Made by a program: the position numbers and the translations under genes. A model generated the notes under the pieces. That model ran no database searches. It was not told where the DNA came from and saw only the letters and a program-made list of their open reading frames with translations. Of a stretch of DNA of 64,000 bases, positions 1 to 64,000 are shown in pieces. The stretch comes from an uncultured Clostridia bacterium. GTDB taxonomy: Bacteria; Bacillota; Clostridia; Christensenellales; UBA1242. Positions within the stretch are counted from its first letter, which is position 1; every line of letters starts with the position of its first letter. Location of the stretch: contig CALVML010000005.1 in assembly GCA_944345705.1 (NCBI GenBank), forward strand, positions 11,282 to 75,281, given 5' to 3'.

Positions 1-1189
1 TAGGACCTGGTGGATCTGGTGGGAATGTTGGTCCATCTTGATCAGGACCTGTTGGACCAAGTTCGGTATCGTCAACACTAGCTATGCCTTCTTGATCGTA
101 AGTTCTTTGATAATAAGAAAATCTTGTATTTATCGTGCTTTTTTGGTTGTCAGGATAAATATCAAAGGTTCTTCCTTCTATTTCCATTGTTGCAACTGGT
201 TCATAAACTTTTCCGCTTCTGTCAGTCGCAGGTGCTTGTGGTAAGTTGATCTGTACAAAATTATGAAAAAACTCTTCAAACTGTGGATTTTGACAATCTA
301 TTTCAATTGTTCTTCCGCCTTTTTGAAAGTTGATATCCAGTGATCTTTTGCCATTTTTATCTTGTGTAAAGAAAAAGTTTTGACATTCATTATATCCGCC
401 ATTACTATAAAGGTAAACTTGATTTGTCTTTTCATCCTTTATGAATACATAGTCGGTTAAAGCATTTGATCGACTTCCAGATGGAACTGATTGGCCATGA
501 TAGAAAGTGAAATCTCCAACTTTAGTAGGGGTTTGCATTTTGACATCTTTGTTTGCAAAGCCTTGACAGTATTCATATACGATATACTGCGGAATAGAAC
601 GAATACGATCTTGATTGTTTTCGGCATTAATTGTGGCAAAAGGTTTCTCCTGTTCAAGCATTTTTGTAGCAAAATCTCTATGCAAATTAACATCAAGATG
701 CTTTTCATTGCCAAGAGAATGAGTAAATGTGTTTTCTCCATATTCAAATTTTATGCCAGTAGCATTTGCTGTAAGGGTATATTCCTGTCCATCTTTAGAT
801 TTAATGGTGATTATAAACTCATTATTCTTAGATTTAACTGATATTGCTTTATCGTCATTATTTATATGAATTTGACCTTCATCAAGGATTGAAATAAGAT
901 GATCATCCTTGATGTCAGCTTTTTCCATTTGTTTTCTAAAGTTTGAGCAGACTTCTTTACTTAAACCTATTGTATATTTACCATCAACACTATTTATAGT
1001 TAATGTAGGTGATGAGCTTTCATTTTTTGAACCATCGTTATTTGCTTCGTCAAGTTCAAAAAGATTTTTGCCGTCAATGTTCATTTGTACATTTTGGACA
1101 AATGAAACTTCTTTTTCATCAACTGTTGTCTTGATATTATTTGATACAGTCACTGGATACTGACCATTAAGTCCATATATTCCTGCCAT
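1..1189 (-). CDS. hypothetical protein, N-terminal 396 aa only (3' end lies beyond window start)
   Basis: Hand translation of the minus strand from ATG at 1189-1187 (RBS AGGAGA = rc of 1195-1200) gives MAGIYGLNGQYPVTVSNNIKTTVDEK... It runs with no stop to position 1 and ends in a Pro/Gly-rich stretch (GPTGPDQDGPTFPPDPPGP). It is absent from the ORF track only because it has no in-window stop. No family recognised. Confidence 0.6.
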   Translation of the reverse strand, partial: MAGIYGLNGQYPVTVSNNIKTTVDEKEVSFVQNVQMNIDGKNLFELDEANNDGSKNESSSPTLTINSVDGKYTIGLSKEVCSNFRKQMEKADIKDDHLISILDEGQIHINNDDKAISVKSKNNEFIITIKSKDGQEYTLTANATGIKFEYGENTFTHSLGNEKHLDVNLHRDFATKMLEQEKPFATINAENNQDRIRSIPQYIVYEYCQGFANKDVKMQTPTKVGDFTFYHGQSVPSGSRSNALTDYVFIKDEKTNQVYLYSNGGYNECQNFFFTQDKNGKRSLDINFQKGGRTIEIDCQNPQFEEFFHNFVQINLPQAPATDRSGKVYEPVATMEIEGRTFDIYPDNQKSTINTRFSYYQRTYDQEGIASVDDTELGPTGPDQDGPTFPPDPPGP

Positions 1190-1311
1190 TATATTCTCCT
1201 TAAATATGATTTATTTATTATATATTAACATTTATATTATTATTTGTCAAGTAAGCTTGATTTAATTTGCCTTATATAATGAAAAAAAGAGATAAAATAG
1301 GATGTAAATTC

Positions 1312-3438
1312 CTATTCCCTCTCTTTAAGTTCTTCGTCAATCGCTTCTACCGATTTAACATAATCAAGTAGGGTGTTTTTCAATGACTCAACTTGCTCAG
1401 TTGTCAAAGCAAGTTTTATAAGGTTTGCTTTATTTTCATCAATCTCGCCATCTAAGAATGAGATTAATGTGTCGATGTTATCTGTAAGAAAATGTCGTTC
1501 AATTGTATCCATATACATAAAGTTGTCTTTTTTGTTATTGATTATATCTTGAAGTGTTTCAATTAATTCATTTGCCTTATCACTGACAAGCTCTTTTTGT
1601 GTTAAATCTGTTTCTTCGTTTTCAGAATCATTTACTTCTTTTTCGATAGATGTTGTTATATTAGATTTTATCTTTTTAAGCTGCACAATTAATTGATTTA
1701 GATTTTCATTTATAAGATTGCTATTTTTTTGTTTTGTTTGTAGAACTTTTTTAAATGCACCATTCTCGCTCGAGATTTTTTCAAGCTGTGCATCATTATG
1801 TTTTTTTGCCATTTTTATGGTTTTTAAAGCAGCTCCAGCAGAAATATTTTGCATTGACGAAGCAACAATATCGCCATTGTTTAAAATAATGTTGATTTTT
1901 TCTTCATGTTCGACAAATTTCGAATATTTTATTCTCTTAAAATCAAGATATTTTGTTAAATTTAAGTCAAGGCCATTGGATGCATTTTTCAAGATTAACT
2001 CCAAAATATTCACAGACTCAACAGGGAGTTCTTCAAATTTTTTGTCGGAAGCGAGTGCTTGTGTAAACTTTTGCAAACTTTCTATTGAACTGATATTTTC
2101 AGTAATATATTGATTTAGATAGTTGTCTTGATTTTTGTTGTAATTTATTGCCTGTCTAAGAGATTTTAAAACATCCAATTGTTCTCGCGAAAACAACTTT
2201 TTTTCTTCTTTTCCATCCTCATCTTTGAAAGTAAAAACTCTTAAAGATGAATTCTTATCTTGAGACTTTTCAATAAAGTCAATTATGCTTTGTGGCAAAT
2301 CATTATTGACTTCAACTTCACTTGACATGACTTCGACAGGATTAATTATAGAATTTTCTTCAGGCTGAGCTAAAGATTTTAACTGATTTATTTTATATAC
2401 AGATGCATTGGTTTTAACAAATTCAAAGTCTTTTGCAATACTATAAAGCCTATTCGATATCTCATCATTATTTGCTTGAAACCAAGTGTCGTTGTTGAGA
2501 GAGAATATTTCATTTATTTTATCATAGCTGTTTTTTATATTTTCATCATTCAAGTTTTGTATTTTATTTAAAACTTCATTATTCTCATTAAGAAAATCTT
2601 TCCATTTTTTTGTTTGATTATTTATTTCATGCTTTTGCAAGGCAATAGTTTTAGCTTCTTTTGCGATGTTTTCAATTTGATCAAGTTTTTTAAGTTCGTT
2701 ATTCTTATTTGTGAGTAGTATATTTTTTAGTTTGCTAGGGTTAAAGCTTGCCTGTGCCTTAATTACTTCGCTAGGGGAGCTTTCTGCAGTTATGTTATAT
2801 ACATTTTGGTAATCGGTAAAATTTGTAATAAATGTTTCAATAGATGAACCTGCATAAATACGAGCATAGGTTTTTAAAGTGTTTTCAAGTTTATCAAATG
2901 TTTCTCGACTATTTTCCTTCTCACTATCATTTATTTTATTGTAAATTTTGCCATAATTGGTTTTTAAAAATGATATAACTCTCGCAAAAACTTGCGCCTT
3001 TTCTGCCACGAATTGAAGACGAGAAAGATCATGTTTTTCAAATTTTAATGTTTTTAGAGCAAAATTTCTAGGTATTTTTTCGTTAATTTCATCAAAAAAA
3101 TATTTGGCATCTACTTCATAAGTTTCTTTTCCTGCCTTTATTCTACCTGCGTTTGCAATATTAAGTGATTGTTCCAATAATTTTACTTCGACATTTGAAG
3201 TGTAATATTGATAAAGATTTTCTTGTGTTACAAAGTCCAAAATATCTTGAATACTTGCCAAGGCAAACAACTTATCAAATAGTTGATTTTCTATTAATGT
3301 GGCTTGATCAAGATTGCCTATAGTTTTAGAAAAATCTATAGTCTTAAAGAGTTTGTTGTTTTTCAATAATGCAACTTTAGTTTGCAATCTATTAGACATT
3401 TTTTTAATATTATTATTTAATTTCGTTAAAATGCTCAT
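1312..3438 (-). CDS. hypothetical all-alpha/coiled-coil protein (708 aa)
   Basis: Long uninterrupted ORF, K/E/N/L-rich with heptad-like composition. No signal peptide or TM segment, and no motif I recognise. Same direction as the downstream 1-1189 gene. Confidence 0.6.
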   Translation of the reverse strand: MSILTKLNNNIKKMSNRLQTKVALLKNNKLFKTIDFSKTIGNLDQATLIENQLFDKLFALASIQDILDFVTQENLYQYYTSNVEVKLLEQSLNIANAGRIKAGKETYEVDAKYFFDEINEKIPRNFALKTLKFEKHDLSRLQFVAEKAQVFARVISFLKTNYGKIYNKINDSEKENSRETFDKLENTLKTYARIYAGSSIETFITNFTDYQNVYNITAESSPSEVIKAQASFNPSKLKNILLTNKNNELKKLDQIENIAKEAKTIALQKHEINNQTKKWKDFLNENNEVLNKIQNLNDENIKNSYDKINEIFSLNNDTWFQANNDEISNRLYSIAKDFEFVKTNASVYKINQLKSLAQPEENSIINPVEVMSSEVEVNNDLPQSIIDFIEKSQDKNSSLRVFTFKDEDGKEEKKLFSREQLDVLKSLRQAINYNKNQDNYLNQYITENISSIESLQKFTQALASDKKFEELPVESVNILELILKNASNGLDLNLTKYLDFKRIKYSKFVEHEEKINIILNNGDIVASSMQNISAGAALKTIKMAKKHNDAQLEKISSENGAFKKVLQTKQKNSNLINENLNQLIVQLKKIKSNITTSIEKEVNDSENEETDLTQKELVSDKANELIETLQDIINNKKDNFMYMDTIERHFLTDNIDTLISFLDGEIDENKANLIKLALTTEQVESLKNTLLDYVKSVEAIDEELKERE

Positions 3439-3676
3439 TATATTCCTCTTATCTTAAGTTAATTATAACATTTTTATTTATAGTAGTCAAGAGTCAATAA
3501 AAACAATTCAAAAATTGATAATTTTTGCAAAAACAAGAAAAATCAACAAAAAAATACATAAATCGAAAATCAAAAAAGCTTTAAAATTTAATAATTATTA
3601 AATCTATTTGACTTTTAAATAAAAATTATTAAAATTATCTTTGTAAGATTTTATGCAAAGAATTTAAGGAGAAAAG

Positions 3677-6406
3677 ATGGGACTTTTTGGAAATGAAAAT
3701 AAATCACAAGTAAAGAAATTAAGTAAGATTGCAGATGAAATTGTGGCACTAGAAGATAAGTATAAGGCTTATTCTAATGAGCAATTGCGTGCTTGTACTG
3801 ATGAATTCCGCGATAGATATAAGGCAGGGCAGTCGCTAAACGATCTCTTGCCAGAAGCTTATGCGGTAGTGAGAGAAGCTTCGACTAGAGTTTTAAATAT
3901 GCGTCACTTTTATGTACAACTTCTTGGTGGCATTGCGCTTCATCAAGGCAGAATTTCCGAGATGGGTACAGGTGAAGGTAAGACACTTGTTGAAACACTG
4001 CCTGCATATCTTAACGCAATCACTGGAAAAGGCGTGCATATCGTTACTGTCAACGAATACCTTGCAAAGCGTGACGCTGAATGGATGGGAAAGGTCTATA
4101 AATTTTTAGGCCTTACTGTTGGCGTGTCATTAAATGGGCAGGATGACAATCAAAAACGTCTTGCATATATGGCAGATATCACCTATACAACGAATAACGA
4201 ACTCGGCTTTGACTACCTTCGCGACAACATGGCTAGAAATAGAAATGAAAGGGTGCAACGAGGGCTTAACTTTGCCATTGTCGATGAGGTGGATAGTATT
4301 TTGATTGATGAGGCGAGAACTCCGCTTATCATCAGTGGCCGTGGCGGAAAAAGCTCTGAAGGGTATGTGAAGGCACAAGAATTTGCAAAGTCACTGCGTA
4401 AAGATGACTATGAAATAGATATAAAGACAAAACAGATAAATTTGACCGAAAAAGGTATCACTAAAGCAGAACGCTTCTATTCTATTGACAATCTTTCAGA
4501 CATTGAAAATATTGAAATACTTCACTATATCAACAACGCACTGCGTGCAAACTTTATCATGCATAGGGATGAAAATTATATCGTAAAAGATGGCGAAGTT
4601 GTGATCGTAGACGAGTTTACAGGCAGACTTGCTGTAGGACGAAGATTTAGCTCTGGACTGCATCAAGCAATTGAAGCAAAGGAAAAAGTAAATATTCAAG
4701 ATGAAAACCAGACCTTTGCAACAATAACATTCCAGAATTTCTTTAGACTCTACACAAAACTTTCAGGCATGACGGGTACTGCTAAGACCGAAGAAGGAGA
4801 GTTTAGAACAATATACAATCTTGACGTTGTTTCTATTCCACCAAACCTTCCTAAAAAACGCGTTGACTATCCAGATATCATGTATGTCACTGAGAAGGGT
4901 AAGATCTCGGCTATTATTGAAGAGATAAGAAAGTGCAAAGAAAGCGGACAGCCTGTGCTTGTTGGTACAATCAATATTGATAAATCTGAATTGATTTCAA
5001 GAGCGCTCAAACATTTAGGCATTAAGCACCAAGTGTTGAACGCTAAAAATAATGAAAAAGAAAGCGAGATTGTTGCTCAAGCAGGCAGAAAGGGCGCGAT
5101 AACCATTGCTACCAATATGGCTGGTCGTGGTACTGATATTTTGCTAGGCGGAAATCCTGAGTTTATGGCTACAAGCGAGATGCGTAAGAAAGGCTTTACA
5201 GAAGAAGAAATTTCTTATGCAACAGCATTCAATACAATAGATGACGAAAAGTTGAACTTAGCGCGTCAAGAGTATACTAAACTATTTGAAGATTTTAAGA
5301 AAATTACAGACGCCGAAAAGGAAGAAGTTAAGGCGCTTGGCGGTCTTCATATAATAGGTACTGAAAGGCACGAGTCTAGGCGTATTGACAATCAGCTTCG
5401 CGGACGAAGCGGAAGACAGGGTGACCCGGGATCAAGTGTATTCTATATTAGTCTAGATGATGACCTATTTAAGCGATTTGCAACAGATAGGCTCAAGAAA
5501 ATTTTGGCATTTTTCAAGATAGATGACACAACTCCAATTCAAATGAAAGCGGTGGCAAGACAGGTTGAAGCTTCTCAGCGTAGAATAGAACTTCAAAATT
5601 TCACCATAAGAAAGACAGTACTTCGCTTTGATGATGTAATGAATAAACAAAGAGAAATTATCTATGGCGAGCGAAATAAGGTTTTGGATGGCGAGCCTGT
5701 CCATGACCAAATTATGAGAATGTTCCCGCAGGTTATATCAAAAAGCGTTTACAAGATCATAAGTGACGAAAAACCATACTATGAATGGGACTTAAAGGCA
5801 CTTAATAAAGAGCTTGAAAATGGCTTGTTTGAAAAGGATAGCAACATTGTCACAGAAGAATTTGTTGAAGATTGTGATGTGGATGATGTGCTTGACAAGG
5901 TTTTTGACATAGTTAAAGCACGCTATAAGCAAAGACAGGATGAGATGCAGGCTCTCGGCATTGACTTTGAAGAAGTTGAACGTAATGTCCTTCTTCGTAT
6001 GGTAGATATCAACTGGATGAGTCAAATTGAAGATATGCAGATTATGAAAGATGAAATATTGTCAAGACAGTTTGGTCAGCAAGATCCAGTCCTTGCATAT
6101 AAAAAGGAAGGATTTGATATGTTTGACAACATGATCGACAAAATCAAGGAAACAACCTGCAAAGTGCTTCTCAATGCAAAAATTCAGCAGACACCGCAGG
6201 TCGCTCAGCCACAGCCTGTAAAAATTCTCTTTACAGGTAAAGAGCTGACGCCAGAAGAACGTGCTCAAAAGCAAAATAAGGCAAAATTGCAAATACAAAA
6301 GACCATCTATAGCGATAAGCCAAAAGCTGGCAGAAACGATCAATGTCCTTGCGGAAGTGGCAAAAAATATAAAAACTGTTGTTGGGATAAAGACCATAAC
6401 AGCTAA
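3677..6406 (+). CDS. secA: preprotein translocase ATPase SecA
   Basis: 909 aa. Walker A MGTGEGKT, DEAD-like DEVDSILIDEARTPLIISG, motor motif TNMAGRGTDI, C-terminal zinc finger CPCGSGKKYKNCC. RBS AAGGAGA upstream of the ATG. Confidence 0.97.
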   Translation: MGLFGNENKSQVKKLSKIADEIVALEDKYKAYSNEQLRACTDEFRDRYKAGQSLNDLLPEAYAVVREASTRVLNMRHFYVQLLGGIALHQGRISEMGTGEGKTLVETLPAYLNAITGKGVHIVTVNEYLAKRDAEWMGKVYKFLGLTVGVSLNGQDDNQKRLAYMADITYTTNNELGFDYLRDNMARNRNERVQRGLNFAIVDEVDSILIDEARTPLIISGRGGKSSEGYVKAQEFAKSLRKDDYEIDIKTKQINLTEKGITKAERFYSIDNLSDIENIEILHYINNALRANFIMHRDENYIVKDGEVVIVDEFTGRLAVGRRFSSGLHQAIEAKEKVNIQDENQTFATITFQNFFRLYTKLSGMTGTAKTEEGEFRTIYNLDVVSIPPNLPKKRVDYPDIMYVTEKGKISAIIEEIRKCKESGQPVLVGTINIDKSELISRALKHLGIKHQVLNAKNNEKESEIVAQAGRKGAITIATNMAGRGTDILLGGNPEFMATSEMRKKGFTEEEISYATAFNTIDDEKLNLARQEYTKLFEDFKKITDAEKEEVKALGGLHIIGTERHESRRIDNQLRGRSGRQGDPGSSVFYISLDDDLFKRFATDRLKKILAFFKIDDTTPIQMKAVARQVEASQRRIELQNFTIRKTVLRFDDVMNKQREIIYGERNKVLDGEPVHDQIMRMFPQVISKSVYKIISDEKPYYEWDLKALNKELENGLFEKDSNIVTEEFVEDCDVDDVLDKVFDIVKARYKQRQDEMQALGIDFEEVERNVLLRMVDINWMSQIEDMQIMKDEILSRQFGQQDPVLAYKKEGFDMFDNMIDKIKETTCKVLLNAKIQQTPQVAQPQPVKILFTGKELTPEERAQKQNKAKLQIQKTIYSDKPKAGRNDQCPCGSGKKYKNCCWDKDHNS

Positions 6407-6679
6407 TTTTGTATAGCAAAGCATTCACAAATCAAAATACAGTATAGAAGATATTTAAAGTGGCTTAAAGTTATACATCTTTTTGTTGAATATACTACTT
6501 TCCTATGCAAATTTACATTTTTCCTAGAATTCAAACAAAAAACCATTTGTAAATTATAAAGTGTAATAAATTTCGTTTTTTTGACTAAATTAATAGTATC
6601 AAAATGTAATAAAAAACGCAATTTTGTTTTGAGTTCATCGATAATTGTGTTAAAATCTATCTTAAGGAGCGAGTTTTGC

Positions 6680-6943
6680 ATGAAAAGTTTTGTCTATCCT
6701 GCTGTGTTTATGAAAGATAGTGAAGGAGTATATAGAGTTATATTTCCAGACCTTGAGCTTACTACTGATGGTAATCTTGTCGAAGAAGCGTACCTATATG
6801 CAAAAGAGTGTTTGACAATATATTTTACCTATTGTGAAAAACATGAACTTGACTATAACTTTCCTACTGATTTTGAACTTGTACGGTCCACTCTGCGTAA
6901 AGACGAGTTTGCCATGCTTATTCAAGCGGATATAGAAGATTAA
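6680..6943 (+). CDS. HicB-like (UPF0150) antitoxin-fold protein, no adjacent HicA seen
   Basis: Start moved to the ATG at 6680 (RBS AAGGAG at 6664-6669). N-terminus MKSFVYPAVFMKDSEGVYRVIFPDLELTTDGNLVEEAYLYAKECL matches the YPA.F...dG.y.v.FPDlpg..t.G.t.eEA pattern of the HicB N-terminal domain. Confidence 0.55.
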   Translation: MKSFVYPAVFMKDSEGVYRVIFPDLELTTDGNLVEEAYLYAKECLTIYFTYCEKHELDYNFPTDFELVRSTLRKDEFAMLIQADIED

Positions 6944-7056
6944 AATTGCTAATTTTTATTATCTTTTAATTAAGATAAAACTTTTTTAAATAATATTCTT
7001 ATAACACTAAAGCATTAAACTTTCAAGAATAAATTGAGAAATTTTAATTTAATTAG

Positions 7057-7085
7057 TTGACAATAAGATTAATATGTGATAATAT
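7057..7085 (+). promoter_or_regulatory. sigma-70-type promoter of the rpmG-secE-nusG operon
   Basis: TTGACA (7057-7062), 17-nt spacer, extended -10 TGaTAATAT (7077-7085), about 50 nt upstream of rpmG. Confidence 0.55.
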
Positions 7086-7136
7086 ACTACTAGCACTTCT
7101 TTAAGGGGGTGTTAGTTTTTTGTTAGGAGATGAAAA

Positions 7137-7298
7137 ATGGCTACACCAAAACGCAAAAATATTATTCTTGCATGCACTGAATGTCAAGAAAGAAACTATG
7201 CATCAAGCAAGAATACCGCTTCAAATCCAGAGAGAATTGAAATCACAAAATTCTGCTCACGTTGCGGAAAGAGAACAGTTCATAAAGAAACTAAGTAA
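7137..7298 (+). CDS. rpmG: 50S ribosomal protein L33
   Basis: 53-aa ORF below the ORF-track size cutoff: [53 protein letters not shown]. Two CxxC pairs, RBS AGGAGA, canonical position upstream of secE-nusG. Confidence 0.9.
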
Positions 7299-7312
7299 TT
7301 ATCGGGGGTTTT

Positions 7313-7804
7313 ATGTCTAAAAACAAAAAGTCGAAGAAGTCTAAAAATTCAAATGTAAAAACTGTTGCATCTAGCGAACTTGAAAATGCACAAGCTTCTT
7401 TAAATGGTGAAGTAGTAACAAGTGATGATGCTACTATGCCTGTTTCGGAAGATAAAAATGCAGTTCAGCCAAATGCTGAGCAAAACGAGCAAGCAAGTTT
7501 GCAAAACAGTTTAAAAAAAGGTAGCAAAGCCGAAGAAAAAGCTGAAAAGGCAAACAAAAAAGACGCTAAAGATAATAATAAGACTAAAAAAACAAACGAT
7601 AAAAAGAAAGACAAAAAAGAAAAAGGTAAACTCAAAAGAAAGGCAAAGGAAACTTTTTCAGAACTTAAAAAAGTTTCATGGCCTAGTTTTGGAGAAGTTT
7701 GCAAAAAGACAGGCGTAGTACTTGTAGTAGTACTTGTTTTTGCAGTCGTAATTTTTGGAATCGACTATTGTTTAGGACTACTTGTCAACTTGATTAGAGC
7801 CTAA
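7313..7804 (+). CDS. secE: preprotein translocase subunit SecE with long Lys-rich N-terminal extension
   Basis: C-terminal about 55 aa (FSELKKVSWPSFGEVCKKTGVVLVVVLVFAVVIFGIDYCLGLL) is a typical single-TM SecE. It is preceded by about 105 aa of low-complexity K/E/N/A sequence. Lies between rpmG and nusG. Confidence 0.85.
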   Translation: MSKNKKSKKSKNSNVKTVASSELENAQASLNGEVVTSDDATMPVSEDKNAVQPNAEQNEQASLQNSLKKGSKAEEKAEKANKKDAKDNNKTKKTNDKKKDKKEKGKLKRKAKETFSELKKVSWPSFGEVCKKTGVVLVVVLVFAVVIFGIDYCLGLLVNLIRA

Positions 7805-7822
7805 AAGATAACGGGAGTAAAT

Positions 7823-8551
7823 ATGGAAGAAAAAGAAATCACGCAAAACTATCTTGAGCAAAGCAACGTAGACCAGATTGACGAAAATAAAGAAAATTTG
7901 GATAAAAACGAAATTGAAACAAATCAATCTTTAGAAAACATTTCGCAAGAGTCACAGGAAGAAAGTCAAGTTGCAGGCGCAGAGAAAGAATTAAGCGAAG
8001 ACGAGCAAAGTTATCGTGAATTTGTAGATTCACTGCCAGCAAAATGGTATGTTCTTCATACATTCTCTGGATATGAAAATGTTGCAAAAGACAATCTTGA
8101 AACAGTGGTTGAAAAATTCAACCTTCAAGACAGAATTTTTGACATTGTAATTCCAATGGAAGATGTGGTAGAAGAGAAAAATGGCAAGAAGAAACTGGTG
8201 CAAAGAAAGGCTATGCCTTGCTATATTCTAGTTAAAATGAAATATGCAGATGATCTTTGGCATAATGTAACTAGAACACGCGGTATTACAGGCTTTGTTG
8301 GACCTAAAGGTCGTCCACTTGCTCTTACAGAAGATGAAGTTGTAAAACTTAGACTTGAAAAAATTACTGTTGATGTTGACCTTCAAGAAGGTGATAGAGT
8401 TGAAATCATTGAAGGCGCACTCGATGGAATGGTTGGACAGATTAAATCGATCAATCTTGAAACAGGCATTGCTTCTGTTAATGTAGAGATGTTTGGTAGA
8501 GAAACAAGTGTTGATTTAAATTTAAGTCAACTTCGTAAAATTAATTCATAA
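7823..8551 (+). CDS. nusG: transcription termination/antitermination factor NusG with acidic N-terminal extension
   Basis: NGN domain WYVLHTFSGYENVAKDNLE and KOW motif GDRVEIIEGALDGMVGQIKSIN. About 70 aa of extra acidic N-terminus. Confidence 0.93.
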   Translation: MEEKEITQNYLEQSNVDQIDENKENLDKNEIETNQSLENISQESQEESQVAGAEKELSEDEQSYREFVDSLPAKWYVLHTFSGYENVAKDNLETVVEKFNLQDRIFDIVIPMEDVVEEKNGKKKLVQRKAMPCYILVKMKYADDLWHNVTRTRGITGFVGPKGRPLALTEDEVVKLRLEKITVDVDLQEGDRVEIIEGALDGMVGQIKSINLETGIASVNVEMFGRETSVDLNLSQLRKINS

Positions 8552-8826
8552 AATCAATTTGGAAAAATTAAACCATTAATTATGGTATACCATGCTTTTA
8601 ATGTAAATTTTGTTTTTACTTTGATCTTTTCAATTTGAAAATAAAAAACATTATTAAAAGCATTGAATATACATGATAATTTGATTAAATGAACGAAAAA
8701 TTAATAAAATCGATAAATTTTGAGTGATTTTATTGATTATTGAAAGAATTTTGATTAAATTATCGCAAAAATCGTGGGAGAGTGGAACTGCAACCACTCA
8801 AAAAAACCACATATAAGGAGGGAAAA

Positions 8827-9258
8827 ATGGCAGAGAAAAAAATTACTGCAGTTGTAAAATTACAACTCGAAGCAGGTAAAGCCACTCCGGGACCACCAGT
8901 AGGTTCTTCTCTTGGACCTCATGGTATCAATATCGCTGGCTTTACAAAGGAATTCAATGAGAAAACAGCATCTCAAGCAGGTCTTGTTATACCTGTAGTT
9001 GTTACTATCTATGCAGATAGAAGTTTCTCATTTGTACTTAAGACTCCACCAGCAGCAGTCCTTATCAAAAAGGCAATAGGACTCGATAAGGGGTCAAGCG
9101 TACCAAACAAAACAAAAGTCGGAAAAATCACAAAAGAACAAATCAGACAAATTGCAGAGCAAAAAATGCCAGATCTCAACTGCACAAGCGTTGAGTCAGC
9201 AATGAGTATGATTGCCGGTGCTGCAAGAAGCATGGGTGTGACTGTGGTTGATGAGTAA
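8827..9258 (+). CDS. rplK: 50S ribosomal protein L11
   Basis: Start set at ATG 8827 (RBS AAGGAGGG). [39 protein letters not shown] is the L11 N-terminal signature. Confidence 0.95.
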
Positions 9259-9269
9259 GGAGGAATGCT

Positions 9270-9950
9270 ATGAAAGTAAGTAAGAAATATAAACAAGCAT
9301 CCGAGCAAGTTAGACAAAAATCTTTCGATATTGCTGGAGCAGTAGATACACTCCTTGCATTGCCAAAAGCAAAATTTGATGAAACAGTTGAACTTCATGT
9401 TAGACTTGGCGTTGATGGGAAAAATGCTGACCAACAAGTAAGAGGTGTATGTATTCTTCCACACGGAACAGGTAAGGACTTAAGAGTTTTGGTTATCGCT
9501 AAAGGTGATAAGGCAGACGACGCAGTTAAAGCGGGCGCTGATTATGTCGGCGGTGAAGAAATAGTAGCAAAAATCCAAGGCGGATGGCTTGATTTCGATG
9601 TATGTATCACAACACCTGATATGATGGGTATCGTTGGACGCGTTGCTAGAGTACTTGGACCTAAAGGTCTTATGCCAAACCCAAAGAGCGGAACTGTTAC
9701 TATGGATGTAGTTAAGGCAATCAAAGATGCTAAGGCTGGTAAAGTTGAATACAGACTTGACAAGACAAACAATGTCCATGTAATACTTGGAAAAGTAAGT
9801 TTTGGTAAAGAAAAACTCATCGACAACTATAACACAGTGATCGAAGCACTTCTAAAAGCAAAACCAGCAGCTGCAAAAGGACAATATTTCAAAAATATTA
9901 CTATTGCTTCAACTATGGGCCCTGGAATTAAAGTCAACGCAGTTATTTAA
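9270..9950 (+). CDS. rplA: 50S ribosomal protein L1
   Basis: 226 aa, directly after rpl[23 protein letters not shown]...LPHGTGK and [14 protein letters not shown] motifs. Confidence 0.95.
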
Positions 9951-9979
9951 TTCAATATTAACACATTTATATAATAAGA

Positions 9980-10007
9980 AAACAGGAAATTTAATCCTGT
10001 TTTTTTA
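9980..10007 (+). terminator. intrinsic terminator after rplA
   Basis: Stem AACAGGA (9981-9987) / TCCTGTT (9995-10001) followed by a T-run. Confidence 0.7.
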
Positions 10008-10062
10008 AAAAATAAACTTTTGACTATTGAATATAAATAATTTATATGATATAATTATATAT

Positions 10063-11652
10063 ATGGAAGGAACAGATTTAAAATTTATAAAGAAACATTA
10101 TGGTGAAAATTTTGCGAAAATGTGCAGAGAATATTTTCCTACTATTTTAGAACAGCAGGGATTATTAACTGAAATCATATTCTTTCTTTTTCCGCCAAGT
10201 CGTCATCTTTACGAAGATATAGTGAATGAAGGGTTGGAAAATGAATTTAAGTCATATATTTATGCTATCTTTGATCATGAAAATAAGATAAAGGCCAACA
10301 TTAAAAATATGACAGATGTTGACAAGACACCCGAACAACTGCTTGATAAAGCTGGATATATTTTGTTTCCAGAATGTAAAACTGAAGAAGATGTACAAGC
10401 ATTTAAGAAGTATTATAGTAAAGGTGAAGAACTTTGTACTTTTAAGGGTGAAAGATTAAATTCTTGTCGTATATGGTTTGCAGTAAAAAAAGATGTTGAA
10501 AGTATCAGGCGTGAGAATTTTGAAAATCCTCAAAGAGAGGATGAATATGGAACAAGCGTTATAAGTATTCAGTTTACAAAAACAAAACCTAATATACTTT
10601 CAATTAAAAATAGATATAATCATGCTGTTAGAAATCCTGATTGTACCTTTGGTAATGATCTAGATAATATAATTGATGGTTTGACTCAATCTTTTATTAA
10701 AAGTTATTCACTAGATTTAGATAATGAGTTATATGGAGATGAAACTAGTGAACTAGATGACAATTTAAGTTTATCTTTTGAAATTCCTGGATATGTTCAA
10801 GCTAGGGATGGCAGATTTTATAAAAGTAACCTAGAAGCAAGGCACATAAACTATTGCAGTATAGATAATTCTATAGTGACGCATGATGATGTTTACTATT
10901 ATGATAAGAGCAGATATATCATTTTAGATCATTTTTTAATTGATTTACAAGAAAAACAAATAAAAGATCCATTTCCAGAATTGTCTAGCAATGTGGAGAA
11001 ACAATATTTTAAATCATTTATAGATTCCATAGGTCCTATTAAAAATATAAAGGTAGAGCGAGTCGATGATAATAAAGTTATTTATATTACACCAAAGGAC
11101 AATGATGGAATAGTTAAAATTACACTTGATAAAGATAATAATTTCATAGAATATTCAAATCCTTATGTTAAAAAGATCGGTGATGGATTTCTATATTATA
11201 ATCAAAGTTTACAAAAGCTTGATTTACCAAATTTGGAAGAGTGTGGAGAATTATTTTTACCATCAAATTTAGTGTTATCAGAATTAAATTTGCCAAAGTT
11301 GACTAAATGTGGGAGTTTATTTTTAATTAAAAACAAATCATTATCCACTCTTGATTTGCCGAATTTAAAAGAATGTGGAGATGCATTTTTACAGCGAAAT
11401 ATGGATTTAAGGCAATTAAATGTGCCAAACTTGAGAAAATGCGGTTCTAAATTTTTATATTCTAATAATGGAATTTTGAATTTAAGCATGCCTAAATTAC
11501 AAGTGTGCGGTGATGGATTTTTTTCTTTTAATGAAACTTTGCGGACAATTGATTTGCCGTGTTTAGAGAGTTGTGGAAATGACTTTTTGCGCTCAAATAA
11601 TTATCTTAAAAATTTACTGCCTACTTTGCTTGAATTTCGAAATTTATTTTAA
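10063..11652 (+). CDS. leucine-rich-repeat (BspA-type) protein with unknown about 380-aa N-terminal domain; 3' end degenerate
   Basis: The C-terminal third is a series of about 22-aa repeats (L.LPNL.ECG..FL..N..L..L). First ATG at 10063; the ORF-track start at 10027 is a TTG with no RBS. No signal peptide visible. Confidence 0.7.
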   Translation: MEGTDLKFIKKHYGENFAKMCREYFPTILEQQGLLTEIIFFLFPPSRHLYEDIVNEGLENEFKSYIYAIFDHENKIKANIKNMTDVDKTPEQLLDKAGYILFPECKTEEDVQAFKKYYSKGEELCTFKGERLNSCRIWFAVKKDVESIRRENFENPQREDEYGTSVISIQFTKTKPNILSIKNRYNHAVRNPDCTFGNDLDNIIDGLTQSFIKSYSLDLDNELYGDETSELDDNLSLSFEIPGYVQARDGRFYKSNLEARHINYCSIDNSIVTHDDVYYYDKSRYIILDHFLIDLQEKQIKDPFPELSSNVEKQYFKSFIDSIGPIKNIKVERVDDNKVIYITPKDNDGIVKITLDKDNNFIEYSNPYVKKIGDGFLYYNQSLQKLDLPNLEECGELFLPSNLVLSELNLPKLTKCGSLFLIKNKSLSTLDLPNLKECGDAFLQRNMDLRQLNVPNLRKCGSKFLYSNNGILNLSMPKLQVCGDGFFSFNETLRTIDLPCLESCGNDFLRSNNYLKNLLPTLLEFRNLF

Positions 11653-12012
11653 GAGCGGAATAATTCATTAACAACTTTAGATCTGCCGAATCTATAAAAG
11701 GGTTTGGGATTAAATATCTATTTATAAACAAATATTTAAATAAGATATATCTATCTTCTTTACAAAAACAGAAAGTGGTTTTTTGTCTAATACTAGTTTA
11801 TCTTTCAAACTTTTGCCACAGATTAAAAGATGTGCTTTAGTTAAATTAGGGAATATGAATGAAGCAGTTAGATAAAAAATGATATTGATTTTTACGATGG
11901 AAGAATAAGATAATTGGATAAATAAAATTAAATTTTCACAATAAAGGTTTATATTACACAAAAAGAAAAAGTATTTTGTATTAATCAAAAACGTAAATAA
12001 AACGAATAAATA

Positions 12013-12049
12013 AAAAGAGATAAATTTTTAAAATTTATCTCTTTTTTTT
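12013..12049. terminator. bidirectional hairpin terminator downstream of the giant surface-protein gene
   Basis: AAAAAGAGATAAATTT-TTAA-AAATTTATCTCTTTTTTTT, a perfect AU-rich stem flanked by A- and T-runs, just past the stop at 12054-12056 (minus strand). Confidence 0.65.
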
Positions 12050-12053
12050 GATT

Positions 12054-15000
12054 TTACTTAACTTTTTGGCGTTTTCTTAGTCTGATTGTAATTATCACAA
12101 TAACTATTGCTGCGATAACTCCGAGTACGATTGCAATTATAGCAAATGCGTTTAATGGTGCGGTCTTTTGTACTTTATATGAGTAAAGCAAGTATCCGCT
12201 CATTGAATAGACTTGCACATAATATGTTCCTGTTTCGGAAATTGTGATTGTATAGCCTTCTGAGAGTGTAGGCAGAGTAGATTGTGATATTTCAACTCTT
12301 TGCGAGCCAACCTGTATGTAACAATCTCCCATTGCGTCATAGAGATTTTGAGTATTGAAGGAAATAGTTATATTTGAAGTTGTGCTTTCGCCTTCAGCCA
12401 CCGAAATTGATAGTGGAGGAGTTGCGGTATTAATCCAGAATGCGAAAGAGAATTCTTCGCCGATTAAGTTAGTAAATTGTGTCTGGTTGGTATTAACGGT
12501 AATTTCATATCGACCGCTTCCTGTCTTTTTGTCAAGGTAGTTTACATTCAGTTCTGTCAAATATGTTCTGCCATCAATAACAACTGTCGAGAAGTTAGAT
12601 ATTTCAGCAAGTTCGTCAGTAATATCTACGCCGTCTTTCAATATCTTTGAGATATAATAGTTTTGATACTGAGCATATTCGAACGCATATCTTGACTCAT
12701 TTTGATTGAGAATGGTAAAGTTATAAACTTCTTCTCTAATTTGAGGTAAGGTTTCTTGACTTCCGTCAGAACTTGTTGTCCTTGAAGTTGCGGTGAATTT
12801 AACCGAATAATAACCTGGCTCTGAGAATGTATATGTATAATTTTTGCTTGTATAATTTGTATAATCATATCCATTTCGTTGTACGCTTATTACAGGATAT
12901 CCGCCTGCCTGATAATAAGTTGAAAGGTTGTAAAGCGAAATTGTTACAGCACTATTATAAATAGCATTTTGAATTTTCTCAGTCACAACTGTTTCTTCTA
13001 CTGTTTCACTGCCGTCTGTTGTCGTTTCTGTATGCGATACAGTGAATGGTATTGAGTTTAGTAAAATAATATCCAAATATTCGCCGTTTCTAAATAGTTG
13101 TACATTGGCAGGGGTACATGAGTCATAGAGTTTAATTCTATAAGAGCCTGCTCTTTCAAGATATATGTAAGAAGTATCGCCACTACTATAAACAGTAGGA
13201 TATATTTCTACATATTCACCATTAAAGTATTTTAATACTTCAATATTGATTCTATTTGCATCAATTCCGTTTATAGATGAGTAGTTAATTCTCATTTGAC
13301 TGCTTTGAGCAGAATTATCTACGACAACTGTAACAGATGAACTTGATTTCATTGAGCCTGTTGTGCCATACGGAGTTTCATAGGTGAGCAGGCTTACAAA
13401 GTCGTTACTTTCTCGTATGTAGATGATTGCAAAATCGCCTTGAGAGATGATTTGTCCGTCATCATTTTCAGCAGTGTAGTGGAAAACATCAACAAATGCT
13501 TCGTTTTCTTCAGGAATGCAAGTTTGCAAGATGCAAGTTACATTTTGTTCAGGATTTAGTATAATGCGAAGCCTTGATACGATTGTAGTTCCGTCATCTT
13601 CACCTTCATAGACAATTAGATCGTCATGATTAATTTCATTATGATTTAATCTAACAAGGTAGGTTGAGCCATACTCTTTGCCGTTTGCATCCACATATCT
13701 TATATCACTCTTTTCGACATTTAAACCATCAAGTGTTATATAGTAGAATGAAGATTCAGTATCAAGTATTTCAACTCTATAGATTTTGGATAGATTAGTA
13801 AAGATATTTTCATCATCATATTTAGCAAAAATGATATAATTCCCTGTACCTGAAATTCTTACGCCACTTGTTGCAGATGATGAAGAATTTATGCTTTCCC
13901 AGGTCTGTCCATTATCACGCGATAGATATAGGCTATATTTATATTCAAGTCGATAATTATATTGTCCGATATAATTGAGTGATTGACCATCTCTAAAGAA
14001 CATAGTTACATCTTGTGAGTAGGTTGTGATTGAATATCCTGTTGTAGAATATGGTCTACCTTCAAAATACACTGTTTCATTAGTTGTTTGAGCATAATTC
14101 GTAATTGGCTTTCCGTCTTTATCTTGGAATACTATTCCGCCAGATGAAACTTCAGTTAAACTTGTCGCAAAGTATGGAAGTTTATAATAGAGTCTAACAT
14201 GGATTGTTCTAATCAATTCTCCACTCTCAATATCTGAAATTTCAACCTTGAAATAATCGTCCCAGTTGGTCGAAGTAGAAGGTGAGAATGTATAAGAATA
14301 GATATTGTTGCCCTGATTTTGAGATATTAAACTGTTGGTTATGTCTATTCCATCTGTATTTCTAATTAAGACATTATATAGTAAGTTGTTATATTGGAAC
14401 ATAATGCTTTGGTCTGAAAGATATGTAGTATCGCCATTGCTCTCAGTGTATGTATAGACAGTTGACGTGCCAACGATTTCGTTGAATGATATTTCATTTG
14501 CAAGTTGGATAATGATTGTTTCATTTCCAAAGTTATCAACAATCTCATATCTTATTTTAGATGATGAGTTTGCGCCAAGGTTTACTCTAATTTGCAAGAT
14601 TGTTCCAGAAGAAAGGGTAGTGAATGATATATACGATGATGCACTTTCATAACCATTTTCAGCAGTCCATGTGCCATAAGGATCTTGATTTGCTATGTAG
14701 ATTGTATTCCAATTGTTAGGGTTAGAACCAGTCGTAGTAAATTGCAAGATTGAAATCTTTGTAGGGAATACATAAGCTGTTTCAGTTGAAGCATATTGAG
14801 CTTGAGTTGGTACATCTATATTTAGTAAAGCAGAAGTGTGATTTGGATCTTCAATTTTCTGTGCAGAAAGGGAAGCGTCCATAATTGCAAGGTAAATAGT
14901 ATTTAATATGCCATCTGCTCTATTTACAAACATGAGTTGATGCTTGTTAGATGACGACTGAACGCTTTGCATGATTTCATTAATTGATGTTTCAGTAAGT

Positions 15001-18000
15001 GATACACCGCTTCCAGAGAAGGTTATTCTCCAAATACGATTTTCTTCAAGCCAAGGAGATTTCATATATCTTACAAGTGAAGATCCGCTTTGTCTAACAT
15101 AGATCATAGCCCAAGGATCAGACATATAATTGTAATTTGTTATTTCAAAGCCAGAATTTGAATATATATTCATTCCGTTTATAATTTCGCTTGAATCAAT
15201 AGAAATGTTTTCAGTATTATTGTTATTGATATAAGAGATTGCATTGGTGTCTACATTTGGATCGGTCTCAACATCTCCTTGTATTAGGTATACAACATAT
15301 ACTGTCATATTTCCAGCATAATCTCTTTCAACTATTTCATAGTATCCAGAGTATAAATTGCTTGCACCGCTTGTCGAGAGCAAATTGTAAGTGTTTTGTG
15401 AGAATGATGATTTATCTACTTGCGTGTACGAGTCAATTGAAGGAATGGTCTTATAGTAGATATATTGCGTTCCGTAAGGATTTGTACTTGCATTAATAAG
15501 AGTGCTTGCAAGTGTTGAATTGAAGAATGACATATCCACATTGTATGAGAAATATCTAAAGTCACCTGTTGCTATTGAGTATGAATAACTCATAGTCGAT
15601 AGGTCAGTAGATGCGGATACTGTCTGCTCGGTATTATCTTGATTTGCATATCTTCTCATGTAGACTTGTTGATAGTTTAATGTAAATGCTTGATCAGTAG
15701 CAGTTTCAGTCTTGCTCATTAAAGATTGAATGTTCTCAAGTGGTGCTGATCTATCAAAGTAAATTCGTTTTGTTGTAGATCGATAGTAACTTTGGTCACC
15801 TTCAAATCTTAGCGTTATGTCAACATAAGAATTTGCATTTGCAAGTAGATATGAGGTGTCAATTGTAAAGTACTGGATAGTGCCTTCAGTAACAACATTT
15901 GCAGAATATGTTCTTGAAGGGTATGAGTTGATTGTTATATTAGCAGTGTCAATTCTTGCTTGATAATTGCTTGTAGGCACTTCCCATTGAACACGAAGCT
16001 CGTCAGTATTTGTATAATATACTGTGCTGTCGCCGGCAGGTGAGAGTTGATATCCGTCCTTAGTTACAAGATCAAATTCAGGTGATTGAGTTAAAATTGT
16101 GAAAGCAAATTTATAAAGCTGATAGAAGCCATCTTCTGCACCCAAGTTTCGTGCTTGATATAGTACAACTGAATATGTTCCTGCAAGGTAGAAATAATTT
16201 ACAGGTGTGCTATTTGAACTTACGCTGAATGAACTATCTGTTTCATAAAGAGTAAGATATCCATTACTATTATCAGAAGATGAAGCATAATATTTGGTCA
16301 CTTGATTGCCATTTTCATCGGTTACCACCGCTGTAATGTTGGCAACGATTTCATATTCTGTGATTGAGATGTTGCTGTTTAAATAGTTTTCTGCTTGTGC
16401 CTGCGAATCAAAAGTTTGAATGACAACTCCTTCACTTATAACATTCCATCTGCCACTTGCCAAATCTTGTTCGACGTGTGAATTGCCATAGTAAGAAAGG
16501 GTTTGATTTTCTTCTACTCCATAATATTTTCTATCTGTGTCAGTTACATTTTCACTTGTAGTAGTTGTATATTTATATTTTGGAATATAGAGTGTCATTG
16601 GAAGTTTACTTCCTTCGACTGCAACCGTAACATTCGCGTTTTCAGAAGTGAATGAACCTTGAGTATAGAAGGATCCGTTTGAAAGTCCATCTTCGTTATA
16701 TGAAGGGAATGATACCTCTAGAGAAGAATATCCATCATTTGAATACATACTCAAAATGATATCACCGCCGACCAAACTTTCAAGAGATGAAGCTGATCCA
16801 TCTTCGTTGCTTACTCCCTCTAGTCTAGTTATAATTCCATTAGTATCAACAGTGAAAGTGATCGTTCGTCTAAAATAGTCATAATTATCAACCGTTGAAT
16901 CTGCTTTATAATCTCGAACGATTACATATCTACCAGCAGAAGGTCTGTCGCTATCGCCGAATGCGATCTCTGCTATCTCTTCTTGATCTGGCTGATAAAC
17001 TGTTTCATCGCTTGCTTTAAATATAACTCTAGTTTCAGTAGGTGTGCCTGAAATTGTATAGTACCAATAAGTTTTACCATTTATAGTCTGAGATTCTTTA
17101 ATAAATGCATAATAGTACATTGTTATTGAGTCAACTTCAGAACCATTTTCAGCAACTGGTACGAAATTTACTCTTAAAGCATTGTTTGCATTAATAGGTG
17201 AGTGGTATGAGAATTTGTAGGTTAAATTTTCATCTAATTGATATCCACTTTCTTGCAGGTGTGAGTATGATATTGAACCATCTTCATCAGTTTTTGTATA
17301 AAGATTTCCAGTATGAGCAAAGCTTGAGTAATTTAATGTATTAGACTTTCCGGTATTACTATCAATATAGTTAACGGTCACCTTTGATGCATCTGCTGTT
17401 ACATTGAAAGAGATATAAGAAGATGGATAGGTTGTATAGTCAACTTGCAAGTTGCCTGTTGTCTTTGTATTTGCACTATCTCTTATTGCAATTCTATATG
17501 TACCATCGATTGAGTTACCTTCTTCATCTATAAATTGTACGCTTAAAGTGCTGACATTTTGAGGAGAGAAAGTGTTTGCATCCCAATTTTTAATATAGGC
17601 TGTAGAATTTATATCAATTACGAGATAATATCCATCATAGTCATCTATACCTGTAGTTAGAGAACCATCAATTTCATCTGTCACAGCTTGCGCTGGTACA
17701 TCGTTTACATTTATTATCTTTTGATTGTCATAATTGAAGAACTCTTGCAATTTTGCAGTCAAATTTTGTTGTGCTTGTGCTGATCCAATAGTATATACAT
17801 AAGGCGCGTAGCTTTCAAGAATAGATGTTGTCAAATTGTCAAGATAGATTGCTTTGTGTTTTGCCCATTCAATCGTGATTTGTGTGCTGATCTGTCCAGT
17901 AATAGGGTCTGCTTCTGGAATTGAAATGCTAGTGTTATTGACCATTAAAGCAAGGCGAGTAAAGTCTAATGATACAGTTCTTTGAACAAATACAGGTTCG

Positions 18001-20720
18001 CTATTGTCGATCATGTAGATTTCAAAACTAGAATTTCCCGCTTGGTCATATACTTCGAGTATATATATTCCCGCTTCTGATTTTACATAACTAGAAGTCA
18101 CGAATGATGAGTATGATCTAGAGTTTGGATACTCAATCCAGCTCTGACTTGCACCCGCTTCAATATCTAGCTTGTAGGAAACAGGAAGGGTGGCTTTAAC
18201 TTGAGCGTTTGGATTAGAACTGTTGTAATTAAGCCAGAAATCTAAGAGTGAAGAAATTGTAGTTGCTGATGTTTGTGATGAGTAATAGTTGATTGTTTCA
18301 AGTGGAATGTATTTAACATAGCCATAGGTTGTCGCTCCACTTGCCTTTTCTGCCCAAGACATAGTTATCGACTGATTTGTGATGTATGAAGAGAGATTGT
18401 CGAGAATTCTATAACTGTTGCCAGAAGAAAATTCAACATTTGTAGCCCGCAAATCACTTATAGGACTTGTATCGATGGTGAATGTTCTTGTGCTAGGCTT
18501 ATCAGTATTTGCAGAATGAATTTTTATTGTAAACTTCGCATTTGCAAAAGAGGCAGTTGTTGGAATGTAAATACCATATTTGCCATTAACCACATTATTT
18601 GTGTCGCCTGCAACACTATCAAAAAGTTCGTAGTAAATGCCATAACTTTGAAGATCTAGAATATTGACATCTTGGAAGAAGTAAACATTAGAGCCTGCAT
18701 TATAGTTTTGTGCTGATAATGTTATTTCAACTTCAGCGTCATAGATGTTATTCATAGAGTCGTCAAGTATATATACGCCCTTGTTAGTGTATCCAGATGT
18801 GTAGATTTGTTCAAAATTTTCGTCATCAACAACTGTAACGCTAGGCATTGTGTTTGTCACAGTAAAGAAGAAGATTTGATAGTGATAGTATGATCCTTGC
18901 AGTGTACCGCTTGTTGACATATAGTAGTCATAGGTATATTGAATTACATATAGATATGTGCCTGCTGAATTTTGATTGAAGCCTTCAAAATTGCTTGAAC
19001 TGTCTACCTCCCAACGACTATCAGTTGTATTATAAGACAATTCAAAAATTGTGCTCGATGTATTCGCGTTTGATACAAAATTGGTAGCGTTTGTCAAGAA
19101 TTTAATAGGTGTTTGGTTTGTGGAAACAGGGGAAAGTTTTTCTGTGTCATTTAAACCATTTATTCTAGCAAGTGCGTATTCTTGCAGAGAGTTGACAGGG
19201 TTTAACTCTTCAGTATCGCTATCTTTTACAGTATAAGCCGTACTTGATGATGGAGATTGCATTGACACTGTACTTTCTATATTTGAAGTACCGCTACCAT
19301 GTTCAGCGATATATTTATTTACTTCGCCTGTGATATCTGCGCTATCTGAGAATGTACCATTTTCAAAGTTGTAGGTTTTAAGTTCCACCGAAGCAGGTTG
19401 GTTTGTAGCAGGGTCGAGATTTGAATAATCTGAGAAAACTGCTTGATAGCCATAAATATAAATTCTTTGGCGTTTGCTGTTAATCGCACTATCTCCGCTA
19501 AGCTCAGTGAAAGGTAGTTCGTATATTTGTTCGCCGTTTAGTCCTTGAGTCTTGTATAGATATTGAATGGAGATATCATAACTGCCAAGGTCTGTAAAGA
19601 AGATAGATCCAGTCTTGCTTTGGTCTTCATCATTTATATCAACGTCAGTAAACACAAAGTAGTCGTCTTCTGAAATAACAGCATTATTTTCATCATACTG
19701 GACAAATTCGCCATTTGTGTAAACGATTGTGGCTCTTTTAACGTTTGAATTTAGGTCGGTATAATTAATGTTGATTTGATATTTGTCAGGATCAAACGAG
19801 AAGTTAGTTATAGTAGTTGTATCATTTTGTGTGTTTCTTGCATAGTTATAGTTTGCAAAATAATATCTAGAATAGGTGTCGCTACTTACAGTTGATTCTT
19901 GCATATTAGATGACATTGCAAGGTGTGGCATACCGGCATCATTAAAATATGTATCTGTGTTAAAAATTAAGAAAGTAAAATATATTGTTTGAGCGCTATT
20001 AGTATAACTTACTCCGCCATTAGATGTGTAGAAATAATTTACATCAATAGCAAGGGTATAGCATCCTTCTTGGTAGAGAGTAACCGTATTAGTAGATCTA
20101 GTAATAGCCGACTCGCGAGTATTAAGTTGAAAATCAATGTCTAGTCTTTGAGGGGTTATGCTAAGATTTGGTGGTACAGAAGCGATAACATCATCTTCAG
20201 TATCACCGGAAGTATTATTATCATCATAATATGTTGAAGTATAATAGGTTATAAGATTTTGTTGATATCCGCCCGCGCCATTGGAAATCTGAGTAAGAAG
20301 GTTAGTACCAGTCTGTCCGTTTTGAATATCCGATGCTGTAAGGTTATAGTAGAGAGAAAGAGAGTTTTGGAAAGTGAAGTAGTAATATTGATTAGGGTTA
20401 CCTTTTTTATCTGGATAGTATGCATAATTTGCATTACTCGATCCTTGCTTTATTATATCCGTACCAATAGTTGGACTGATAAAAGAGTTTGCTCTCATCA
20501 AAAAGATTTCATTGCCAACTTGACCTACTTCAGTACCTGAAGTCTTTGAGGTTTTAATCTTAAGATAATCAGGCAAACTATTAGTAATCTGATCATAAGT
20601 GACATCAGCATTTGATGACAAGATGTCATTACTTTTTGGCGTAAAGAAAGCAAGGCTTAAAAAGCCAAAAGCAATTAGTGAAATTAAAATAGAATAAAAT
20701 ACTTTTCTAACTCTTTCCAT
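12054..20720 (-). CDS. giant surface protein (2888 aa) with N-terminal signal/anchor and C-terminal TM anchor
   Basis: Single uninterrupted ORF. N-terminus MERVRKVFYSILISLIAFGFLSLAFF is hydrophobic. The body is S/T/N/Y-rich and beta-rich with many N-x-S/T sequons. C-terminus is LNAFAIIAIVLGVIAAIVIVIITIRLRKRQKVK (TM + basic tail) with no LPxTG before it. RBS AAAGGGG before the ATG. Confidence 0.85.
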   Translation of the reverse strand: MERVRKVFYSILISLIAFGFLSLAFFTPKSNDILSSNADVTYDQITNSLPDYLKIKTSKTSGTEVGQVGNEIFLMRANSFISPTIGTDIIKQGSSNANYAYYPDKKGNPNQYYYFTFQNSLSLYYNLTASDIQNGQTGTNLLTQISNGAGGYQQNLITYYTSTYYDDNNTSGDTEDDVIASVPPNLSITPQRLDIDFQLNTRESAITRSTNTVTLYQEGCYTLAIDVNYFYTSNGGVSYTNSAQTIYFTFLIFNTDTYFNDAGMPHLAMSSNMQESTVSSDTYSRYYFANYNYARNTQNDTTTITNFSFDPDKYQININYTDLNSNVKRATIVYTNGEFVQYDENNAVISEDDYFVFTDVDINDEDQSKTGSIFFTDLGSYDISIQYLYKTQGLNGEQIYELPFTELSGDSAINSKRQRIYIYGYQAVFSDYSNLDPATNQPASVELKTYNFENGTFSDSADITGEVNKYIAEHGSGTSNIESTVSMQSPSSSTAYTVKDSDTEELNPVNSLQEYALARINGLNDTEKLSPVSTNQTPIKFLTNATNFVSNANTSSTIFELSYNTTDSRWEVDSSSNFEGFNQNSAGTYLYVIQYTYDYYMSTSGTLQGSYYHYQIFFFTVTNTMPSVTVVDDENFEQIYTSGYTNKGVYILDDSMNNIYDAEVEITLSAQNYNAGSNVYFFQDVNILDLQSYGIYYELFDSVAGDTNNVVNGKYGIYIPTTASFANAKFTIKIHSANTDKPSTRTFTIDTSPISDLRATNVEFSSGNSYRILDNLSSYITNQSITMSWAEKASGATTYGYVKYIPLETINYYSSQTSATTISSLLDFWLNYNSSNPNAQVKATLPVSYKLDIEAGASQSWIEYPNSRSYSSFVTSSYVKSEAGIYILEVYDQAGNSSFEIYMIDNSEPVFVQRTVSLDFTRLALMVNNTSISIPEADPITGQISTQITIEWAKHKAIYLDNLTTSILESYAPYVYTIGSAQAQQNLTAKLQEFFNYDNQKIINVNDVPAQAVTDEIDGSLTTGIDDYDGYYLVIDINSTAYIKNWDANTFSPQNVSTLSVQFIDEEGNSIDGTYRIAIRDSANTKTTGNLQVDYTTYPSSYISFNVTADASKVTVNYIDSNTGKSNTLNYSSFAHTGNLYTKTDEDGSISYSHLQESGYQLDENLTYKFSYHSPINANNALRVNFVPVAENGSEVDSITMYYYAFIKESQTINGKTYWYYTISGTPTETRVIFKASDETVYQPDQEEIAEIAFGDSDRPSAGRYVIVRDYKADSTVDNYDYFRRTITFTVDTNGIITRLEGVSNEDGSASSLESLVGGDIILSMYSNDGYSSLEVSFPSYNEDGLSNGSFYTQGSFTSENANVTVAVEGSKLPMTLYIPKYKYTTTTSENVTDTDRKYYGVEENQTLSYYGNSHVEQDLASGRWNVISEGVVIQTFDSQAQAENYLNSNISITEYEIVANITAVVTDENGNQVTKYYASSSDNSNGYLTLYETDSSFSVSSNSTPVNYFYLAGTYSVVLYQARNLGAEDGFYQLYKFAFTILTQSPEFDLVTKDGYQLSPAGDSTVYYTNTDELRVQWEVPTSNYQARIDTANITINSYPSRTYSANVVTEGTIQYFTIDTSYLLANANSYVDITLRFEGDQSYYRSTTKRIYFDRSAPLENIQSLMSKTETATDQAFTLNYQQVYMRRYANQDNTEQTVSASTDLSTMSYSYSIATGDFRYFSYNVDMSFFNSTLASTLINASTNPYGTQYIYYKTIPSIDSYTQVDKSSFSQNTYNLLSTSGASNLYSGYYEIVERDYAGNMTVYVVYLIQGDVETDPNVDTNAISYINNNNTENISIDSSEIINGMNIYSNSGFEITNYNYMSDPWAMIYVRQSGSSLVRYMKSPWLEENRIWRITFSGSGVSLTETSINEIMQSVQSSSNKHQLMFVNRADGILNTIYLAIMDASLSAQKIEDPNHTSALLNIDVPTQAQYASTETAYVFPTKISILQFTTTGSNPNNWNTIYIANQDPYGTWTAENGYESASSYISFTTLSSGTILQIRVNLGANSSSKIRYEIVDNFGNETIIIQLANEISFNEIVGTSTVYTYTESNGDTTYLSDQSIMFQYNNLLYNVLIRNTDGIDITNSLISQNQGNNIYSYTFSPSTSTNWDDYFKVEISDIESGELIRTIHVRLYYKLPYFATSLTEVSSGGIVFQDKDGKPITNYAQTTNETVYFEGRPYSTTGYSITTYSQDVTMFFRDGQSLNYIGQYNYRLEYKYSLYLSRDNGQTWESINSSSSATSGVRISGTGNYIIFAKYDDENIFTNLSKIYRVEILDTESSFYYITLDGLNVEKSDIRYVDANGKEYGSTYLVRLNHNEINHDDLIVYEGEDDGTTIVSRLRIILNPEQNVTCILQTCIPEENEAFVDVFHYTAENDDGQIISQGDFAIIYIRESNDFVSLLTYETPYGTTGSMKSSSSVTVVVDNSAQSSQMRINYSSINGIDANRINIEVLKYFNGEYVEIYPTVYSSGDTSYIYLERAGSYRIKLYDSCTPANVQLFRNGEYLDIILLNSIPFTVSHTETTTDGSETVEETVVTEKIQNAIYNSAVTISLYNLSTYYQAGGYPVISVQRNGYDYTNYTSKNYTYTFSEPGYYSVKFTATSRTTSSDGSQETLPQIREEVYNFTILNQNESRYAFEYAQYQNYYISKILKDGVDITDELAEISNFSTVVIDGRTYLTELNVNYLDKKTGSGRYEITVNTNQTQFTNLIGEEFSFAFWINTATPPLSISVAEGESTTSNITISFNTQNLYDAMGDCYIQVGSQRVEISQSTLPTLSEGYTITISETGTYYVQVYSMSGYLLYSYKVQKTAPLNAFAIIAIVLGVIAAIVIVIITIRLRKRQKVK

Positions 20721-20959
20721 TTTTTACCCCTTTAAAATATATTTCAAATATATTTTATCATAGCATAGCAAAATTTCAAAATAATTTAACAAATAATATA
20801 TAAAGATAATTATATATTTATCAAATATATTATGTAGCATATTTTTATAATTAATCTTTTTAATCAAATAAATTCTTTTAGTTAATAGTTTATCTTTAAA
20901 TTGCTGTTATAATTTGACATTTTTAGAATTTGTAACATATAATTTGATTAGGAGTTTTT

Positions 20960-22045
20960 ATGAAGAAATTATCGCTTGCCATGATAGTCAAGGATGAAGA
21001 AAGCACTCTCGGTGACTGTCTAAAGAATGCAAAAGAGTACGCTGATGAAATTATCATTGTAGATACAGGAAGCCAAGACAAAACCAAACAGGTGGCGGAA
21101 AACTTTACTAAATTTGTATATGATTTTGTTTGGCAAGATGACTTTTCTAAGGCAAGAAATTTTGCTTTTGATAAGGCGAAATATCAGTACATAATTTGGC
21201 TTGATGCTGACGATATATTGACAGAAGAAAGTGTAAATGCCATAAAAAAATGGAAAAAGGATAAAGAAGATGTTGATGTTGTCATGTGTCCATATGTCAC
21301 AAGTTTTGACAAAGATTTTAAACCAAAATTTGAATTCTATAGAGAGCGAATAGTCAAGAATGATAAAAATCTAAGATGGCATGATCCAGTCCATGAAATT
21401 ATTGTGCCTAGTGGAAAAGTTGTACACAATAAGAATATTAAAATCTATCACAACAAAAAGAAAAAGGTCTACACTAGTCGCAATCTTAACATATATCTAA
21501 AAATGCAAGAAAATAAAGTCAATTTCTCGCCACGACAAAAATTCTATTTTGCACGCGAACTTTACTATAATAATATGATAGAACAAGCAATCAATCAGTT
21601 CTCACAATTTTTGTCAGAGGGGAAAGGGTGGAAAGAAAATAATATTGAAGCGTGTTTAAATCTTGCTAGATGTTACATGGCAAAAAAAGAAAAGAAAAAC
21701 GCATTGACTGCGCTATTCGGCTCATTTGTTTATGGCGTACCTAAGGGAGAAATACTTTACGAAATTGGAAATCAATTTTTTGATGACAAAGATTATTTGA
21801 CGGCAATCTATTGGTATAATCTCGCACTCTCAGCGAAGATGGATACTACAAGCGGAGCGTTTTATGATGTAAACTGCTACACACTTTTTCCAGCCCTGCA
21901 ACTATGCGTTTGCTATTATAAAATTGGTGACAGAGAGAAGGCATATCACTATCACTTGATCTCCAAAGGATTTGCTCCAGATGATGAAAGAGTTAAATTT
22001 AATGAAAAATTTTTCGAAAAATGTAAAGACAGTAGTGACGCTTAA
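20960..22045 (+). CDS. family-2 glycosyltransferase with C-terminal TPR-like region
   Basis: N-terminus LSLAMIVKDEESTLGDCLKNAKEYADEIIIVDTGSQDKT...WQDDFSKARNFAFDKA...IIWLDADD is the GT2 (GT-A, DxD) pattern. The C-terminal half has helical repeats (YEIGNQFFDDKDYLTAIYWYNLAL). Confidence 0.8.
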   Translation: MKKLSLAMIVKDEESTLGDCLKNAKEYADEIIIVDTGSQDKTKQVAENFTKFVYDFVWQDDFSKARNFAFDKAKYQYIIWLDADDILTEESVNAIKKWKKDKEDVDVVMCPYVTSFDKDFKPKFEFYRERIVKNDKNLRWHDPVHEIIVPSGKVVHNKNIKIYHNKKKKVYTSRNLNIYLKMQENKVNFSPRQKFYFARELYYNNMIEQAINQFSQFLSEGKGWKENNIEACLNLARCYMAKKEKKNALTALFGSFVYGVPKGEILYEIGNQFFDDKDYLTAIYWYNLALSAKMDTTSGAFYDVNCYTLFPALQLCVCYYKIGDREKAYHYHLISKGFAPDDERVKFNEKFFEKCKDSSDA

Positions 22046-22130
22046 ATTATAATAATTAAGCAAAATCGACATAAAAATCGCAAAAAAATGCAAAAAATAC
22101 ACAATTTTTTATAAAAATAATAAAAAAAAG

Positions 22131-22179
22131 AGTTGAAATATTGATTTTTATATATTTTAAATATTTCAACTTTTTTTTA
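22131..22179. terminator. bidirectional terminator between convergent GT2 and nucleoside hydrolase genes
   Basis: 12-bp stem AGTTGAAATATT (22131-22142) / AATATTTCAACT (22160-22171), with an A-run upstream and a T-run downstream. Confidence 0.7.
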
Positions 22180-22201
22180 TTTTATTCAATAAATTAGTCG
22201 T

Positions 22202-23131
22202 CTATGGCTTTACTTTGACATTGTCAAGACTCTTTAGGCGCCTTGTTACTTCCTTTAAAAATAACTCGCGGTGACAATTCATAATTATTGTACATTGTCC
22301 ATCTTTTTTGAAGGTGACATAGGTTCTTCCAGGCTGATCTTCTGTATCAACTTCGACATCAATCGTGTCAGTTATAAAAAGTTCAGGATTTGTAAGTGCT
22401 AAGAAAGTACATGTGTCATTGGTGCTAATTCTCTTTTCATTATACCCAGGTTCCCAATACTTAGTATACATTTGATAAAGGAATTTTCCAACTTCATTGG
22501 TGTCGCGTATTTGGTATACAAAGTCTTCAGTGTAATGTGCCTGATTTCGACCAAGATTTGATGGTATCATTACAAGTGGAATTTTGCTGTCTATTACAAT
22601 CTTAAATGCTTCAGGATCTGATGTCAAATTGAAGGAAAGGTGTTCAGGAAAACCTTTGACTCCGTAAGGCGCTCCACCCATAAAGTATATCTTAGGAATT
22701 TTTTTGATTATGTCAGGATGTCTTTTGAGAAGCAGTGCCATATTTGTTTGCGGGCCGAGCAAGATTGGTACTATGTCACCATCACCTTCGCTTAAAACCT
22801 TATACATCATTTCGGCTGCGTCATCTTTTAGAATATTGCGTGGCACAAATTTAGGTGGAGTATAGCCACCTAGGCCTTCTTTTTGATGGATAAAAGTTGC
22901 GTTGATAGATTCTCTATAAAGTGCCTTCTTTGCGCCTTCTGCGACAGGGGAGTCAAGTCCATACTTGTTTAAAACATGCAGAAGATTCCTAGTGCATTTT
23001 TCAACAGCAATATTTCCAGCTACAGTAGTCAAAAGTTTAACTTCTACATTTGGATCAAAAAGTGCGAAAGTCAGACATGCAACATCGTCTACACCGGGAT
23101 CTGTATCAATAATAACTTTCAATTTTTCCAT
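22202..23131 (-). CDS. nucleoside hydrolase (IUNH family)
   Basis: N-terminal signature KVIIDTDPGVDDVACL (DxDxxxDD). 309 aa, a typical size. Confidence 0.85.
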   Translation of the reverse strand: MEKLKVIIDTDPGVDDVACLTFALFDPNVEVKLLTTVAGNIAVEKCTRNLLHVLNKYGLDSPVAEGAKKALYRESINATFIHQKEGLGGYTPPKFVPRNILKDDAAEMMYKVLSEGDGDIVPILLGPQTNMALLLKRHPDIIKKIPKIYFMGGAPYGVKGFPEHLSFNLTSDPEAFKIVIDSKIPLVMIPSNLGRNQAHYTEDFVYQIRDTNEVGKFLYQMYTKYWEPGYNEKRISTNDTCTFLALTNPELFITDTIDVEVDTEDQPGRTYVTFKKDGQCTIIMNCHRELFLKEVTRRLKSLDNVKVKP

Positions 23132-23435
23132 AGATAATATCCTTTTATAGTTATTGTTAAATATTAAAATATAATTAAAATTCGTTTAATTTTATATATT
23201 GATATTTATTACATATAATTTAATTATATAAAAAAGTCAGCAAAAAGCAACCCTTTTTTTGAAATTTGTTATTTTTTTGAACTTAAAAAATAAATCTTAT
23301 AATTATATGTGATAAAAAATGAAATATTTATAAAAAATATCAAAATTATCTTGTTTATTTTAAGATTTGATTGTATAATAAAAAAGGTTCTATTAATATA
23401 TATCAAACAGCAATTTAATAAATTTTGTTTTTTAT

Positions 23436-23526
23436 GGAGATGTACCGAAGTGGTCGTAACGGGACGCACTCGAAATGCGTTTATCGGGCAACTGATACGT
23501 GGGTTCGAATCCCACCGTCTCCGCCA
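23436..23526 (+). tRNA. tRNA-Ser (anticodon CGA), CCA encoded
   Basis: GGAGATGTACCGAAGTGGTCGTAACGGGACGCACTCGAAATGCGTTTATCGGGCAACTGATACGTGGGTTCGAATCCCACCGTCTCCGCCA. Acceptor GGAGATG/CGTCTCC, anticodon loop CT-CGA-AA, long variable arm, T-arm GTGGG-TTCGAAT-CCCAC. Confidence 0.9.
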
Positions 23527-23527
23527 A
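23508..23527 (+). repeat. attL core (3' end of tRNA-Ser)
   Basis: AATCCCACCGTCTCCGCCAA, identical to 59602-59621. Confidence 0.85.
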
Positions 23528-23553
23528 TACCATATATTGTATTTATAACAAAA

Positions 23554-23585
23554 AATAAACACTAAATATTGTGTTTATTTTTTAT
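23554..23585. terminator. hairpin terminator between tRNA-Ser and the end of int
   Basis: AATAAACAC (23554-23562) / GTGTTTATT (23571-23579) followed by a T-run, with an A-run on the other side. Confidence 0.6.
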
Positions 23586-23615
23586 TTAGTCACACTTTTG
23601 CCACAAAGCATATAA
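23585..23615 (+). repeat. candidate integrase arm-type site (P' side)
   Basis: TTTAGTCACACTTTTGCCACAAAGCATATAA, an imperfect direct repeat of 59480-59510. Confidence 0.45.
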
Positions 23616-23625
23616 AAATTAAATC

Positions 23626-24783
23626 TTATACAACACTATTCAGTAGGTTGATAGCATCTTCTTTAGCTTGTGGATAAAGATGTCCATAAGTTTCAATTAC
23701 CTGTTCTTCACGATCGCCAATAAGTTCGGCTATGACCTTTGTATTTATGCCTAAATGTATCAGCAAGCTTACATAAGAATGCCTAAATCCATGAGGAGTT
23801 ATGGAGGATACATTGGCGTTATTAATATCCTTGCGCAATTGCCTTCTAATTGTATTTTCAGAAAGAGGAATATCTCCGCCGAATAAGAATTTATTTGAAA
23901 TATTATTTTTTTGTTTCCATTTTTTATACTCTATAATTTTGCTAGCCAATATATCTGGAATTTTTTTATGTACGATTTTATAATTTTTTGTAGCTTTAAT
24001 TTCAGGAGCACTAGATTTTTTCCCTTCTAAAGATTTATTTATAGTTATTTGATTGTCTACTATATCATTATCTGCAAGAGCTCTAATTTCGTTAAACCTT
24101 GCTCCTGTATACATAAATGTTGCCCACATTGTATTCCATAAAATATCATCAACTGAACTTATAAATTTATTAAAAGTATCAATATCCCAAAAATTTATTT
24201 CTTTTTTTAGTTCTTTATTTTTTGGTATTTTTATAGTTTTGAACCTATTAGGTATATCATATATATTTTCGCAGTATTCAAGAAAAGTTTGAAAAGTTAT
24301 TCTTATTTTTGATAGGTATTCCCAAGCGTAAGTTTTGTTTGTCTTTTTATTTTTTAAATTCCATATATAGTTTTGCCATTCAACTAAATCAGCTTTAGTA
24401 ATTGATTCTATGCTTCGTTTTGAAAAATATGGTGTTATAAATCTTAAAAAAATATGTTCTTTATCATACACTGTACTAGATGCATTATTTGTTTTACAAT
24501 CTTTTAGATATAAACTAAGAACGTCATCAAAAATTATGTGCTTTGTAGGTTTTACTATTTTATGGTTAGCAGTATAATCAACGAAAGCTTGTTGAGCTTC
24601 TTTTTTTGTCTTAAAACCAGAAAGTCTTTTTTGCTTTTCTCCGTCATACTCCATAATTCTAAATCTAACTGACCATAATCTTCGCTCAATTTTGCCACCA
24701 CAAATTTTGCATCTATCATCTTTTGTGGCAGACACATTTCTTTTGCAATTAGGGCAGTATTTAGCCTGTTCAAAACTTGCCAT
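23626..24783 (-). CDS. int: tyrosine integrase with N-terminal zinc ribbon and arm-binding-like domain
   Basis: C-terminal catalytic region ARFNEIRAL...TPHGFRHSYVSLLIHLGINTKVIAELIGDREEQVIETYGHLY (R, HxxR, Y). N-terminus CPNCKRNV...CKICGGK, then WSVRFRIMEYDGEKQKRLSGFKTKKEAQ. Adjacent to attL. Confidence 0.92.
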   Translation of the reverse strand: MASFEQAKYCPNCKRNVSATKDDRCKICGGKIERRLWSVRFRIMEYDGEKQKRLSGFKTKKEAQQAFVDYTANHKIVKPTKHIIFDDVLSLYLKDCKTNNASSTVYDKEHIFLRFITPYFSKRSIESITKADLVEWQNYIWNLKNKKTNKTYAWEYLSKIRITFQTFLEYCENIYDIPNRFKTIKIPKNKELKKEINFWDIDTFNKFISSVDDILWNTMWATFMYTGARFNEIRALADNDIVDNQITINKSLEGKKSSAPEIKATKNYKIVHKKIPDILASKIIEYKKWKQKNNISNKFLFGGDIPLSENTIRRQLRKDINNANVSSITPHGFRHSYVSLLIHLGINTKVIAELIGDREEQVIETYGHLYPQAKEDAINLLNSVV

Positions 24784-24785
24784 TA

Positions 24786-25160
24786 TTAAACCTCGCCTTT
24801 GTCCTGTTTATTGTTTAAATCTTGTCGAATATAATCTAAACTTTTTTTGATAGACATTAATTCTTCTTGGCAATCTTTAACCTTTGCTTCAGATTTTGCA
24901 AGCCTTTCTCTTGCATTGCCTAAACCAAACAAACAAGAAATAGTTATTACTGAAGAGGCGACAAATGTCAAAATAAATGTTAAGTCGGCTAACATAATAT
25001 AAAAAACTAACATTATTATAGAAAAGATTAAAAATAGATAGGCTATAATTGTAAATCTACTGTGTTTTTTAAGATCTTTAATTATTTGCGATTTGTTTTC
25101 AGACCAAGTTTTTTTACTATTGTTGTTATCGTCTTTTGGTTTTTTATTTATAATTATCAT
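24786..25160 (-). CDS. small membrane protein of the lysogeny operon (2 TM + C-terminal coiled coil)
   Basis: FTIIAYLFLIFSIIMLVFYIMLADLTFILTFVASSVITISCLFGL hydrophobic core. Overlaps the repressor stop by 4 nt (coupled), between cI-like and int. Confidence 0.55.
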   Translation of the reverse strand: MIIINKKPKDDNNNSKKTWSENKSQIIKDLKKHSRFTIIAYLFLIFSIIMLVFYIMLADLTFILTFVASSVITISCLFGLGNARERLAKSEAKVKDCQEELMSIKKSLDYIRQDLNNKQDKGEV

Positions 25161-25756
25161 AGACTTCTCCTTATTTCTATAGCAACACCGATAATTCTTA
25201 TCGGTAATCTTAGGATATCTTCCTTTGAATAGAATGATGGCTTGAAATCACAATTAGGATTGTGTGGAAGAACCCAAATACCATTGGGTTCTTTTTTTAT
25301 TTCTTTAAGGGTAGCATCATATCCATTAATCATAACAACGCAAATTTGTCCAGACTCCGCATCTTCCTGTTGGCGGACAATAACAACATCTCCGTCTTTA
25401 ACTGTAGGTAGCATTGAATCTCCGCGAACTTTTAATGCAAAGTAATTACCTCGTCTAGCCATGTCTTCGCTAATATCTTCATAGTCAAGTATATCTTCTA
25501 CAGCTTCAATAGGAGTGCCTGCAGGTATTACTCCAAGAACTGGGATTTTGAAAGCAGAACTTTCAGTTAAGGGTTTGTCACCCAATAAAACCTCTAAAGA
25601 GACGCCGAAAATTGATGCTAATTTTTTACATGTAAGAATATCTGGTGTTCTTGTTCCCTGTTCATAATTAGAATACGCTTGGGGGGTTATATTAAGTAAA
25701 TTAGCTACTTCGGCTTGAGTTAACATATTGCGTTTTCTAAAATCTTTAAGATTCAT
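25157..25756 (-). CDS. CI/LexA-like repressor (XRE HTH + S24 peptidase domain)
   Basis: Start set at the ATG with RBS AAGGAGG (rc of 25761-25769). HTH MLTQAEVANLLNITPQAYSNYEQG. S24 motifs ALKVRGDSMLPTVKDGDVVIV and ATLKEIKK (Ser/Lys dyad). Confidence 0.87.
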   Translation of the reverse strand: MNLKDFRKRNMLTQAEVANLLNITPQAYSNYEQGTRTPDILTCKKLASIFGVSLEVLLGDKPLTESSAFKIPVLGVIPAGTPIEAVEDILDYEDISEDMARRGNYFALKVRGDSMLPTVKDGDVVIVRQQEDAESGQICVVMINGYDATLKEIKKEPNGIWVLPHNPNCDFKPSFYSKEDILRLPIRIIGVAIEIRRSL

Positions 25757-25842
25757 AAAAGCCTCCTTAATCATTAAATCAACATTATGTTTAATATTAT
25801 TATACAAATATCAAAAAAAAATTCAATAAATTGTTGAAAAAT

Positions 25843-25853
25843 AGTTGACAACT
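25843..25853. promoter_or_regulatory. candidate operator palindrome overlapping the -35 of the rightward promoter
   Basis: AGTTGaCAACT palindrome. Related half-sites TTGTTGA (25831-25837) and TCAACAA (25886-25892) flank the promoter. Confidence 0.4.
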
Positions 25854-25873
25854 AAACAAATTGAATATATAAT
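25845..25873 (+). promoter_or_regulatory. early rightward promoter (PR-like)
   Basis: Perfect consensus TTGACA (25845-25850), 17 nt, TATAAT (25868-25873), in the divergent repressor/cro intergenic region. Confidence 0.7.
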
Positions 25874-25924
25874 AAAGACATAAACTCAACAAAATGATTA
25901 GTTTAAATAAAAGGAGGTGATTAT

Positions 25925-26113
25925 GTGAAATTTAAAGAGCTACTCAAAGTTCATGGAGTTAAACAGATACAGCTTGCAAAGGAACTTGGAGTATCAACGC
26001 AACTAGTAACCAATTGGATTAAAGGATATAGCAAGCCAAGTTTAGTTGCGATTAAAAAAATATCTAGCTTATTGAAACTAGATATTGACAAAGTAGTTGA
26101 ATGCTTTGTGTAG
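25925..26113 (+). CDS. Cro-like XRE-family HTH protein
   Basis: GTG start after AAAGGAGGTG. VKQIQLAKELGVSTQLVTNWIKGYSKPS HTH. Divergent from the repressor. Confidence 0.8.
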   Translation: MKFKELLKVHGVKQIQLAKELGVSTQLVTNWIKGYSKPSLVAIKKISSLLKLDIDKVVECFV

Positions 26114-26132
26114 ACGACTTAATAAAGGAGGG

Positions 26133-26294
26133 ATGATGAATAAATATGGAATTGCAATAGAACCGGATATCAATGTTGGACAGATTGTTGAAATTCAAGG
26201 ACTGGGGAGCTGTTTGGTTATAGGTTTTGCTTCTACAACAGGAGCAACAATGTTTTTTTCTTATAAATTACAAGAAATAATAGGAATTATTTAG
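26133..26294 (+). CDS. hypothetical protein (53 aa)
   Basis: ATG after RBS AAAGGAGGG. No recognised motif. Confidence 0.45.
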   Translation: MMNKYGIAIEPDINVGQIVEIQGLGSCLVIGFASTTGATMFFSYKLQEIIGII

Positions 26295-26385
26295 ATTTTG
26301 TATTTGAAGTTGATATTCATAACAACTCCTTTTCTTAGGAGTATAAACAAAAGAAAAATAAAGTCAATTAAAAGGAGGTGAGATA

Positions 26386-26601
26386 ATGGAGAAGGCATAC
26401 TTAGACAAATATGACATAATGAATATTTTTGACTGCTGTGCAGATAGAGCGTTGGCAATTATTCGTTCAATTAAGTCAGTTTCAGACAGCTTAAAGATTA
26501 AAGGGAAAGTTACAAAAGCTGATTATGATGCTTGGTTTAATAGACCGCTAAAAAAAGACAATGCCAAAGGTTTTCCGGAAACAACAGCATTGTCTAAGTA
26601 A
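26386..26601 (+). CDS. hypothetical early protein (71 aa), possibly DNA-binding/excisionase-like
   Basis: RBS AAAGGAGGTGAG. The function is a guess from position and size only. Confidence 0.5.
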   Translation: MEKAYLDKYDIMNIFDCCADRALAIIRSIKSVSDSLKIKGKVTKADYDAWFNRPLKKDNAKGFPETTALSK

Positions 26602-26676
26602 GATGCATCGAGAAAAACATCTTACTTAAATTGTAACACAAATTTTAAAAAAAATCAATTTAAGGAGACAAATTTT

Positions 26677-26814
26677 ATGAAAAATTTAATATTTATTGGT
26701 ACACCTAACGAAGTTATTAAACAGATTATAACATTAGGTATTAGATGTCAATTTAGAGGAATAAAAAACCCAACAATCAAAGACATGTTGGAGGTGCAGA
26801 ATGGACAAGCTTAA
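26677..26814 (+). CDS. small hypothetical protein (45 aa)
   Basis: ATG after RBS AAGGAGA. Ends in overlap with the next gene start. Below the ORF-track cutoff. Confidence 0.35.
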   Translation: MKNLIFIGTPNEVIKQIITLGIRCQFRGIKNPTIKDMLEVQNGQA

Positions 26815-27460
26815 GCAAGTATCCAAAGCCCACCAAAGATATTATACAAGTTGGGGAGAATTAGTTCCAGGTTCGACTACTGTCACAGGGCTATTAAATA
26901 AGCCTGCATTAGTTAAATGGGCAAATCAATTAGGATTACAGGGAATTGATTCAAGTAAATATGTTGATAAAGCCGCTAAAGTCGGAACGCTCATTCATTA
27001 TCTTGTTGAGTGTCATATCACGGGAAAGAAAGCAGATTTAAGTGATTATTCAAAATTTGAAATAGAACTAGCAAATGTAGGCTTTAATAAATATTTAGAC
27101 TGGGAGAAAAAACATAAAGTAGAATCAATATTTAGTGAGAAAGGATTTGCTTCAGATAAATATAGATATGGTGGAACATGTGATTTTTACTGTAAGTTAG
27201 ATGGGAAATATACATTAATTGATTTTAAATCGTGTAAAGGAATTTACGATGAGCAATTCGTTCAAGTTTCATCCTATGCAAATCTACTTATAGAGAATGG
27301 ACATAAAGTTGAGCAGATCTTAATACTGCGAATTGGTAGAGATGAAACAGAAGGCTTTGAAGAAAAATATATAATTCAAAAGCAATCTAAGTTATATTTT
27401 GATGTTTTCAAAAATTTATTGAAAATCTATTATCTTAAGAAAAAAATAGGATGGAGGTAG
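26801..27460 (+). CDS. PD-(D/E)XK (RecB/Cas4-like) nuclease
   Basis: GTLIHYLVE..., CDFYCKLDGKYTLIDFKSCKG (D...D/ExK) and QVSSYANLL (QxxxY). Sits upstream of ERF and SSB. Confidence 0.65.
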   Translation: MDKLKQVSKAHQRYYTSWGELVPGSTTVTGLLNKPALVKWANQLGLQGIDSSKYVDKAAKVGTLIHYLVECHITGKKADLSDYSKFEIELANVGFNKYLDWEKKHKVESIFSEKGFASDKYRYGGTCDFYCKLDGKYTLIDFKSCKGIYDEQFVQVSSYANLLIENGHKVEQILILRIGRDETEGFEEKYIIQKQSKLYFDVFKNLLKIYYLKKKIGWR

Positions 27461-27462
27461 TT

Positions 27463-28107
27463 ATGAATATATATCAAACAATAAACGCCATAATGGACGA
27501 AATAGAGCCCATAGGCAAAGACAGCGTAAATAAACAACAAGGCTTTAAATATAGAGGTGTTGATGCAGTTATGAACGCATTACAACCATTATTTGCAAAA
27601 CATAAATTGTTCTGTGTTCCTGAGGTTATTTCTAGTATAAGAGAAGATAGGACAAGTAGTAAAGGCAATTTATTAATTTACTCAATCATTAGAGTTAAAT
27701 ACAAATTTTATGCAGAAGATGGCAGTTTTATTGAAACTACTGTTGAAGGTGAAGGAATGGATAGCGGAGATAAGGCAACAAATAAAGCACTGGCGATAGC
27801 CTTTAAATACGCTTGTTTTCAACTATTTTGTATACCAACTGAAGAGGTTAGTCCTGATCCTGATAAAGAAAGCCACGAGCTTAAAAATAATATCTCAGAT
27901 ATCGAAAAAAAGAATTTAATTCAATGCAATAACTGCGGTAAAGAGATAAAAGCTCAAGAGATAAATGGAAGCTTAAGAACAGCTGAAGAAATAAAAGAAA
28001 AATGCAATGGAATGTGTTTGCACTGCTATATGAAATACGGCAAAAGTAAAGATGAGGCAAAAACTGAACAAACAAAAATAGAAGAAGTGGAGGTGCAAAG
28101 TGAATAG
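27463..28107 (+). CDS. erf: ERF-family single-strand annealing protein with C-terminal zinc ribbon
   Basis: MNIYQTINAIMDEIEPIGKDSVNKQQGFKYRGVDAVMNALQPLFAKHKL is the ERF N-terminal pattern. C-terminal CNNCGK...CLHCY. Confidence 0.75.
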   Translation: MNIYQTINAIMDEIEPIGKDSVNKQQGFKYRGVDAVMNALQPLFAKHKLFCVPEVISSIREDRTSSKGNLLIYSIIRVKYKFYAEDGSFIETTVEGEGMDSGDKATNKALAIAFKYACFQLFCIPTEEVSPDPDKESHELKNNISDIEKKNLIQCNNCGKEIKAQEINGSLRTAEEIKEKCNGMCLHCYMKYGKSKDEAKTEQTKIEEVEVQSE

Positions 28108-28504
28108 AACAGAACTCATAGGAAATGTAACTAAAGATATAGAGCTTAATACAACATCAACAAAGGTAAACTATTGCAATTTTAGTTTAGCAGTAAGGCG
28201 AAGATATCCTGATAAAGATGGCAATGAAATTGTTGATTTTCACAACTGTGCAGCCTTTAGTAAGCTTGCTGAAAATTTAGCTAAATATGTGAAAAAAGGT
28301 AATAAGTTATTTGTTGCTGGAGAGCTAATTTATGATACATACGAGAATAAAGAGGGCACAAAAAAGACAATAGCAAAAATAATGGTGGAACAAGTCGAGT
28401 TCTTAACACCAAAGTCAGTGAACGGTGTAACTCCTGAGAGTGCTGAAGGTAATCCGTGCCCAGAGGAGTTGACACCTATTGATGACGATTCACTTCCATT
28501 TTAG
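28100..28504 (+). CDS. ssb: single-stranded DNA-binding protein
   Basis: GTG start after GGAGGTG. OB-fold N-terminus MNRTELIGNVTKDIEL and acidic tail IDDDSLPF. Confidence 0.88.
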   Translation: MNRTELIGNVTKDIELNTTSTKVNYCNFSLAVRRRYPDKDGNEIVDFHNCAAFSKLAENLAKYVKKGNKLFVAGELIYDTYENKEGTKKTIAKIMVEQVEFLTPKSVNGVTPESAEGNPCPEELTPIDDDSLPF

Positions 28505-28512
28505 GCGACATT

Positions 28513-29118
28513 ATGATAGCAAAAATTAAGGTTGGTAACCCAACATACTCACAAAATATTAAAGGTGAGGGTTACCTTACTTTTCCTATAAAATCAATGC
28601 AAAATTGGTCAACAAGGCTGTTAGTTCAAGGGCTTGAAAACAATACAAAAGAGTTAGTATGCAATTTGGATTATGCAGTTAAACAACGCAGTTTAGACCA
28701 AAACTCACTCTTATGGGGACTACTTGAAGAAGAGGCTAAATTTTTAAATGGTGGTCGAAAAAATAACATCGAATGCAGTTCTGAAAATCTCTACTATGAA
28801 GCTATAAACAAATATGGCAAAGATACTTTAATAGCTGTTAAAAATGGCGCAGAAAAGGAGTTAAAACGAGTATATAAAAGAGTTTTTATTATTGATAAAT
28901 ACGAGTTAAATGGTGAACTATGGCTTAAATGTAGATGTGTAATTGGAAGCTCGAAATATACGAGTAAAGAGATGTCAGAACTGATAGAAGGTGTGCTTGA
29001 TGATATAGCGAGATTAGGAATTGACACAAAAGAAATAAGGTTTTTAAAAGGAGAATATGAAGATGGTATACGAGCAAATAAGAAAACAAAAGAAGTTAAC
29101 AAATCTTCAGAAAAATAG
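28513..29118 (+). CDS. NinB/Orf-like recombination protein (tentative)
   Basis: KQRSLDQNSLLWGLLEE resembles the RSLDQN..LW..LgD core of lambda NinB. Lies in the recombination module. Confidence 0.5.
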   Translation: MIAKIKVGNPTYSQNIKGEGYLTFPIKSMQNWSTRLLVQGLENNTKELVCNLDYAVKQRSLDQNSLLWGLLEEEAKFLNGGRKNNIECSSENLYYEAINKYGKDTLIAVKNGAEKELKRVYKRVFIIDKYELNGELWLKCRCVIGSSKYTSKEMSELIEGVLDDIARLGIDTKEIRFLKGEYEDGIRANKKTKEVNKSSEK

Positions 29119-29413
29119 ATTAAATACTATATATCGTAGGTTGATTGTAGGACAAGCAACTAAAGATAAGCTTAAACAACTTATACAAGCAGATGAGCGC
29201 ACTGTGCGAGATTGTATTTCATACATAAAGAAATTTTATCCAGTGATTAGTTTAAGTGGAGATAAAGGTTATAGAATTGCAAAGTCAAAAGAAGATTTAG
29301 AAGACGCAAAACACATGATAGCATCTGAAACAAGCAGAGCAAACGAAATCATGGACGGAATAGTTGAAGTAAAAAATTTTGTATGTAAGATGCAAGAAGA
29401 AATGGAGGCATAG
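29057..29413 (+). CDS. putative winged-helix DNA-binding protein
   Basis: KDKLKQLIQADERTVRDCISYIKKFYPVISLSGDKGYRI looks like a wHTH. The start is uncertain (overlaps the upstream gene by about 60 nt). Confidence 0.4.
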   Translation: MKMVYEQIRKQKKLTNLQKNRLNTIYRRLIVGQATKDKLKQLIQADERTVRDCISYIKKFYPVISLSGDKGYRIAKSKEDLEDAKHMIASETSRANEIMDGIVEVKNFVCKMQEEMEA

Positions 29414-29414
29414 C

Positions 29415-30227
29415 GTGGCAGAAAGAAGAATGTTTAGTAAATCAATAATCGATAGTGATGCTTTTTTAGACATGCCACAAAGTAGTCAATTATTGTATTT
29501 CCATTTATGCATGAGAGCGGATGATGATGGATTTATAGATAATCCAAAATCAATAATGCGTAATGTTGGATGTAAAGAAGATGATATGAAGGTGCTTATT
29601 GCAAAACAGTTTATTTTCCCCTTTGAAAGTGGGGTGGTAGTAATTAGGCATTGGCTCATACACAACTATATCCAAAAAGATCGGTACAAAGAAACTAAAT
29701 ATTTAAGTGAAAAATCAACACTTTCAACAGATAATAACAAGGCTTATATATTAGTTGAAAAAGACTTGGATACAAAATGTATACAATCTGTATCCAAAAT
29801 GGATACGCAGGTTAGTATAGAGTTAGGTAAGTATAGTAAAGAGTTAGATAGTCTGTCTATAAATAAAAATAATAATTATCTTGATAGTGTGCGTGCGTGC
29901 GCGCGAGAAGAAGAGCTTGAGCAAATTTTTACTGATCATTTTAAAGACTACTTTTATTATTGGGGATTTGATAAGGAAGATAAGCAAACGTTTAATGAAG
30001 TTATTCAAGTTCTTTCGCAAGCTGTTATCAAATCGAGAGCTGGAGAGCTTCGTTATTTTCAAATGCTTGTGCCATTAGATGAACTTTGTCGCCTAATAGA
30101 TAATCTAGACGAGCAAGATATTCACGATATTGTATGGCAGGTACTAAACAATCAAGATATTAGAGATAGATATTTGTACATATTGGGTGCGCTTCTTAAT
30201 CGAGCAAAAGAGAAGGCACTAGAATGA
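29415..30227 (+). CDS. phage replication initiation / replisome organizer protein
   Basis: GTG start after GGAGG. AERRMFSKSIIDSDAFLDMPQSSQLLYFHLCMRADDDGFIDNPKSI is the conserved N-terminus of Firmicutes phage replication organizers. Confidence 0.65.
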   Translation: MAERRMFSKSIIDSDAFLDMPQSSQLLYFHLCMRADDDGFIDNPKSIMRNVGCKEDDMKVLIAKQFIFPFESGVVVIRHWLIHNYIQKDRYKETKYLSEKSTLSTDNNKAYILVEKDLDTKCIQSVSKMDTQVSIELGKYSKELDSLSINKNNNYLDSVRACAREEELEQIFTDHFKDYFYYWGFDKEDKQTFNEVIQVLSQAVIKSRAGELRYFQMLVPLDELCRLIDNLDEQDIHDIVWQVLNNQDIRDRYLYILGALLNRAKEKALE

Positions 30228-30502
30228 AGAGCATCATGCAGAACAATAGAGAGTGCTATATATGCCATGCGTGCACAAACCTTCATTTGCACCATATCTA
30301 CTTTGGTAAAAATCGAAGGATAAGCGATAAGAATGGTTTTACATGCTACTTATGTTACGACCATCACGAAGGCACATATGGGGTACATGGCATGTATGGA
30401 CATGAATTGGATCTAAAGCTGAAACAAGACTGTCAGCAAGAATTTGAAAAAGATAAAAGTCGAAAAGAGTTTGTAGCTCTTATAGGGAGAAATTACTTAT
30501 GA
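30224..30502 (+). CDS. Cys/His-rich HNH/Ref-like small nuclease (tentative)
   Basis: CYICHAC..LHLHHIYFG..RRISDKNGFTCYLCYDHHEGTYGVHG has the pattern C..C...HH....R.SD..G....LC..HH.G..GVH. Confidence 0.45.
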   Translation: MKSIMQNNRECYICHACTNLHLHHIYFGKNRRISDKNGFTCYLCYDHHEGTYGVHGMYGHELDLKLKQDCQQEFEKDKSRKEFVALIGRNYL

Positions 30503-30609
30503 AACTAATTTATAGAAATCACATTGAAAAAATCAAATTTCAAAAACTTGAAGAAGAAATAAGTATTATTCGTAATTTACTCAATGTAAAGAAGGAGAAT
30601 AAATTATGA
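30499..30609 (+). CDS. small hypothetical protein (36 aa)
   Basis: ATGA overlaps at both ends suggest coupling. Below the ORF-track cutoff. Confidence 0.3.
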   Translation: MKLIYRNHIEKIKFQKLEEEISIIRNLLNVKKENKL

Positions 30610-31088
30610 CAAAACAAGAGTTAGAGAAAGCCATAGAGAACGGCGAGAGTGTGTGGATTAATGGTATTGAACATAAACTTAATAAATATTATTTTGTAGC
30701 AGAATACAATAACGAACCAACTTTATATTTAATGACTTGCGGTTATGAAGAAGATGATTGGAATAACTACCCAGTTGCAACAATAACAAATATATACAAA
30801 ACCAAAGCCGAAGCCGAACACTACTTGCACCACGCAAACATTGTGAGAACCGAAGAGTTGCCGTTCTTGACTTGGGAAGAGTTTAACAAAGGCAATAGAC
30901 TTATAAGATTTATCGGTAAGAATGGAGAACGGTGTAAGCTTGAAGGCTATCAAAGTGATGATACACAAGGTGGATTTATTGATATCGTTGTTAATGGAAC
31001 TGGCTCTCATATTGATTATGATTATACCGAAGCCAACTTTTACAAAGCCTATGACGAGTGCGTAAGGCTGTTTAAGGGGGAAGAATGA
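30606..31088 (+). CDS. hypothetical protein (160 aa)
   Basis: RBS AAGGAGAA. No recognised motif. Confidence 0.6.
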   Translation: MTKQELEKAIENGESVWINGIEHKLNKYYFVAEYNNEPTLYLMTCGYEEDDWNNYPVATITNIYKTKAEAEHYLHHANIVRTEELPFLTWEEFNKGNRLIRFIGKNGERCKLEGYQSDDTQGGFIDIVVNGTGSHIDYDYTEANFYKAYDECVRLFKGEE

Positions 31089-31798
31089 AATATATAGCAT
31101 TTTGTTCGTATGGCAAAGACAGTTTAGCAATGATTATTAAAATTAAAGAACTTAATATGTCACTCGACGAAGTGGTTTATTGTGATATCAGATTCGATGA
31201 TGAACCATTAAGTGGAGAAACTCCAGAAATGCGAGAGTTTATTCCAAAAGCCGATAAAATACTTGAAGAAAAATTTGGTATAAAAGTTAAGCATATCACT
31301 TCAAAATGGAACTTTAAAAATCATTTTTACAGAGTGAAACAAAAAGGTAATCATATTGGTGATAATTATGGGTTTCCTTATATAGTCGGAGCTTGGTGCA
31401 ATGCGAGATTAAAAATGGAACCTATAAGAGAATATCTCAAGCAATTCAAAGAACCAGTAATTCAATATATAGGCATTGCTTATGACGAGCCTAAAAGATA
31501 TGAAAGGCAGAGAACGAAAGGGAATATTTGTCCTTTGGTTGATTTAAAAATAACAGAACAAGAAGCCTTAGAGATTTGTAAAAAGTATGATTTACTAAGT
31601 CCAATTTATGAAAGTAGTTTTCGTGGTGGTTGTTGGTTTTGTCCAAAACAAAGTTTAGCTCAGTTGAAATGGTTGTATAACAATCATAAAGATTTATGGG
31701 ACAAACTAAAATCAATGGAAAAAGACAGCCACAACACATTTAAACCGAATGTAACATTAACTAACCTTGAAAAAAGATTTAAAAAGGAGCAGTTATGA
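31085..31798 (+). CDS. PAPS-reductase-like (PP-loop ATPase family) protein
   Basis: N-terminal PP-loop variant AFCSYGKDSLAM, WCNARLKMEPI, and C-terminal GGCWFCPKQ. Confidence 0.7.
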   Translation: MKYIAFCSYGKDSLAMIIKIKELNMSLDEVVYCDIRFDDEPLSGETPEMREFIPKADKILEEKFGIKVKHITSKWNFKNHFYRVKQKGNHIGDNYGFPYIVGAWCNARLKMEPIREYLKQFKEPVIQYIGIAYDEPKRYERQRTKGNICPLVDLKITEQEALEICKKYDLLSPIYESSFRGGCWFCPKQSLAQLKWLYNNHKDLWDKLKSMEKDSHNTFKPNVTLTNLEKRFKKEQL

Positions 31799-32061
31799 AA
31801 AGAACATTAGAATTGCCTTGTGATATAAACGATTTGGTTTATACATTGGGTGTAAAAAGAGCATTAGAAACTTTACTCACTGCTGGTGAGGTCATACCAA
31901 GAACTGTTGACGAGATTATTATCAATTCAAGAGGAATTGAAATTCATAGTGAAAGGACTAGAGAAGACGATAATAATTTTTATGGATATATTGGTGAAAC
32001 TGTTTTTTTGACTAGACAGGAAGCAGAAGAGAAATTAAAAAAATTAAAGGAGCAGTTATGA
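31795..32061 (+). CDS. hypothetical protein (88 aa)
   Basis: ATGA-coupled start preceded by the conserved AAAGGAGCAGTT junction. Confidence 0.55.
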   Translation: MKRTLELPCDINDLVYTLGVKRALETLLTAGEVIPRTVDEIIINSRGIEIHSERTREDDNNFYGYIGETVFLTRQEAEEKLKKLKEQL

Positions 32062-32276
32062 AAGAAGAATTTTATTTAGTAGCGTGTATTATATCTTGGA
32101 TTATATCAATAGGCTCATTTATAACAACAATGGTCTTTCAAATTGTTTTATCTATACAAAGATATGGTGTAATTTTTGGAAATAATACGGTTATTATTCC
32201 GCATTGGAGTTTAGCTTTTATTGGTAGTGGAGTTTTATTTGGAATTTTGGGATGGTTATTCTCAACTAAATTATAA
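32058..32276 (+). CDS. small membrane protein (72 aa, 2 TM)
   Basis: LVACIISWIISIGSFITTMVFQIVL and LAFIGSGVLFGILGWLF hydrophobic segments. Confidence 0.55.
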   Translation: MKEEFYLVACIISWIISIGSFITTMVFQIVLSIQRYGVIFGNNTVIIPHWSLAFIGSGVLFGILGWLFSTKL

Positions 32277-32287
32277 AAGGAGCAGTT

Positions 32288-32623
32288 ATGAAAGAAACAA
32301 AAGTGTATGTAGATGAGTTGCCGAAGAGTTGTGTTGGTTGCAAACATTTTGCAGAAAATAGGCGACAATGTAATTTAGAATTGTGTTTGCACTGGAGTGA
32401 AGAAAAACAAAAATATAACGATTGTCCACTCAAAAGTCTGCACGAATATAAAAAAGAGTTGGTGGCGAAAGTGCTGGATAAAATAAAAATGTTAGCAAAA
32501 GACAACTTTGATTTTGATATGTGTAATGAGTGTGGTGAATTTGTTCACAATGACAATGTTTTAACAGAAAGTGATTTCAATAAAGTTTTAAATCAAATAC
32601 AAAAGGAGTTTGAGAATGTTTAA
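32288..32623 (+). CDS. Cys-rich hypothetical protein (111 aa)
   Basis: CVGC..., CNLELC, CNECG motifs. RBS AAAGGAG. Confidence 0.55.
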   Translation: MKETKVYVDELPKSCVGCKHFAENRRQCNLELCLHWSEEKQKYNDCPLKSLHEYKKELVAKVLDKIKMLAKDNFDFDMCNECGEFVHNDNVLTESDFNKVLNQIQKEFENV

Positions 32624-33020
32624 TTATAATAAAGATGAATTATTTGGGAGATACTGCTTTATTGAACAAAAAAGATATGGTGTTCCAAATGAAAAATTTT
32701 TATATAAAATTATTGGCACTTTTCAAAGTAATGCCTGGAGTGAAGTTCCTGTTGATGCTAATGATAGAGATATGAAATTGCATAACCATTCCGAAAAAGT
32801 AGTAAATGTGATTTGTTGTGGTGTTTGTGAAGAAAAAGTTGAAAGATATAGACTTTGCGATGTTTATGTTTTGTCTAACCAAGAAGACACCAAGTGGCAG
32901 AAGCTGAAAGAGTGGATTGAAGAAAGAGAGAAAAAACATACGCTGATGTTAAAAGCATCTGCACTTGAAGATATTGAGATTTTAAATAAAATGCAAGAGT
33001 TGGAGGGAGAAGATGAGTGA
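32616..33020 (+). CDS. hypothetical protein (134 aa)
   Basis: ATG 7 nt after AAGGAG (the ORF-track start at 32610 is a TTG). Confidence 0.55.
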   Translation: MFNYNKDELFGRYCFIEQKRYGVPNEKFLYKIIGTFQSNAWSEVPVDANDRDMKLHNHSEKVVNVICCGVCEEKVERYRLCDVYVLSNQEDTKWQKLKEWIEEREKKHTLMLKASALEDIEILNKMQELEGEDE

Positions 33021-33768
33021 TAAATTCAGTCTATACCAAACAGACGGACTTTGGGGAATTATTGAAAATACTTTTAATGAAAAGCAAACATCAATAAAAT
33101 CGTATTTTGGTTCAGATTTAATTATAAAACGTCTTAATGAACAAGCCGAGCAAATCGACCAACTCAAACAGCAACTCGAAATCCAGTCGAGCGTGTTGAA
33201 ACAAACTCGTGAGAAGTTATCGAAAGCGGAGCACGATAGGGATAGGTATCGAGACAAAATCAAGGAACAGCAAGAGCAACTCGCCAAAAAAGAAAATATG
33301 CACCCATTAGACGAGAAATTATTTCAACATTATTGTGCTTATAAACACATAGAGCCTGAGATAAAGGGTTGTCTAGATAGAGATAGAGAAAGGGAATATA
33401 TAAAACAACTCACTGAAAAGCAAAAGACGATTGACGAGATAAATAAAGAGTTTGTGCAATCAGTCCACGACTGGAAAGCATTGTGTGCTGAAAAAGACAA
33501 AGAGATTGAGAAACTAAAACAACAATATACTATTTTAGAAAATGAGAATGGTAAACTCACAACAGAGTTAATTATGGACAAATATAAAAAGGCAAAAAAG
33601 GAAGTGTCTTTTGGAAAGCAACTCGCAATTCAGGAACTTGCAGAAGTCGAAAGATTGTTATATGAAAGTCATTATAAAGAAATTGACAATAGATATTATG
33701 CTGAATATGAAGATATTAAGAATTTGATTGATAGCCGAATACAAGCATTAGAAGAGTTAAAAGGATAG
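33013..33768 (+). CDS. coiled-coil hypothetical protein (251 aa)
   Basis: Long K/E/Q-rich heptad stretches. Coupled start. Confidence 0.6.
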   Translation: MSDKFSLYQTDGLWGIIENTFNEKQTSIKSYFGSDLIIKRLNEQAEQIDQLKQQLEIQSSVLKQTREKLSKAEHDRDRYRDKIKEQQEQLAKKENMHPLDEKLFQHYCAYKHIEPEIKGCLDRDREREYIKQLTEKQKTIDEINKEFVQSVHDWKALCAEKDKEIEKLKQQYTILENENGKLTTELIMDKYKKAKKEVSFGKQLAIQELAEVERLLYESHYKEIDNRYYAEYEDIKNLIDSRIQALEELKG

Positions 33769-33772
33769 AAAG

Positions 33773-34018
33773 ATGTTAAAGATTAAAGCAGATAAAATGA
33801 AAGACTTGGAAAAGTTTAAATTAGAATATCATCGAGAGCAAAGAAACATATATGAACATTATAGTTATGTAACAAAAGGTGATTTTTGTAACGATGAATT
33901 ACATTTGTGCGTATGGTGTCATAATAGAGAAATTAAAGCATTTGATAGAGAAGGACACGATTTATTGTTTGACTTAATCACTTCTGGCATGGTCGAAAAG
34001 GTGGTGGAAGATGAGTAA
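33773..34018 (+). CDS. hypothetical protein (81 aa)
   Basis: ORF in the colinear early operon. Confidence 0.5.
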   Translation: MLKIKADKMKDLEKFKLEYHREQRNIYEHYSYVTKGDFCNDELHLCVWCHNREIKAFDREGHDLLFDLITSGMVEKVVEDE

Positions 34019-34313
34019 GTATTGGTTTGCTAATGAGAAGCAGAAAAAAGCAGTAGTTCCATTTAAACATTTTTCAGAAGAGAAAGCCAGATTATATAGG
34101 CTAGAAGATGACAATATAAGATTTAAACAAAAGGTTTTAGATGCTTGGCAGGCTCAAAATAATATTTTAGGGCTTTTAACAACTATGACACTTGCTTGTA
34201 GAAGTAATAAAACAATTAGATTAGATGAAGAAGATTGTAAGTTCTTATATGACATAGCAAGCGGGCGAGTTCAATTAGACTTTCCAAAATTAGATGAGGT
34301 GGGAAATGAGTAA
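34011..34313 (+). CDS. hypothetical protein (100 aa)
   Basis: Start inside the GAAGATGAGTAAG junction. Confidence 0.5.
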   Translation: MSKYWFANEKQKKAVVPFKHFSEEKARLYRLEDDNIRFKQKVLDAWQAQNNILGLLTTMTLACRSNKTIRLDEEDCKFLYDIASGRVQLDFPKLDEVGNE

Positions 34314-34521
34314 GACAGAGTATGCGTGGGTTATTCAGAGAAATGATGGGATGTATGTAAATTTTATGGACAATGACGACTTGACTTGGTATGAACACAC
34401 TTGGCAAGCAACAATGACTTGGAGTAAATATAAAGCCGAAAAAGACATTATCCTTTGGAAATTACAAAACTGCCGACCAGTCAAAGTAAAAATTGAGATA
34501 GTAGGAGAAGAAGATGAGTAA
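34306..34521 (+). CDS. hypothetical protein (71 aa)
   Basis: ATG after GAGGTGGG, at the ATGAGTAAGACAGA junction. Confidence 0.5.
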   Translation: MSKTEYAWVIQRNDGMYVNFMDNDDLTWYEHTWQATMTWSKYKAEKDIILWKLQNCRPVKVKIEIVGEEDE

Positions 34522-34924
34522 GACAGAAAAAGCAACAAGAGAATATTTAGAAACATTATCAAAAGACCAAGTAATAGACCTTTGTTTGCAATTTATGTTT
34601 GATGCCGAAATTTCAGAACAGCAACTCGACCAAGCGAACGAAAGACTGAAAGGTGCGATTGTGCCGAAGTTTAAGATTGGGCAAGAAGTATTTATCGTTA
34701 ATACTGACTACTATTACAAAAAAGACTACAAAGTTGAAAAACATAAAATAGTTGGAATAGAAGATAAAGTTGACCGAAAAAATACTTATGTTAGGTGGTA
34801 TTCGTTAGAATTTAAGGATTGCCCAGCGAGTTATAGCAAACGATATAAGTTTTTAGAAAAAAATGTTTTCGCTACAGAAACCGAAGCCGAGAAAAAACTA
34901 CAAGAACTGCGAGGTGGGGAATGA
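34514..34924 (+). CDS. hypothetical protein (136 aa)
   Basis: ATGAGTAAGACAGA junction start. Confidence 0.55.
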   Translation: MSKTEKATREYLETLSKDQVIDLCLQFMFDAEISEQQLDQANERLKGAIVPKFKIGQEVFIVNTDYYYKKDYKVEKHKIVGIEDKVDRKNTYVRWYSLEFKDCPASYSKRYKFLEKNVFATETEAEKKLQELRGGE

Positions 34925-35583
34925 AACAAACAAAGATAGATTGGTGCGATTGCACGATAAACCCTGTTGTTGGTTGTAAGAATGGTTGTCCTTACTGCTA
35001 TGCAAGAAAAATAAATAACCGTTTTCATTTTATTGAAGATTGGAGTGAACCACAATTTTTTCCTGAAAGACTAAAACAATTGAACTCCAAAAAACCAAAA
35101 TCAATTTTTATGGATAGTATGAGTGATATTGGTTGGTGGAAAGAAGAATGGTGTGATAGAGTTTACAGTGAAATATATAAAAATCCACAACATACTTATA
35201 TATTTTTAACTAAATGTGAAGAGTTAAATATGCCTTATTATTTAAGTCAAGGTAAATTAGCAAATAGAGTATTTTTTGGACAATCACGAACACAGGGTAT
35301 TGTATATAATGGTTTTAACGAGAAATACAGAGATTTTTTAAGTTTAGAGCCTTTGCTTGGACCAGTATATTTTAATGGATTTGGTGGAATTAGACAAGTC
35401 ATAATAGGTGCTGAAACAGGTAACAGAAAAGGCAAAGTTATACCAAAGAAAGAATGGATAGATGACATAGTTAAACAATGCGACAAAGCAAAAGTTAGGG
35501 TGTTTATGAAATCAAGCCTAAAAGATATTATGGGCGAAGATTTTAGACAAGACAAACTAATATGGGATGTGAATGATGGATAA
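34921..35583 (+). CDS. phage Gp37/Gp68 family protein (DUF5131)
   Basis: N-terminus TKIDWCDCTINPVVGCKNGCPYCYARK matches the tkIeW.d.t.NP..GC....C..CYA signature of that family. Confidence 0.7.
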   Translation: MKQTKIDWCDCTINPVVGCKNGCPYCYARKINNRFHFIEDWSEPQFFPERLKQLNSKKPKSIFMDSMSDIGWWKEEWCDRVYSEIYKNPQHTYIFLTKCEELNMPYYLSQGKLANRVFFGQSRTQGIVYNGFNEKYRDFLSLEPLLGPVYFNGFGGIRQVIIGAETGNRKGKVIPKKEWIDDIVKQCDKAKVRVFMKSSLKDIMGEDFRQDKLIWDVNDG

Positions 35584-35740
35584 TGACGAATTTAAACAAA
35601 TAGAATTAGAAATTAAAAAACTAAATGTAAAAGAAAATCAACTAATAAGGGAATTAAAACAAATACAAAAAGTAAAAATTGAACTTGCAATGATTTTGGT
35701 TAGTGATGACTACGCTAAACAAGTGTTAAAAGGAGAATAA
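35576..35740 (+). CDS. small coiled-coil protein (54 aa)
   Basis: MDNDEFKQIELEIKKLNVKENQLIRELKQIQK... Below the ORF-track cutoff and fills an otherwise empty gap. Confidence 0.35.
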   Translation: MDNDEFKQIELEIKKLNVKENQLIRELKQIQKVKIELAMILVSDDYAKQVLKGE

Positions 35741-35741
35741 T

Positions 35742-36320
35742 ATGGGACAAAGATTAAATATTGAGATACAAAGAAAGAACAAAACTTTGGCAAATTCATA
35801 TTATCACTGGTCGGCTTATTCTAGTTCTGCCTGTGAATTAGCACAACAAATAGTAAATTATATAGATAATAATCCACAAAATTGTGATGATGTATTATAT
35901 GCTATTAGGATTTTAGAACATACAGGAGCAGGATTGACAGATAATCTTTTACCAAGTGAATTAAAAACTGCACAAGAGATGTTTCCAAATGAAAAATTTA
36001 AAGAATGCAAAGGCAGGAATTATGGATTGTTAGCAATAACTGATAAAGGTATAGAAGAAACAAGAGATTGGGAAGAAGGAAGAGTTACGATAAATTTAGA
36101 TAATAAAACAATAAATTTTGAAGTTTACTGGGAATACGACCCTACTGAAGAAGATTACTATGACACGAAACCACAATTTAAAAAATTAGGATTGAATTTA
36201 AATAATTTAAAATTTACTGAACTTGACGAATTAGCGGAACAAATCAATTTTACTGAACATTCTAATCGAAGAATTATAGAAGAACTTCCAAATGGAAAGA
36301 AAATTAAATTTATTTATTAG
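35742..36320 (+). CDS. hypothetical protein (192 aa)
   Basis: RBS AAAGGAGAA. No recognised motif. Confidence 0.6.
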   Translation: MGQRLNIEIQRKNKTLANSYYHWSAYSSSACELAQQIVNYIDNNPQNCDDVLYAIRILEHTGAGLTDNLLPSELKTAQEMFPNEKFKECKGRNYGLLAITDKGIEETRDWEEGRVTINLDNKTINFEVYWEYDPTEEDYYDTKPQFKKLGLNLNNLKFTELDELAEQINFTEHSNRRIIEELPNGKKIKFIY

Positions 36321-36330
36321 GGAGAATGAT

Positions 36331-36741
36331 ATGGCAGAAAGATTGACAAGAAATAATAAAGTTAATTTTTGCTTTCACGATGAGGCTTCTAATATGGTAT
36401 ATTATAGACTTCAAGATTTGGAAGATATTATGGAAAAGTATGGCATCGAGAGTGTGGAAGAATTGGAAGAAAAATTAAATGAGCCAGAGAGAATTTGGAA
36501 TGCCAATTTAAAGGATTTAAAACAACAAGTTAAGCGAGAAATAAACAAAGAACTTGAAACTGACCGTGACACTTGGAAAAGGGCTTGTGAGTTGGCAGTA
36601 TTATGGATTGCTCAAGAACTCAAAGTATTACCGAAAAATATTAAAAAGTCAGAGTTTGAATTTGAAGATGAAATGATTATCGAAGAAAATACAAATTACT
36701 TCTACCAGCAAGCGAAAAAGGAAGGTGAACATGGAAATTAA
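36331..36741 (+). CDS. hypothetical protein (136 aa)
   Basis: ATG after AGGGAGAA. Confidence 0.55.
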   Translation: MAERLTRNNKVNFCFHDEASNMVYYRLQDLEDIMEKYGIESVEELEEKLNEPERIWNANLKDLKQQVKREINKELETDRDTWKRACELAVLWIAQELKVLPKNIKKSEFEFEDEMIIEENTNYFYQQAKKEGEHGN

Positions 36742-37183
36742 ACAAGCACTTGAAGAACTTAATATGTATCGAAAGACTAAAAAGCGAATGAGTTACATAA
36801 AAGAACGAATAGCTGAGCTACAAGACCGCATATATTCGCTTGGTGGTGCTACTGAAAATCTAGGAGTGCAAGGCGGACGAGCTTCAAAAGAAGATAGGGT
36901 AATTGCTTTGCTGGATAAGATAAAGGTCTATCGCAACGATTTAATTAATGCAGAAATGTATAGTTTATGTTTGCAGAATGACATTGAAAGAAAGATATAC
37001 AAGTTAAGAGAGCCTTATTGTTCGGTGTTAAGAGGTTATTATGTGGAAAACAAAAGCTATGAAAGATTAGCTGTTGAAATGCACTATACTTTTGAAAGCA
37101 TAAAGCAAATCAAAAGAAGGGCAGTTAATGAATATTCTAAATTACCACAATTATATGATAATGAATATTATGTGAATATATAA
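36731..37183 (+). CDS. ArpU/RinA-like late transcriptional regulator (sigma-70 region-4-like)
   Basis: C-terminal SYERLAVEMHYTFESIKQIKRRAVNEYSKL resembles a region-4 HTH. About 150 aa, and the last gene before the packaging module, as for RinA/ArpU. Confidence 0.6.
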   Translation: MEIKQALEELNMYRKTKKRMSYIKERIAELQDRIYSLGGATENLGVQGGRASKEDRVIALLDKIKVYRNDLINAEMYSLCLQNDIERKIYKLREPYCSVLRGYYVENKSYERLAVEMHYTFESIKQIKRRAVNEYSKLPQLYDNEYYVNI

Positions 37184-37187
37184 AAAT

Positions 37188-37208
37188 TGTTCACTTTTGT
37201 TCACTTTT
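37188..37208 (+). repeat. tandem TGTTCACTTT(T) repeat just upstream of a TATAAT box
   Basis: TGTTCACTTTTGTTCACTTTT, followed by TATAAT at 37216-37221. Confidence 0.6.
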
Positions 37209-37227
37209 TATGTTTTATAATAGTATT

Positions 37228-37414
37228 GTGGAAAAATGAAAAGAGTTGGACAAGCCACAGGTAAGAGCAAGCGTGCAAAGTGGTCGCTGAAATCAGCATC
37301 TTGCCTCCACTCCTTTAAATTGATTTAGGTGGAACATGCGTCACCCCTCCTATTATGTTTAATATCAACTACACTTGACGCAGACCGGTGGGGTGATCAC
37401 GGTGTAGTTATGTC
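37228..37414 (+). ncRNA. candidate structured leader RNA of the late (packaging) operon
   Basis: Noticeably more GC-rich than its flanks. Hairpins GCTG-AAAT-CAGC (37286-37297) and AACTACAC/GTGTAGTT (37368-37375/37402-37409). Competing pairings TGCGTCA/TGACGCA and TCACCCC/GGGGTGA. No family recognised. Confidence 0.35.
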
Positions 37415-37446
37415 AAAAAGAATGATGTGCATGTCATTCTTTTTTT
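37415..37446 (+). terminator. intrinsic terminator inside the late-operon leader
   Basis: AAAAAGAATGAT-GTGCAT-GTCATTCTTTTTTT. Stem 37420-37426/37433-37439 with A/U extension, and a 7-T run at 37440-37446. Confidence 0.5.
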
Positions 37447-37511
37447 ATGGAAGCAAGAGATTGAAGTCTGTGCAACTCAGACAGCTTTCAAATATATAAA
37501 AGGAGTTGATA

Positions 37512-37817
37512 ATGGAAGAAAAAATTTTGAAATGTCCTAATGTGACAGAAAGGACAGAAGAATTTATCAGTCGCGGGTATGAGGATGAAGGTGATATTCT
37601 TGTTAAGCCAGTCAGTACAAATTCAACTATCTGCATTGATAAGGAAACAGGCATAGTTGCTGACATAACAAATGATGGTGTTTCATGTGAAGGCTTGGCT
37701 GAAGTTGTAGAGCTTAGCGGTGCTGGTCTTCTTGAAACCAATCAAGAAAGTGAAGAGGTGGTAGACGATGCAAAACAAACAGCTGAAGGTGCAGAGACGG
37801 GAGAAACAATTAACTAA
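37512..37817 (+). CDS. highly acidic hypothetical protein (101 aa)
   Basis: ATG after AAAGGAG. By hand count about 25 D/E versus 7 K/R. Overlaps the terS start. Confidence 0.55.
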   Translation: MEEKILKCPNVTERTEEFISRGYEDEGDILVKPVSTNSTICIDKETGIVADITNDGVSCEGLAEVVELSGAGLLETNQESEEVVDDAKQTAEGAETGETIN

Positions 37818-38193
37818 AGCGCAAGAGATATTTGTTCAAGAGCTTTTCAAGGGTGCAAGTCAAAGGCAGGCGTATTACAAAGCATATCCAAATTCAAGGA
37901 ACTGGGCTGAAAATAGTGTGGACTCAAATGCATGTGCACTAGCTAAAGACGCTAAGGTATTGCAAAGGCTAAAGGAACTTAATAGCAAAGCTGAAAAAAG
38001 CACTATTTATGATGCACAGCAGTTGCGCGAATTTTGGACTAAGTTACTTCTAGACGATGAAGCAGGCATTGCAAATAGATTGAAAGCAAGTGAGCTTTTA
38101 GGCAAGTCACAAGGAATGTTTATTGAAAAACGAGAAACGAGTATATCAAATAAAGATGATTGTATTATAAAGGTAGTCAAGAGTGACGATTGA
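37768..38193 (+). CDS. terS: terminase small subunit
   Basis: LTKAQEIFVQELFKGASQRQAYYKAYPNSRNWAENSVDSNACALAKDAKVLQRLKEL is the Terminase_2-type N-terminal HTH pattern. Immediately upstream of terL. Confidence 0.75.
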   Translation: MQNKQLKVQRREKQLTKAQEIFVQELFKGASQRQAYYKAYPNSRNWAENSVDSNACALAKDAKVLQRLKELNSKAEKSTIYDAQQLREFWTKLLLDDEAGIANRLKASELLGKSQGMFIEKRETSISNKDDCIIKVVKSDD

Positions 38194-39478
38194 ATTTAAT
38201 CCTGATGGACTGGTAAACAAAATATATCAGTCTTTTTTGTTTGCATCGCAAAGGACACAAATATTCTTTGGCGGTTCATCATCTGGTAAATCAGTTTTTC
38301 TTGCAGAAAGAGCGGTTCTCGATGTGTTATCTGGTCGTAATTATTTAATTGTTAGAAATACAGGAAATACTCTCAAAAAGTCGTGCTGGAATGAAATTTG
38401 GAAAGCAATATCACTTTTTAAACTCAATCAATATTTTGATGCATCTAAAAGTGACATGACTATTACTTGTAATCTTAACGACAAACAAATCTTGTTTTCT
38501 GGGCTTGACGATGTTGAAAAGGTTAAATCTATTACACCGATAAAAGGTGCCCTTACAGATATTTGGATTGAAGAAGGAACTGAAGTAAATTACGAAGATT
38601 ATAAACAGCTTCGCAAAAGACTTCGAGGATATTCAAAACACTCTAAACGCATAACAATATCGTTTAACCCAATCTATCAAACGCACTGGATTTATACAGA
38701 GTTTTTCGGAGATTGGGAAGATAACAAAAATCTTTATGAAAATGATAATTTACTCATTCTTAAAACAACGCATAAAGACAATGAGTTTCTATCACAAGAC
38801 GACCACGACGAACTTGAGAATGAAAAAGACCCATATTACTATCAAGTTTACACTTTAGGTAATTGGGGAGTACTCGGTGATAGAATATTCACTAACTGGC
38901 ATGTCGAAGATTTAAGTGTGCCTGTAAAAGTATTAAAGGCAGGTCAAGAAATTGAAATGCCTTTATATCAAACATTTGACAATATACGAACTGGCTTAGA
39001 CTTTGGCTTTGCTCAAGACCCATCAGCTTTTATCAAACTTAACTTTGATAGAAAGAATAAAAAGATTTATGTTTTTCAAGAGTACTACGAGAAAGGTAAA
39101 ACCAATTATGACCTTGCACAAGATATTAAGCCGTTTCTAGGTTATCAAAGAGTTATTGCTGATAGTGCTGAGCAAAAATCAATACAAGAGTTAAAAGATT
39201 GTGGTATCAATGCAGCACCAGCATTCAAAGGGGGAGATAGTGTAAGGTTCGGTATTCAGTGGCTACAGGGTTACGAGATTATTATTGATAAGTCTTGTCA
39301 GAATTTAAAAAACGAGCTCACTCTTTACCAATGGAAGAAAGATAAAGACGGCAATACTATCAAACAGCCTGTAGACAAGTATAACCATCTAATAGACGCA
39401 ATGCGTTATGCGCTTTCCGAAGATATGGATAGAATACCACCAGCTAGAATTATAAGTAAAAAGGAACTAGGATTATAA
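38183..39478 (+). CDS. terL: terminase large subunit (PBSX/Terminase_3-like)
   Basis: Walker A FFGGSSSGKSVF, Walker B-like LTDIWIEEGTE, and a C-terminal nuclease region (ADSAEQKSIQEL...YNHLIDAMRYAL). Confidence 0.88.
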   Translation: MTIEFNPDGLVNKIYQSFLFASQRTQIFFGGSSSGKSVFLAERAVLDVLSGRNYLIVRNTGNTLKKSCWNEIWKAISLFKLNQYFDASKSDMTITCNLNDKQILFSGLDDVEKVKSITPIKGALTDIWIEEGTEVNYEDYKQLRKRLRGYSKHSKRITISFNPIYQTHWIYTEFFGDWEDNKNLYENDNLLILKTTHKDNEFLSQDDHDELENEKDPYYYQVYTLGNWGVLGDRIFTNWHVEDLSVPVKVLKAGQEIEMPLYQTFDNIRTGLDFGFAQDPSAFIKLNFDRKNKKIYVFQEYYEKGKTNYDLAQDIKPFLGYQRVIADSAEQKSIQELKDCGINAAPAFKGGDSVRFGIQWLQGYEIIIDKSCQNLKNELTLYQWKKDKDGNTIKQPVDKYNHLIDAMRYALSEDMDRIPPARIISKKELGL

Positions 39479-40837
39479 ATGATAATAGTTGATAAAGATA
39501 CAATAGCTACTCCAAGTTTAATCACAAAATGGATAGCCAAGCACATAGAACTTTATAAAAAGTTTACAAAAAATCATGATTATTACAATGGTAAGCATGA
39601 AATTTTAGATTTAGAGAAAGAAGATAAACCTAACAATAAGACTGTTATAAATCTTGCTAAATACATAACAGTCATGGCTACTAATTATCTCGTTGGTAAA
39701 CAAGTCGATTATAGCTATAATGGTGAGCAGGGGAAAGAAACATTTGACAAGATAATGGACTTATACAAGAGACAGTCAATGCCTATGCATGACAAATTGA
39801 TGGCAAAAACAATGTCTATATCTGGTCTTAGTTATGAATTAGCTTATATGTCAAGTGATGAAAAACCCGTGCCTAAGGTGGCGGATATAAGCGAGTATGA
39901 TGCAGAGATTATATGCGACAACACTGTAGAACATAATTGTTTATATGGGGTCCATTTTTATAAGGCAGATGACGATAAAACTATAATAGAACTCTATGAT
40001 AGTACATACAAAACAACTTATCAAGCAGGAGCAAACTTTGTCAACCCTAAACAAGTTGGTAAGCCTGAAGCACATGGATTTGACAGAGTGCCGATAACCG
40101 AGCTTAAAAATAACGACGAGATTCAAGGCGATTTTGAACAAAATATAAAGGCTATTGACTCATATGAAAAGATATTCGCTGAACAAATAAATGATATTGA
40201 AGATTTTAATGACGCAATACTCATGTTATATAATACCAATTTTTATCAAGGTGATCAGAAAGAGTTTGAAGATAGACGAAAACAACTAAAGAAAGATAAA
40301 ATTCTAGAATTTACTTCAAAGGAGCAATCTGCAGCATGGCTTACTAAAATAATGGATCAGAGTAAAATAAGTGTTCTCGCTTCTGCGTTAAGGGCAGATA
40401 TACATGCTACAAGTTTTGTACCTAATATGACTGATGTAAACTTTGCAAACAACTCAAGTGGTGTTGCTATGCAATATAAATTAATAGGATTTGAGGCTCT
40501 TACAAGCGAGAAACAGACATTCTTTGAAAAATGCTTAAGGCGAAGGTTAAAACTTTTTGCAAGTGCGTTAAAATTGTTAGGTGGGCAGGAAATTAATGTT
40601 CAAGACATAACCATTACGTTTAATCGTTCTCTTCCACGCAACGATGTCGAGATGGCAAGTATTGTATCGCAGGTAGATAATCGAAATATTATTGACAAAG
40701 AAACTTTAGGCAAACAATTTTCTTTCTATAACGAAGATGTAAAGAAAAACTTAGAGAAGGAAAAAGAAGAAAATCCACAAATCGATTATGCTAGCGTTAA
40801 TAATCCAGGTCTTTATTCTTTCGGTGGTAGCTTTTAA
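39479..40837 (+). CDS. portal protein (SPP1 gp6-like)
   Basis: 452 aa, lying directly between terL and the MuF-like gene. The call rests on order and size; only general resemblance was judged by eye. Confidence 0.7.
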   Translation: MIIVDKDTIATPSLITKWIAKHIELYKKFTKNHDYYNGKHEILDLEKEDKPNNKTVINLAKYITVMATNYLVGKQVDYSYNGEQGKETFDKIMDLYKRQSMPMHDKLMAKTMSISGLSYELAYMSSDEKPVPKVADISEYDAEIICDNTVEHNCLYGVHFYKADDDKTIIELYDSTYKTTYQAGANFVNPKQVGKPEAHGFDRVPITELKNNDEIQGDFEQNIKAIDSYEKIFAEQINDIEDFNDAILMLYNTNFYQGDQKEFEDRRKQLKKDKILEFTSKEQSAAWLTKIMDQSKISVLASALRADIHATSFVPNMTDVNFANNSSGVAMQYKLIGFEALTSEKQTFFEKCLRRRLKLFASALKLLGGQEINVQDITITFNRSLPRNDVEMASIVSQVDNRNIIDKETLGKQFSFYNEDVKKNLEKEKEENPQIDYASVNNPGLYSFGGSF

Positions 40838-42459
40838 TGGCAAATCGACTTGCAGATATTTTTGCAGATCTTGAAAGTCAGCTTATATCAAATCAAAGGG
40901 CTTTATTTCAAAGTTATCCAAACTCGTCGCTCTCAGCTGTTGAAAACTTCCAAATGAATATGCTGGCAAATCAAAGCATGCTAGAACAGGTAAATGTACA
41001 AGCTGTCAACAATGCTTATCGTCAAGCTACTATTTATATGAATGACACGATAACTAAAGGCTATAATAGAGGTGTATCAAGTGTTGCGAGTCAGCTTGAC
41101 ACTGACATTAACAATAATGAAAATGAGCGTGCTGTGGCTTTAAAAAACAATGCAGACAGTGTAATTGCACGCATGTGCCGTATAGCGTTATCTTCTGCTA
41201 TGGGTGCATTTTCTGGTATTGTCAGTGCCGTTTCTGTATACAATCAAGCACAAGACTTATATCAAGCTGTAGACCAAGCACAATCGCAATATCTTGAAAA
41301 GGGTATTGTAGGGAGTGTTAACACAAATGGCGCTCAAACAAATATTGAAACCTTTGCAGACATTGTTGAAGGGGAATTTGACCATAATGCAACACTTACG
41401 GGTGAAGGACATGCTAGAGATGAGACTGGTAATTTTTATGTTGTAGTTACCGCTCATGTCGGCTGTTGTGAAAAATGTGCGAAATGGGAAAACCTGGTTC
41501 TAATTGACGATTGGAAAGCAAATGGTCAACCTGATGGAGTGCATCCGTTATTAAGTGAAGCGGTGAGTCAGGGCTTGTTGCACCCAAATTGCAGGCATAG
41601 GTTTAGAGTACCCTTTAAAGGTGAGGAGAAAAAACTTAAAGGCGATTATCACGAAACATGGACAGCCGAACAAAACAGGAGACAATATCAAGCGGAGCAG
41701 AAACAACGGCGTTATGAAAGGGAAATACGCAAATATAAAAGGCTAGAACAGGGTAGTTTAACTCAGAGCGAACAGTTAAAAGCACACCAAAAAGTACTTG
41801 AATATCAAAAAAAGCAACGAGAGCATATAAGAGCAAGCAATCAATTAGATGGTGTTAAACTTTTCAGACAATATGAAAGAGAGCGTATAGGTGGCGAAAC
41901 AAAACCGCAAGTATCACCAGAGATGCCTATATCTCTAAAAAGTAGTAATGGCTCATCACAATCTGGTGAGAGCGCCATTATAAGCCATGATCGTTATAAA
42001 TTGGATAATCTTGATAACGATTTAAGCGCGACGGAAGATTATATTTCTTCGCTTGACAAAGAACATAGTTTTATATTTACCGAAGATGGCGACGTCTATG
42101 GAGTTGAGGGTAATGAGAATTCTGTTGATCCGCAAATAGTTGGAGAAGACAAGCTTATAGGCTCAGTCATAACACACAATCACCCATATGATGAACTTGC
42201 TCCAAGCAAAGAGGATCTTGAATTTATGATAACTCATAGTATCAAGGAATTAAGAACGGTTGACAAGAATTATACTTATATATTAAAATTTAATGGTAAA
42301 TTATCTTCTCAAGAGATATTAAATTTATATCAAGAAACTTTTTTTGAAGTTGGAGATGATATGGTATACAATGGACTTAAAGGCGATGCCGCTCATTTTA
42401 TACTTGAAAGATTAAAGGACAAGGTGGAAGGATTATATTATGTCAGAATTAAGAGATAG
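40837..42459 (+). CDS. MuF/SPP1 gp7-like minor head protein fused to a C-terminal RadC/JAB-like domain
   Basis: MuF core ...CCEKCAKWENLVLIDDW...LLHPNCRHRF, then a basic coiled-coil linker, then a C-terminal about 145 aa containing GSVITHNHPYDELAPSKEDLEFM (HNHP-x5-PS-x-ED spacing as in RadC HNHPSGxxxPSxxD). Confidence 0.75.
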   Translation: MANRLADIFADLESQLISNQRALFQSYPNSSLSAVENFQMNMLANQSMLEQVNVQAVNNAYRQATIYMNDTITKGYNRGVSSVASQLDTDINNNENERAVALKNNADSVIARMCRIALSSAMGAFSGIVSAVSVYNQAQDLYQAVDQAQSQYLEKGIVGSVNTNGAQTNIETFADIVEGEFDHNATLTGEGHARDETGNFYVVVTAHVGCCEKCAKWENLVLIDDWKANGQPDGVHPLLSEAVSQGLLHPNCRHRFRVPFKGEEKKLKGDYHETWTAEQNRRQYQAEQKQRRYEREIRKYKRLEQGSLTQSEQLKAHQKVLEYQKKQREHIRASNQLDGVKLFRQYERERIGGETKPQVSPEMPISLKSSNGSSQSGESAIISHDRYKLDNLDNDLSATEDYISSLDKEHSFIFTEDGDVYGVEGNENSVDPQIVGEDKLIGSVITHNHPYDELAPSKEDLEFMITHSIKELRTVDKNYTYILKFNGKLSSQEILNLYQETFFEVGDDMVYNGLKGDAAHFILERLKDKVEGLYYVRIKR

Positions 42460-42700
42460 AAGAGAGTTCTATGTCGCAATGGTGAAGAGGCAGATTAACA
42501 GAAAAAGAGATAGCTTTTACATTTTAGATGAGGAAGCCTATATAAATGAAATGGTGAACTTTTTTATGGGATTTGAGGAAAAAGAGAAAGAAGCGTATCC
42601 TGGTGGCATAGGTGTTACCAAAGAAATGCTTAGAATTAGAGATGAAAAACTTCTTCGGATGGAAGAGATAATGAAAAAACATTTGATTAAAAAAGAGTAA
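42440..42700 (+). CDS. hypothetical protein (86 aa) coupled to the MuF-JAB gene
   Basis: Overlaps the MuF gene by 20 nt and is followed by a long hairpin. No motif recognised. Confidence 0.5.
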   Translation: MSELRDRREFYVAMVKRQINRKRDSFYILDEEAYINEMVNFFMGFEEKEKEAYPGGIGVTKEMLRIRDEKLLRMEEIMKKHLIKKE

Positions 42701-42748
42701 GAAAGATCTAGAGTAAGATAGATCTTACTCTTTCTTAATATTTTGCCC
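42695..42748 (+). terminator. extended imperfect hairpin / possible terminator between the MuF unit and the scaffold gene
   Basis: GAGTAAGA (42711-42718)-TAGA-TCTTACTC (42723-42730). Outer AAGAAA/TTTCTT pairing, then AATATTTT. Confidence 0.4.
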
Positions 42749-42826
42749 TAAACACGGCGTAAAACTGTTTCGTTAGGCGCGTTAAGTCAAATTTGCCATG
42801 TGGGCGTAAAACACAAGGAGAAAAAA

Positions 42827-43360
42827 ATGTCTGAACAGTTAAATCAAGACACAGGGGTTGATATTTCTATCGACTCACAAGAGAACAAAGAAAACAAGCA
42901 AGCAGAGGGAAAGGTTGAAAAATCATTTACACGTGATGAAGTTAACAAAATGATTGCAACCGAGAAGAAAAAGGCAATAGCTGAATATGAAAGGCTTGCA
43001 AAGATGACGGAAACGGAGCGCACAAAAGAGCGTATGGCTCAAAAAATTAGAGAACGCGACAAAGAAAGAGCTGATTTTGAAGCGGAGAAGAAAGCGTTTG
43101 AAATTGAAAAAATGAAGATGCAAACATCAAAGGAACTTATAAATCGAAAGTTACCTGCCGAGTTCGCATCTTTTTTAGTTACAGATAACGCTGAAACAAC
43201 AAAACAAAATCTTGATAGCTTTGAAAAGATGTTTCGTACTTCAATTGAGAGTGCCGTTGCTGACAAAATACGTGGCAAAAATCCGCCAATGACATCGACA
43301 ACGAAAGTGGACAGCAAGTCATCCACATTAAAAACAAAGGCTTGGAACAAAAATAAATAA
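42827..43360 (+). CDS. scaffolding protein
   Basis: Start at the ATG after AAGGAGAAAAAA. K/E-rich coiled coil immediately upstream of the capsid gene. Confidence 0.6.
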   Translation: MSEQLNQDTGVDISIDSQENKENKQAEGKVEKSFTRDEVNKMIATEKKKAIAEYERLAKMTETERTKERMAQKIRERDKERADFEAEKKAFEIEKMKMQTSKELINRKLPAEFASFLVTDNAETTKQNLDSFEKMFRTSIESAVADKIRGKNPPMTSTTKVDSKSSTLKTKAWNKNK

Positions 43361-43374
43361 TAAAGGAGAAAATA

Positions 43375-44331
43375 ATGGCAAACACAATAAATTATGCTGA
43401 AAAATGGCAACCAGAGATACTAGAAATCTTAAATCAAAACACAATTACCAGTCCATTTATTGCTGATGCAGATTCAGTTGAATGGACAGGAGCTAAAACA
43501 CTTCATTTTACACAAGCTGCAACAAGCGGTTTTAAGGCACATTCAAGAGATGGTGGCTGGAACAAAGGTAACGTAACTCAATCTGATGTAGATTATACAA
43601 TCGAACATGATCGTGATATTTCTTTCCTTGTAGATAGAATAGATGTTGACGAATCTAATGGAACTGCATCTATAGATAATGTTTCAAAAGTATTTACTGC
43701 AACTCAAGAAGCTCCAGAAGTTGACGCACGTTTCTTTGAGCGAGTATATAACGCTGCGAGTACAAATACTCTTGCTGAAGAACTTGATGTGTCTACTCTT
43801 ACAAAGGATAATGTTCTTTCGACTATTAAAAACTTTATGCTTAAAGGCAAACTTCGTAGATATATAGCAAGAGGCTCACTTATTGCATATGTTACAAGTG
43901 AAATTATGAATATGCTTGAATTATCAACAGAAAGTAAGCTTAAAGTTGAACTTACTACTATTGCAGACGGCGGAATAGGTATTGAAACTCGTGTAACCAA
44001 TATTGACGGAGTTTATCTCTTTGAAGTAATTGATGATGAGAGATTCTACTCTAAATTTGATTATACAGATGGGTTCGAAGCGGCATCAGATGCAAAAGCA
44101 CTTGCTATCGTTTTTGCTTCAACAGATGTTGTTAAAACTGTTCCTAAAACAAATGCAATCTATATCAAGAAAGCAGGCGAGCACACTGTAGGTGATGGTG
44201 ACTGGTATGCAAACCGTTCTATGTGGGATACTTTTGTTTTCCCTAACGGCAAAGATGGCAAGATTGAAGGTATTTATGTAATTACCAAGAAAGCGACAAC
44301 ATCGACTGAACCAGAAGATAATTTAGAATAA
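43375..44331 (+). CDS. major capsid protein
   Basis: 318 aa, strong RBS AAAGGAGAAAA, follows the scaffold and is followed by a good terminator. The call is mainly positional. Confidence 0.65.
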   Translation: MANTINYAEKWQPEILEILNQNTITSPFIADADSVEWTGAKTLHFTQAATSGFKAHSRDGGWNKGNVTQSDVDYTIEHDRDISFLVDRIDVDESNGTASIDNVSKVFTATQEAPEVDARFFERVYNAASTNTLAEELDVSTLTKDNVLSTIKNFMLKGKLRRYIARGSLIAYVTSEIMNMLELSTESKLKVELTTIADGGIGIETRVTNIDGVYLFEVIDDERFYSKFDYTDGFEAASDAKALAIVFASTDVVKTVPKTNAIYIKKAGEHTVGDGDWYANRSMWDTFVFPNGKDGKIEGIYVITKKATTSTEPEDNLE

Positions 44332-44334
44332 AAT

Positions 44335-44366
44335 AAGGCTCTCAAAGTGGGAGCCTTTATTCTTAT
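44335..44366 (+). terminator. intrinsic terminator after the capsid gene
   Basis: AAGGCTC (44335-44341) / GAGCCTT (44351-44357), then TTATTCTT. Confidence 0.6.
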
Positions 44367-44379
44367 ATAAGGAGAGAGT

Positions 44380-44799
44380 ATGTTCGAAGATGCAACTATG
44401 CTAGACAATAACTTTATGCTAAATGAAGTAGGATATAAATTATCGTTGACTGACAAGGAAGAGAAAAACTTATTCAAAGATTATTATATAAAAACCTGCA
44501 ACTATATCTATGAAAATCACTTTACAAGACCAACTCCACAAACTATAGAACGAGTTCTCAATGGATTATATTTGCCGACTGATAAGCTCAATAGTATTAT
44601 TTGCTCTATAGACGATATAAACCTAAGAAAAAATTTATTTAAACTCGCTATGGCAAAACAGATAATATATGACCTAGAAAATGGAAGGGTCACTATGCAA
44701 CGAACTGACCAGACATACGATATATGTCCTGAATTTAAGAGTAACCTATCATTTTTAGGATTTGTTCAAACAGGTAAATTTTCGAGGGTAGGCAAATGA
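44380..44799 (+). CDS. head-tail connector/adaptor protein (positional)
   Basis: 139 aa, RBS AAGGAGAGAG, first gene after the capsid gene. Confidence 0.45.
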   Translation: MFEDATMLDNNFMLNEVGYKLSLTDKEEKNLFKDYYIKTCNYIYENHFTRPTPQTIERVLNGLYLPTDKLNSIICSIDDINLRKNLFKLAMAKQIIYDLENGRVTMQRTDQTYDICPEFKSNLSFLGFVQTGKFSRVGK

Positions 44800-45155
44800 A
44801 TTATTGGCAACAAGTGACAGCTAAAAATAGCATCATCTATAACGAAAATTTATGTGGGTATATTATAGTTTTGCGAGATAATCGTTTAGACAAAATGCCT
44901 TTTAAGTATGCAAGCGTGACTAATAGAAAGTATGCAAGTATGACTTCTGCTCTACCAGGTGAATTTATAGAACCAACAGAGACTATTTATACAACGCAAA
45001 TTGACTTGCCTTTCACAAAGGGTGGACAAATTTTAATGGATGACAACTGTACCATGACTATACGTGATATAGATAGAGTGTTAAATGCAAACACAGGCAA
45101 ACTTATGGCTTATACAATATATCTTGACGGCGGAGTACCTAATGAATTTACTTGA
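44796..45155 (+). CDS. head/tail completion protein (positional)
   Basis: 119 aa with an ATGA-coupled start. Confidence 0.4.
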   Translation: MNYWQQVTAKNSIIYNENLCGYIIVLRDNRLDKMPFKYASVTNRKYASMTSALPGEFIEPTETIYTTQIDLPFTKGGQILMDDNCTMTIRDIDRVLNANTGKLMAYTIYLDGGVPNEFT

Positions 45156-45456
45156 TATTGCTGTTGACTATCAGTCATCATTTTTTCCATATATTCCCTG
45201 GCGTACAGGTAGGCTTGCCACAACAGGAATGAGCACAGATTTTTATAATCCACAGGGCGAGAATTCACTTGGCTTTGACTTTTGTCGTAACAACAGACAT
45301 CAATACGGAATTGTTTTAAACGAGTATCCATCCATAAGCTATAACTTAAATGGTAGAAAGGGAAGTTATATAAATAGACATTATGGCTATTTTGACGACT
45401 TTTTTGATTCTTATGCGAGCTTGCTTGCGATTAGACTTGGAGGCACTTTGATATGA
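45142..45456 (+). CDS. head/tail completion protein (positional)
   Basis: Start set at ATG 45142 after GGCGGAG. 104 aa. Confidence 0.4.
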   Translation: MNLLDIAVDYQSSFFPYIPWRTGRLATTGMSTDFYNPQGENSLGFDFCRNNRHQYGIVLNEYPSISYNLNGRKGSYINRHYGYFDDFFDSYASLLAIRLGGTLI

Positions 45457-46370
45457 TAGAAAAATTTATTATAAATAAATTTAAAAAAATACTTGGCAAT
45501 CAGTATGAACTTTATGACAACGATTTTTTCGATAGGAATTTCACTACTATCATTCCTGTAAATGGTCAATATACTCAGCTAATAAACTATGAAGCCTTTG
45601 AAAAACACAGAGATAAAATAATTGGTGTTGTGCAAGTACAATCGGCACAATATTCGGTAACTTCATTTACTGCTTTAAATTCTACTTACTCATTAACTTT
45701 GTGGGTGCCTGTGAACTATAAGCTTGTAAATGCAAATGGTGAGTTATTGAAGCTAGACAAATTTAATGTTGATAGTGATATAAAAACCTTACGAGAAACA
45801 TTAAATAACAAAACCATTGATTTTGGTGATGGCTATAAAGGTGAAATGACTTTTAGCGAGCCAACATCTGTGGGTGGCGGACAAGAAAATAGTGGCAGTT
45901 ATAAACGCAAGATTTTGGTTGTTACAGGGAAAATAAATTTTACCACAAAAGGCTATTATGGTCGTGATTATAAGATAGAAATAGGTAGGCTTAATGATGA
46001 CGGTGAGATTGCATTTTTGCCTGTTAAGGACATTACAAGTTTAAGTTTTAATCCACAACCATCAACTATTGAAAATCACGAACAGGGCAAGATTATACCA
46101 GAGGAGTCAGTAGAAGCTGTAAAACAGGGTTGTGTATTCTCGGTTGATGATTCAAGCGAAGATGAAGAGCTGAACGATTTGTTTACTAAACTAGCTTTAA
46201 GTGGCGAGACATCAAAACAAGACTTTTGGCTTAAGATTAGTAAGCAAAAGAACGGCGTATATGTTGAACAAGTAAATTATGCAACTGTATTATCTGCAAG
46301 TCTTATGTTTCCATATGGTGACTCAGATGTTGGTTCTTTCACTGTGTCATGTACAAGAAAGGAGGAGTAA
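45453..46370 (+). CDS. putative tail tube / tail structural protein (305 aa)
   Basis: Position after the completion genes and beta-rich composition. No motif recognised. Confidence 0.4.
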   Translation: MIEKFIINKFKKILGNQYELYDNDFFDRNFTTIIPVNGQYTQLINYEAFEKHRDKIIGVVQVQSAQYSVTSFTALNSTYSLTLWVPVNYKLVNANGELLKLDKFNVDSDIKTLRETLNNKTIDFGDGYKGEMTFSEPTSVGGGQENSGSYKRKILVVTGKINFTTKGYYGRDYKIEIGRLNDDGEIAFLPVKDITSLSFNPQPSTIENHEQGKIIPEESVEAVKQGCVFSVDDSSEDEELNDLFTKLALSGETSKQDFWLKISKQKNGVYVEQVNYATVLSASLMFPYGDSDVGSFTVSCTRKEE

Positions 46371-46846
46371 TGCAGCAAAAATTTTATACTATCTCTTTTG
46401 TTGATAATACAGAAAATGGTGTTTTGAGTCAGACCAATATTCAAGAAGGAACAACATCACTGAATAGCATAGGGCAAAATAAAGGGAAGAAAAGCGGTTT
46501 TGAAGAAGCAACAGGTAAACTCATTGGACAGCTTTCAGGGCAAATGATAAGTCAAGTCTCATCTCAAATGGGATTTAACCTATCGCCTGTAGTAAGTTTA
46601 GGTAAAGCTATAATTACAGGTGCAGGTGCAGGTGCTCTAACAGGAGCAGTTCTTGGATTAGCAACTCAAGCAATTACATCTATAATATCTGGCATACAAA
46701 ATCGTATTGCCGAGCTGAGACAGGAAGCTGCAGAAGCTAATGAACGAGATAATAGTCTTGTTCTTGCAGGCAGTTTAGACCTTTATGGTTATACAATTAA
46801 AAAAGGGAAATGGGGGAGAGATGAATATGTCTATAACAGGGGTTAA
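46370..46846 (+). CDS. Gly-rich hydrophobic virion protein (158 aa; ejection/pilot-like or very short tape measure?)
   Basis: Start at TAATG after AAGGAGGAG. Central LSPVVSLGKAIITGAGAGALTGAVLGLATQAITSIISGI segment. Confidence 0.45.
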   Translation: MQQKFYTISFVDNTENGVLSQTNIQEGTTSLNSIGQNKGKKSGFEEATGKLIGQLSGQMISQVSSQMGFNLSPVVSLGKAIITGAGAGALTGAVLGLATQAITSIISGIQNRIAELRQEAAEANERDNSLVLAGSLDLYGYTIKKGKWGRDEYVYNRG

Positions 46847-49445
46847 AAATACACAAGATTGGATATGCAAATTTCAGTTTTTTGATAGAAACACAGGACA
46901 GTGGTCGAGTATGTTTGCGCCACAAATTGGTTTCGGTGAAACGTTTGTTCAAGACGAAACAACTGATGATGGAAGTTTAAATTTTAAATGGCGTAGCAGT
47001 TCAAAGCCTAATATACAACACATGCAGTGGGCAAGAATATTACATTTTCATAAGGGTGACAATATGGTGGCAACATATGACGAGAATGGACTACCAATAA
47101 ATCACAATCAATATGTTATAGGTGACTTTCAGATGGCACAAAGCAAGGATAAGTCCTATTGGCTTGTCAAACTTTCTCTACTTGAGCCGATAGAAAGAAT
47201 GCGATTTGTTGTTGGCGAAACTCTTGCCTATACCAATCAAACATCCAAGACTGTCACTGATGGCTCTGGTAATACTGTCACATATGTTAAAGATCCATAT
47301 AATCATTTAACAGCCCTTGAGAGATTTTTAAAAGTCACACCTGCGAACTGTGATAATTATGGTGAAGGTTATAATCCACATAACAATAAATCATGGTATA
47401 ATAGGATAAAGATACTTGATAAAGACTTTTTGCAAAATATACCATTTGATAGCGACTCATTTACTGAGCCAGACCTGTATACAATTTTATTCAAGTATGA
47501 CAAAAGCACAGGAAGAACACCTTGTATGTATTTCGATATGGATCCAGTTACCGATTTACCGCGAAATCTTGATAGAGATGAGTATATACTTAAATTTCTA
47601 CGCCAAGACGGATTTGATAAACCTGTTCTAAACCTATCAGACATAACCGCAAACGCACAAAATGTGACTTATAAATCAAGCCTAGCAAACTTTGCTACAG
47701 GAGTTGTTAGCAATGTTGAAAATCTTGTCACGGGGAGTAATACAGCATTTCCTTTCTACAAATTATATGCTGTACCAGAAATAAATAATAATGTAAGAAA
47801 TTTATCAAATTATAACACTGTTGATAGTGGATGGGGAATTAAATTTCCATTTCCAATAAAAAGAGTTAATAAAATTATTAGAAGGACAGCACTTTTTTGG
47901 GAAAATCTTAATTCTGTAGGTAATGGTGTCATTAGTAGAAGAATTAGTGTTGATGATATTGACTTAACAAGCAACTGTTATGAGATGCAAGAATATAATA
48001 GTTTGGATGAAGAAGAATATTCAGAAGATGAACTATTTTATTATAAAGAAGGTGACAATTTTGTTTATATTAAGAATTATTATTGTGTAAATAATCCAAA
48101 GCTTGACGAAATTATCGAACCATATTTTTACTATATAGAATACGAACCATTAATTAACCCTAAATTAGAAATTGGTGATAACGAATACTCAACTATTTTT
48201 AATCAAGTAGATAGCCAGGTGGATAGCACTAAATATAATAAATTTTTGAATCGGTATTTATTATCAATGGGGAAATCTGATTTAACTATAATTAAAAAGC
48301 ATTATCATCCAGAGGAAATGTATGAAATCGGTAGTCTAGTTTACGATGAAGAAAATAACAAAAAATATATGATAACAGGTTCTTCATATCAAAATCTGAA
48401 TTTTGAACTTCTTGCCGTTTACCAGCTTAATGAGAACCATTTTAGAAGGAATAATTCCGTTAAGGCAAATAAAGCAATAAGACAAAATGCTTCTATAGAT
48501 TATTCTAATATAAAAAACAGAAAAGTTTCTATTATAAATAATATAAATTTAAATTCTAATAGTAATAATAATTCTAAATTCAGATTTATTTTTAATTCCA
48601 TCGTGAATGATGATTTAGATATTCCACAATGTGTACTTATTAATGCTTCATCGAACCTATTGAATTCAAATAATGAAAATGTAGAAATGAACAAAAAATT
48701 TGTTTTGCCTCTACTAAGTACGGCAAATGATAATGAAATTATATTCGTGTTTTGCATTCAAGATAATGCAATGATAGGCAAAGACAAATATTTTGATGAT
48801 AAAAGTTATTCTGGTGCAGGCGGTGTAAGAAGATATTATCCTATAACAAGAATTTCCAAACAGGTTGATGTATTATATACAGATCCATTTGGTTGTATTG
48901 ATATAATGGAATTAGATCTATGTTCTAATCCACAAGATATGACCGATATTGAAATAGGAAATGATAATGTAACAGAAACTACTTTTAATATGTATCTTGA
49001 CAATTATAAAAGGCTAGCTTGTGTCACTATATCCGATGATGAAGCAAATATTTTGAAAGAAAACTCTATCATAAATTTTGGATTAAATATACTAAAAGAT
49101 TCAATTGAAAAACCAATAATATCTTATATTGTTAAATTCAATAGTGAAAATATAATATTAACCAATAAATTATTATTATCTAGTCTGAAAAAAGTAGTAT
49201 TTAGTAATTTAATTGTAAAACTTTATACTTGTAATGTTTCGATATATGATGACATAGATTATATAGCTAGTTATCAAGCAGAATGTTCTTTAATTGATAA
49301 TGGTGTAAAAATATCTTTTGCAAATGGAATTCAAAATGTTAAATCTTTAGTCTTATGGAGTGATAATGATGTGTTATTATTGGCGAAAAATGTAGATGAA
49401 GACGAAATTTATAATGGTTATTACATAATTTCACTTGACTGTTAA
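46821..49445 (+). CDS. large tail/baseplate structural protein (874 aa)
   Basis: ATG after GGGGGAGAG. Beta-rich and aromatic-rich N-terminal two thirds, then a very N/I/K-rich C-terminal third. No peptidase or lysozyme motif seen. Confidence 0.5.
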   Translation: MNMSITGVKNTQDWICKFQFFDRNTGQWSSMFAPQIGFGETFVQDETTDDGSLNFKWRSSSKPNIQHMQWARILHFHKGDNMVATYDENGLPINHNQYVIGDFQMAQSKDKSYWLVKLSLLEPIERMRFVVGETLAYTNQTSKTVTDGSGNTVTYVKDPYNHLTALERFLKVTPANCDNYGEGYNPHNNKSWYNRIKILDKDFLQNIPFDSDSFTEPDLYTILFKYDKSTGRTPCMYFDMDPVTDLPRNLDRDEYILKFLRQDGFDKPVLNLSDITANAQNVTYKSSLANFATGVVSNVENLVTGSNTAFPFYKLYAVPEINNNVRNLSNYNTVDSGWGIKFPFPIKRVNKIIRRTALFWENLNSVGNGVISRRISVDDIDLTSNCYEMQEYNSLDEEEYSEDELFYYKEGDNFVYIKNYYCVNNPKLDEIIEPYFYYIEYEPLINPKLEIGDNEYSTIFNQVDSQVDSTKYNKFLNRYLLSMGKSDLTIIKKHYHPEEMYEIGSLVYDEENNKKYMITGSSYQNLNFELLAVYQLNENHFRRNNSVKANKAIRQNASIDYSNIKNRKVSIINNINLNSNSNNNSKFRFIFNSIVNDDLDIPQCVLINASSNLLNSNNENVEMNKKFVLPLLSTANDNEIIFVFCIQDNAMIGKDKYFDDKSYSGAGGVRRYYPITRISKQVDVLYTDPFGCIDIMELDLCSNPQDMTDIEIGNDNVTETTFNMYLDNYKRLACVTISDDEANILKENSIINFGLNILKDSIEKPIISYIVKFNSENIILTNKLLLSSLKKVVFSNLIVKLYTCNVSIYDDIDYIASYQAECSLIDNGVKISFANGIQNVKSLVLWSDNDVLLLAKNVDEDEIYNGYYIISLDC

Positions 49446-49477
49446 CTTTATTTATTATAAACTTAAACAGAGGTATT

Positions 49478-49780
49478 ATGAATACAAAAAAAATAATAAT
49501 GTTAAGTTTTATTTTGATTTTCTTAATTTTAATTTTAGCAGGTCTTGGTCATGCTTTTTCGTTTATTGTACAATCATATAATAGTATTTTTTATGATTTT
49601 GGTACAGGAGAAAGCGCAAATCTTTCTGATGAGAATTTAAAACTAATTTGGAGTTGGTACGATTCTTATTATATTTTATCTATCATAGCTATTATATTAT
49701 TATCATCTTTAATAATTTTAGTTTCATATCTTTTTATTAAAGAAATAGTATATTATTATAAACAGAAGAAACTTAAATAG
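49478..49780 (+). CDS. small 2-TM membrane protein, paralog A
   Basis: MNTKKIIMLSFILIFLILILAGL...YYILSIIAIILLSSLIILVSYLF. RBS AGAGG. Confidence 0.6.
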   Translation: MNTKKIIMLSFILIFLILILAGLGHAFSFIVQSYNSIFYDFGTGESANLSDENLKLIWSWYDSYYILSIIAIILLSSLIILVSYLFIKEIVYYYKQKKLK

Positions 49781-49788
49781 AGGTGATT

Positions 49789-50088
49789 ATGAATACAAAA
49801 AAAATAGTAATATTAAGTTGTGTTTTAATTTTCTTAATATTGATTTTAGCAGGGCTTGCCTATGATTTTTCATTTATTATACAATCATATAACAATATTT
49901 TTTATGATTTTGATACCGGTGAAAGTTATACCAATTATACAGATGAGGAGTTAAAACTGTTTTGGAGTTGGTACGATTCTTATTATATTTTGTCTATCAT
50001 AAGTATTATATTACTATCAGTATTAATAATTTTAGATTTATATCTTCTAATGAAAGAAATAGTGTCTTATTGCAAGCATAAGAAATAA
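49789..50088 (+). CDS. small 2-TM membrane protein, paralog B (tandem duplicate of 49478-49780)
   Basis: About three quarters identical to paralog A by hand alignment. The duplicated unit (about 311 nt) includes the upstream ACTTAAAYAGAGGT. Confidence 0.6.
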   Translation: MNTKKIVILSCVLIFLILILAGLAYDFSFIIQSYNNIFYDFDTGESYTNYTDEELKLFWSWYDSYYILSIISIILLSVLIILDLYLLMKEIVSYCKHKK

Positions 50089-50115
50089 TTGACTACTGAA
50101 ATAAAAGTGATTGTT

Positions 50116-50667
50116 ATGAAAAAGAAGTTAACTTATTTTTTTGTAATTTCTACATCTATATTATTAATTGTTTTAATAGGGTTACTTTCCTATCACTTAG
50201 ATTACTTTGTAAAATATGAAATTGGGGGAAGTGATTTTTTGCAAATGATTTTTATTTTCATATTTTTGTTAATCGCATTTATACTATATTGTGTTATACT
50301 CTATTGTTTCATAAACAAAAGAAATGTTCCAATATTAACATTTCTAAAATTTATAATTCTAGTATTTTTATTAATTAGTTTTATTTTAACTTTGATTTAT
50401 ACTATTGATAATTATCATTTTTATTTAATTGAGGAGTCTTTGAGTTGGAATGATATATTTTTAAATAGCGAGTTAACAACTATTATGTTAACTATCTTAT
50501 TTGCATCAATCTTTTTATTTATGGCTTTTGTTTTTGTTTTAATACAAATTATTCTTGATATAAAAAACAAAAATTATCCACAAATAAACTTAGTTAAACT
50601 TCGTCAATCTCGCAAAGACAAACGCCTTAAACGTTTACAAGATAAAATAGATAAGTTAGATGAGTAG
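50116..50667 (+). CDS. 4-TM membrane protein with basic coiled-coil tail (183 aa)
   Basis: Start at ATG 50116. Four long hydrophobic segments, then KLRQSRKDKRLKRLQDKIDKLDE. Confidence 0.55.
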   Translation: MKKKLTYFFVISTSILLIVLIGLLSYHLDYFVKYEIGGSDFLQMIFIFIFLLIAFILYCVILYCFINKRNVPILTFLKFIILVFLLISFILTLIYTIDNYHFYLIEESLSWNDIFLNSELTTIMLTILFASIFLFMAFVFVLIQIILDIKNKNYPQINLVKLRQSRKDKRLKRLQDKIDKLDE

Positions 50668-50697
50668 ATTTTGTAAAATCTTATTAAATATTTTAAT

Positions 50698-50726
50698 TTG
50701 ACTATTTAATATTAAAAGGTTACAAT
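50698..50726 (+). promoter_or_regulatory. promoter of the 50733 membrane-protein gene (possibly leaderless mRNA)
   Basis: TTGACT (50698-50703), 17 nt, TACAAT (50721-50726). The ATG lies 7 nt after the -10 and there is no SD at normal spacing. Confidence 0.4.
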
Positions 50727-50732
50727 ATATAT

Positions 50733-51221
50733 ATGAAAAAGAAAAAAGCTTATTATATATACTCATTTTTTATCTGTGTATTATCAATTGTAAATATAAT
50801 CATAAACATTTCTCCTTTAAAATATGCTATATATGTTTATAATGTAGTGAGAAGAGATTATGATATTGGTCTCTATATTTATGGCATTGTTATGGCTATT
50901 AGTTTAGTTATAATTATATTAAATATAATTGGGATGTGGTTATACAAGAAAGATAAAAAGGTAAAAATTAGTATTGTTATAAGTATATTTTCTATAATAT
51001 TTCTTTTATTTATATTTATTCAAGCTATATATTTTATAAATTCCACAATAAATCTTTTGAATCAATACGAAGGTTCAACGGCTTCTCATTTATATGTACA
51101 TTATTTACAACTTGCATTCTCTGCTATATGCATTATTCTTGAGATATTTAAACTTGTCATTATATCTAAATCAGCTCGCAAGCCTAAAGAGAATGCCGTC
51201 AAGCTAGATGAGGTAAAATAA
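50733..51221 (+). CDS. 4-TM membrane protein (162 aa)
   Basis: MKKKKAYYIYSFFICVLSIVNIII... with four hydrophobic segments. Confidence 0.55.
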   Translation: MKKKKAYYIYSFFICVLSIVNIIINISPLKYAIYVYNVVRRDYDIGLYIYGIVMAISLVIIILNIIGMWLYKKDKKVKISIVISIFSIIFLLFIFIQAIYFINSTINLLNQYEGSTASHLYVHYLQLAFSAICIILEIFKLVIISKSARKPKENAVKLDEVK

Positions 51222-51302
51222 CGAATAAAGGGAAAAGTAGGTATTATTTTTTAAATATTTGCATAAAAAGTGCAAAAATCGCAAAAATAACTCTGTAAAA
51301 CA

Positions 51303-51331
51303 TTGACAATTATCATGTTTTTGTATAAAAT
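51303..51331 (+). promoter_or_regulatory. promoter of the ATPase/RloB-like cassette
   Basis: TTGACA (51303-51308), 17 nt, TAAAAT (51326-51331), with a TG two bases upstream. The ORF-track TTG start is actually this -35 box. Confidence 0.55.
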
Positions 51332-51347
51332 GATAATGGAGGTTAAA

Positions 51348-52604
51348 ATGTTAATAGATTTTAAATTTAAAAACTTTATGTCTTATAGAGATGAAACTTT
51401 ATTCACAATGGAAGCAAATGTAGATAATAGTCACGTAGACAATTTGATCCAAAATGAAAATAAAAGATATTCAAAGGTTAGGGTGATGTATGGGGCGAAT
51501 GCTTCTGGTAAATCATCATTTATAAAGGCTTTAGATTTTGTTAATCAGTTTGTATTTATTTCTAATGTTGTGCTTAATACAAATCAAATAAGAATTGTTC
51601 CATATAGATTTCGGGATAATTATCTTAATTATCCTTCAGAATTTTGTATTGATTTTGTTAAAAATGGAAAAAGATACAGGTATTCTTTTTCATGTAAAAG
51701 AGATATGGTCATCAATGAACGCCTTGATGTTTTTTATTCAGCTAAACCAACTAATATTTTTGACAGGTATGATACTGAACACTTCAAAGTAAATAAAAAT
51801 TTTATCAACATAAAAACATTAGAAGATAAACTTGACCCTTATAAATTATTTTTAACAACGGTTGCAAGTAAACAAATAGATGTTGCTAAACAAGTTGTAG
51901 AATTTTTGTTGAACGATCTATTTATTCTTCGTAGTCCAGATATAAATTTTAATTTTAAATTTATATTTGATAATAATGACTTTGAAGATTTTAAAAGGTT
52001 TTGTTTAAAGATTTTAGGGAATGCTGATATAAATATTACTGATTTTGATATAGAAGTAAAAGCTTTAAAAGATTTAGATAATGCAGATAATTTTTTAAGA
52101 CTCTATAATGAACAAACAAAATCAGAACTACTTAGAAATACAAGCATTTTTAACATAAGAACATTGCACAAGATTAAAAATGGCGATAAAGATGAAGCTT
52201 ATGAGTTAAACATGAAACAGGAATCTTTAGGAACACAGCAATTATTTAATCTAGCTCCAATTTTATATTATGTTTTTAGAAATGGTAAAACTTTAATAGT
52301 AGATGAGTTAGACAAGAGTTTGCATCCTTTACTTGTTCAGTATATTATTAAGATGTTCTTAGATAAAGATATAAATACAAAAAATGCTCAGTTAATATGT
52401 AATACTTTCGATACAAATCTACTAGATCTAGATTTGTTAAGGCGAGATGAAATATGGTTTACTGAAAAGGATTTTAAAACAGGGGTTTCTGAACTTTATT
52501 CATTATCGGACTTTTCTATTAGAAAGAATGAAAATGTGAACAAAGGATATATGCTAGGTCGATATGGAGCAATCCCTTTTATAAAAGGAGTATTCGATGT
52601 ATAG
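51348..52604 (+). CDS. ABC-type (AAA_21/AAA_15-like) ATPase of a two-gene defence-like cassette
   Basis: Start at the ATG after GGAGG. MLIDFKFKNFMSYRDE, Walker A YGANASGKSS, signature-like ESLGTQQLF, Walker B/H-loop TLIVDELDKSLHP, C-terminus RRDEIWFTEKD...GRYGAIPF. Confidence 0.8.
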   Translation: MLIDFKFKNFMSYRDETLFTMEANVDNSHVDNLIQNENKRYSKVRVMYGANASGKSSFIKALDFVNQFVFISNVVLNTNQIRIVPYRFRDNYLNYPSEFCIDFVKNGKRYRYSFSCKRDMVINERLDVFYSAKPTNIFDRYDTEHFKVNKNFINIKTLEDKLDPYKLFLTTVASKQIDVAKQVVEFLLNDLFILRSPDINFNFKFIFDNNDFEDFKRFCLKILGNADINITDFDIEVKALKDLDNADNFLRLYNEQTKSELLRNTSIFNIRTLHKIKNGDKDEAYELNMKQESLGTQQLFNLAPILYYVFRNGKTLIVDELDKSLHPLLVQYIIKMFLDKDINTKNAQLICNTFDTNLLDLDLLRRDEIWFTEKDFKTGVSELYSLSDFSIRKNENVNKGYMLGRYGAIPFIKGVFDV

Positions 52605-53214
52605 GCAACGGATAAAGAAATTTAGAAATCCAATTATATATTTAATAGTGGAAGGTAAAAATAAGACAGAGCGGAATTATTTGTCATATTTCAAAAATAA
52701 AAATAACAAATTTAAATTATATATAGTTGATAGTGTAGCAACTGACCCAGAAAGTATGATAAAAAAAGCCATAGAAGTCTATCGTAAAAATGATTTAAAT
52801 GAAATGAATGGTGATAAAGTTTTTTGTTTAATTGATTTAGATTTGTCCGCAGAAAGATATAAAAAAGTAAACATGATGCTTCAGAAGAATGTATATAAAA
52901 AGGTTAATGTAATTTTTTCAAATCCATGCTTTGAAATTTGGCTTTTGTATCATTTTACCGAGTATCCTAAACCCGAGAAATGTTCTAGTGATGTAAAAAA
53001 ACAAGTAAAAAAATATATTAAAAATTATGAAGAAAATTACGACAATTATGATATCATAGGTATTTATGAGAAATATATTACAGCAATAAATAATTCTGAC
53101 AGGAGAAATCGACTTTATATAGAGAATAATATATCTAAACATGAAAGAAATCCGTATACGGAAGTGCAAAATCTTATAGACTTATTCAATAAATACAATG
53201 AGCAGGACAAGTAG
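52597..53214 (+). CDS. RloB-like (TOPRIM-related) protein
   Basis: IIYLIVEGKNKTERNY, VFCLIDLD and FSNPCFEIWLLYHF match RloB-family hallmarks (EG..TE..YF, D.D, SNPCFE.WLLLHF). Overlaps the ATPase gene by 8 nt. Confidence 0.75.
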   Translation: MYRQRIKKFRNPIIYLIVEGKNKTERNYLSYFKNKNNKFKLYIVDSVATDPESMIKKAIEVYRKNDLNEMNGDKVFCLIDLDLSAERYKKVNMMLQKNVYKKVNVIFSNPCFEIWLLYHFTEYPKPEKCSSDVKKQVKKYIKNYEENYDNYDIIGIYEKYITAINNSDRRNRLYIENNISKHERNPYTEVQNLIDLFNKYNEQDK

Positions 53215-53226
53215 TCTTGCTTTTTT
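53202..53226 (+). terminator. intrinsic terminator closing the ATPase/RloB-like cassette
   Basis: GCAGGAC (53202-53208)-AAGTA-GTCTTGC (53214-53220, one G-U), followed by TTTTTT. Confidence 0.55.
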
Positions 53227-53242
53227 AATTTAAGGAGAAAAT

Positions 53243-55753
53243 ATGAAAAACAATAAAGTTTTATTGTCATTCGATATGAATGGCAATTTTTTATCTATTC
53301 AAGAAGATAGCAATAAAATCTACGCAGGAAGTGTGGCGAGTGTTGAGTATTATGTCGATTTTACCGAAAACTTATCTGCAAATGATTTAGTTTATATTTC
53401 ATTTACTAGACCAGACAATCAAAAGCTTGCTCCATTAATTTGTGAGCGAATACTTGATAATAGATTTAAATTGTTATCTACGGGGGAAGAACTCGATTAT
53501 AATTTGACAACAACCGAAGAAATGACTATCAATGTTATAATTAAAACTAGAGATATTATAACTAATGTTTCAGCCATTAAATCGCAAGCAAGTGTTGTTG
53601 TTAATGTTTATCCAGGAAGTCAATTTGTTCCAGGAATAGTTGATGATAGTGTTGTAACTAATCTTGAAGAACATTTGAATGATATTGAAAAATACACAAT
53701 TAAAAAATATAATGTGAAAGACATTCAAAATGGATTAGTCTTGATACCTTATGCAGAAAACGGAATAAAAGAAGCTCCTGCAATATACATGGGTTATTCG
53801 CATTTAGTTAAATTTTATAATTGGGAATATGAAGAATATCGTTCAACAAATGTTCAAGGAAATTTATTTGTATTTGCAGAAAATGTAGATTCCAATATAA
53901 TAAAGCAATATGAGTATTTATTTACAGATAATAAAATATATGCTAGAACAGTGATTCAAGAGACAGTAACCAATGTTACAACCACCATTACAACCATCGA
54001 TGCTGGTGATTTTTATGATATTTCACTTGTCAATGATACTTTTTTGGATTATACAGATGGTAAAATTACTGAGCATAACACAAGTGGCACTGCACATTAT
54101 GATATCAGATCTCTTATTTCACAACTTACAAGCCAAGTTACTGAGAATACGAGTGATATCGCAAGCAATTCAAATAGAATTGACGCTAATGCTACTAATA
54201 TAAGCAATTTGACTATACAAGTCAATAGCAATTCTAGTTTGATTCAAGATACAAGAAACAATCTAGCAAGTAATTATTATACTAAACAGCAAACTTATAC
54301 AAAAGACGAAGTCAAGAGTTTGCTTGGAACGGCGGCAGGCTTCCAGTTTGTAATTGTAGAAGAATTGTCATTGCAGGGCGATCCAACAAAAATATATCTT
54401 GTGCCCGTATCGAAATTAACACAGTTAACCGAAAATGATCCACAAACAGAAGTAGATGATTATTATGACGAATATATTTGGCTTGCTTCTGAGAATAGGT
54501 ATGAGTGTATCGGTTCAACGCGGATCAATATAGATGACTATGTTACAAACGAAGACTTTGAAACAGCGCTAAACACCAAATCTGATACTACATATGTTGA
54601 CGAACAGCTTGATTTAAAAGCTGATGCTACAGAAGTTGATGATGTTAAAAATAATGTGAGTGGATTAGAAACGTCTATTTCAAGTTTACAGACGCAGATA
54701 AATAATAATATAGCAAATATTACCGATTTAGAGAGCAATAAACTGGATAAAAATCAAGGTGTAGCAAATGCTGGCAAGGTGATGCTTATTGGCGAAGATG
54801 GCAACTTAATTCCACAATCCCTAGCGGATGGAGGTACAACTGTAATTGTGAATGGGGAAGCACAAACCACATGGGATGCAGATACTAAAGCAAATGTGTC
54901 TTCACTTTCAGCAGTTGCAACGAGTGGCTCTTATAGTGACCTAACTGATAAACCTACTATTCCAACAGATAACACAGAACTTACAAATGGCGCGAATTAT
55001 GCTACAGTTTCACAGATCCCAACTAACAATAATCAATTAACTAACGGAGCAAATTACGCTACAAAATCAGAAGTATCATCCACTTACGCTACAAAATCAG
55101 AAGTATCATCCACTTATGCGACTAAAACTGAGTTGACAACCGAGATAAGCAATAGGACTACTGCGGATAGTAATTTGCAAGGTCAAATTAATGAAAAGGC
55201 AAATAATACAAATCCTCAGTTTTATAATACAGCTAACTTTAATCCTACCACAGGTAATACAGAAAGGGGAGTTATAATTTCTCCAGGTGCCTATACACAA
55301 CCTCGAATAACATTTGTTGGAAATTTAGGAGCACAATTATATATAACAATGGGTGAAAGTGATTATGACGGAAATTATATTTCTTGCTCATCGGAATTTC
55401 GTTCTAGTAGTATATACACTAATAGTTTATCTGTCAATGGACGTGAACCACGTCTTATATTTGACCAGGGTACAACATCAAATGGTTATTGGATTAAATA
55501 TACTGACAGTACTATGGAACAACATTTTACAGTTACTGGTTCACGGGGAGATGTAACACCACATAATTTTCTTCAAGACTTTAGGGGTATTCCTATAGTT
55601 CATAGAACAATTGATATAGATGGTAGTGGTAATGCCAGTCAATTAAGAGGATGGAATATTTCAAACTTAACAAATACCGGTTTTAATATATATACTACTG
55701 ATATTTCGGGGGCAGAAACATCTATGATTTCTGCCTATGGATATTGGCAATAA
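53243..55753 (+). CDS. tail fibre / receptor-binding protein (836 aa)
   Basis: Central N/S/T-rich coiled-coil region (TENTSDIASNSNRIDANATNISNLTIQVNSNSS), repeated ..NGANYAT.SEVSSTYATKSE.. units, and a globular C-terminus. Confidence 0.7.
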   Translation: MKNNKVLLSFDMNGNFLSIQEDSNKIYAGSVASVEYYVDFTENLSANDLVYISFTRPDNQKLAPLICERILDNRFKLLSTGEELDYNLTTTEEMTINVIIKTRDIITNVSAIKSQASVVVNVYPGSQFVPGIVDDSVVTNLEEHLNDIEKYTIKKYNVKDIQNGLVLIPYAENGIKEAPAIYMGYSHLVKFYNWEYEEYRSTNVQGNLFVFAENVDSNIIKQYEYLFTDNKIYARTVIQETVTNVTTTITTIDAGDFYDISLVNDTFLDYTDGKITEHNTSGTAHYDIRSLISQLTSQVTENTSDIASNSNRIDANATNISNLTIQVNSNSSLIQDTRNNLASNYYTKQQTYTKDEVKSLLGTAAGFQFVIVEELSLQGDPTKIYLVPVSKLTQLTENDPQTEVDDYYDEYIWLASENRYECIGSTRINIDDYVTNEDFETALNTKSDTTYVDEQLDLKADATEVDDVKNNVSGLETSISSLQTQINNNIANITDLESNKLDKNQGVANAGKVMLIGEDGNLIPQSLADGGTTVIVNGEAQTTWDADTKANVSSLSAVATSGSYSDLTDKPTIPTDNTELTNGANYATVSQIPTNNNQLTNGANYATKSEVSSTYATKSEVSSTYATKTELTTEISNRTTADSNLQGQINEKANNTNPQFYNTANFNPTTGNTERGVIISPGAYTQPRITFVGNLGAQLYITMGESDYDGNYISCSSEFRSSSIYTNSLSVNGREPRLIFDQGTTSNGYWIKYTDSTMEQHFTVTGSRGDVTPHNFLQDFRGIPIVHRTIDIDGSGNASQLRGWNISNLTNTGFNIYTTDISGAETSMISAYGYWQ
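55055..55114 (+). repeat. perfect 2 x 30-bp tandem duplication inside the fibre gene
   Basis: TACGCTACAAAATCAGAAGTATCATCCACT twice (YATKSEVSST x2), followed by a degenerate third copy. Confidence 0.9.
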
Positions 55754-55764
55754 GGAGGTAAAAA

Positions 55765-56133
55765 ATGCAATTAAATGATATTTTTTCAGAAAAATGTTAT
55801 ATAGAAGCCGTTGAGTTTGCTAATAAAAATGGTTATGTAATAACAGAAATTGAGCCAGACGAAAATGGCAGAAGATTTCAAATACAAAGTTTTATTTTAA
55901 CAAAGGAAGAAGTTCTCGATCTTCTCAGAACAAGGCGTGAAGAGGAGTGCTTTCCTATAATTAACAGAGGTTCGCTTTGGTTCGAACAACTTACTGAAGC
56001 ACAGAAAGCAGAACTAAAAACATGGTATAAATCATGGTTAGATATAACCGACAAATATGTAGATGGAATGGATTATTTATCATTAATACCTACAAAGCCT
56101 AATTGGTTAACGACAAATAGAAATTTAGAGTAG
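55765..56133 (+). CDS. hypothetical protein downstream of the fibre (XkdW-like position)
   Basis: 122 aa, RBS AAGGAGG. No motif recognised. Confidence 0.5.
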   Translation: MQLNDIFSEKCYIEAVEFANKNGYVITEIEPDENGRRFQIQSFILTKEEVLDLLRTRREEECFPIINRGSLWFEQLTEAQKAELKTWYKSWLDITDKYVDGMDYLSLIPTKPNWLTTNRNLE

Positions 56134-56144
56134 AGGAGATTATA

Positions 56145-56570
56145 ATGGAATTCAAAATTGAAAACAACAGGGGATTTTGGTCACAAAAAACTATTGTTTG
56201 TAACGAAATGATAACATTAGTACGTAACATTGACAACAAATATGAAGTATATTTGTGTTTTAAAAATGGTGATAAAAAAGCTAAAATAAAGCCAAGTTGT
56301 GCATTTGTTATTCCAAGTGAAGTATTCATAGATGGTGTTCTTGAAACTAATGTTGAAGTATTCTTTCAAGGAACTATTATTAAACGCATACCATGCGACC
56401 GACTAATTATTCAAGACACTGATAATGAACTGAAAGCAATACCTGAAGTTGAAATATTAAAAAGCACTATAAGTGAACACGGGAATACAATAAATTATCT
56501 TAACAGTAAAGTGAAAGAGCTCAGCAATAAGCTGGACTTTTTTATTAATCTTTGGAAGGAGGAATTATGA
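56145..56570 (+). CDS. hypothetical protein (141 aa) with C-terminal coiled coil
   Basis: RBS AGAGGAG. C-terminus ISEHGNTINYLNSKVKELSNKLDFFINLW. Confidence 0.5.
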   Translation: MEFKIENNRGFWSQKTIVCNEMITLVRNIDNKYEVYLCFKNGDKKAKIKPSCAFVIPSEVFIDGVLETNVEVFFQGTIIKRIPCDRLIIQDTDNELKAIPEVEILKSTISEHGNTINYLNSKVKELSNKLDFFINLWKEEL

Positions 56571-57163
56571 TGAGTTTACTTTTGCAAGCACAATGGGTAA
56601 CTGAGGCGAGCGATTTTATAACACAAAATTGGGACAAATTATTAGGCGTACTTGGTGGCACCAGTGGTATTATTGCAATCTTATTGTTTATAGGTAAGCT
56701 TATACTTGTTTGTGTTCAAGGTAGGATCGCAAGAAAGAATGGAATACCATTGCAAAAATCATTTGATACACTAAAAACTCAAGTCACATCTGTAATAAGC
56801 GAGTTTCAATTTTCTCTGCAAACAATTATAAACGAGCAAACAGAAAAGACTAAAGAAGAGTTAAAGATTTACATACAAGAACTATTAGAGAAAGCTCAAA
56901 AAATTAAGGTTGCGCTTTATGATAAACTAATAACGGAAGGGGAAAGTGCTCAGGAGTTATTGAATGAATTAAACACAAAAATTGAAGAAGCTCAGTCTGT
57001 GCTAGAAGATAACAAAAATGAACTTGAAATTGAGCCTGTAATCGAAGAAACGCAAGAAGTTGAACAAGTGTCAATAGAAGAGGAAAAAGAGCTAGAAATG
57101 CAAGTACAGCCGGCTACAAAAGCTAAAAAAGTTAAGAAAGCAAGGCGAGTGATAGTGGAGTAA
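56567..57163 (+). CDS. single-TM protein with long acidic coiled coil (holin-like/XhlA-like position)
   Basis: ATGA-coupled start after GGAAGGAGG. TM segment LLGVLGGTSGIIAILLFIGKLILVCV. Confidence 0.5.
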   Translation: MMSLLLQAQWVTEASDFITQNWDKLLGVLGGTSGIIAILLFIGKLILVCVQGRIARKNGIPLQKSFDTLKTQVTSVISEFQFSLQTIINEQTEKTKEELKIYIQELLEKAQKIKVALYDKLITEGESAQELLNELNTKIEEAQSVLEDNKNELEIEPVIEETQEVEQVSIEEEKELEMQVQPATKAKKVKKARRVIVE

Positions 57164-57167
57164 CGCA

Positions 57168-57689
57168 ATGAAAGAAAAGAATTGGAAGTTAACTCTGTTT
57201 ACATGGTTATACAGAGTTTTTTGTTATCTTGTACCAAGTGGCTACGCTCTATATGCTTTTTTAATCAATACACTCATAAGCGAACAAACAAGCATCTGGG
57301 ATAAGGTTCGTTGCAGTGCAATTTTTGTTGTAGCTATAATTGTGATAATAGCTATTTTCTTTTATGGCAGGCATTTAAAGAAAAAAATAAATGACATTAC
57401 AAATCAATGTATTGAATGTATAGATAACTCACTTAAAGCTGATCTTGTTGCAATGAAAAAGAAATGGGAGGCAAAACAAGAAATGTTTCGTAATGCCTGT
57501 TTTGTTGCACCATTTATAATTGCTTGGTTTATAGTTTCAATGATTGAGAAACAAGTTGTATCACTTCGTGGTATGCTCATGATTGTTTCAATATCAATGT
57601 GTGCTGGTTTAGGATTTAATGGCGTAGCTCAATGGATAAAGGCTAAAAGTGGGGTAAAAGCAAATGAATCTAAAGAACAAGATAAATAG
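57168..57689 (+). CDS. 4-TM membrane protein (173 aa)
   Basis: Hydrophobic segments FCYLVPSGYALYAFLINTLI, AIFVVAIIVIIAIFFY, ACFVAPFIIAWFIVSMI, MLMIVSISMCAGLGF. Confidence 0.55.
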   Translation: MKEKNWKLTLFTWLYRVFCYLVPSGYALYAFLINTLISEQTSIWDKVRCSAIFVVAIIVIIAIFFYGRHLKKKINDITNQCIECIDNSLKADLVAMKKKWEAKQEMFRNACFVAPFIIAWFIVSMIEKQVVSLRGMLMIVSISMCAGLGFNGVAQWIKAKSGVKANESKEQDK

Positions 57690-58689
57690 TATAAATAAAA
57701 AAGATTTACTGCGAGGTATATCAGGTACACTAATTATCATCTTAGTGTTAATAGCTAATGGTTTTATGTCGTTTATCACTGTGGGTTTTGCTTTCGAGAA
57801 AATTCTTACTGCATCATATTGGGCAAGTTTTTCCATATTACTTGCTTCTGAGTTATCTGTTCTTTTTGGTATGTATCTTATACAAAAGGGTCGTGATTTA
57901 AAGAAAAAGAAAATTACAGATATACAGGATGAAATAGACAAACAGCGTAGAACTATATATGACTTAGATAAGGTGGCTGAAGCTGAAAACTGGCTAAAGG
58001 ATGTTTATAATTATCAAATTAAACTCGATTTATATGAAGATAAAATTAAATCAATATACGAATCATTGCGCGTTAAAGAACCACAAAAAGAAGACAAAAA
58101 TTATAACAAGAAAAAAATAAAATATGACAAAATAATGGCACAAAAGACGCAACTTCTAGAACAACTTGATTTTATAAAAAAAGACCGAAAACGTTTAAAC
58201 TTGATTATAAATAAAAGTGATACACATGAGATTGCAGAACTTAATGAGACGCTCAATACTGACAAATATAAATTTCGAACAGCCAAAATACATTATAAGC
58301 CTATTTATTGGGGAAACTTATTGTCCGATGTAGAAGAAACTAAAACTAAACCGGTGTCTGCTTTTTTCGATGAAAAGATTGAGCTTACAAAAAGTGTCTC
58401 AAAATACATTGCGACAGGTCTTTTATCGGCTGGATTTGTTTCTTGTTTAATATTTCCGACTTTTAATTCTCTTGGATGGAATACTGTTCTTAGCCTTCTT
58501 GTCAATCTAGTAACATTGATTGTCTTTATGATTAAAGGTATTGGATTATCAAATAAAATCATACTTGGTAAATATTATAAAGCTCTTGAAAGTCGTAAGT
58601 CAATTTATACCAAAATGCTAAAAGATTTAGGTGTTTCAAAGATTGTAATTGAAGACGAGGATGTCAATGAAACTGAAAACTTGGGTTAA
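57664..58689 (+). CDS. membrane protein with 2+2 TM segments flanking a long coiled coil (341 aa)
   Basis: An N-terminal TM pair, about 170 aa of K/E-rich coiled coil, then a C-terminal TM pair. Confidence 0.55.
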   Translation: MNLKNKINSINKKDLLRGISGTLIIILVLIANGFMSFITVGFAFEKILTASYWASFSILLASELSVLFGMYLIQKGRDLKKKKITDIQDEIDKQRRTIYDLDKVAEAENWLKDVYNYQIKLDLYEDKIKSIYESLRVKEPQKEDKNYNKKKIKYDKIMAQKTQLLEQLDFIKKDRKRLNLIINKSDTHEIAELNETLNTDKYKFRTAKIHYKPIYWGNLLSDVEETKTKPVSAFFDEKIELTKSVSKYIATGLLSAGFVSCLIFPTFNSLGWNTVLSLLVNLVTLIVFMIKGIGLSNKIILGKYYKALESRKSIYTKMLKDLGVSKIVIEDEDVNETENLG

Positions 58690-59368
58690 GAGGGTTATTC
58701 TTATTTTATGCATAGTATTAATTTCAGCGTTATCATGGATAACACTTAATAATTTAGGAATAACTTCTATAGAAGGATTAAGAAAACTTATTTCATCTTG
58801 TGGGAGTTGGAGCTTGGTAGTATTTGTATTATTGCAAGTATTAGTGACAACATTATTATGCTTTGTTCCTGCTACAAGTATGACTTTCATTATAGTATCA
58901 ATTATTTTATTTGGTGCATGGAAAGGATTTTTAATCTCTTTGGCTGGTGTAATCTTATCAAGCATGGCAATGTTTTTGATAGGTAGATTTGGTGGAGAGA
59001 AAATAGCTGTCAAAATGGTAGGTGAAGAAACTCTAAAGAAAGCGCAAGACTTGATTGCTGTTAAATCAAAAATATACTTACCAATAATGTTCTTATTTCC
59101 ATTTTTCCCAGATGATGCACTTTGTATGGTGGCAGGTATAACAAAAATGCGTTGGTGGGAATTTCTACTGATAGTTGTATGTTGCCGAACCGTTGGTGTG
59201 GCTATGACTTGCTTTTTAGGAAGTAACCTAATCAATTGGTCTAATCTTACGATAATTGACTGGTTTGTGTTCATTTCGGTATGCTTAATAGACTTATATA
59301 TTATTTATAGACTTGCGGATAAATTAGAAAAGAAAATAAGAGAGAAGAAAGATAAAGGGAAAGAGTAA
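58667..59368 (+). CDS. TVP38/TMEM64 (DedA/VTT-domain) family membrane protein
   Basis: FVPATSMTFIIVSIILFGAWKGFLISLAGVILSSMAMFLIGRFGGEKI and FPFFPDDALCMVAGITKM resemble the VTT-domain core. The start is chosen 6 nt after GAGG. Confidence 0.6.
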   Translation: MKLKTWVKRVILILCIVLISALSWITLNNLGITSIEGLRKLISSCGSWSLVVFVLLQVLVTTLLCFVPATSMTFIIVSIILFGAWKGFLISLAGVILSSMAMFLIGRFGGEKIAVKMVGEETLKKAQDLIAVKSKIYLPIMFLFPFFPDDALCMVAGITKMRWWEFLLIVVCCRTVGVAMTCFLGSNLINWSNLTIIDWFVFISVCLIDLYIIYRLADKLEKKIREKKDKGKE

Positions 59369-59386
59369 AATCTTTCCCTTATTTTT
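59357..59386 (+). terminator. intrinsic terminator after the last prophage gene
   Basis: GGGAAAGA (59357-59364)-GTAAAA-TCTTTCCC (59371-59378), then TTATTTTT. Confidence 0.7.
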
Positions 59387-59389
59387 GTT

Positions 59390-59417
59390 TTGTCAATCAT
59401 GTTAAATATGCTATAAT
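59390..59417 (+). promoter_or_regulatory. outward-facing promoter-like element at the prophage right end
   Basis: TTGTCA (59390-59395), 16 nt, extended -10 TGcTATAAT (59409-59417). No CDS follows before attR. Confidence 0.4.
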
Positions 59418-59479
59418 AATCGTGATGGAGAAGTGGGTATACATACCTGTGGTATAAAAAGTAAAAATAGAATACTTTT

Positions 59480-59510
59480 TTTAGTCACATTTTTAGGCAC
59501 AAAAATATAA
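59480..59510 (+). repeat. candidate integrase arm-type site (P side)
   Basis: TTTAGTCACATTTTTAGGCACAAAAATATAA, an imperfect direct repeat of 23585-23615. Confidence 0.45.
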
Positions 59511-59601
59511 TTTTTGTTGCAAAATAACCCTTTTTAATCGATTTTATTGATTAAAATCAGTTAAAATATTGTAAAATATAATAAAATAATGATACCTTTA
59601 C

Positions 59602-59621
59602 AATCCCACCGTCTCCGCCAA
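59602..59621 (+). repeat. attR core (displaced copy of the tRNA-Ser 3' end)
   Basis: AATCCCACCGTCTCCGCCAA, identical to 23508-23527. There is no tRNA body upstream of it. Confidence 0.85.
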
Positions 59622-59662
59622 AAGTTCTTTTAGTGTACTTTTTTCATATAGGGAGGAGGAAA

Positions 59663-60526
59663 ATGGTGAACACTTTTTGGTCTGAAACTGTACAATCAAC
59701 TCAACTTTTAGACACTTCTCGCAAAGAAAAATTCAATGTTTATAATAGAAAATTGTGGTTTAATCTCTTGCATATCCAAAACAACTTGAAGATTTTGGAA
59801 GTTGGCTGTGGAAGCGGGCATTTTACCAATATGATTAAAAAATATTATCCAACTTGCGATGTTTATGGCATTGATTTAGATAATAATCATATAAAATTTG
59901 CCAAAAATGAAAGCAAACGACTTAATATTGATGTCAATTATCAAGTTGCAGATGTTTCGCATTTGCCTTTTGAAGATAATAGTTTTGATATCGTATTTTC
60001 GCATACACTTATTGAACACTTGCCTTTTGATGACTTTATCAAAGAGCAGAAAAGAGTTTTGAAAAAGGGTGGAAAACTTGTCATTATGCGTGTTGACATG
60101 ATCAAGAACAATGATAAACCTTTTTTGTATTTGGAAGATGAAATCAACAAGGTCTATAGTGGTATAAGTTATCCTAAGATTGCAGGCGTTGGAGAGTATG
60201 TAGAAGATCCAGATTTAACAATGCAAAGACTATATCAATACAATTTTAAGAATATAAATTTTAATTATAATAGAATAATTTACTATATGCCAGATGTCGA
60301 GTCTAAAAAGCAAATTGCAATAAGCCAAATTGAAAGAAATTATCAAACAAAACTTTCCTATGCCAATTTTGTAATAAATAGAAGCAAGGTAGACTCTAAT
60401 ACAAAAAATAAACTTCTATCCTTGCTGAAAAGTCAATACGAAGAAAGATTAAGGCTTTTGGCTGCAAATCAAAAGATCTTTGATTTTCAATCTTCTTTGC
60501 TAATAACTATTAGTGCAAATAAATAA
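59663..60526 (+). CDS. class I SAM-dependent methyltransferase
   Basis: Start at the ATG after GGGAGGAGG. Motif I ILEVGCGSGHFT, DVYGIDLD, FDIVFSHTLIEHL. Confidence 0.8.
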   Translation: MVNTFWSETVQSTQLLDTSRKEKFNVYNRKLWFNLLHIQNNLKILEVGCGSGHFTNMIKKYYPTCDVYGIDLDNNHIKFAKNESKRLNIDVNYQVADVSHLPFEDNSFDIVFSHTLIEHLPFDDFIKEQKRVLKKGGKLVIMRVDMIKNNDKPFLYLEDEINKVYSGISYPKIAGVGEYVEDPDLTMQRLYQYNFKNINFNYNRIIYYMPDVESKKQIAISQIERNYQTKLSYANFVINRSKVDSNTKNKLLSLLKSQYEERLRLLAANQKIFDFQSSLLITISANK

Positions 60527-60567
60527 AAAAGTGTATTCGGTATTTAATTTAAATCACTTTGCAAATT

Positions 60568-60600
60568 AAATCCGCTAAAGCAGAACTTAGCGGATTTTTA
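60568..60600 (+). terminator. intrinsic terminator after the methyltransferase gene
   Basis: 11-bp stem AAATCCGCTAA / TTAGCGGATTT, then a T-run. Confidence 0.75.
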
Positions 60601-60614
60601 ATTTTCAATATTAG

Positions 60615-60643
60615 TTGACAAGATATATATAATATGTTATACT
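60615..60643 (+). promoter_or_regulatory. promoter of the ABC transporter operon
   Basis: TTGACA (60615-60620), 17 nt, extended -10 TGtTATACT (60635-60643). This places the ORF-track ATG at 60634 upstream of the likely TSS. Confidence 0.55.
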
Positions 60644-60666
60644 TGATCTATCTTTGTTGGAGAGTT

Positions 60667-61581
60667 ATGAATAACATAATTGAAATAAAAAATCTAATAA
60701 AATATTTTGGAGATGTACATGCTGTCGACGATATCTCTTTTTCTGTACAAGAGGGTGAACTCTTTGCTTTTTTAGGTTTAAATGGTGCTGGTAAAAGTAC
60801 AACTATCAATGTTTTAGTTGGAGTAGAGAAAAGAGATAGTGGAGATTGTTTAGTAAATGGTATATCGATAGATAATATATCAAAAATTTTACCAACTATT
60901 GGAATAGTTTTTCAATTTTCAATGCTGGATAATAAACTTACTGTATATGATAATATACGATATAGGGCGATGTTATATGGCTTAAATAAGGACGAGTTTA
61001 AAGAAAACTTGAATTTTTTAATAGAAAAAATGGATCTTAAAGATATACTGAAAAAACAATTAGGTAAATTGAGTGGCGGACAAAAGCGAAAGGTAGATAT
61101 AGTTCGCGCATTGATACATAACCCTAAAATTTTAATTTTAGACGAGCCAACAACGGGACTAGATCCTAGAACAAGAAAGACTGTATGGAATTTAATAAAC
61201 GAGTTAAGGTCGACAAAGGGACTTACCGTTTTATTAACTACTCATTATATGGAAGAAGCAAGTATCGCCGATAATGTTGTTATAATAGATAGTGGCAAAA
61301 TTGTTGCTGAAGGCTCTCCGATAACATTAAAAAACAAATTTGCAAATGATTATCTAAAGATATATAAATATGATAAAAGTCTTGAAGAAATTGTAAAAAA
61401 TATTGACATTCCATTTAAAATTAATAAAGAATACCTAGAAATAAAATTCAAATCTACACAAGATGCAAAGAATTTTTTAGTCAAGTATAATGCTCTTATT
61501 CAAGATCTAGAGATTGTCAAAGGATCAATGGATGATGTCTTCTTGGCTGTTACTGGAAAAAATTTAAAGGAGAATATATGA
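60667..61581 (+). CDS. ABC transporter ATP-binding protein (ABC-2/DrrA-like)
   Basis: Walker A GLNGAGKST, signature LSGGQKRK, Walker B ILILDEPTTGLD, H-loop LTTHYMEE. Confidence 0.92.
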   Translation: MNNIIEIKNLIKYFGDVHAVDDISFSVQEGELFAFLGLNGAGKSTTINVLVGVEKRDSGDCLVNGISIDNISKILPTIGIVFQFSMLDNKLTVYDNIRYRAMLYGLNKDEFKENLNFLIEKMDLKDILKKQLGKLSGGQKRKVDIVRALIHNPKILILDEPTTGLDPRTRKTVWNLINELRSTKGLTVLLTTHYMEEASIADNVVIIDSGKIVAEGSPITLKNKFANDYLKIYKYDKSLEEIVKNIDIPFKINKEYLEIKFKSTQDAKNFLVKYNALIQDLEIVKGSMDDVFLAVTGKNLKENI

Positions 61582-62507
61582 ATTTCAAGTTAGAGCTAAA
61601 AAAGCTCAGATATTTAACTTCAAGAAATGTTAAGATATACTTTAAAGATAAAATGACATTTTTTGTTTCTCTAATTACACCGATAATTCTGCTTTTACTT
61701 TTTATTCTTTTTTTAAAATCAACTTATGAAGATAATATTTTTAATATACTTGCAGACTATGAAGTGGATAAGAAGATCATTGATGCTTTTACTGGGGGTT
61801 GGCTTTTTTCTTCTATACTCTCTGTATCCTGTATAACCGTTGCATTCTGCTCTGGTATGATGGTAATAGATAAGATTAATAGAACCAATATAGATTTTAT
61901 GGTTACGCCTATAAAAAAATCGACCCTTAAAATCAGTTATGTATTATCTAATTTATTTTCAACCTTAATTGTATGTTTTGTTTTGCTTATCATCGGTCTT
62001 ATATATCTTGCAATTGTAGGTTTTTATATTTCTTTTGTAGACATTTTATTGATCATATTTAGTATTATAATTACTTCACTTTTTGGTACACTGCTTGCAA
62101 ATATCATTTGGTATTTTACTCATTCGCAAGGGGTGTTGAGTGGAGTATGTACACTTGTATCTGCATTGTATGGTTTTATATGTGGGGCATATATGCCTAT
62201 TAGTTCTATGGGAACAGGAATGCAAAGCTTTGTTTCTTTTTTGCCAGGGACCTATGCTACAGTTTTATTTAGGCACAGTTTTTTAAATGGTTCGTTAAAA
62301 GAAATGAGCAAATCAATTCCAGCAGAAATTGTCGATGGTATTGCTTCAGGGTTTGATGTTAAGATGTCTTTTTTTGGCAATGATGTTTCTTTACTAGCAC
62401 TAATTTTAGTAATAACCTTATCAACAATTTTGCTTCTAGGCATATATCTCTTGCTTTCAAATGTAAAGTTGAGGAAAAGAATACGTGTGAAAAATAAAAA
62501 TAAATAA
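61578..62507 (+). CDS. ABC-2 type transporter permease
   Basis: ATGA-coupled to the ATPase gene. 309 aa with about 6 hydrophobic segments. Confidence 0.8.
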   Translation: MNFKLELKKLRYLTSRNVKIYFKDKMTFFVSLITPIILLLLFILFLKSTYEDNIFNILADYEVDKKIIDAFTGGWLFSSILSVSCITVAFCSGMMVIDKINRTNIDFMVTPIKKSTLKISYVLSNLFSTLIVCFVLLIIGLIYLAIVGFYISFVDILLIIFSIIITSLFGTLLANIIWYFTHSQGVLSGVCTLVSALYGFICGAYMPISSMGTGMQSFVSFLPGTYATVLFRHSFLNGSLKEMSKSIPAEIVDGIASGFDVKMSFFGNDVSLLALILVITLSTILLLGIYLLLSNVKLRKRIRVKNKNK

Positions 62508-62523
62508 AAGGAGTTTGAATATT

Positions 62524-62997
62524 ATGAGTGATGTTGCAGTTTTTGTTGATGGCATTAAATTTAATTTTAGGGTAAGTGCACTTATTGAAAACAAAGGGCG
62601 ATATCTTCTCGAAAAGAGCATAAAAACTGATTTTTTAAATATGCCAGGTGGAAGGGTCCATGCAGGTGAAAGTACACTTGATGCCATTAAGAGAGAACTA
62701 GAGGAAGAATTAAAACTTGAAAATGTTGCACCTAAACTAATAAAGATTTCAGAGCAATTTTTTGTTTTTGATAATACAAAGTATCATGAGTTAAATTTTG
62801 TTTACTATGTTAAATTAAAAAACAACAATCCTCTTGCACAAAGTGACAATATACAAAATTATGACAACCAAACTCAAACAATGGTTTGGATAAAAAGAAA
62901 GGATCTTAATAAATACAAAATATTGCCTGAATTTATATATACTATTAAAAAATCTAGAAAAATCTCTCATCTTGTTAAAAAAGAGATAGAAAAATAA
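62524..62997 (+). CDS. NUDIX hydrolase
   Basis: Start after AAAGGAG. Nudix box GGRVHAGESTLDAIKRELEEELKL (Gx5Ex7REuxEExGu). Confidence 0.85.
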   Translation: MSDVAVFVDGIKFNFRVSALIENKGRYLLEKSIKTDFLNMPGGRVHAGESTLDAIKRELEEELKLENVAPKLIKISEQFFVFDNTKYHELNFVYYVKLKNNNPLAQSDNIQNYDNQTQTMVWIKRKDLNKYKILPEFIYTIKKSRKISHLVKKEIEK

Positions 62998-63103
62998 ATA
63001 TTAGTATTGACAAAGGCTAAAATGTTTTTGCGAAGTCTTAAAGATTTCGCTTTTTTCTTTTAAATATATTGAATATATGATAAACTAAATTTAAGGAGAA
63101 AGC

Positions 63104-63412
63104 ATGATTGGTGAATTTAAGGTTATCACGCTGTGTGGAAGTGCCAGGTTTAAAGATGAATTTAGAAAGCAAGAACAGATTTTGTCACTCGAAGGATATA
63201 TGGTTTTATCGCCTATATTTTTTGATGAAGAAATACAAACTAAACTTGAACGAACGAAACTAGAAATGCTTAAACTTATGCACTATAGAAGAATAGATTT
63301 GTCTGATGAAATCTTAGTTATAAACAAAAACGGCTATATAGGCGAAAGCACAAAAAAAGAAATTGATTATGCGCGTAATCATAGTAAAATTGTAAATTTT
63401 ATAGAAAATTAG
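63104..63412 (+). CDS. conserved hypothetical protein (nucleoside 2-deoxyribosyltransferase-like fold suspected)
   Basis: RBS AAGGAGAA. VITLCGSARFKDEF...LSDEILVINKNGYIGESTKKEIDYA recalls small Rossmann-like proteins. The function is not established. Confidence 0.5.
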   Translation: MIGEFKVITLCGSARFKDEFRKQEQILSLEGYMVLSPIFFDEEIQTKLERTKLEMLKLMHYRRIDLSDEILVINKNGYIGESTKKEIDYARNHSKIVNFIEN

Positions 63413-63614
63413 GAAAAAATTTATAAAAATTTTGTATTTTTTATATTTTTATGGTTTTATTGCTGGCATTTTGTATATAAAATGAGTGCAATATGAGATT
63501 TTATTATTTAAATATAGATAAGCGTAACAAAGTGTAGATATTTTAGTGAAAAATTGCTTTCTTTTTAATATTCCCTTTGTTAAAATAAAAAATGTAAAAA
63601 GGGGGAAGAAAAAA

Positions 63615-64000
63615 ATGAATAATATATCAAGAAAACTAAAAGAAATAAGAGAAAAGAATAATTTAACTCAAAAAGCGTTTGCAAAGAAATTTTATGTTAC
63701 AGAAAAGACAATCTCAAATTATGAGCATGAAAGAAGAAGTCCAGATCTATATTTTTTGACTAAGGTTTGTCAGGAATTTAATCTTCCATTTGATACATTT
63801 GTGGAAAGTGAAAGGAAACCTAGTTTATTTCAAGATCTAACTATAGTTGAGAAAAATGGCAAATATGGAGTATTTGATAAAAAGCAGTGCAAATATTTAG
63901 CACCTACCATTTATGATCATATCCTTTTATCTCAGTCTGGCTACCATATTGTTTGCAAATGCAAAAAGCCAATGACACTCACTGAATACGCAAAATTGGC
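63615..64000 (+). CDS. XRE-family HTH protein, N-terminal part (continues beyond the window)
   Basis: ATG after GGGGGAAG. LTQKAFAKKFYVTEKTISNYEHERRSPD HTH, then GKYGVFDKKQ (WG/KWG-like repeat). There is no stop before 64000. Confidence 0.7.
   Translation, partial: MNNISRKLKEIREKNNLTQKAFAKKFYVTEKTISNYEHERRSPDLYFLTKVCQEFNLPFDTFVESERKPSLFQDLTIVEKNGKYGVFDKKQCKYLAPTIYDHILLSQSGYHIVCKCKKPMTLTEYAKL

Follow-up and report, generated by a model that had tools for sequence, protein, structure and literature searches.

A two-gene AbiL-type cassette, probably exchangeable anti-phage cargo, in a temperate phage integrated at tRNA-Ser

AbiL (the AbiLi/AbiLii pair) was reportedly described by Deng et al. in 1999 in Lactococcus lactis, where it is said to be of plasmid origin; to our knowledge neither its trigger nor its target has been described, and its structure has yet to be solved. 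The RloA and RloB genes are said to have been found by Miller et al. in 2005 in type I restriction-modification loci of Campylobacter, and the hotspots of phages P2 and P4 carry PARIS and other systems. Lactococcal AbiL has been shown experimentally to be a two-gene abortive-infection system of the ATPase plus TOPRIM type (PMC13064643), and has been placed in one group with PARIS (PMC11464382); the PARIS protein AriB superposes poorly on AbiLii (PMC13064643). Here we describe a locus that resembles AbiL in being a co-oriented gene pair (an ABC/Rad50-like ATPase first, an RloB/Toprim-like protein of about 200 amino acids second) in which both PADLOC models of that system find a strong match, and that differs from it in setting, its carrier being a prophage in a low-GC bacterium and not a lactococcal plasmid. 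We read the locus as probably an anti-phage cassette of AbiL type (RloA/RloB-like), made up of two genes, which a 36-kb temperate phage at tRNA-Ser carries as a moron, or exchangeable cargo.

The window (the whole stretch of DNA that was analysed, 64,000 nucleotides) has bacterial host DNA in its flanks, with genes for SecA, NusG and L1. A prophage of about 36.1 kb is integrated at the tRNA-Ser(CGA) gene (23436-23526) and is bounded by a 20-nt perfect direct repeat (family D12), read on the plus strand, of which the attL core (23508..23527) is the 3' end of the tRNA gene and the attR core lies at 59602..59621. Together with an integrase gene (23626-24783, minus strand) and genes for terminase, portal and capsid, these features support the reading that the prophage is intact and integrated. 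The 22-kb late-region DNA had no match in 50,697 phage records, and deposited phages do not include this phage group; the DNA of the cassette had no match in the same records either. The cassette consists of two genes on the plus strand (51348-52604 and 52597-53214), with a near-consensus promoter on its 5' side and a terminator hairpin on its 3' side, the start of gene 2 lying inside the end of gene 1 (an overlap of 8 nt by the ORF coordinates). Its GC content is 24.0%, compared with 32.7% for the remaining prophage.

Gene 1 (51348..52604, plus strand) encodes a predicted AbiLi/RloA-type ABC ATPase of 418 amino acids, related to Rad50 and SMC, which profile searches matched to Pfam AAA_21 (3.1e-29) and, over residues 1-414, to PADLOC AbiLi (8.7e-88). 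A ribosome-binding site, GGAGG (51338..51342, plus strand), stands 5 nt before the ATG at 51348, and both are kept in four related loci; a mechanical ORF listing starts the gene at a TTG at 51303, a position that we rejected as the start, as this base is the first of the promoter's -35 box. The translation contains GANASGKSS, ESLGTQQLF, LIVDELDKSLHP, RRDEIWFTEKD and GRYGAIPF, and we assigned the Walker A motif to G49-S56, the signature to S293-T296, Walker B to D319-E320, the D-loop to D322 and the H-loop to H326. Across 35 homologues G49, K55, S293, G295, T296, D319, E320, D322 and H326 are invariant, and residues 241-280 stand out in the homologue comparison as a variable insertion. The C-terminus (392-418) is conserved too, and is modelled with low confidence. 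The gene 1 protein found no match in the PDB by sequence or by profile; a Foldseek search with its AlphaFold2 model (pLDDT 82) returned Rad50 (7.6e-11), with further matches to OLD (6p74) and the retron protein PtuA. All five motifs and a Rad50/SMC-like head fold are thus found in the sequence and the model, which together point to an ABC ATPase.

Gene 2 (52597..53214, plus strand; 205 amino acids) encodes a predicted Toprim nuclease of the AbiLii/RloB type. Pfam RloB covers residues 15-195 of the 205 (3.1e-33, profile search), and AbiLii is the protein's sole match in PADLOC (2.2e-23). VEGKNKTERNY, CLIDLD and SNPCFEIWLLYHF are present in the translation; among 40 homologues G20, E25, D73, D80, D82, the stretch P110-C-F-E113 and W115 are invariant and E19 is nearly so. 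The AlphaFold2 model (pLDDT 92) has a beta-alpha topology in which E19 closes strand 1 (residues 13-19) and D80xD82 closes strand 3 (residues 74-80). A glutamate after strand 1 and a DxD after strand 3 are the Toprim signature given for RloB (PMC12065111), and the predicted protein has both, as judged from its sequence and model. Comparisons across families did not independently confirm the Toprim fold: a Foldseek search of the PDB with the gene 2 model gave no convincing Toprim match, only generic Rossmann-like ones (TM about 0.3) and topoisomerase I at E = 0.04, a search of BFVD gave another RloB-like protein only, and hhalign, run with the RloB profile against P2 Old, was not significant (probability 1.3%), with the EG and DxD motifs in register. 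The PDB, searched by sequence and by profile with this protein, gave no match.

Pfam and PADLOC results therefore place the cassette with AbiL/RloAB and not with PARIS, Gabija or OLD. By sequence, it has the components that define AbiL genetically (an AbiLi ATPase and an AbiLii protein in adjacent, co-oriented order), and the domains assigned to AbiLi and AbiLii in a 2026 review are those of the two cassette genes (PMC13064643). It resembles RloA/RloB in that gene 2 is a full-length Pfam RloB protein with an AAA_21-type partner (one plasmid homologue is annotated RloA), and differs in lying outside any hsdR/M/S locus, its neighbours being phage structural genes and genes for small membrane proteins. 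PARIS is likewise a split pair of ABC ATPase and Toprim-type nuclease that often occupies cargo hotspots of prophages and satellites, and it serves best as a template for the mechanism, with a toxic nuclease that is sequestered by an ATPase sensor; it differs in its second protein, AriB, which is of about 35 kDa (compared with the 205 amino acids of gene 2) and whose Toprim family is DUF4435. We rejected PARIS as the identity of the locus: gene 2 had no AriB or DUF4435 match in Pfam or PADLOC, and the sole AriA match of gene 1, to the model PDLC02980 (304 positions, 1.9e-29), has the length, coordinates and score of the generic Pfam AAA_21 match and lies about 190 bits below the AbiLi score. 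The top 50 structural matches of the gene 1 model do not include AriA. OLD of phage P2 and GajA of Gabija also combine an ABC ATPase with a Toprim nuclease (OLD 6p74 is among the structural matches of gene 1, and P2 old is a lysogenic-conversion gene as well), the two being fused there in a single polypeptide and encoded here by two genes; this assignment too was rejected, as no GajA, GajB or OLD model matched either gene in PADLOC or Pfam. Closeness to lactococcal AbiL is judged here from the PADLOC models.

A first-pass annotation of this DNA had described two overlapping genes, an ATPase followed by an RloB/TOPRIM-like protein. The ORF coordinates confirm the overlap, every motif that it quoted occurs in the translations, the profile searches bear out the pairing, and the putative Toprim acidic residues that it had named as something to look for are conserved; the subfamily, which it had left undecided, is now settled as AbiL/RloAB. 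Its impression that the sequence is distant from textbook members did not hold, since the AbiLi E-value indicates that the cassette is not especially distant from them.

The two genes are inherited together. In all RloB-matching loci examined an ATPase gene lies directly upstream in the same order, the identities of the paired proteins drop in parallel across loci (from 88/84% to 31/26%), and in homologues at 58-88% identity both frames are kept and still overlap by 8 nt; from these sequence comparisons the genes appear to be translationally coupled and co-inherited as a pair, with the ATPase leading. Beyond the phage relatives, a scan of a genome collection found relatives at 50% and 34% identity only, and a homologue of about 50% identity adjoins serine recombinases, AbiEii and a type III restriction-modification system. 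A tblastn search of plasmids with the ATPase gave 184 records, each below 40% identity, and no Lactococcus record is found among the 25 plasmid matches listed. These comparisons bear on the idea of a cassette that has become inactive and survives as a remnant, or of a chance pair of ORFs with a misleading profile match. Very AT-rich DNA does yield many ORFs and promoter-like sites; against this, the profile E-values range from 1e-23 to 1e-88 with full-length coverage, the predicted catalytic motifs are all intact, and identical copies of the cassette occur in several independent assemblies. With profile matches, motif conservation and paired homologues in hand, this idea is effectively refuted already, and we give it next to no credence.

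The cassette has also diverged in step with the phage. ATPase identities of 88, 76 and 58% parallel those of the structural proteins (78-87, 78-84 and 63-72%), which argues for co-divergence with the phage lineage and against a recent insertion. The same parallel, and the position of the cassette on the late-gene strand within the structural module, would fit a role in the phage's own lytic cycle (degradation of host DNA or RNA, recombination, or counter-defence), with transcription as part of the late/tail operon. We regard such a role as very improbable: related phages that lack the cassette carry unrelated cargo in its place, so that it appears to be dispensable, and both a promoter of its own and a deviant GC content set it apart. 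The RloB/AbiL family is, moreover, overwhelmingly non-viral, with 11,208 clusters overall and relatives in 3 of 50,697 sequenced phage records (tblastn of RloB against these gave three weak records only).

The promoter just mentioned is a sigma-70-type site, TTGACA-17-TAAAAT (51303..51331, plus strand), which agrees with the consensus at 11 of 12 positions and is among the three best promoter sites in 11 kb. Promoter-like sites in the AT-rich region number 87, compared with 72 +/- 8 in shuffled sequence (no excess), and a promoter-like match is therefore weak proof by itself. Conservation adds to it: across the five lineages that carry the cassette (the window, L010, L014, L011 and L009), down to 58% protein identity, the -35 box does not vary and the -10 region is conserved, and relatives with other cargo lack this promoter and have promoter-like sites of their own. 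The comparison indicates that the promoter moves together with the cassette. Upstream of it lies an element, TTTGCATAAAAAGTGCAAAAAT (51258..51279, plus strand), with the inverted repeat TTTGCA...TGCAAA, which forms the left edge of the exchanged segment and occurs once without mismatch in the window. Its core is conserved in the five cassette lineages and also in L046, which has other cargo, and the similarity between L010 and L046 stops just past it; the element might serve as an operator, as an UP element or as a recombination joint.

On the right, an intrinsic-terminator hairpin with its T-run (53200..53226, plus strand) forms the boundary of the exchanged segment. It has a 9-bp stem (53200-53222), with the T-run extending to 53226, and a predicted energy of -15.2 kcal/mol (z = -4.3); the last five codons of gene 2 (EQDK and stop) extend into it. 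In nine of nine phage lineages the hairpin stands directly 5' of the tail-fibre gene, whichever cargo is present, and in L009 a second copy is found on the other side of the cassette. In the alignment 98.8% of the cells are paired and the changes are pair-preserving single changes only; a covariation analysis found neither double compensatory changes nor an excess over shuffles, and an Rfam scan for non-coding RNA found the tRNA alone. From its distribution, we assign the terminator to the phage backbone and to the site, not to the cassette.

To the right of the hairpin is the presumed tail-fibre gene (53243..55753, plus strand; 836 amino acids), the right-hand anchor of the site, whose N-terminus is conserved in all relatives and whose homologues in L009, L021 and L045 have collagen-like repeats. 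To the left, between a gene for an 886-aa protein and the cassette, and outside the latter, are four genes for small multi-pass membrane proteins (49478..51221, plus strand; two to five hydrophobic segments each, GC 21-24%), which share its low-GC stretch. Genes one and two of this set are tandem paralogues (repeat families D1 and D2), and relatives carry differing sets of such genes. The flanking 886-aa and 836-aa proteins matched no annotated family, and PDB sequence and profile searches with them also gave nothing; we infer the position of the cassette between tail genes from synteny. The first-pass annotation had the cassette interrupt the tail module, a statement that goes beyond the matches for the two flanking proteins. 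Its promoter call was sound; its terminator is real and is misattributed, the same hairpin being present in relatives with different cargo. Its reading of the unit as a moron gains support from the travelling promoter, the low GC content, the intact prophage and the alternate cargo at the same site.

This alternate cargo identifies the site just upstream of the tail-fibre gene, by sequence comparison, as a cargo-exchange slot, which is new in the present analysis. The AbiL cassette is the occupant in the five lineages named above; four others (L021/L022, L043, L045 and L046) have different cargo, which is SocA_Panacea with a small partner (a Panacea-type toxin-antitoxin) in L045 and L046, a trio of a 289-aa protein, DUF4325 and a PIN protein in L021, and a trio of genes of no recognised kind (381, 92 and 147 amino acids) in L043. 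L010 and L046 have flanks that are 90-93% identical on each side, the sole difference being a clean swap of the cassette. Because the five cassette lineages were retrieved with the cassette as query, these counts do not give its frequency. In searches for additional related phages, scanning IMG/VR with one protein yielded none, a second IMG/VR anchor led to a contig already found, and a metagenome scan gave three contigs, all ending short of the slot. The locus shows the hallmarks of a moron as far as they can be read from sequence (its own promoter, a downstream terminator shared with the backbone, deviant composition, and presence or absence in relatives). As in the P2/P4 hotspots, an autonomous promoter, a terminator and deviant GC are combined with replacement by unrelated defence or toxin-antitoxin genes at a fixed site; the differences are that this slot abuts a tail-fibre gene, belongs to an undescribed phage group and has a 26-nt hairpin as its right edge in nine lineages. 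Tentatively, the slot might be a dedicated exchange site for lysogen-expressed cargo, with TTTGCA...TGCAAA on the left and the 26-nt hairpin on the right, both perhaps recombination joints.

The occupants of the slot also raise the question of whether the cassette is mainly a toxin-antitoxin addiction module, which would kill cells that lose the prophage and would involve no sensor-triggered defence. Relatives have toxin-antitoxin-type cargo in the same place (SocA_Panacea in L045 and L046, a PIN-domain protein in L021), and pairs of an AAA antitoxin and a TOPRIM_OLD toxin have been validated by toxicity-neutralisation assays (PMC10440598). The two roles are not exclusive, however: PARIS, a toxin-antitoxin-like pair, is a defence system too, and lactococcal AbiL is defined through its phage-resistance phenotype (PMC13064643). 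A chromosomal prophage, furthermore, hardly needs post-segregational killing, and the closest non-phage homologue of the cassette lies among defence genes. We consider addiction as the main role unlikely.

Under the preferred reading, an AbiL-type anti-phage cassette, the promoter would drive both genes in the lysogen while the late operon is silent, and the hairpin would keep transcription from running on into the tail-fibre gene. The ABC/Rad50-like ATPase may keep the RloB Toprim nuclease inactive and double as the infection sensor, the best candidate for a sensing surface being the variable insertion at residues 241-280 of gene 1. A component of a superinfecting phage would then release or activate the nuclease, whose predicted metal site (E19/D80xD82/E113) would cut nucleic acid and abort the infection, an outcome that would shield both the lysogen population and the resident prophage. 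The target could be tRNA or other RNA (as for AriB of PARIS) or DNA (as for OLD and GajA). This sensor/effector model is borrowed by analogy from PARIS, whose AriB belongs to a different Toprim family (DUF4435).

Taken as a defence system, the cassette is a clean but ordinary case of phage carriage. Prophage-borne AbiL has been reported previously, standard defence finders detect AbiL-type pairs, so that annotation of this kind is routine, and the RloB family is very large. What the locus supplies is a set of natural variants at 58-88% identity for work on the trigger, target and structure of AbiL, and comparison of the relatives delimits the cargo slot precisely, with a conserved terminator at its boundary. 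New defence or toxin-antitoxin cargo could be sought in this slot across a group of uncultured prophages. If the tentative reading of the slot is true, the trio of L043 (381, 92 and 147 amino acids) and the 289-aa/DUF4325/PIN trio of L021 would be new anti-phage systems, and L010 with AbiL and L046 with Panacea, as a near-isogenic pair, would offer a natural experiment on what AbiL senses.

The prophage within the window spans 36.1 kb and is flanked by bacterial housekeeping genes (SecA, NusG and L1), with a tRNA-Ser(CGA) gene at 23436-23526, a 20-nt att repeat at 23508-23527 and 59602-59621, an integrase gene at 23626-24783, and, between 38 and 44 kb, genes for terminase, portal, minor head and major capsid proteins. 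Within it, the segment 49446-53242, which comprises the cassette and four genes for small membrane proteins, has a GC content of 24.0%, versus 32.7% for the remainder of the prophage; the cassette and its flanks recur as identical copies in several metagenome assemblies. Elsewhere in the window, an ORF of 2888 aa occupies the bacterial flank (12054-20720, minus strand), and the last gene before attR (58649-59368) codes for a membrane protein with a VTT/DedA domain (Pfam, 3e-20); this gene keeps its place in all related prophages and is unusual as phage cargo. The minor head protein of the related phage locus L009 (1-1311; Phage_min_cap2) has an added ADP-ribosyltransferase toxin domain (PF03496); its homologue in the window (40837-42459) gives minor-head matches only.

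The first-pass annotation proposed two overlapping genes, and both ORFs are indeed present on the plus strand, at 51348-52604 (gene 1, 418 aa) and 52597-53214 (gene 2, 205 aa), with an 8-nt overlap and with all of the quoted peptide motifs in their translations. Mechanical ORF calling starts gene 1 at TTG 51303, the first base of the TTGACA box; the biological start is ATG 51348, which is preceded at 5 nt by GGAGG, both being kept in four related loci. Gene 1 matches AAA_21 (Pfam, 3.1e-29) and AbiLi (PADLOC, 8.7e-88), and gene 2 matches RloB (Pfam, 3.1e-33) and AbiLii (PADLOC, 2.2e-23), with nothing beyond AbiLii in the PADLOC scan of gene 2. PARIS, Gabija and OLD membership was ruled out: the PADLOC 'AriA' match of gene 1 is the generic AAA_21 match in length, coordinates and score, and the AriB, GajA and OLD models matched neither protein. 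These profile results place the cassette in the AbiL/RloAB subfamily, a point that the first reading had left open; its proposal of an ATPase plus RloB/TOPRIM candidate anti-phage system carried by a prophage is supported. The family comprises 11,208 clusters at 50% identity (E <= 1e-3), and sequence searches of the PDB with both proteins returned no detectable relative.

The Walker A, signature, Walker B, D-loop and H-loop residues of gene 1 are invariant among 35 homologues, and its AlphaFold2 model (pLDDT 82) resembles Rad50/SMC heads (E 8e-11), the OLD nuclease 6p74 and the retron/Septu protein PtuA. Conservation and model confidence are lowest at residues 241-280, the place occupied by the insertions of Rad50 and AriA. 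In the C-terminal tail (392-418; pLDDT below 50), R392, E395, N396, Y401, L403, G404, G407 and P410 are invariant, and RloB or another protomer may dock onto this tail. In gene 2, G20, E25, D73, D80, D82, P110-C-F-E113 and W115 are invariant among 40 homologues and E19 is nearly so; these include the TOPRIM-type acidic residues sought. The gene 2 model (pLDDT 92) shows a beta-alpha fold of four strands in which E19 ends strand 1 and D80xD82 ends strand 3, a placement matching the Toprim signature, in terms of which RloB has been characterised (PMC12065111; PMC10440598; PMC13064643), so that a Toprim nuclease is predicted. That the cassette is an inactive remnant appears less likely.

A search with the cassette proteins, which biases the sample towards presence, found the cassette at this position in four additional phage lineages, the ATPase and RloB identities to the window being 88 and 74% (L010), 88.5 and 84% (L014), 76 and 72% (L011), and 58 and 51% (L009), respectively. 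The two identities drop in parallel across loci, and the ATPase lies directly upstream of the RloB relative in every such locus, 14 IMG/VR contigs included. Because the divergence of the structural proteins tracks these values (for example, 83, 78 and 63% for a 305-aa protein), the cassette is an old passenger of this phage lineage rather than a recent insertion. A homologue about 50% identical (cluster of 775 member sequences) adjoins serine recombinases, AbiEii and a type III restriction-modification system. The proposed promoter, TTGACA-17-TAAAAT (51303-51331, plus strand), is present with 11/12 consensus positions, a match that is weak evidence by itself because the region is not richer in such sites than shuffled sequence (87 versus 72 +/- 8); it is credible because the -35 box does not vary, and the -10 region is conserved, across five lineages (to 58% protein identity). 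We consider a lytic-cycle function a less likely role for the cassette.

The right edge of the cargo slot is a hairpin, AGCAGGACAAGTAGTCTTGCTTTTTT (53200-53226, plus strand; 9-bp stem and T-run; -15.2 kcal/mol, z = -4.3), after which come the ribosome-binding site and start codon (ATG) of the presumed tail-fibre gene; that gene contains a perfect 30-nt tandem duplication (55054-55113; repeated peptide YATKSEVSST). The terminator attributed to the cassette in the first-pass annotation exists but belongs to the slot, not to the cassette, since the hairpin is kept in 9/9 lineages irrespective of cargo, with 98.8% of stem positions paired and all changes pair-preserving. Cargo genes terminate at or within it; the RloB ORF crosses the first arm, with its stop codon in the loop, and so acquires an -(E/K)QDK tail limited to this phage group. 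In L009 two hairpin copies bracket the cassette, one in the usual place (11852-11876) and an extra one just upstream, after a 253-aa gene (9806-9830), an arrangement suggestive of module stacking or exchange at the hairpin. At the left edge, the element TTTGCATAAAAAGTGCAAAAAT (51258-51279) is common to the cassette-bearing phages and L046, a related locus with other cargo; past it the promoter is cargo-specific (TTGACA-17-TAAAAT in the window, TTGACA-18-TATAAT in L046).

Because the cassette-based sample favours presence, we searched again with the 305-aa structural protein; all relatives with enough flank were without the cassette and carried other cargo between the small membrane-protein genes and the presumed tail-fibre gene. 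In L021 and L022 it consists of three genes (L021 14627-16409), for an unannotated protein of 289 aa, a DUF4325 (STAS-like) protein of 107 aa and a PIN-domain protein of 189 aa, a trio that may be an uncharacterised toxin-antitoxin or defence system; in L045 (7046-8017) and L046 (14782-15649), a SocA_Panacea (PF13274) gene with a downstream partner of 146-170 aa resembles a toxin-antitoxin pair of the Panacea type; and in L043 (15307-17173) the three genes present (products of 381, 92 and 147 aa) have no Pfam match on record. The DNA of L010 and L046 is 90-93% identical on either side of the slot, and similarity is lost exactly between L010:9950 and L010:11863, a clean cassette swap.

The small genes beside the slot (49478-51221; GC 21-24%) encode products with 2-5 hydrophobic segments each and no family match; the first two are tandem paralogues (~75% identical), and a promoter-like TTGACT-17-TAAACT lies by them at 49435-49463. 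The set differs in every related phage (1-4 genes), and its members may be superinfection-exclusion or other lysogen-expressed membrane proteins. One of them (window 50100-50572) is 92-93% identical to L043 14647-15054, whereas the neighbouring structural proteins are just 58-62% identical, pointing to recent exchange between diverged phages.

The cassette couples an ATPase with a predicted nuclease, both with their active sites intact, and travels in the prophage as exchangeable cargo that bears its own promoter. By analogy with PARIS, validated AAA/TOPRIM_OLD toxin-antitoxin pairs (PMC10440598) and the lactococcal AbiL phenotype (PMC13064643), the gene 1 ATPase would hold the nuclease inactive and sense infection, and activation would release the nuclease and abort the infection; a pure addiction module is a less likely reading than this defensive one. 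AbiL-like systems have been reported in Lactobacillus brevis prophages (PMC6805780), and 14% of AbiL systems in the Pseudomonas syringae complex are prophage-borne (PMC13182921); prophage-encoded systems of this type are therefore already known, and what is new here is the definition of a cargo slot with conserved edges.

Follow-up and report, generated by a model that had tools for sequence, protein, structure and literature searches.

How a phage in which no lysin can be recognised might leave a walled cell is the question raised by the right arm of a 36-kb prophage, carried by a tiny-genome, walled gut Clostridia bacterium. To our knowledge, a holin-endolysin pair is regarded as a universal feature of the tailed phages that infect walled bacteria, and a literature search retrieved nothing specific on lysin-less phages. 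In the following, the window is the whole stretch of 64,000 nucleotides that was analysed, and all prophage coordinates are counted from its first letter.

Organization of the Late Operon

The genes located 3' of the tail fibre gene encode, in this order, two soluble proteins, a 1-TM protein, a 4-TM protein, a 2+2-TM protein and a VTT/DedA protein; the features of the region are the following:

53243-55753, + strand: tail fibre, 836 aa (ORF; phrog_24103 at 4e-17 and a weak minor-tail PHROG)
55765-56133, + strand: soluble protein of 122 aa, no TM segment, occupying a variable slot that separates the fibre from the core cassette
56145-56570, + strand: core gene 1, 141 aa, soluble beta-rich domain and C-terminal coiled coil, no TM segment (alignment A3)
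56552-57163, + strand: core gene 2, 203 aa, a single TM segment close to the N-terminus, followed by a coiled-coil/acidic region and a basic tail
57168-57689, + strand: core gene 3, 173 aa, four TM segments (2+2 around a basic helix)
57664-58689, + strand: core gene 4, 341 aa, 2+2 TM segments, the two pairs separated by a long helical hairpin (alignment A2)
58649-59368, + strand: VTT/DedA (TVP38/TMEM64-type) protein, 239 aa, six TM segments, last gene of the late operon (Pfam VTT_dom)
59355-59380, + strand: intrinsic terminator at the end of the late operon (10-bp stem with 4 GC pairs, then a T-run)
59602-59621, no strand assigned: attR core, an exact 20-bp repeat of attL (23508-23527, at the 3' end of a tRNA-Ser gene)
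23436-23526: tRNA-Ser(cga)

The cassette starts 11 nt 3' of the fibre stop codon, and the spacings from the fibre gene to the VTT gene (11, 11, -19, 4, -26 and -41 nt) point to a single coupled operon. Its GC content (0.30-0.35) is like that of the late region, whereas that of the AbiL island differs (0.24). The att core, AATCCCACCGTCTCCGCCAA, occurs only twice in the window, at 23508 and 59602. The layout of ORFs and TM segments, the terminator and the attR site given in an earlier note on this DNA were all borne out by ORF, hydrophobicity and repeat checks.

Search for a Lysin

The muralytic families sought were Amidase_2, Amidase_3, Amidase_5, GH25, GH24, CHAP, NlpC/P60, M23, M15, SLT and glucosaminidase. 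Probing all the late ORFs and 24 early ORFs of the prophage with Pfam, 38 prophage ORFs with PHROGs and the prophage ORFs with NCBIfam did not retrieve any lysin family. Moreover, a six-frame HMM search for Amidase_3, Amidase_2, GH25, NlpC/P60 and M23 gave nothing on the contig harboring the prophage (C5); Amidase_2, GH25 and NlpC/P60 were absent from the whole genome, and all its Amidase_3 and M23 matches fell on other contigs. The earlier statement that no endolysin is recognisable held under each of these profile searches.

The fibre, the N-terminal part of which shares 83% identity with the fibre of a related locus (L016), showed no lysin match in the Pfam and PDB searches. PDB sequence searches with the 122-aa, 305-aa and fibre proteins and with profiles A2, A3 and A4 retrieved nothing meaningful; the profile of the 141-aa protein (A3, eight homologues) matched trimeric coiled coils only, and the 122-aa protein matched nothing in Pfam, PHROGs, NCBIfam or PDB.

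A lysin might also reside inside a large tail protein, and we modelled the following one:

46785-49445, + strand: predicted baseplate hub (gp27 / Mu gp44 / VgrG type), 886 aa (AF2 model, pLDDT 77.2)

Pfam domains are absent from this protein and from all of its homologues (47 of 47). Foldseek comparison of the model with PDB gave 30 matches at E<=1e-3, all of them hub or spike proteins, including the HFTV1 tail (1.1e-9), the diffocin hub, the MuSo2 43-kDa protein, VgrG and T4 gp27 (Foldseek probability 1.00, E from 1.1e-9 to 1e-3, target TM-score up to 0.5). According to the model, the protein has a baseplate hub/Tal fold; no lysin fold appeared among the top 50 fold matches, and an embedded lysin was rejected.

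A true endolysin with an unrecognised or strongly diverged fold might still be encoded, in which case the cassette would supply no more than the holin or regulator function. Such an enzyme might be sought in the fibre, in the 122-aa protein, in the last (C-terminal) third of the 886-aa hub or in an early ORF of no family and, if virion-borne, it could act at entry as well as at exit. Many ORFs of this phage group lack any family in Pfam, PHROGs and NCBIfam, and the wall must be crossed on entry, yet the searches on the hub found no virion hydrolase; it is therefore plausible that the libraries have a blind spot here. Furthermore, folds were modelled for two proteins only, those of 341 and 886 residues. 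On the other hand, nothing emerged from three HMM libraries, the six-frame HMM or the PDB sequence searches, and the hub model matched hub folds only. The 122-aa slot varies across the group, homologues of its occupant (45-52% identity) being limited to L019, L018 and L016, and both Cys and His are wholly missing from some members of the 141-aa family. Taken together, we consider an overlooked endolysin somewhat unlikely.

The Host Wall

The earlier note had also proposed a wall-less, Mollicutes-like host, for which membrane disruption alone would suffice. The small genome (1.28 Mb, about 30% GC), in which no sortase was found, would agree with this, as would the 2888-aa surface protein, whose anchoring by a C-terminal TM helix with no LPxTG, remarked on in that note, was confirmed. 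However, a genome-wide check (98.85% completeness) revealed two transpeptidase PBPs, four Mur ligases, MraY and FtsW/SpoVE, together with two Amidase_3 proteins and one M23 hydrolase, all with open frames. These genes refute the claim, and a wall-less host can practically be dismissed.

Membrane Proteins of the Core Cassette

The 203-aa protein (198 aa if counted from the ATG at 56567) has its TM segment at residues 37-55 and homologues in L016, L017, L014, L019 and L012 (25-83% identity); its Pfam matches are weak coiled-coil ones only. The four TM segments assigned to the 173-aa protein comprise three strong hydrophobic segments and a weaker N-terminal one. Its sequence is 47-86% identical across seven related loci, with 37 invariant columns in the corresponding alignment (A9), and no family could be assigned to it in Pfam, PHROGs, NCBIfam or PADLOC. 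The 341-aa family comprises 49 clusters (45-99% identity), none of which (0 of 49) carries a Pfam domain, and only 65 representatives were found among 1.84 billion proteins. The AF2 model of the 341-aa protein is all helical (pLDDT 77.9); no PDB relative was retrieved, either by sequence (profile A2 included) or by fold, and its BFVD matches are uncharacterised, so that an enzyme or a known fold was rejected. The idea that the 173-aa and 341-aa proteins are paralogues was likewise discarded (hhalign probability 0.2%).

These two proteins are the best conserved among those compared in the phage group: they share 47-86% identity, versus 33-39% for SSB and 34-42% for the hub protein. The cassette genes evolve under purifying selection, with a dN/dS of 0.04-0.10 in five genes (0.10 for both the 141-aa and 203-aa genes, 0.06 for the 173-aa gene and 0.04 for the VTT gene).

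Holins are usually small and fast-evolving. The 203-, 173- and 341-aa proteins are late-operon membrane proteins with 1, 4 and 2+2 TM segments and charged tails; they exceed the typical holin size and belong to no holin family of Pfam or of the PHROGs lysis category. According to the positive-inside rule, nearly all the soluble mass of the cassette membrane proteins is predicted to be cytoplasmic.

Distribution of the Cassette in Related Loci

The same cassette was found after the fibre genes in 14 related loci, among which are phage-sized contigs of 30-39 kb and two IMG/VR genomes. The precomputed Pfam lists of these loci contain a recognisable lysin in none of the 14, and none adjoining the cassette. 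The four-gene order 3' of fibre or receptor-binding genes is shared by L012, L014, L016, L017, L018, L019, L020, L031 and L032, and L011 carries the last two core genes plus the VTT gene at the contig start. L022 and the chromosomal island L009/L025 carry a strongly diverged version of the module, and diverged pairs of the 4-TM and 2+2-TM genes lie away from fibre genes, beside a repressor/antirepressor in L026 and adjoining a 2037-aa protein in L024. Three more distant family members yielded one usable locus (L027), without a lysin, and two short contigs.

Among GenBank phages, no DNA match to the prophage right arm was obtained, and tblastn retrieved nothing for the 341-aa, 173-aa and 886-aa proteins or for two distant family members. 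In IMG/VR, profile A2 led to the two loci and a single-protein scan to none; the alignments of distant members were either too diverse for scanning or gave no match.

These data bear on the suggestion of the earlier note that the prophage is defective and has lost its own lysin. Lysin-less prophages are commonly treated as defective, for instance in pneumococcal prophage surveys (PMC8637289), and this practice would favor such an explanation here. However, the att sites are perfect, the genes for integrase, S24 repressor, terminase, portal, capsid and tail show no damage, and the cassette is under purifying selection. Moreover, the lysin-less layout is common to all the related loci, phage-sized contigs and IMG/VR genomes included; the canonical holin-lysin pair that the note had envisaged in relatives was found in none of the 14. 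The suggestion is not supported, and a defective prophage appears very improbable.

The VTT/DedA Protein in the Last Slot

The TVP38/TMEM64 family includes E. coli YdjX, its eukaryotic relatives VMP1 and TMEM41B are scramblases, and DedA members have been proposed as undecaprenyl-phosphate flippases. The prophage protein shares with the DedA/VTT family the six TM segments and a VTT domain above the Pfam threshold (PF09335, residues 77-192, E 3.1e-20, 73.3 bits versus a cut-off of 33.9); it also matches phrog_15996 (2e-20), and its close homologues are labelled TVP38/TMEM64 or VTT-domain proteins by their sources. The ATG at 58667 is the likelier start of the gene. The only match to the lysis category, phrog_5871 (E 0.062), is at chance level. 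The host has a paralogue on contig C4, which scores the same for the VTT domain; the prophage copy differs in being phage-borne, co-transcribed with late genes according to the operon layout, and only 30% identical to the host one. A literature search retrieved nothing specific on phage-borne DedA proteins.

The VTT gene was found in this prophage, L011, L016, L017, L020 and L031/L032, and is replaced or missing in L012, L014, L018 and L019. The proteins occupying the slot in L012, L014 and L018 were checked as hidden VTT proteins and rejected, since they have no Pfam match and gave instead one weak AgrB-like match. Because the last slot is variable, VTT is dispensable for the phage group.

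A Possible Role for the Cassette

Among the possible roles of the cassette we tentatively prefer that of a membrane-lesion, holin-type module timing lysis in this phage group, a reading drawn entirely from position and anatomy. A conserved four-gene module ends the late operon, 3' of the fibre and of a variable small protein, with a variable last slot taken here by VTT/DedA; it lies in the place where Firmicute phages keep their holin and endolysin. By the positive-inside rule, the coiled-coil/acidic body of the 203-aa protein would face the cytoplasm and the long helical hairpin of the 341-aa protein would lie on the same side; the 173-aa and 341-aa proteins may form a coupled core complex.

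Since no phage hydrolase is recognisable and the host is walled, wall breakdown would be due either to host hydrolases or to an enzyme with an unrecognised fold. In the former case, host hydrolases could be freed or activated after the membrane is de-energised; a candidate is a signal-less protein with an Amidase_3 domain and two PG_binding_1 repeats (C12:26573-27604). Holin-driven loss of the proton-motive force is known to activate autolysins, and LytA contributes to the release of pneumococcal phage SV1 progeny (PMC6116005). The following stands against a lysis module: the cassette proteins are large, the best conserved in the group and without a Pfam or PHROGs holin family, and the signal-less host amidase with wall-binding repeats is present in just 10 of the 24 other genomes of the genus.

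The earlier note had called the cassette a peptidoglycan-independent lysis module or, alternatively, a lysogenic-conversion module. The lysis role is plausible and is the one preferred here; the independence from peptidoglycan fails, since this is a walled host. For the four core genes, a role in lysogenic conversion is unlikely, as they belong to the late operon, have no promoter of their own and are also present in relatives showing no integrase; it is possible for the VTT gene only.

The cassette might instead be unrelated to lysis, forming a membrane complex with another late or general function (e.g., a superinfection block at the membrane, manipulation of a host envelope machine, or an assembly anchor), lysis being carried out by something else. 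The strong conservation, unlike that of known holins, would fit such a complex, as would the nearly all-cytoplasmic soluble mass and the diverged gene pairs lying away from fibre genes in L026 and L024. Conversely, the module closes the late operon in every close relative, the genomes of which contain no other lysis candidate, and it has neither promoter nor terminator of its own, which implies that its layout is not that of a gene expressed in lysogeny. A function outside lysis is, in our opinion, unlikely.

Returning to lysis, a bolder and doubtful version would be that an entire lineage of tailed dsDNA phages infecting walled gut Clostridia has dispensed with an endolysin of its own. A complex of the 203-, 173- and 341-aa proteins would be lethal to the cell and make it permeable, in some members with the aid of DedA/VTT acting on membrane lipids or on the undecaprenyl-phosphate carrier. 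The wall would then fail through released or activated host hydrolases (such as the Amidase_3-PG_binding_1 protein) or, in an amurin-like manner, wall synthesis would be blocked by the complex at a conserved step.

Whatever its role, a coherent and apparently active phage group without a recognisable lysin, occurring as integrated copies in MAGs, as IMG/VR genomes and as phage-sized contigs from many samples, keeps a conserved membrane module of no known family. A new endolysin fold would be of use to enzybiotic work and to the scoring of prophage completeness, and an endolysin-free life style would imply an exit strategy through host enzymes or inhibition of wall synthesis. Moreover, the group points to a phage-borne DedA/VTT lineage in a late operon, whose layout suggests expression together with the late genes.

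Comparison with Known Lysis Systems

Multi-gene lysis cassettes of Firmicute phages include xepA-xhlA-xhlB-xlyA of PBSX and gp24.1-gp25-gp26 of SPP1. The cassette described here resembles them in lying at the end of the late operon, 3' of the fibre genes, in being translationally coupled, and in its succession of a soluble beta-rich protein, a single-TM coiled-coil protein and multi-TM proteins with charged tails. It differs from them in harboring no amidase or other muralytic gene, and in its membrane proteins, which are much larger (173 and 341 aa), highly conserved and outside the Pfam and PHROG holin families. No sequence-level link to XepA, XhlA or XhlB was found, the PDB profile search giving coiled coils only.

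As with SV1 and LytA, a membrane-depolarising phage function could unleash host hydrolases, and the host considered here has the Amidase_3-PG_binding_1 protein; however, SV1 encodes its own lysin and LytA merely assists it, whereas here a phage lysin is not detectable. Acholeplasma phage L2 is a lysin-less phage of wall-less Mollicutes; such phages likewise miss an endolysin gene, but the present host has a complete-looking peptidoglycan pathway.

The amurins of small ssDNA and ssRNA phages (E of phiX174, A2 of Qbeta, LysM of phage M) are single small proteins of tiny phages and share no homology with the cassette. Yet they lyse walled hosts without a muralytic enzyme, as the cassette might speculatively do, and binding to a conserved host envelope enzyme would agree with the strong conservation seen in the 173-aa and 341-aa proteins.

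Organization of the Right Arm of the Prophage

The prophage, 36.1 kb long, is inserted in tRNA-Ser(cga) inside the window; its 20-bp att core, AATCCCACCGTCTCCGCCAA, has only two copies, at 23508 (attL, tRNA 3' end) and 59602 (attR). Just inside both ends (23587-23610 and 59482-59505), there is a related 24-nt motif, TAGTCACA(C/T)TTTT..CACAAA, whose copies are probably arm-type integrase binding sites. The right-arm stretch comprises the following features, in order:

53243-55753, fibre gene, first gene of the stretch
after the fibre gene, 122-aa protein, without hydrophobic segments
after the 122-aa gene, 141-aa protein, without hydrophobic segments
after the 141-aa gene, 203-aa protein, one TM segment
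after the 203-aa gene, 173-aa protein, three strong TM segments and a weaker fourth
after the 173-aa gene, 341-aa protein, 2+2 TM segments
58649-59368 (+), 239-aa VTT (TVP38/TMEM64/DedA-like) protein, last gene, six TM segments
59355-59380, strong terminator, 3' of the VTT gene

Gene spacings from fibre to VTT are, successively, 11, 11, -19, 4, -26 and -41 nt; given these spacings and overlaps and the terminator, the whole stretch forms one translationally coupled unit at the end of the late operon. The ORF and TM reading reproduced exactly the gene order and TM counts of an earlier note made from the sequence alone.

Between the hub gene and the fibre gene lies a low-GC island (49446-53226; GC 0.24 vs 0.34 for the late region). 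Besides an AbiLi/AbiLii defence pair (PADLOC, 7.1e-89 and 2.2e-23), it encodes four small multi-TM proteins; two of these arose by recent tandem duplication and share about 75% identity.

Search for a Lysin

The earlier note had recognised no endolysin in the prophage and had suggested profile searches against lysin families. Every late ORF and 24 early ORFs were scanned with Pfam, 38 ORFs with PHROGs and ten with NCBIfam, and none of them matched a muralytic family; in the PHROG lysis category, the 38 ORFs gave a single chance-level match, on the VTT protein. The entire 1.28-Mb assembly was searched in six frames with HMMs, by which pseudogenes would also be caught; this retrieved no Amidase_2, GH25 or NlpC/P60 genome-wide, two Amidase_3 matches (contigs C12 and C13) and one M23 match (C4); none of these five families was detected on the prophage contig, C5. 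Together with the fold search described below, these data uphold the claim.

The likeliest carrier of a virion-borne lysin was the 886-aa tail protein (46785-49445, +), which was modelled with 44 homologues (pLDDT 77.2). In Foldseek, the model matches only baseplate-hub/spike proteins (HFTV1 tail, diffocin hub, Mu gp44 family, VgrG, T4 gp27), with no lysin fold among the 50 best matches, and identifies the protein as a baseplate hub of the gp27/Mu gp44/VgrG type. Pfam domains are absent from all 47 of its homologues. The hub fold makes the tail tip one of the long-tailed phage type, although there is no long tape-measure gene (region 45453-46370, 46349-46846, 46785-49445). Just upstream of the hub gene, a 165-aa Gly-rich protein with one hydrophobic segment could act as a miniature tape measure, in which case the tail would be very short.

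Cell Wall and Wall Hydrolases of the Host

According to the earlier note, the lack of a lysin might reflect a wall-less host. The host assembly, which is 98.85% complete, harbors two transpeptidase PBPs, four Mur ligases, MraY and FtsW/SpoVE, whose genes form a cluster with that of a Mur ligase on contig C6, and wall hydrolases including a CwlD-like Amidase_3 protein and an M23 peptidase; this gene set refutes the hypothesis. The giant surface protein was correctly described as bearing a C-terminal TM anchor and no LPxTG, and the host genome has no sortase; neither this absence nor the TM-anchored protein implies a wall-less host.

A stand-alone gene, C12:26573-27604 (minus strand), codes for an Amidase_3 domain with two PG_binding_1 repeats, without signal peptide or TM segment, and is flanked by host genes. 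Its predicted domain layout is that of an endolysin or of a mother-cell (CwlC-like) lysin. The other host wall hydrolases are few (one CwlD-like amidase, one M23; no NlpC/P60, GH25 or Amidase_2). As this amidase occurs in only 10 of the 24 other genomes of the genus (69-79% identity), it cannot be a universal partner of the cassette.

Distribution of the Cassette in Related Phages

The 341-aa protein has 49 homologous clusters (45-99% identity), many on 30-38-kb contigs and none with a Pfam domain. Among GTDB representatives, only one carries the same cassette. We read the neighbourhoods in L011, L012/L013, L014/L015, L016, L017, L018, L019, L020 (a MAG), and the IMG/VR phage genomes L031 and L032. 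Wherever upstream DNA is present, four module genes lie directly 3' of fibre or LRR-type receptor-binding genes; L011 begins inside the module and retains its last two genes and VTT only. The four genes code for:

i. a beta-rich and coiled-coil protein (about 141-149 aa);

ii. a 1-TM protein (about 162-204 aa);

iii. a 4-TM protein (about 156-174 aa);

iv. a 2+2-TM protein (about 332-347 aa).

The gene order of L031 and L032, with fibre, 141, 199, 168, 340, VTT and then an opposite-strand integrase, is the circular form of the layout of the window's prophage. No lysin domain was found in the genes neighbouring the cassette in any of these loci, and an ordinary holin-endolysin pair was absent from all 14 contexts read.

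The same holds for three more distant relatives reached via the hub protein (contigs of about 23-36 kb), none of which shows a lysin: in L022 the four-gene module is present but strongly diverged, and in L021 and L023 its place is taken by different proteins with TM segments and coiled coils. In L009/L025 (another genome, same order) a diverged module forms a small island among housekeeping genes. L024, L026 and L027 contain the 4-TM plus 2+2-TM pair in diverged form, and no recognisable lysin was found in these three loci either.

The earlier note had also proposed a defective prophage that lost its lysin. This is not supported, in view of the lysin-less layout of the relatives, of a dN/dS of 0.04-0.10 for the cassette genes (vs L016), and of their late-region-like GC (0.30-0.35; AbiL island, 0.24). 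The lysin-less cassette thus appears, from these comparisons, to be a trait of the lineage and not the product of prophage decay.

The copy in L025 (G055:C36, 6376-11474) has no other phage genes nearby; 269-aa and LRR_5 proteins precede it, an NYN/OST-HTH protein follows it, and the copy represents what is left of a prophage or else a unit that has been domesticated. In the non-integrated relatives L012, L014, L021, L022 and L023, two recurrent proteins without a family lie 3' of the membrane genes: a conserved one of 120-149 aa, in most loci with an N/Q/Y-rich low-complexity N-terminus, and one of 78-89 aa, rich in Met/Gly/Asn/Pro. Neither was found in the window's prophage (tblastn, E 1e-4).

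The VTT Slot

The VTT protein matches Pfam VTT_dom (73.3 bits vs a threshold of 33.9) and phrog_15996; its gene overlaps the 341-aa gene, shares the operon terminator, and is under strong purifying selection (dN/dS 0.04 vs L016). Seven of the loci read carry it, three have unrelated polytopic proteins in its place, and one lacks it. This variable presence, the homologues on many phage-sized contigs (55-86% identity) and the identity of only 30% with the host VTT protein on contig C4 mark it as a recurrent but dispensable accessory of the phage group, outside the module core and not recently acquired from the host.

In VTT-less relatives, polytopic proteins occupy the slot after the 2+2-TM gene. 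Behind one of them lies the gene of a 187-aa membrane protein (L018:4509-5072) that matches AgrB at borderline level (6e-5, 22.9 bits vs a cut-off of 23) and whose counterparts in L012 (11702-12235) and L014 (11761-12300) have, by eye, TM segments and an HTH-like C-terminus; this gene may code for a phage-borne peptide-signal processing protein or a regulator. In L017 (10652-11761, on an 11.8-kb contig), VTT is directly followed by repressor and cro-like genes 91-92% identical to those of the window, with no integrase in between, owing either to a different integrase module or to incomplete assembly.

Features of the Module Proteins

Identity across the group is 47-86% for the 173-aa and 341-aa proteins, well above the 33-39% of SSB and the 34-42% of the hub protein. 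Invariant columns number 39 in the 341-aa family, among them the polar TM-helix residues N32 and S62 (E63 is nearly invariant), and 37 in the 173-aa family; the two families have no detectable relationship to each other. Modelled with AF2 (pLDDT 77.9), the 341-aa protein is all helical, and the long hairpin separating its TM pairs is predicted with very high confidence. Sequence-profile and fold searches retrieved no PDB match, the only BFVD matches are uncharacterised viral proteins of 293-307 aa, and only 65 relatives turned up when 1.84 billion representative proteins were searched with a profile.

The positive-inside rule predicts that nearly all soluble parts of the 203-aa, 173-aa and 341-aa membrane proteins face the cytoplasm; with such a topology, none of the three could be a wall hydrolase. 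In the 141-aa family, a beta domain precedes a coiled coil resembling trimeric coils; since Cys and His are missing entirely in some members, it is not an obvious enzyme.

Possible Function of the Cassette

In the preferred reading, the module would be the group's membrane-lesion and timing device, which would breach or de-energise the membrane and set the time of lysis. We can depict two possible routes for wall cutting:

i. Host enzymes would be activated once the membrane is de-energised or breached, the amidase C12:26573-27604 being a candidate. Precedents are autolysins activated by PMF collapse and the contribution of LytA to the release of phage SV1 progeny (PMC6116005).

ii. A phage enzyme of an unrecognised kind would cut the wall.

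No cassette protein belongs to a known holin family, and their size and conservation, atypical for holins, would be better explained by specific binding to a conserved host machine. These features may point to an amurin-like action or to a role other than lysis. Multi-gene lysis cassettes are known in Firmicute phages (PBSX xepA-xhlA-xhlB-xlyA, SPP1 gp24.1/gp25/gp26), and the present cassette parallels them in position, late-gene coupling and composition, which is the basis for reading it as a membrane-lesion and timing device; a search for a sequence link to the PBSX and SPP1 proteins was negative. Of the proposals of the earlier note, a module in the lysis slot is plausible, though not in the peptidoglycan-independent sense, because the host has a wall; the wall-less host and the defective prophage are rejected. 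The cassette that fills the lysis slot belongs to no described family, and the phage lineage that carries it has no recognisable endolysin.
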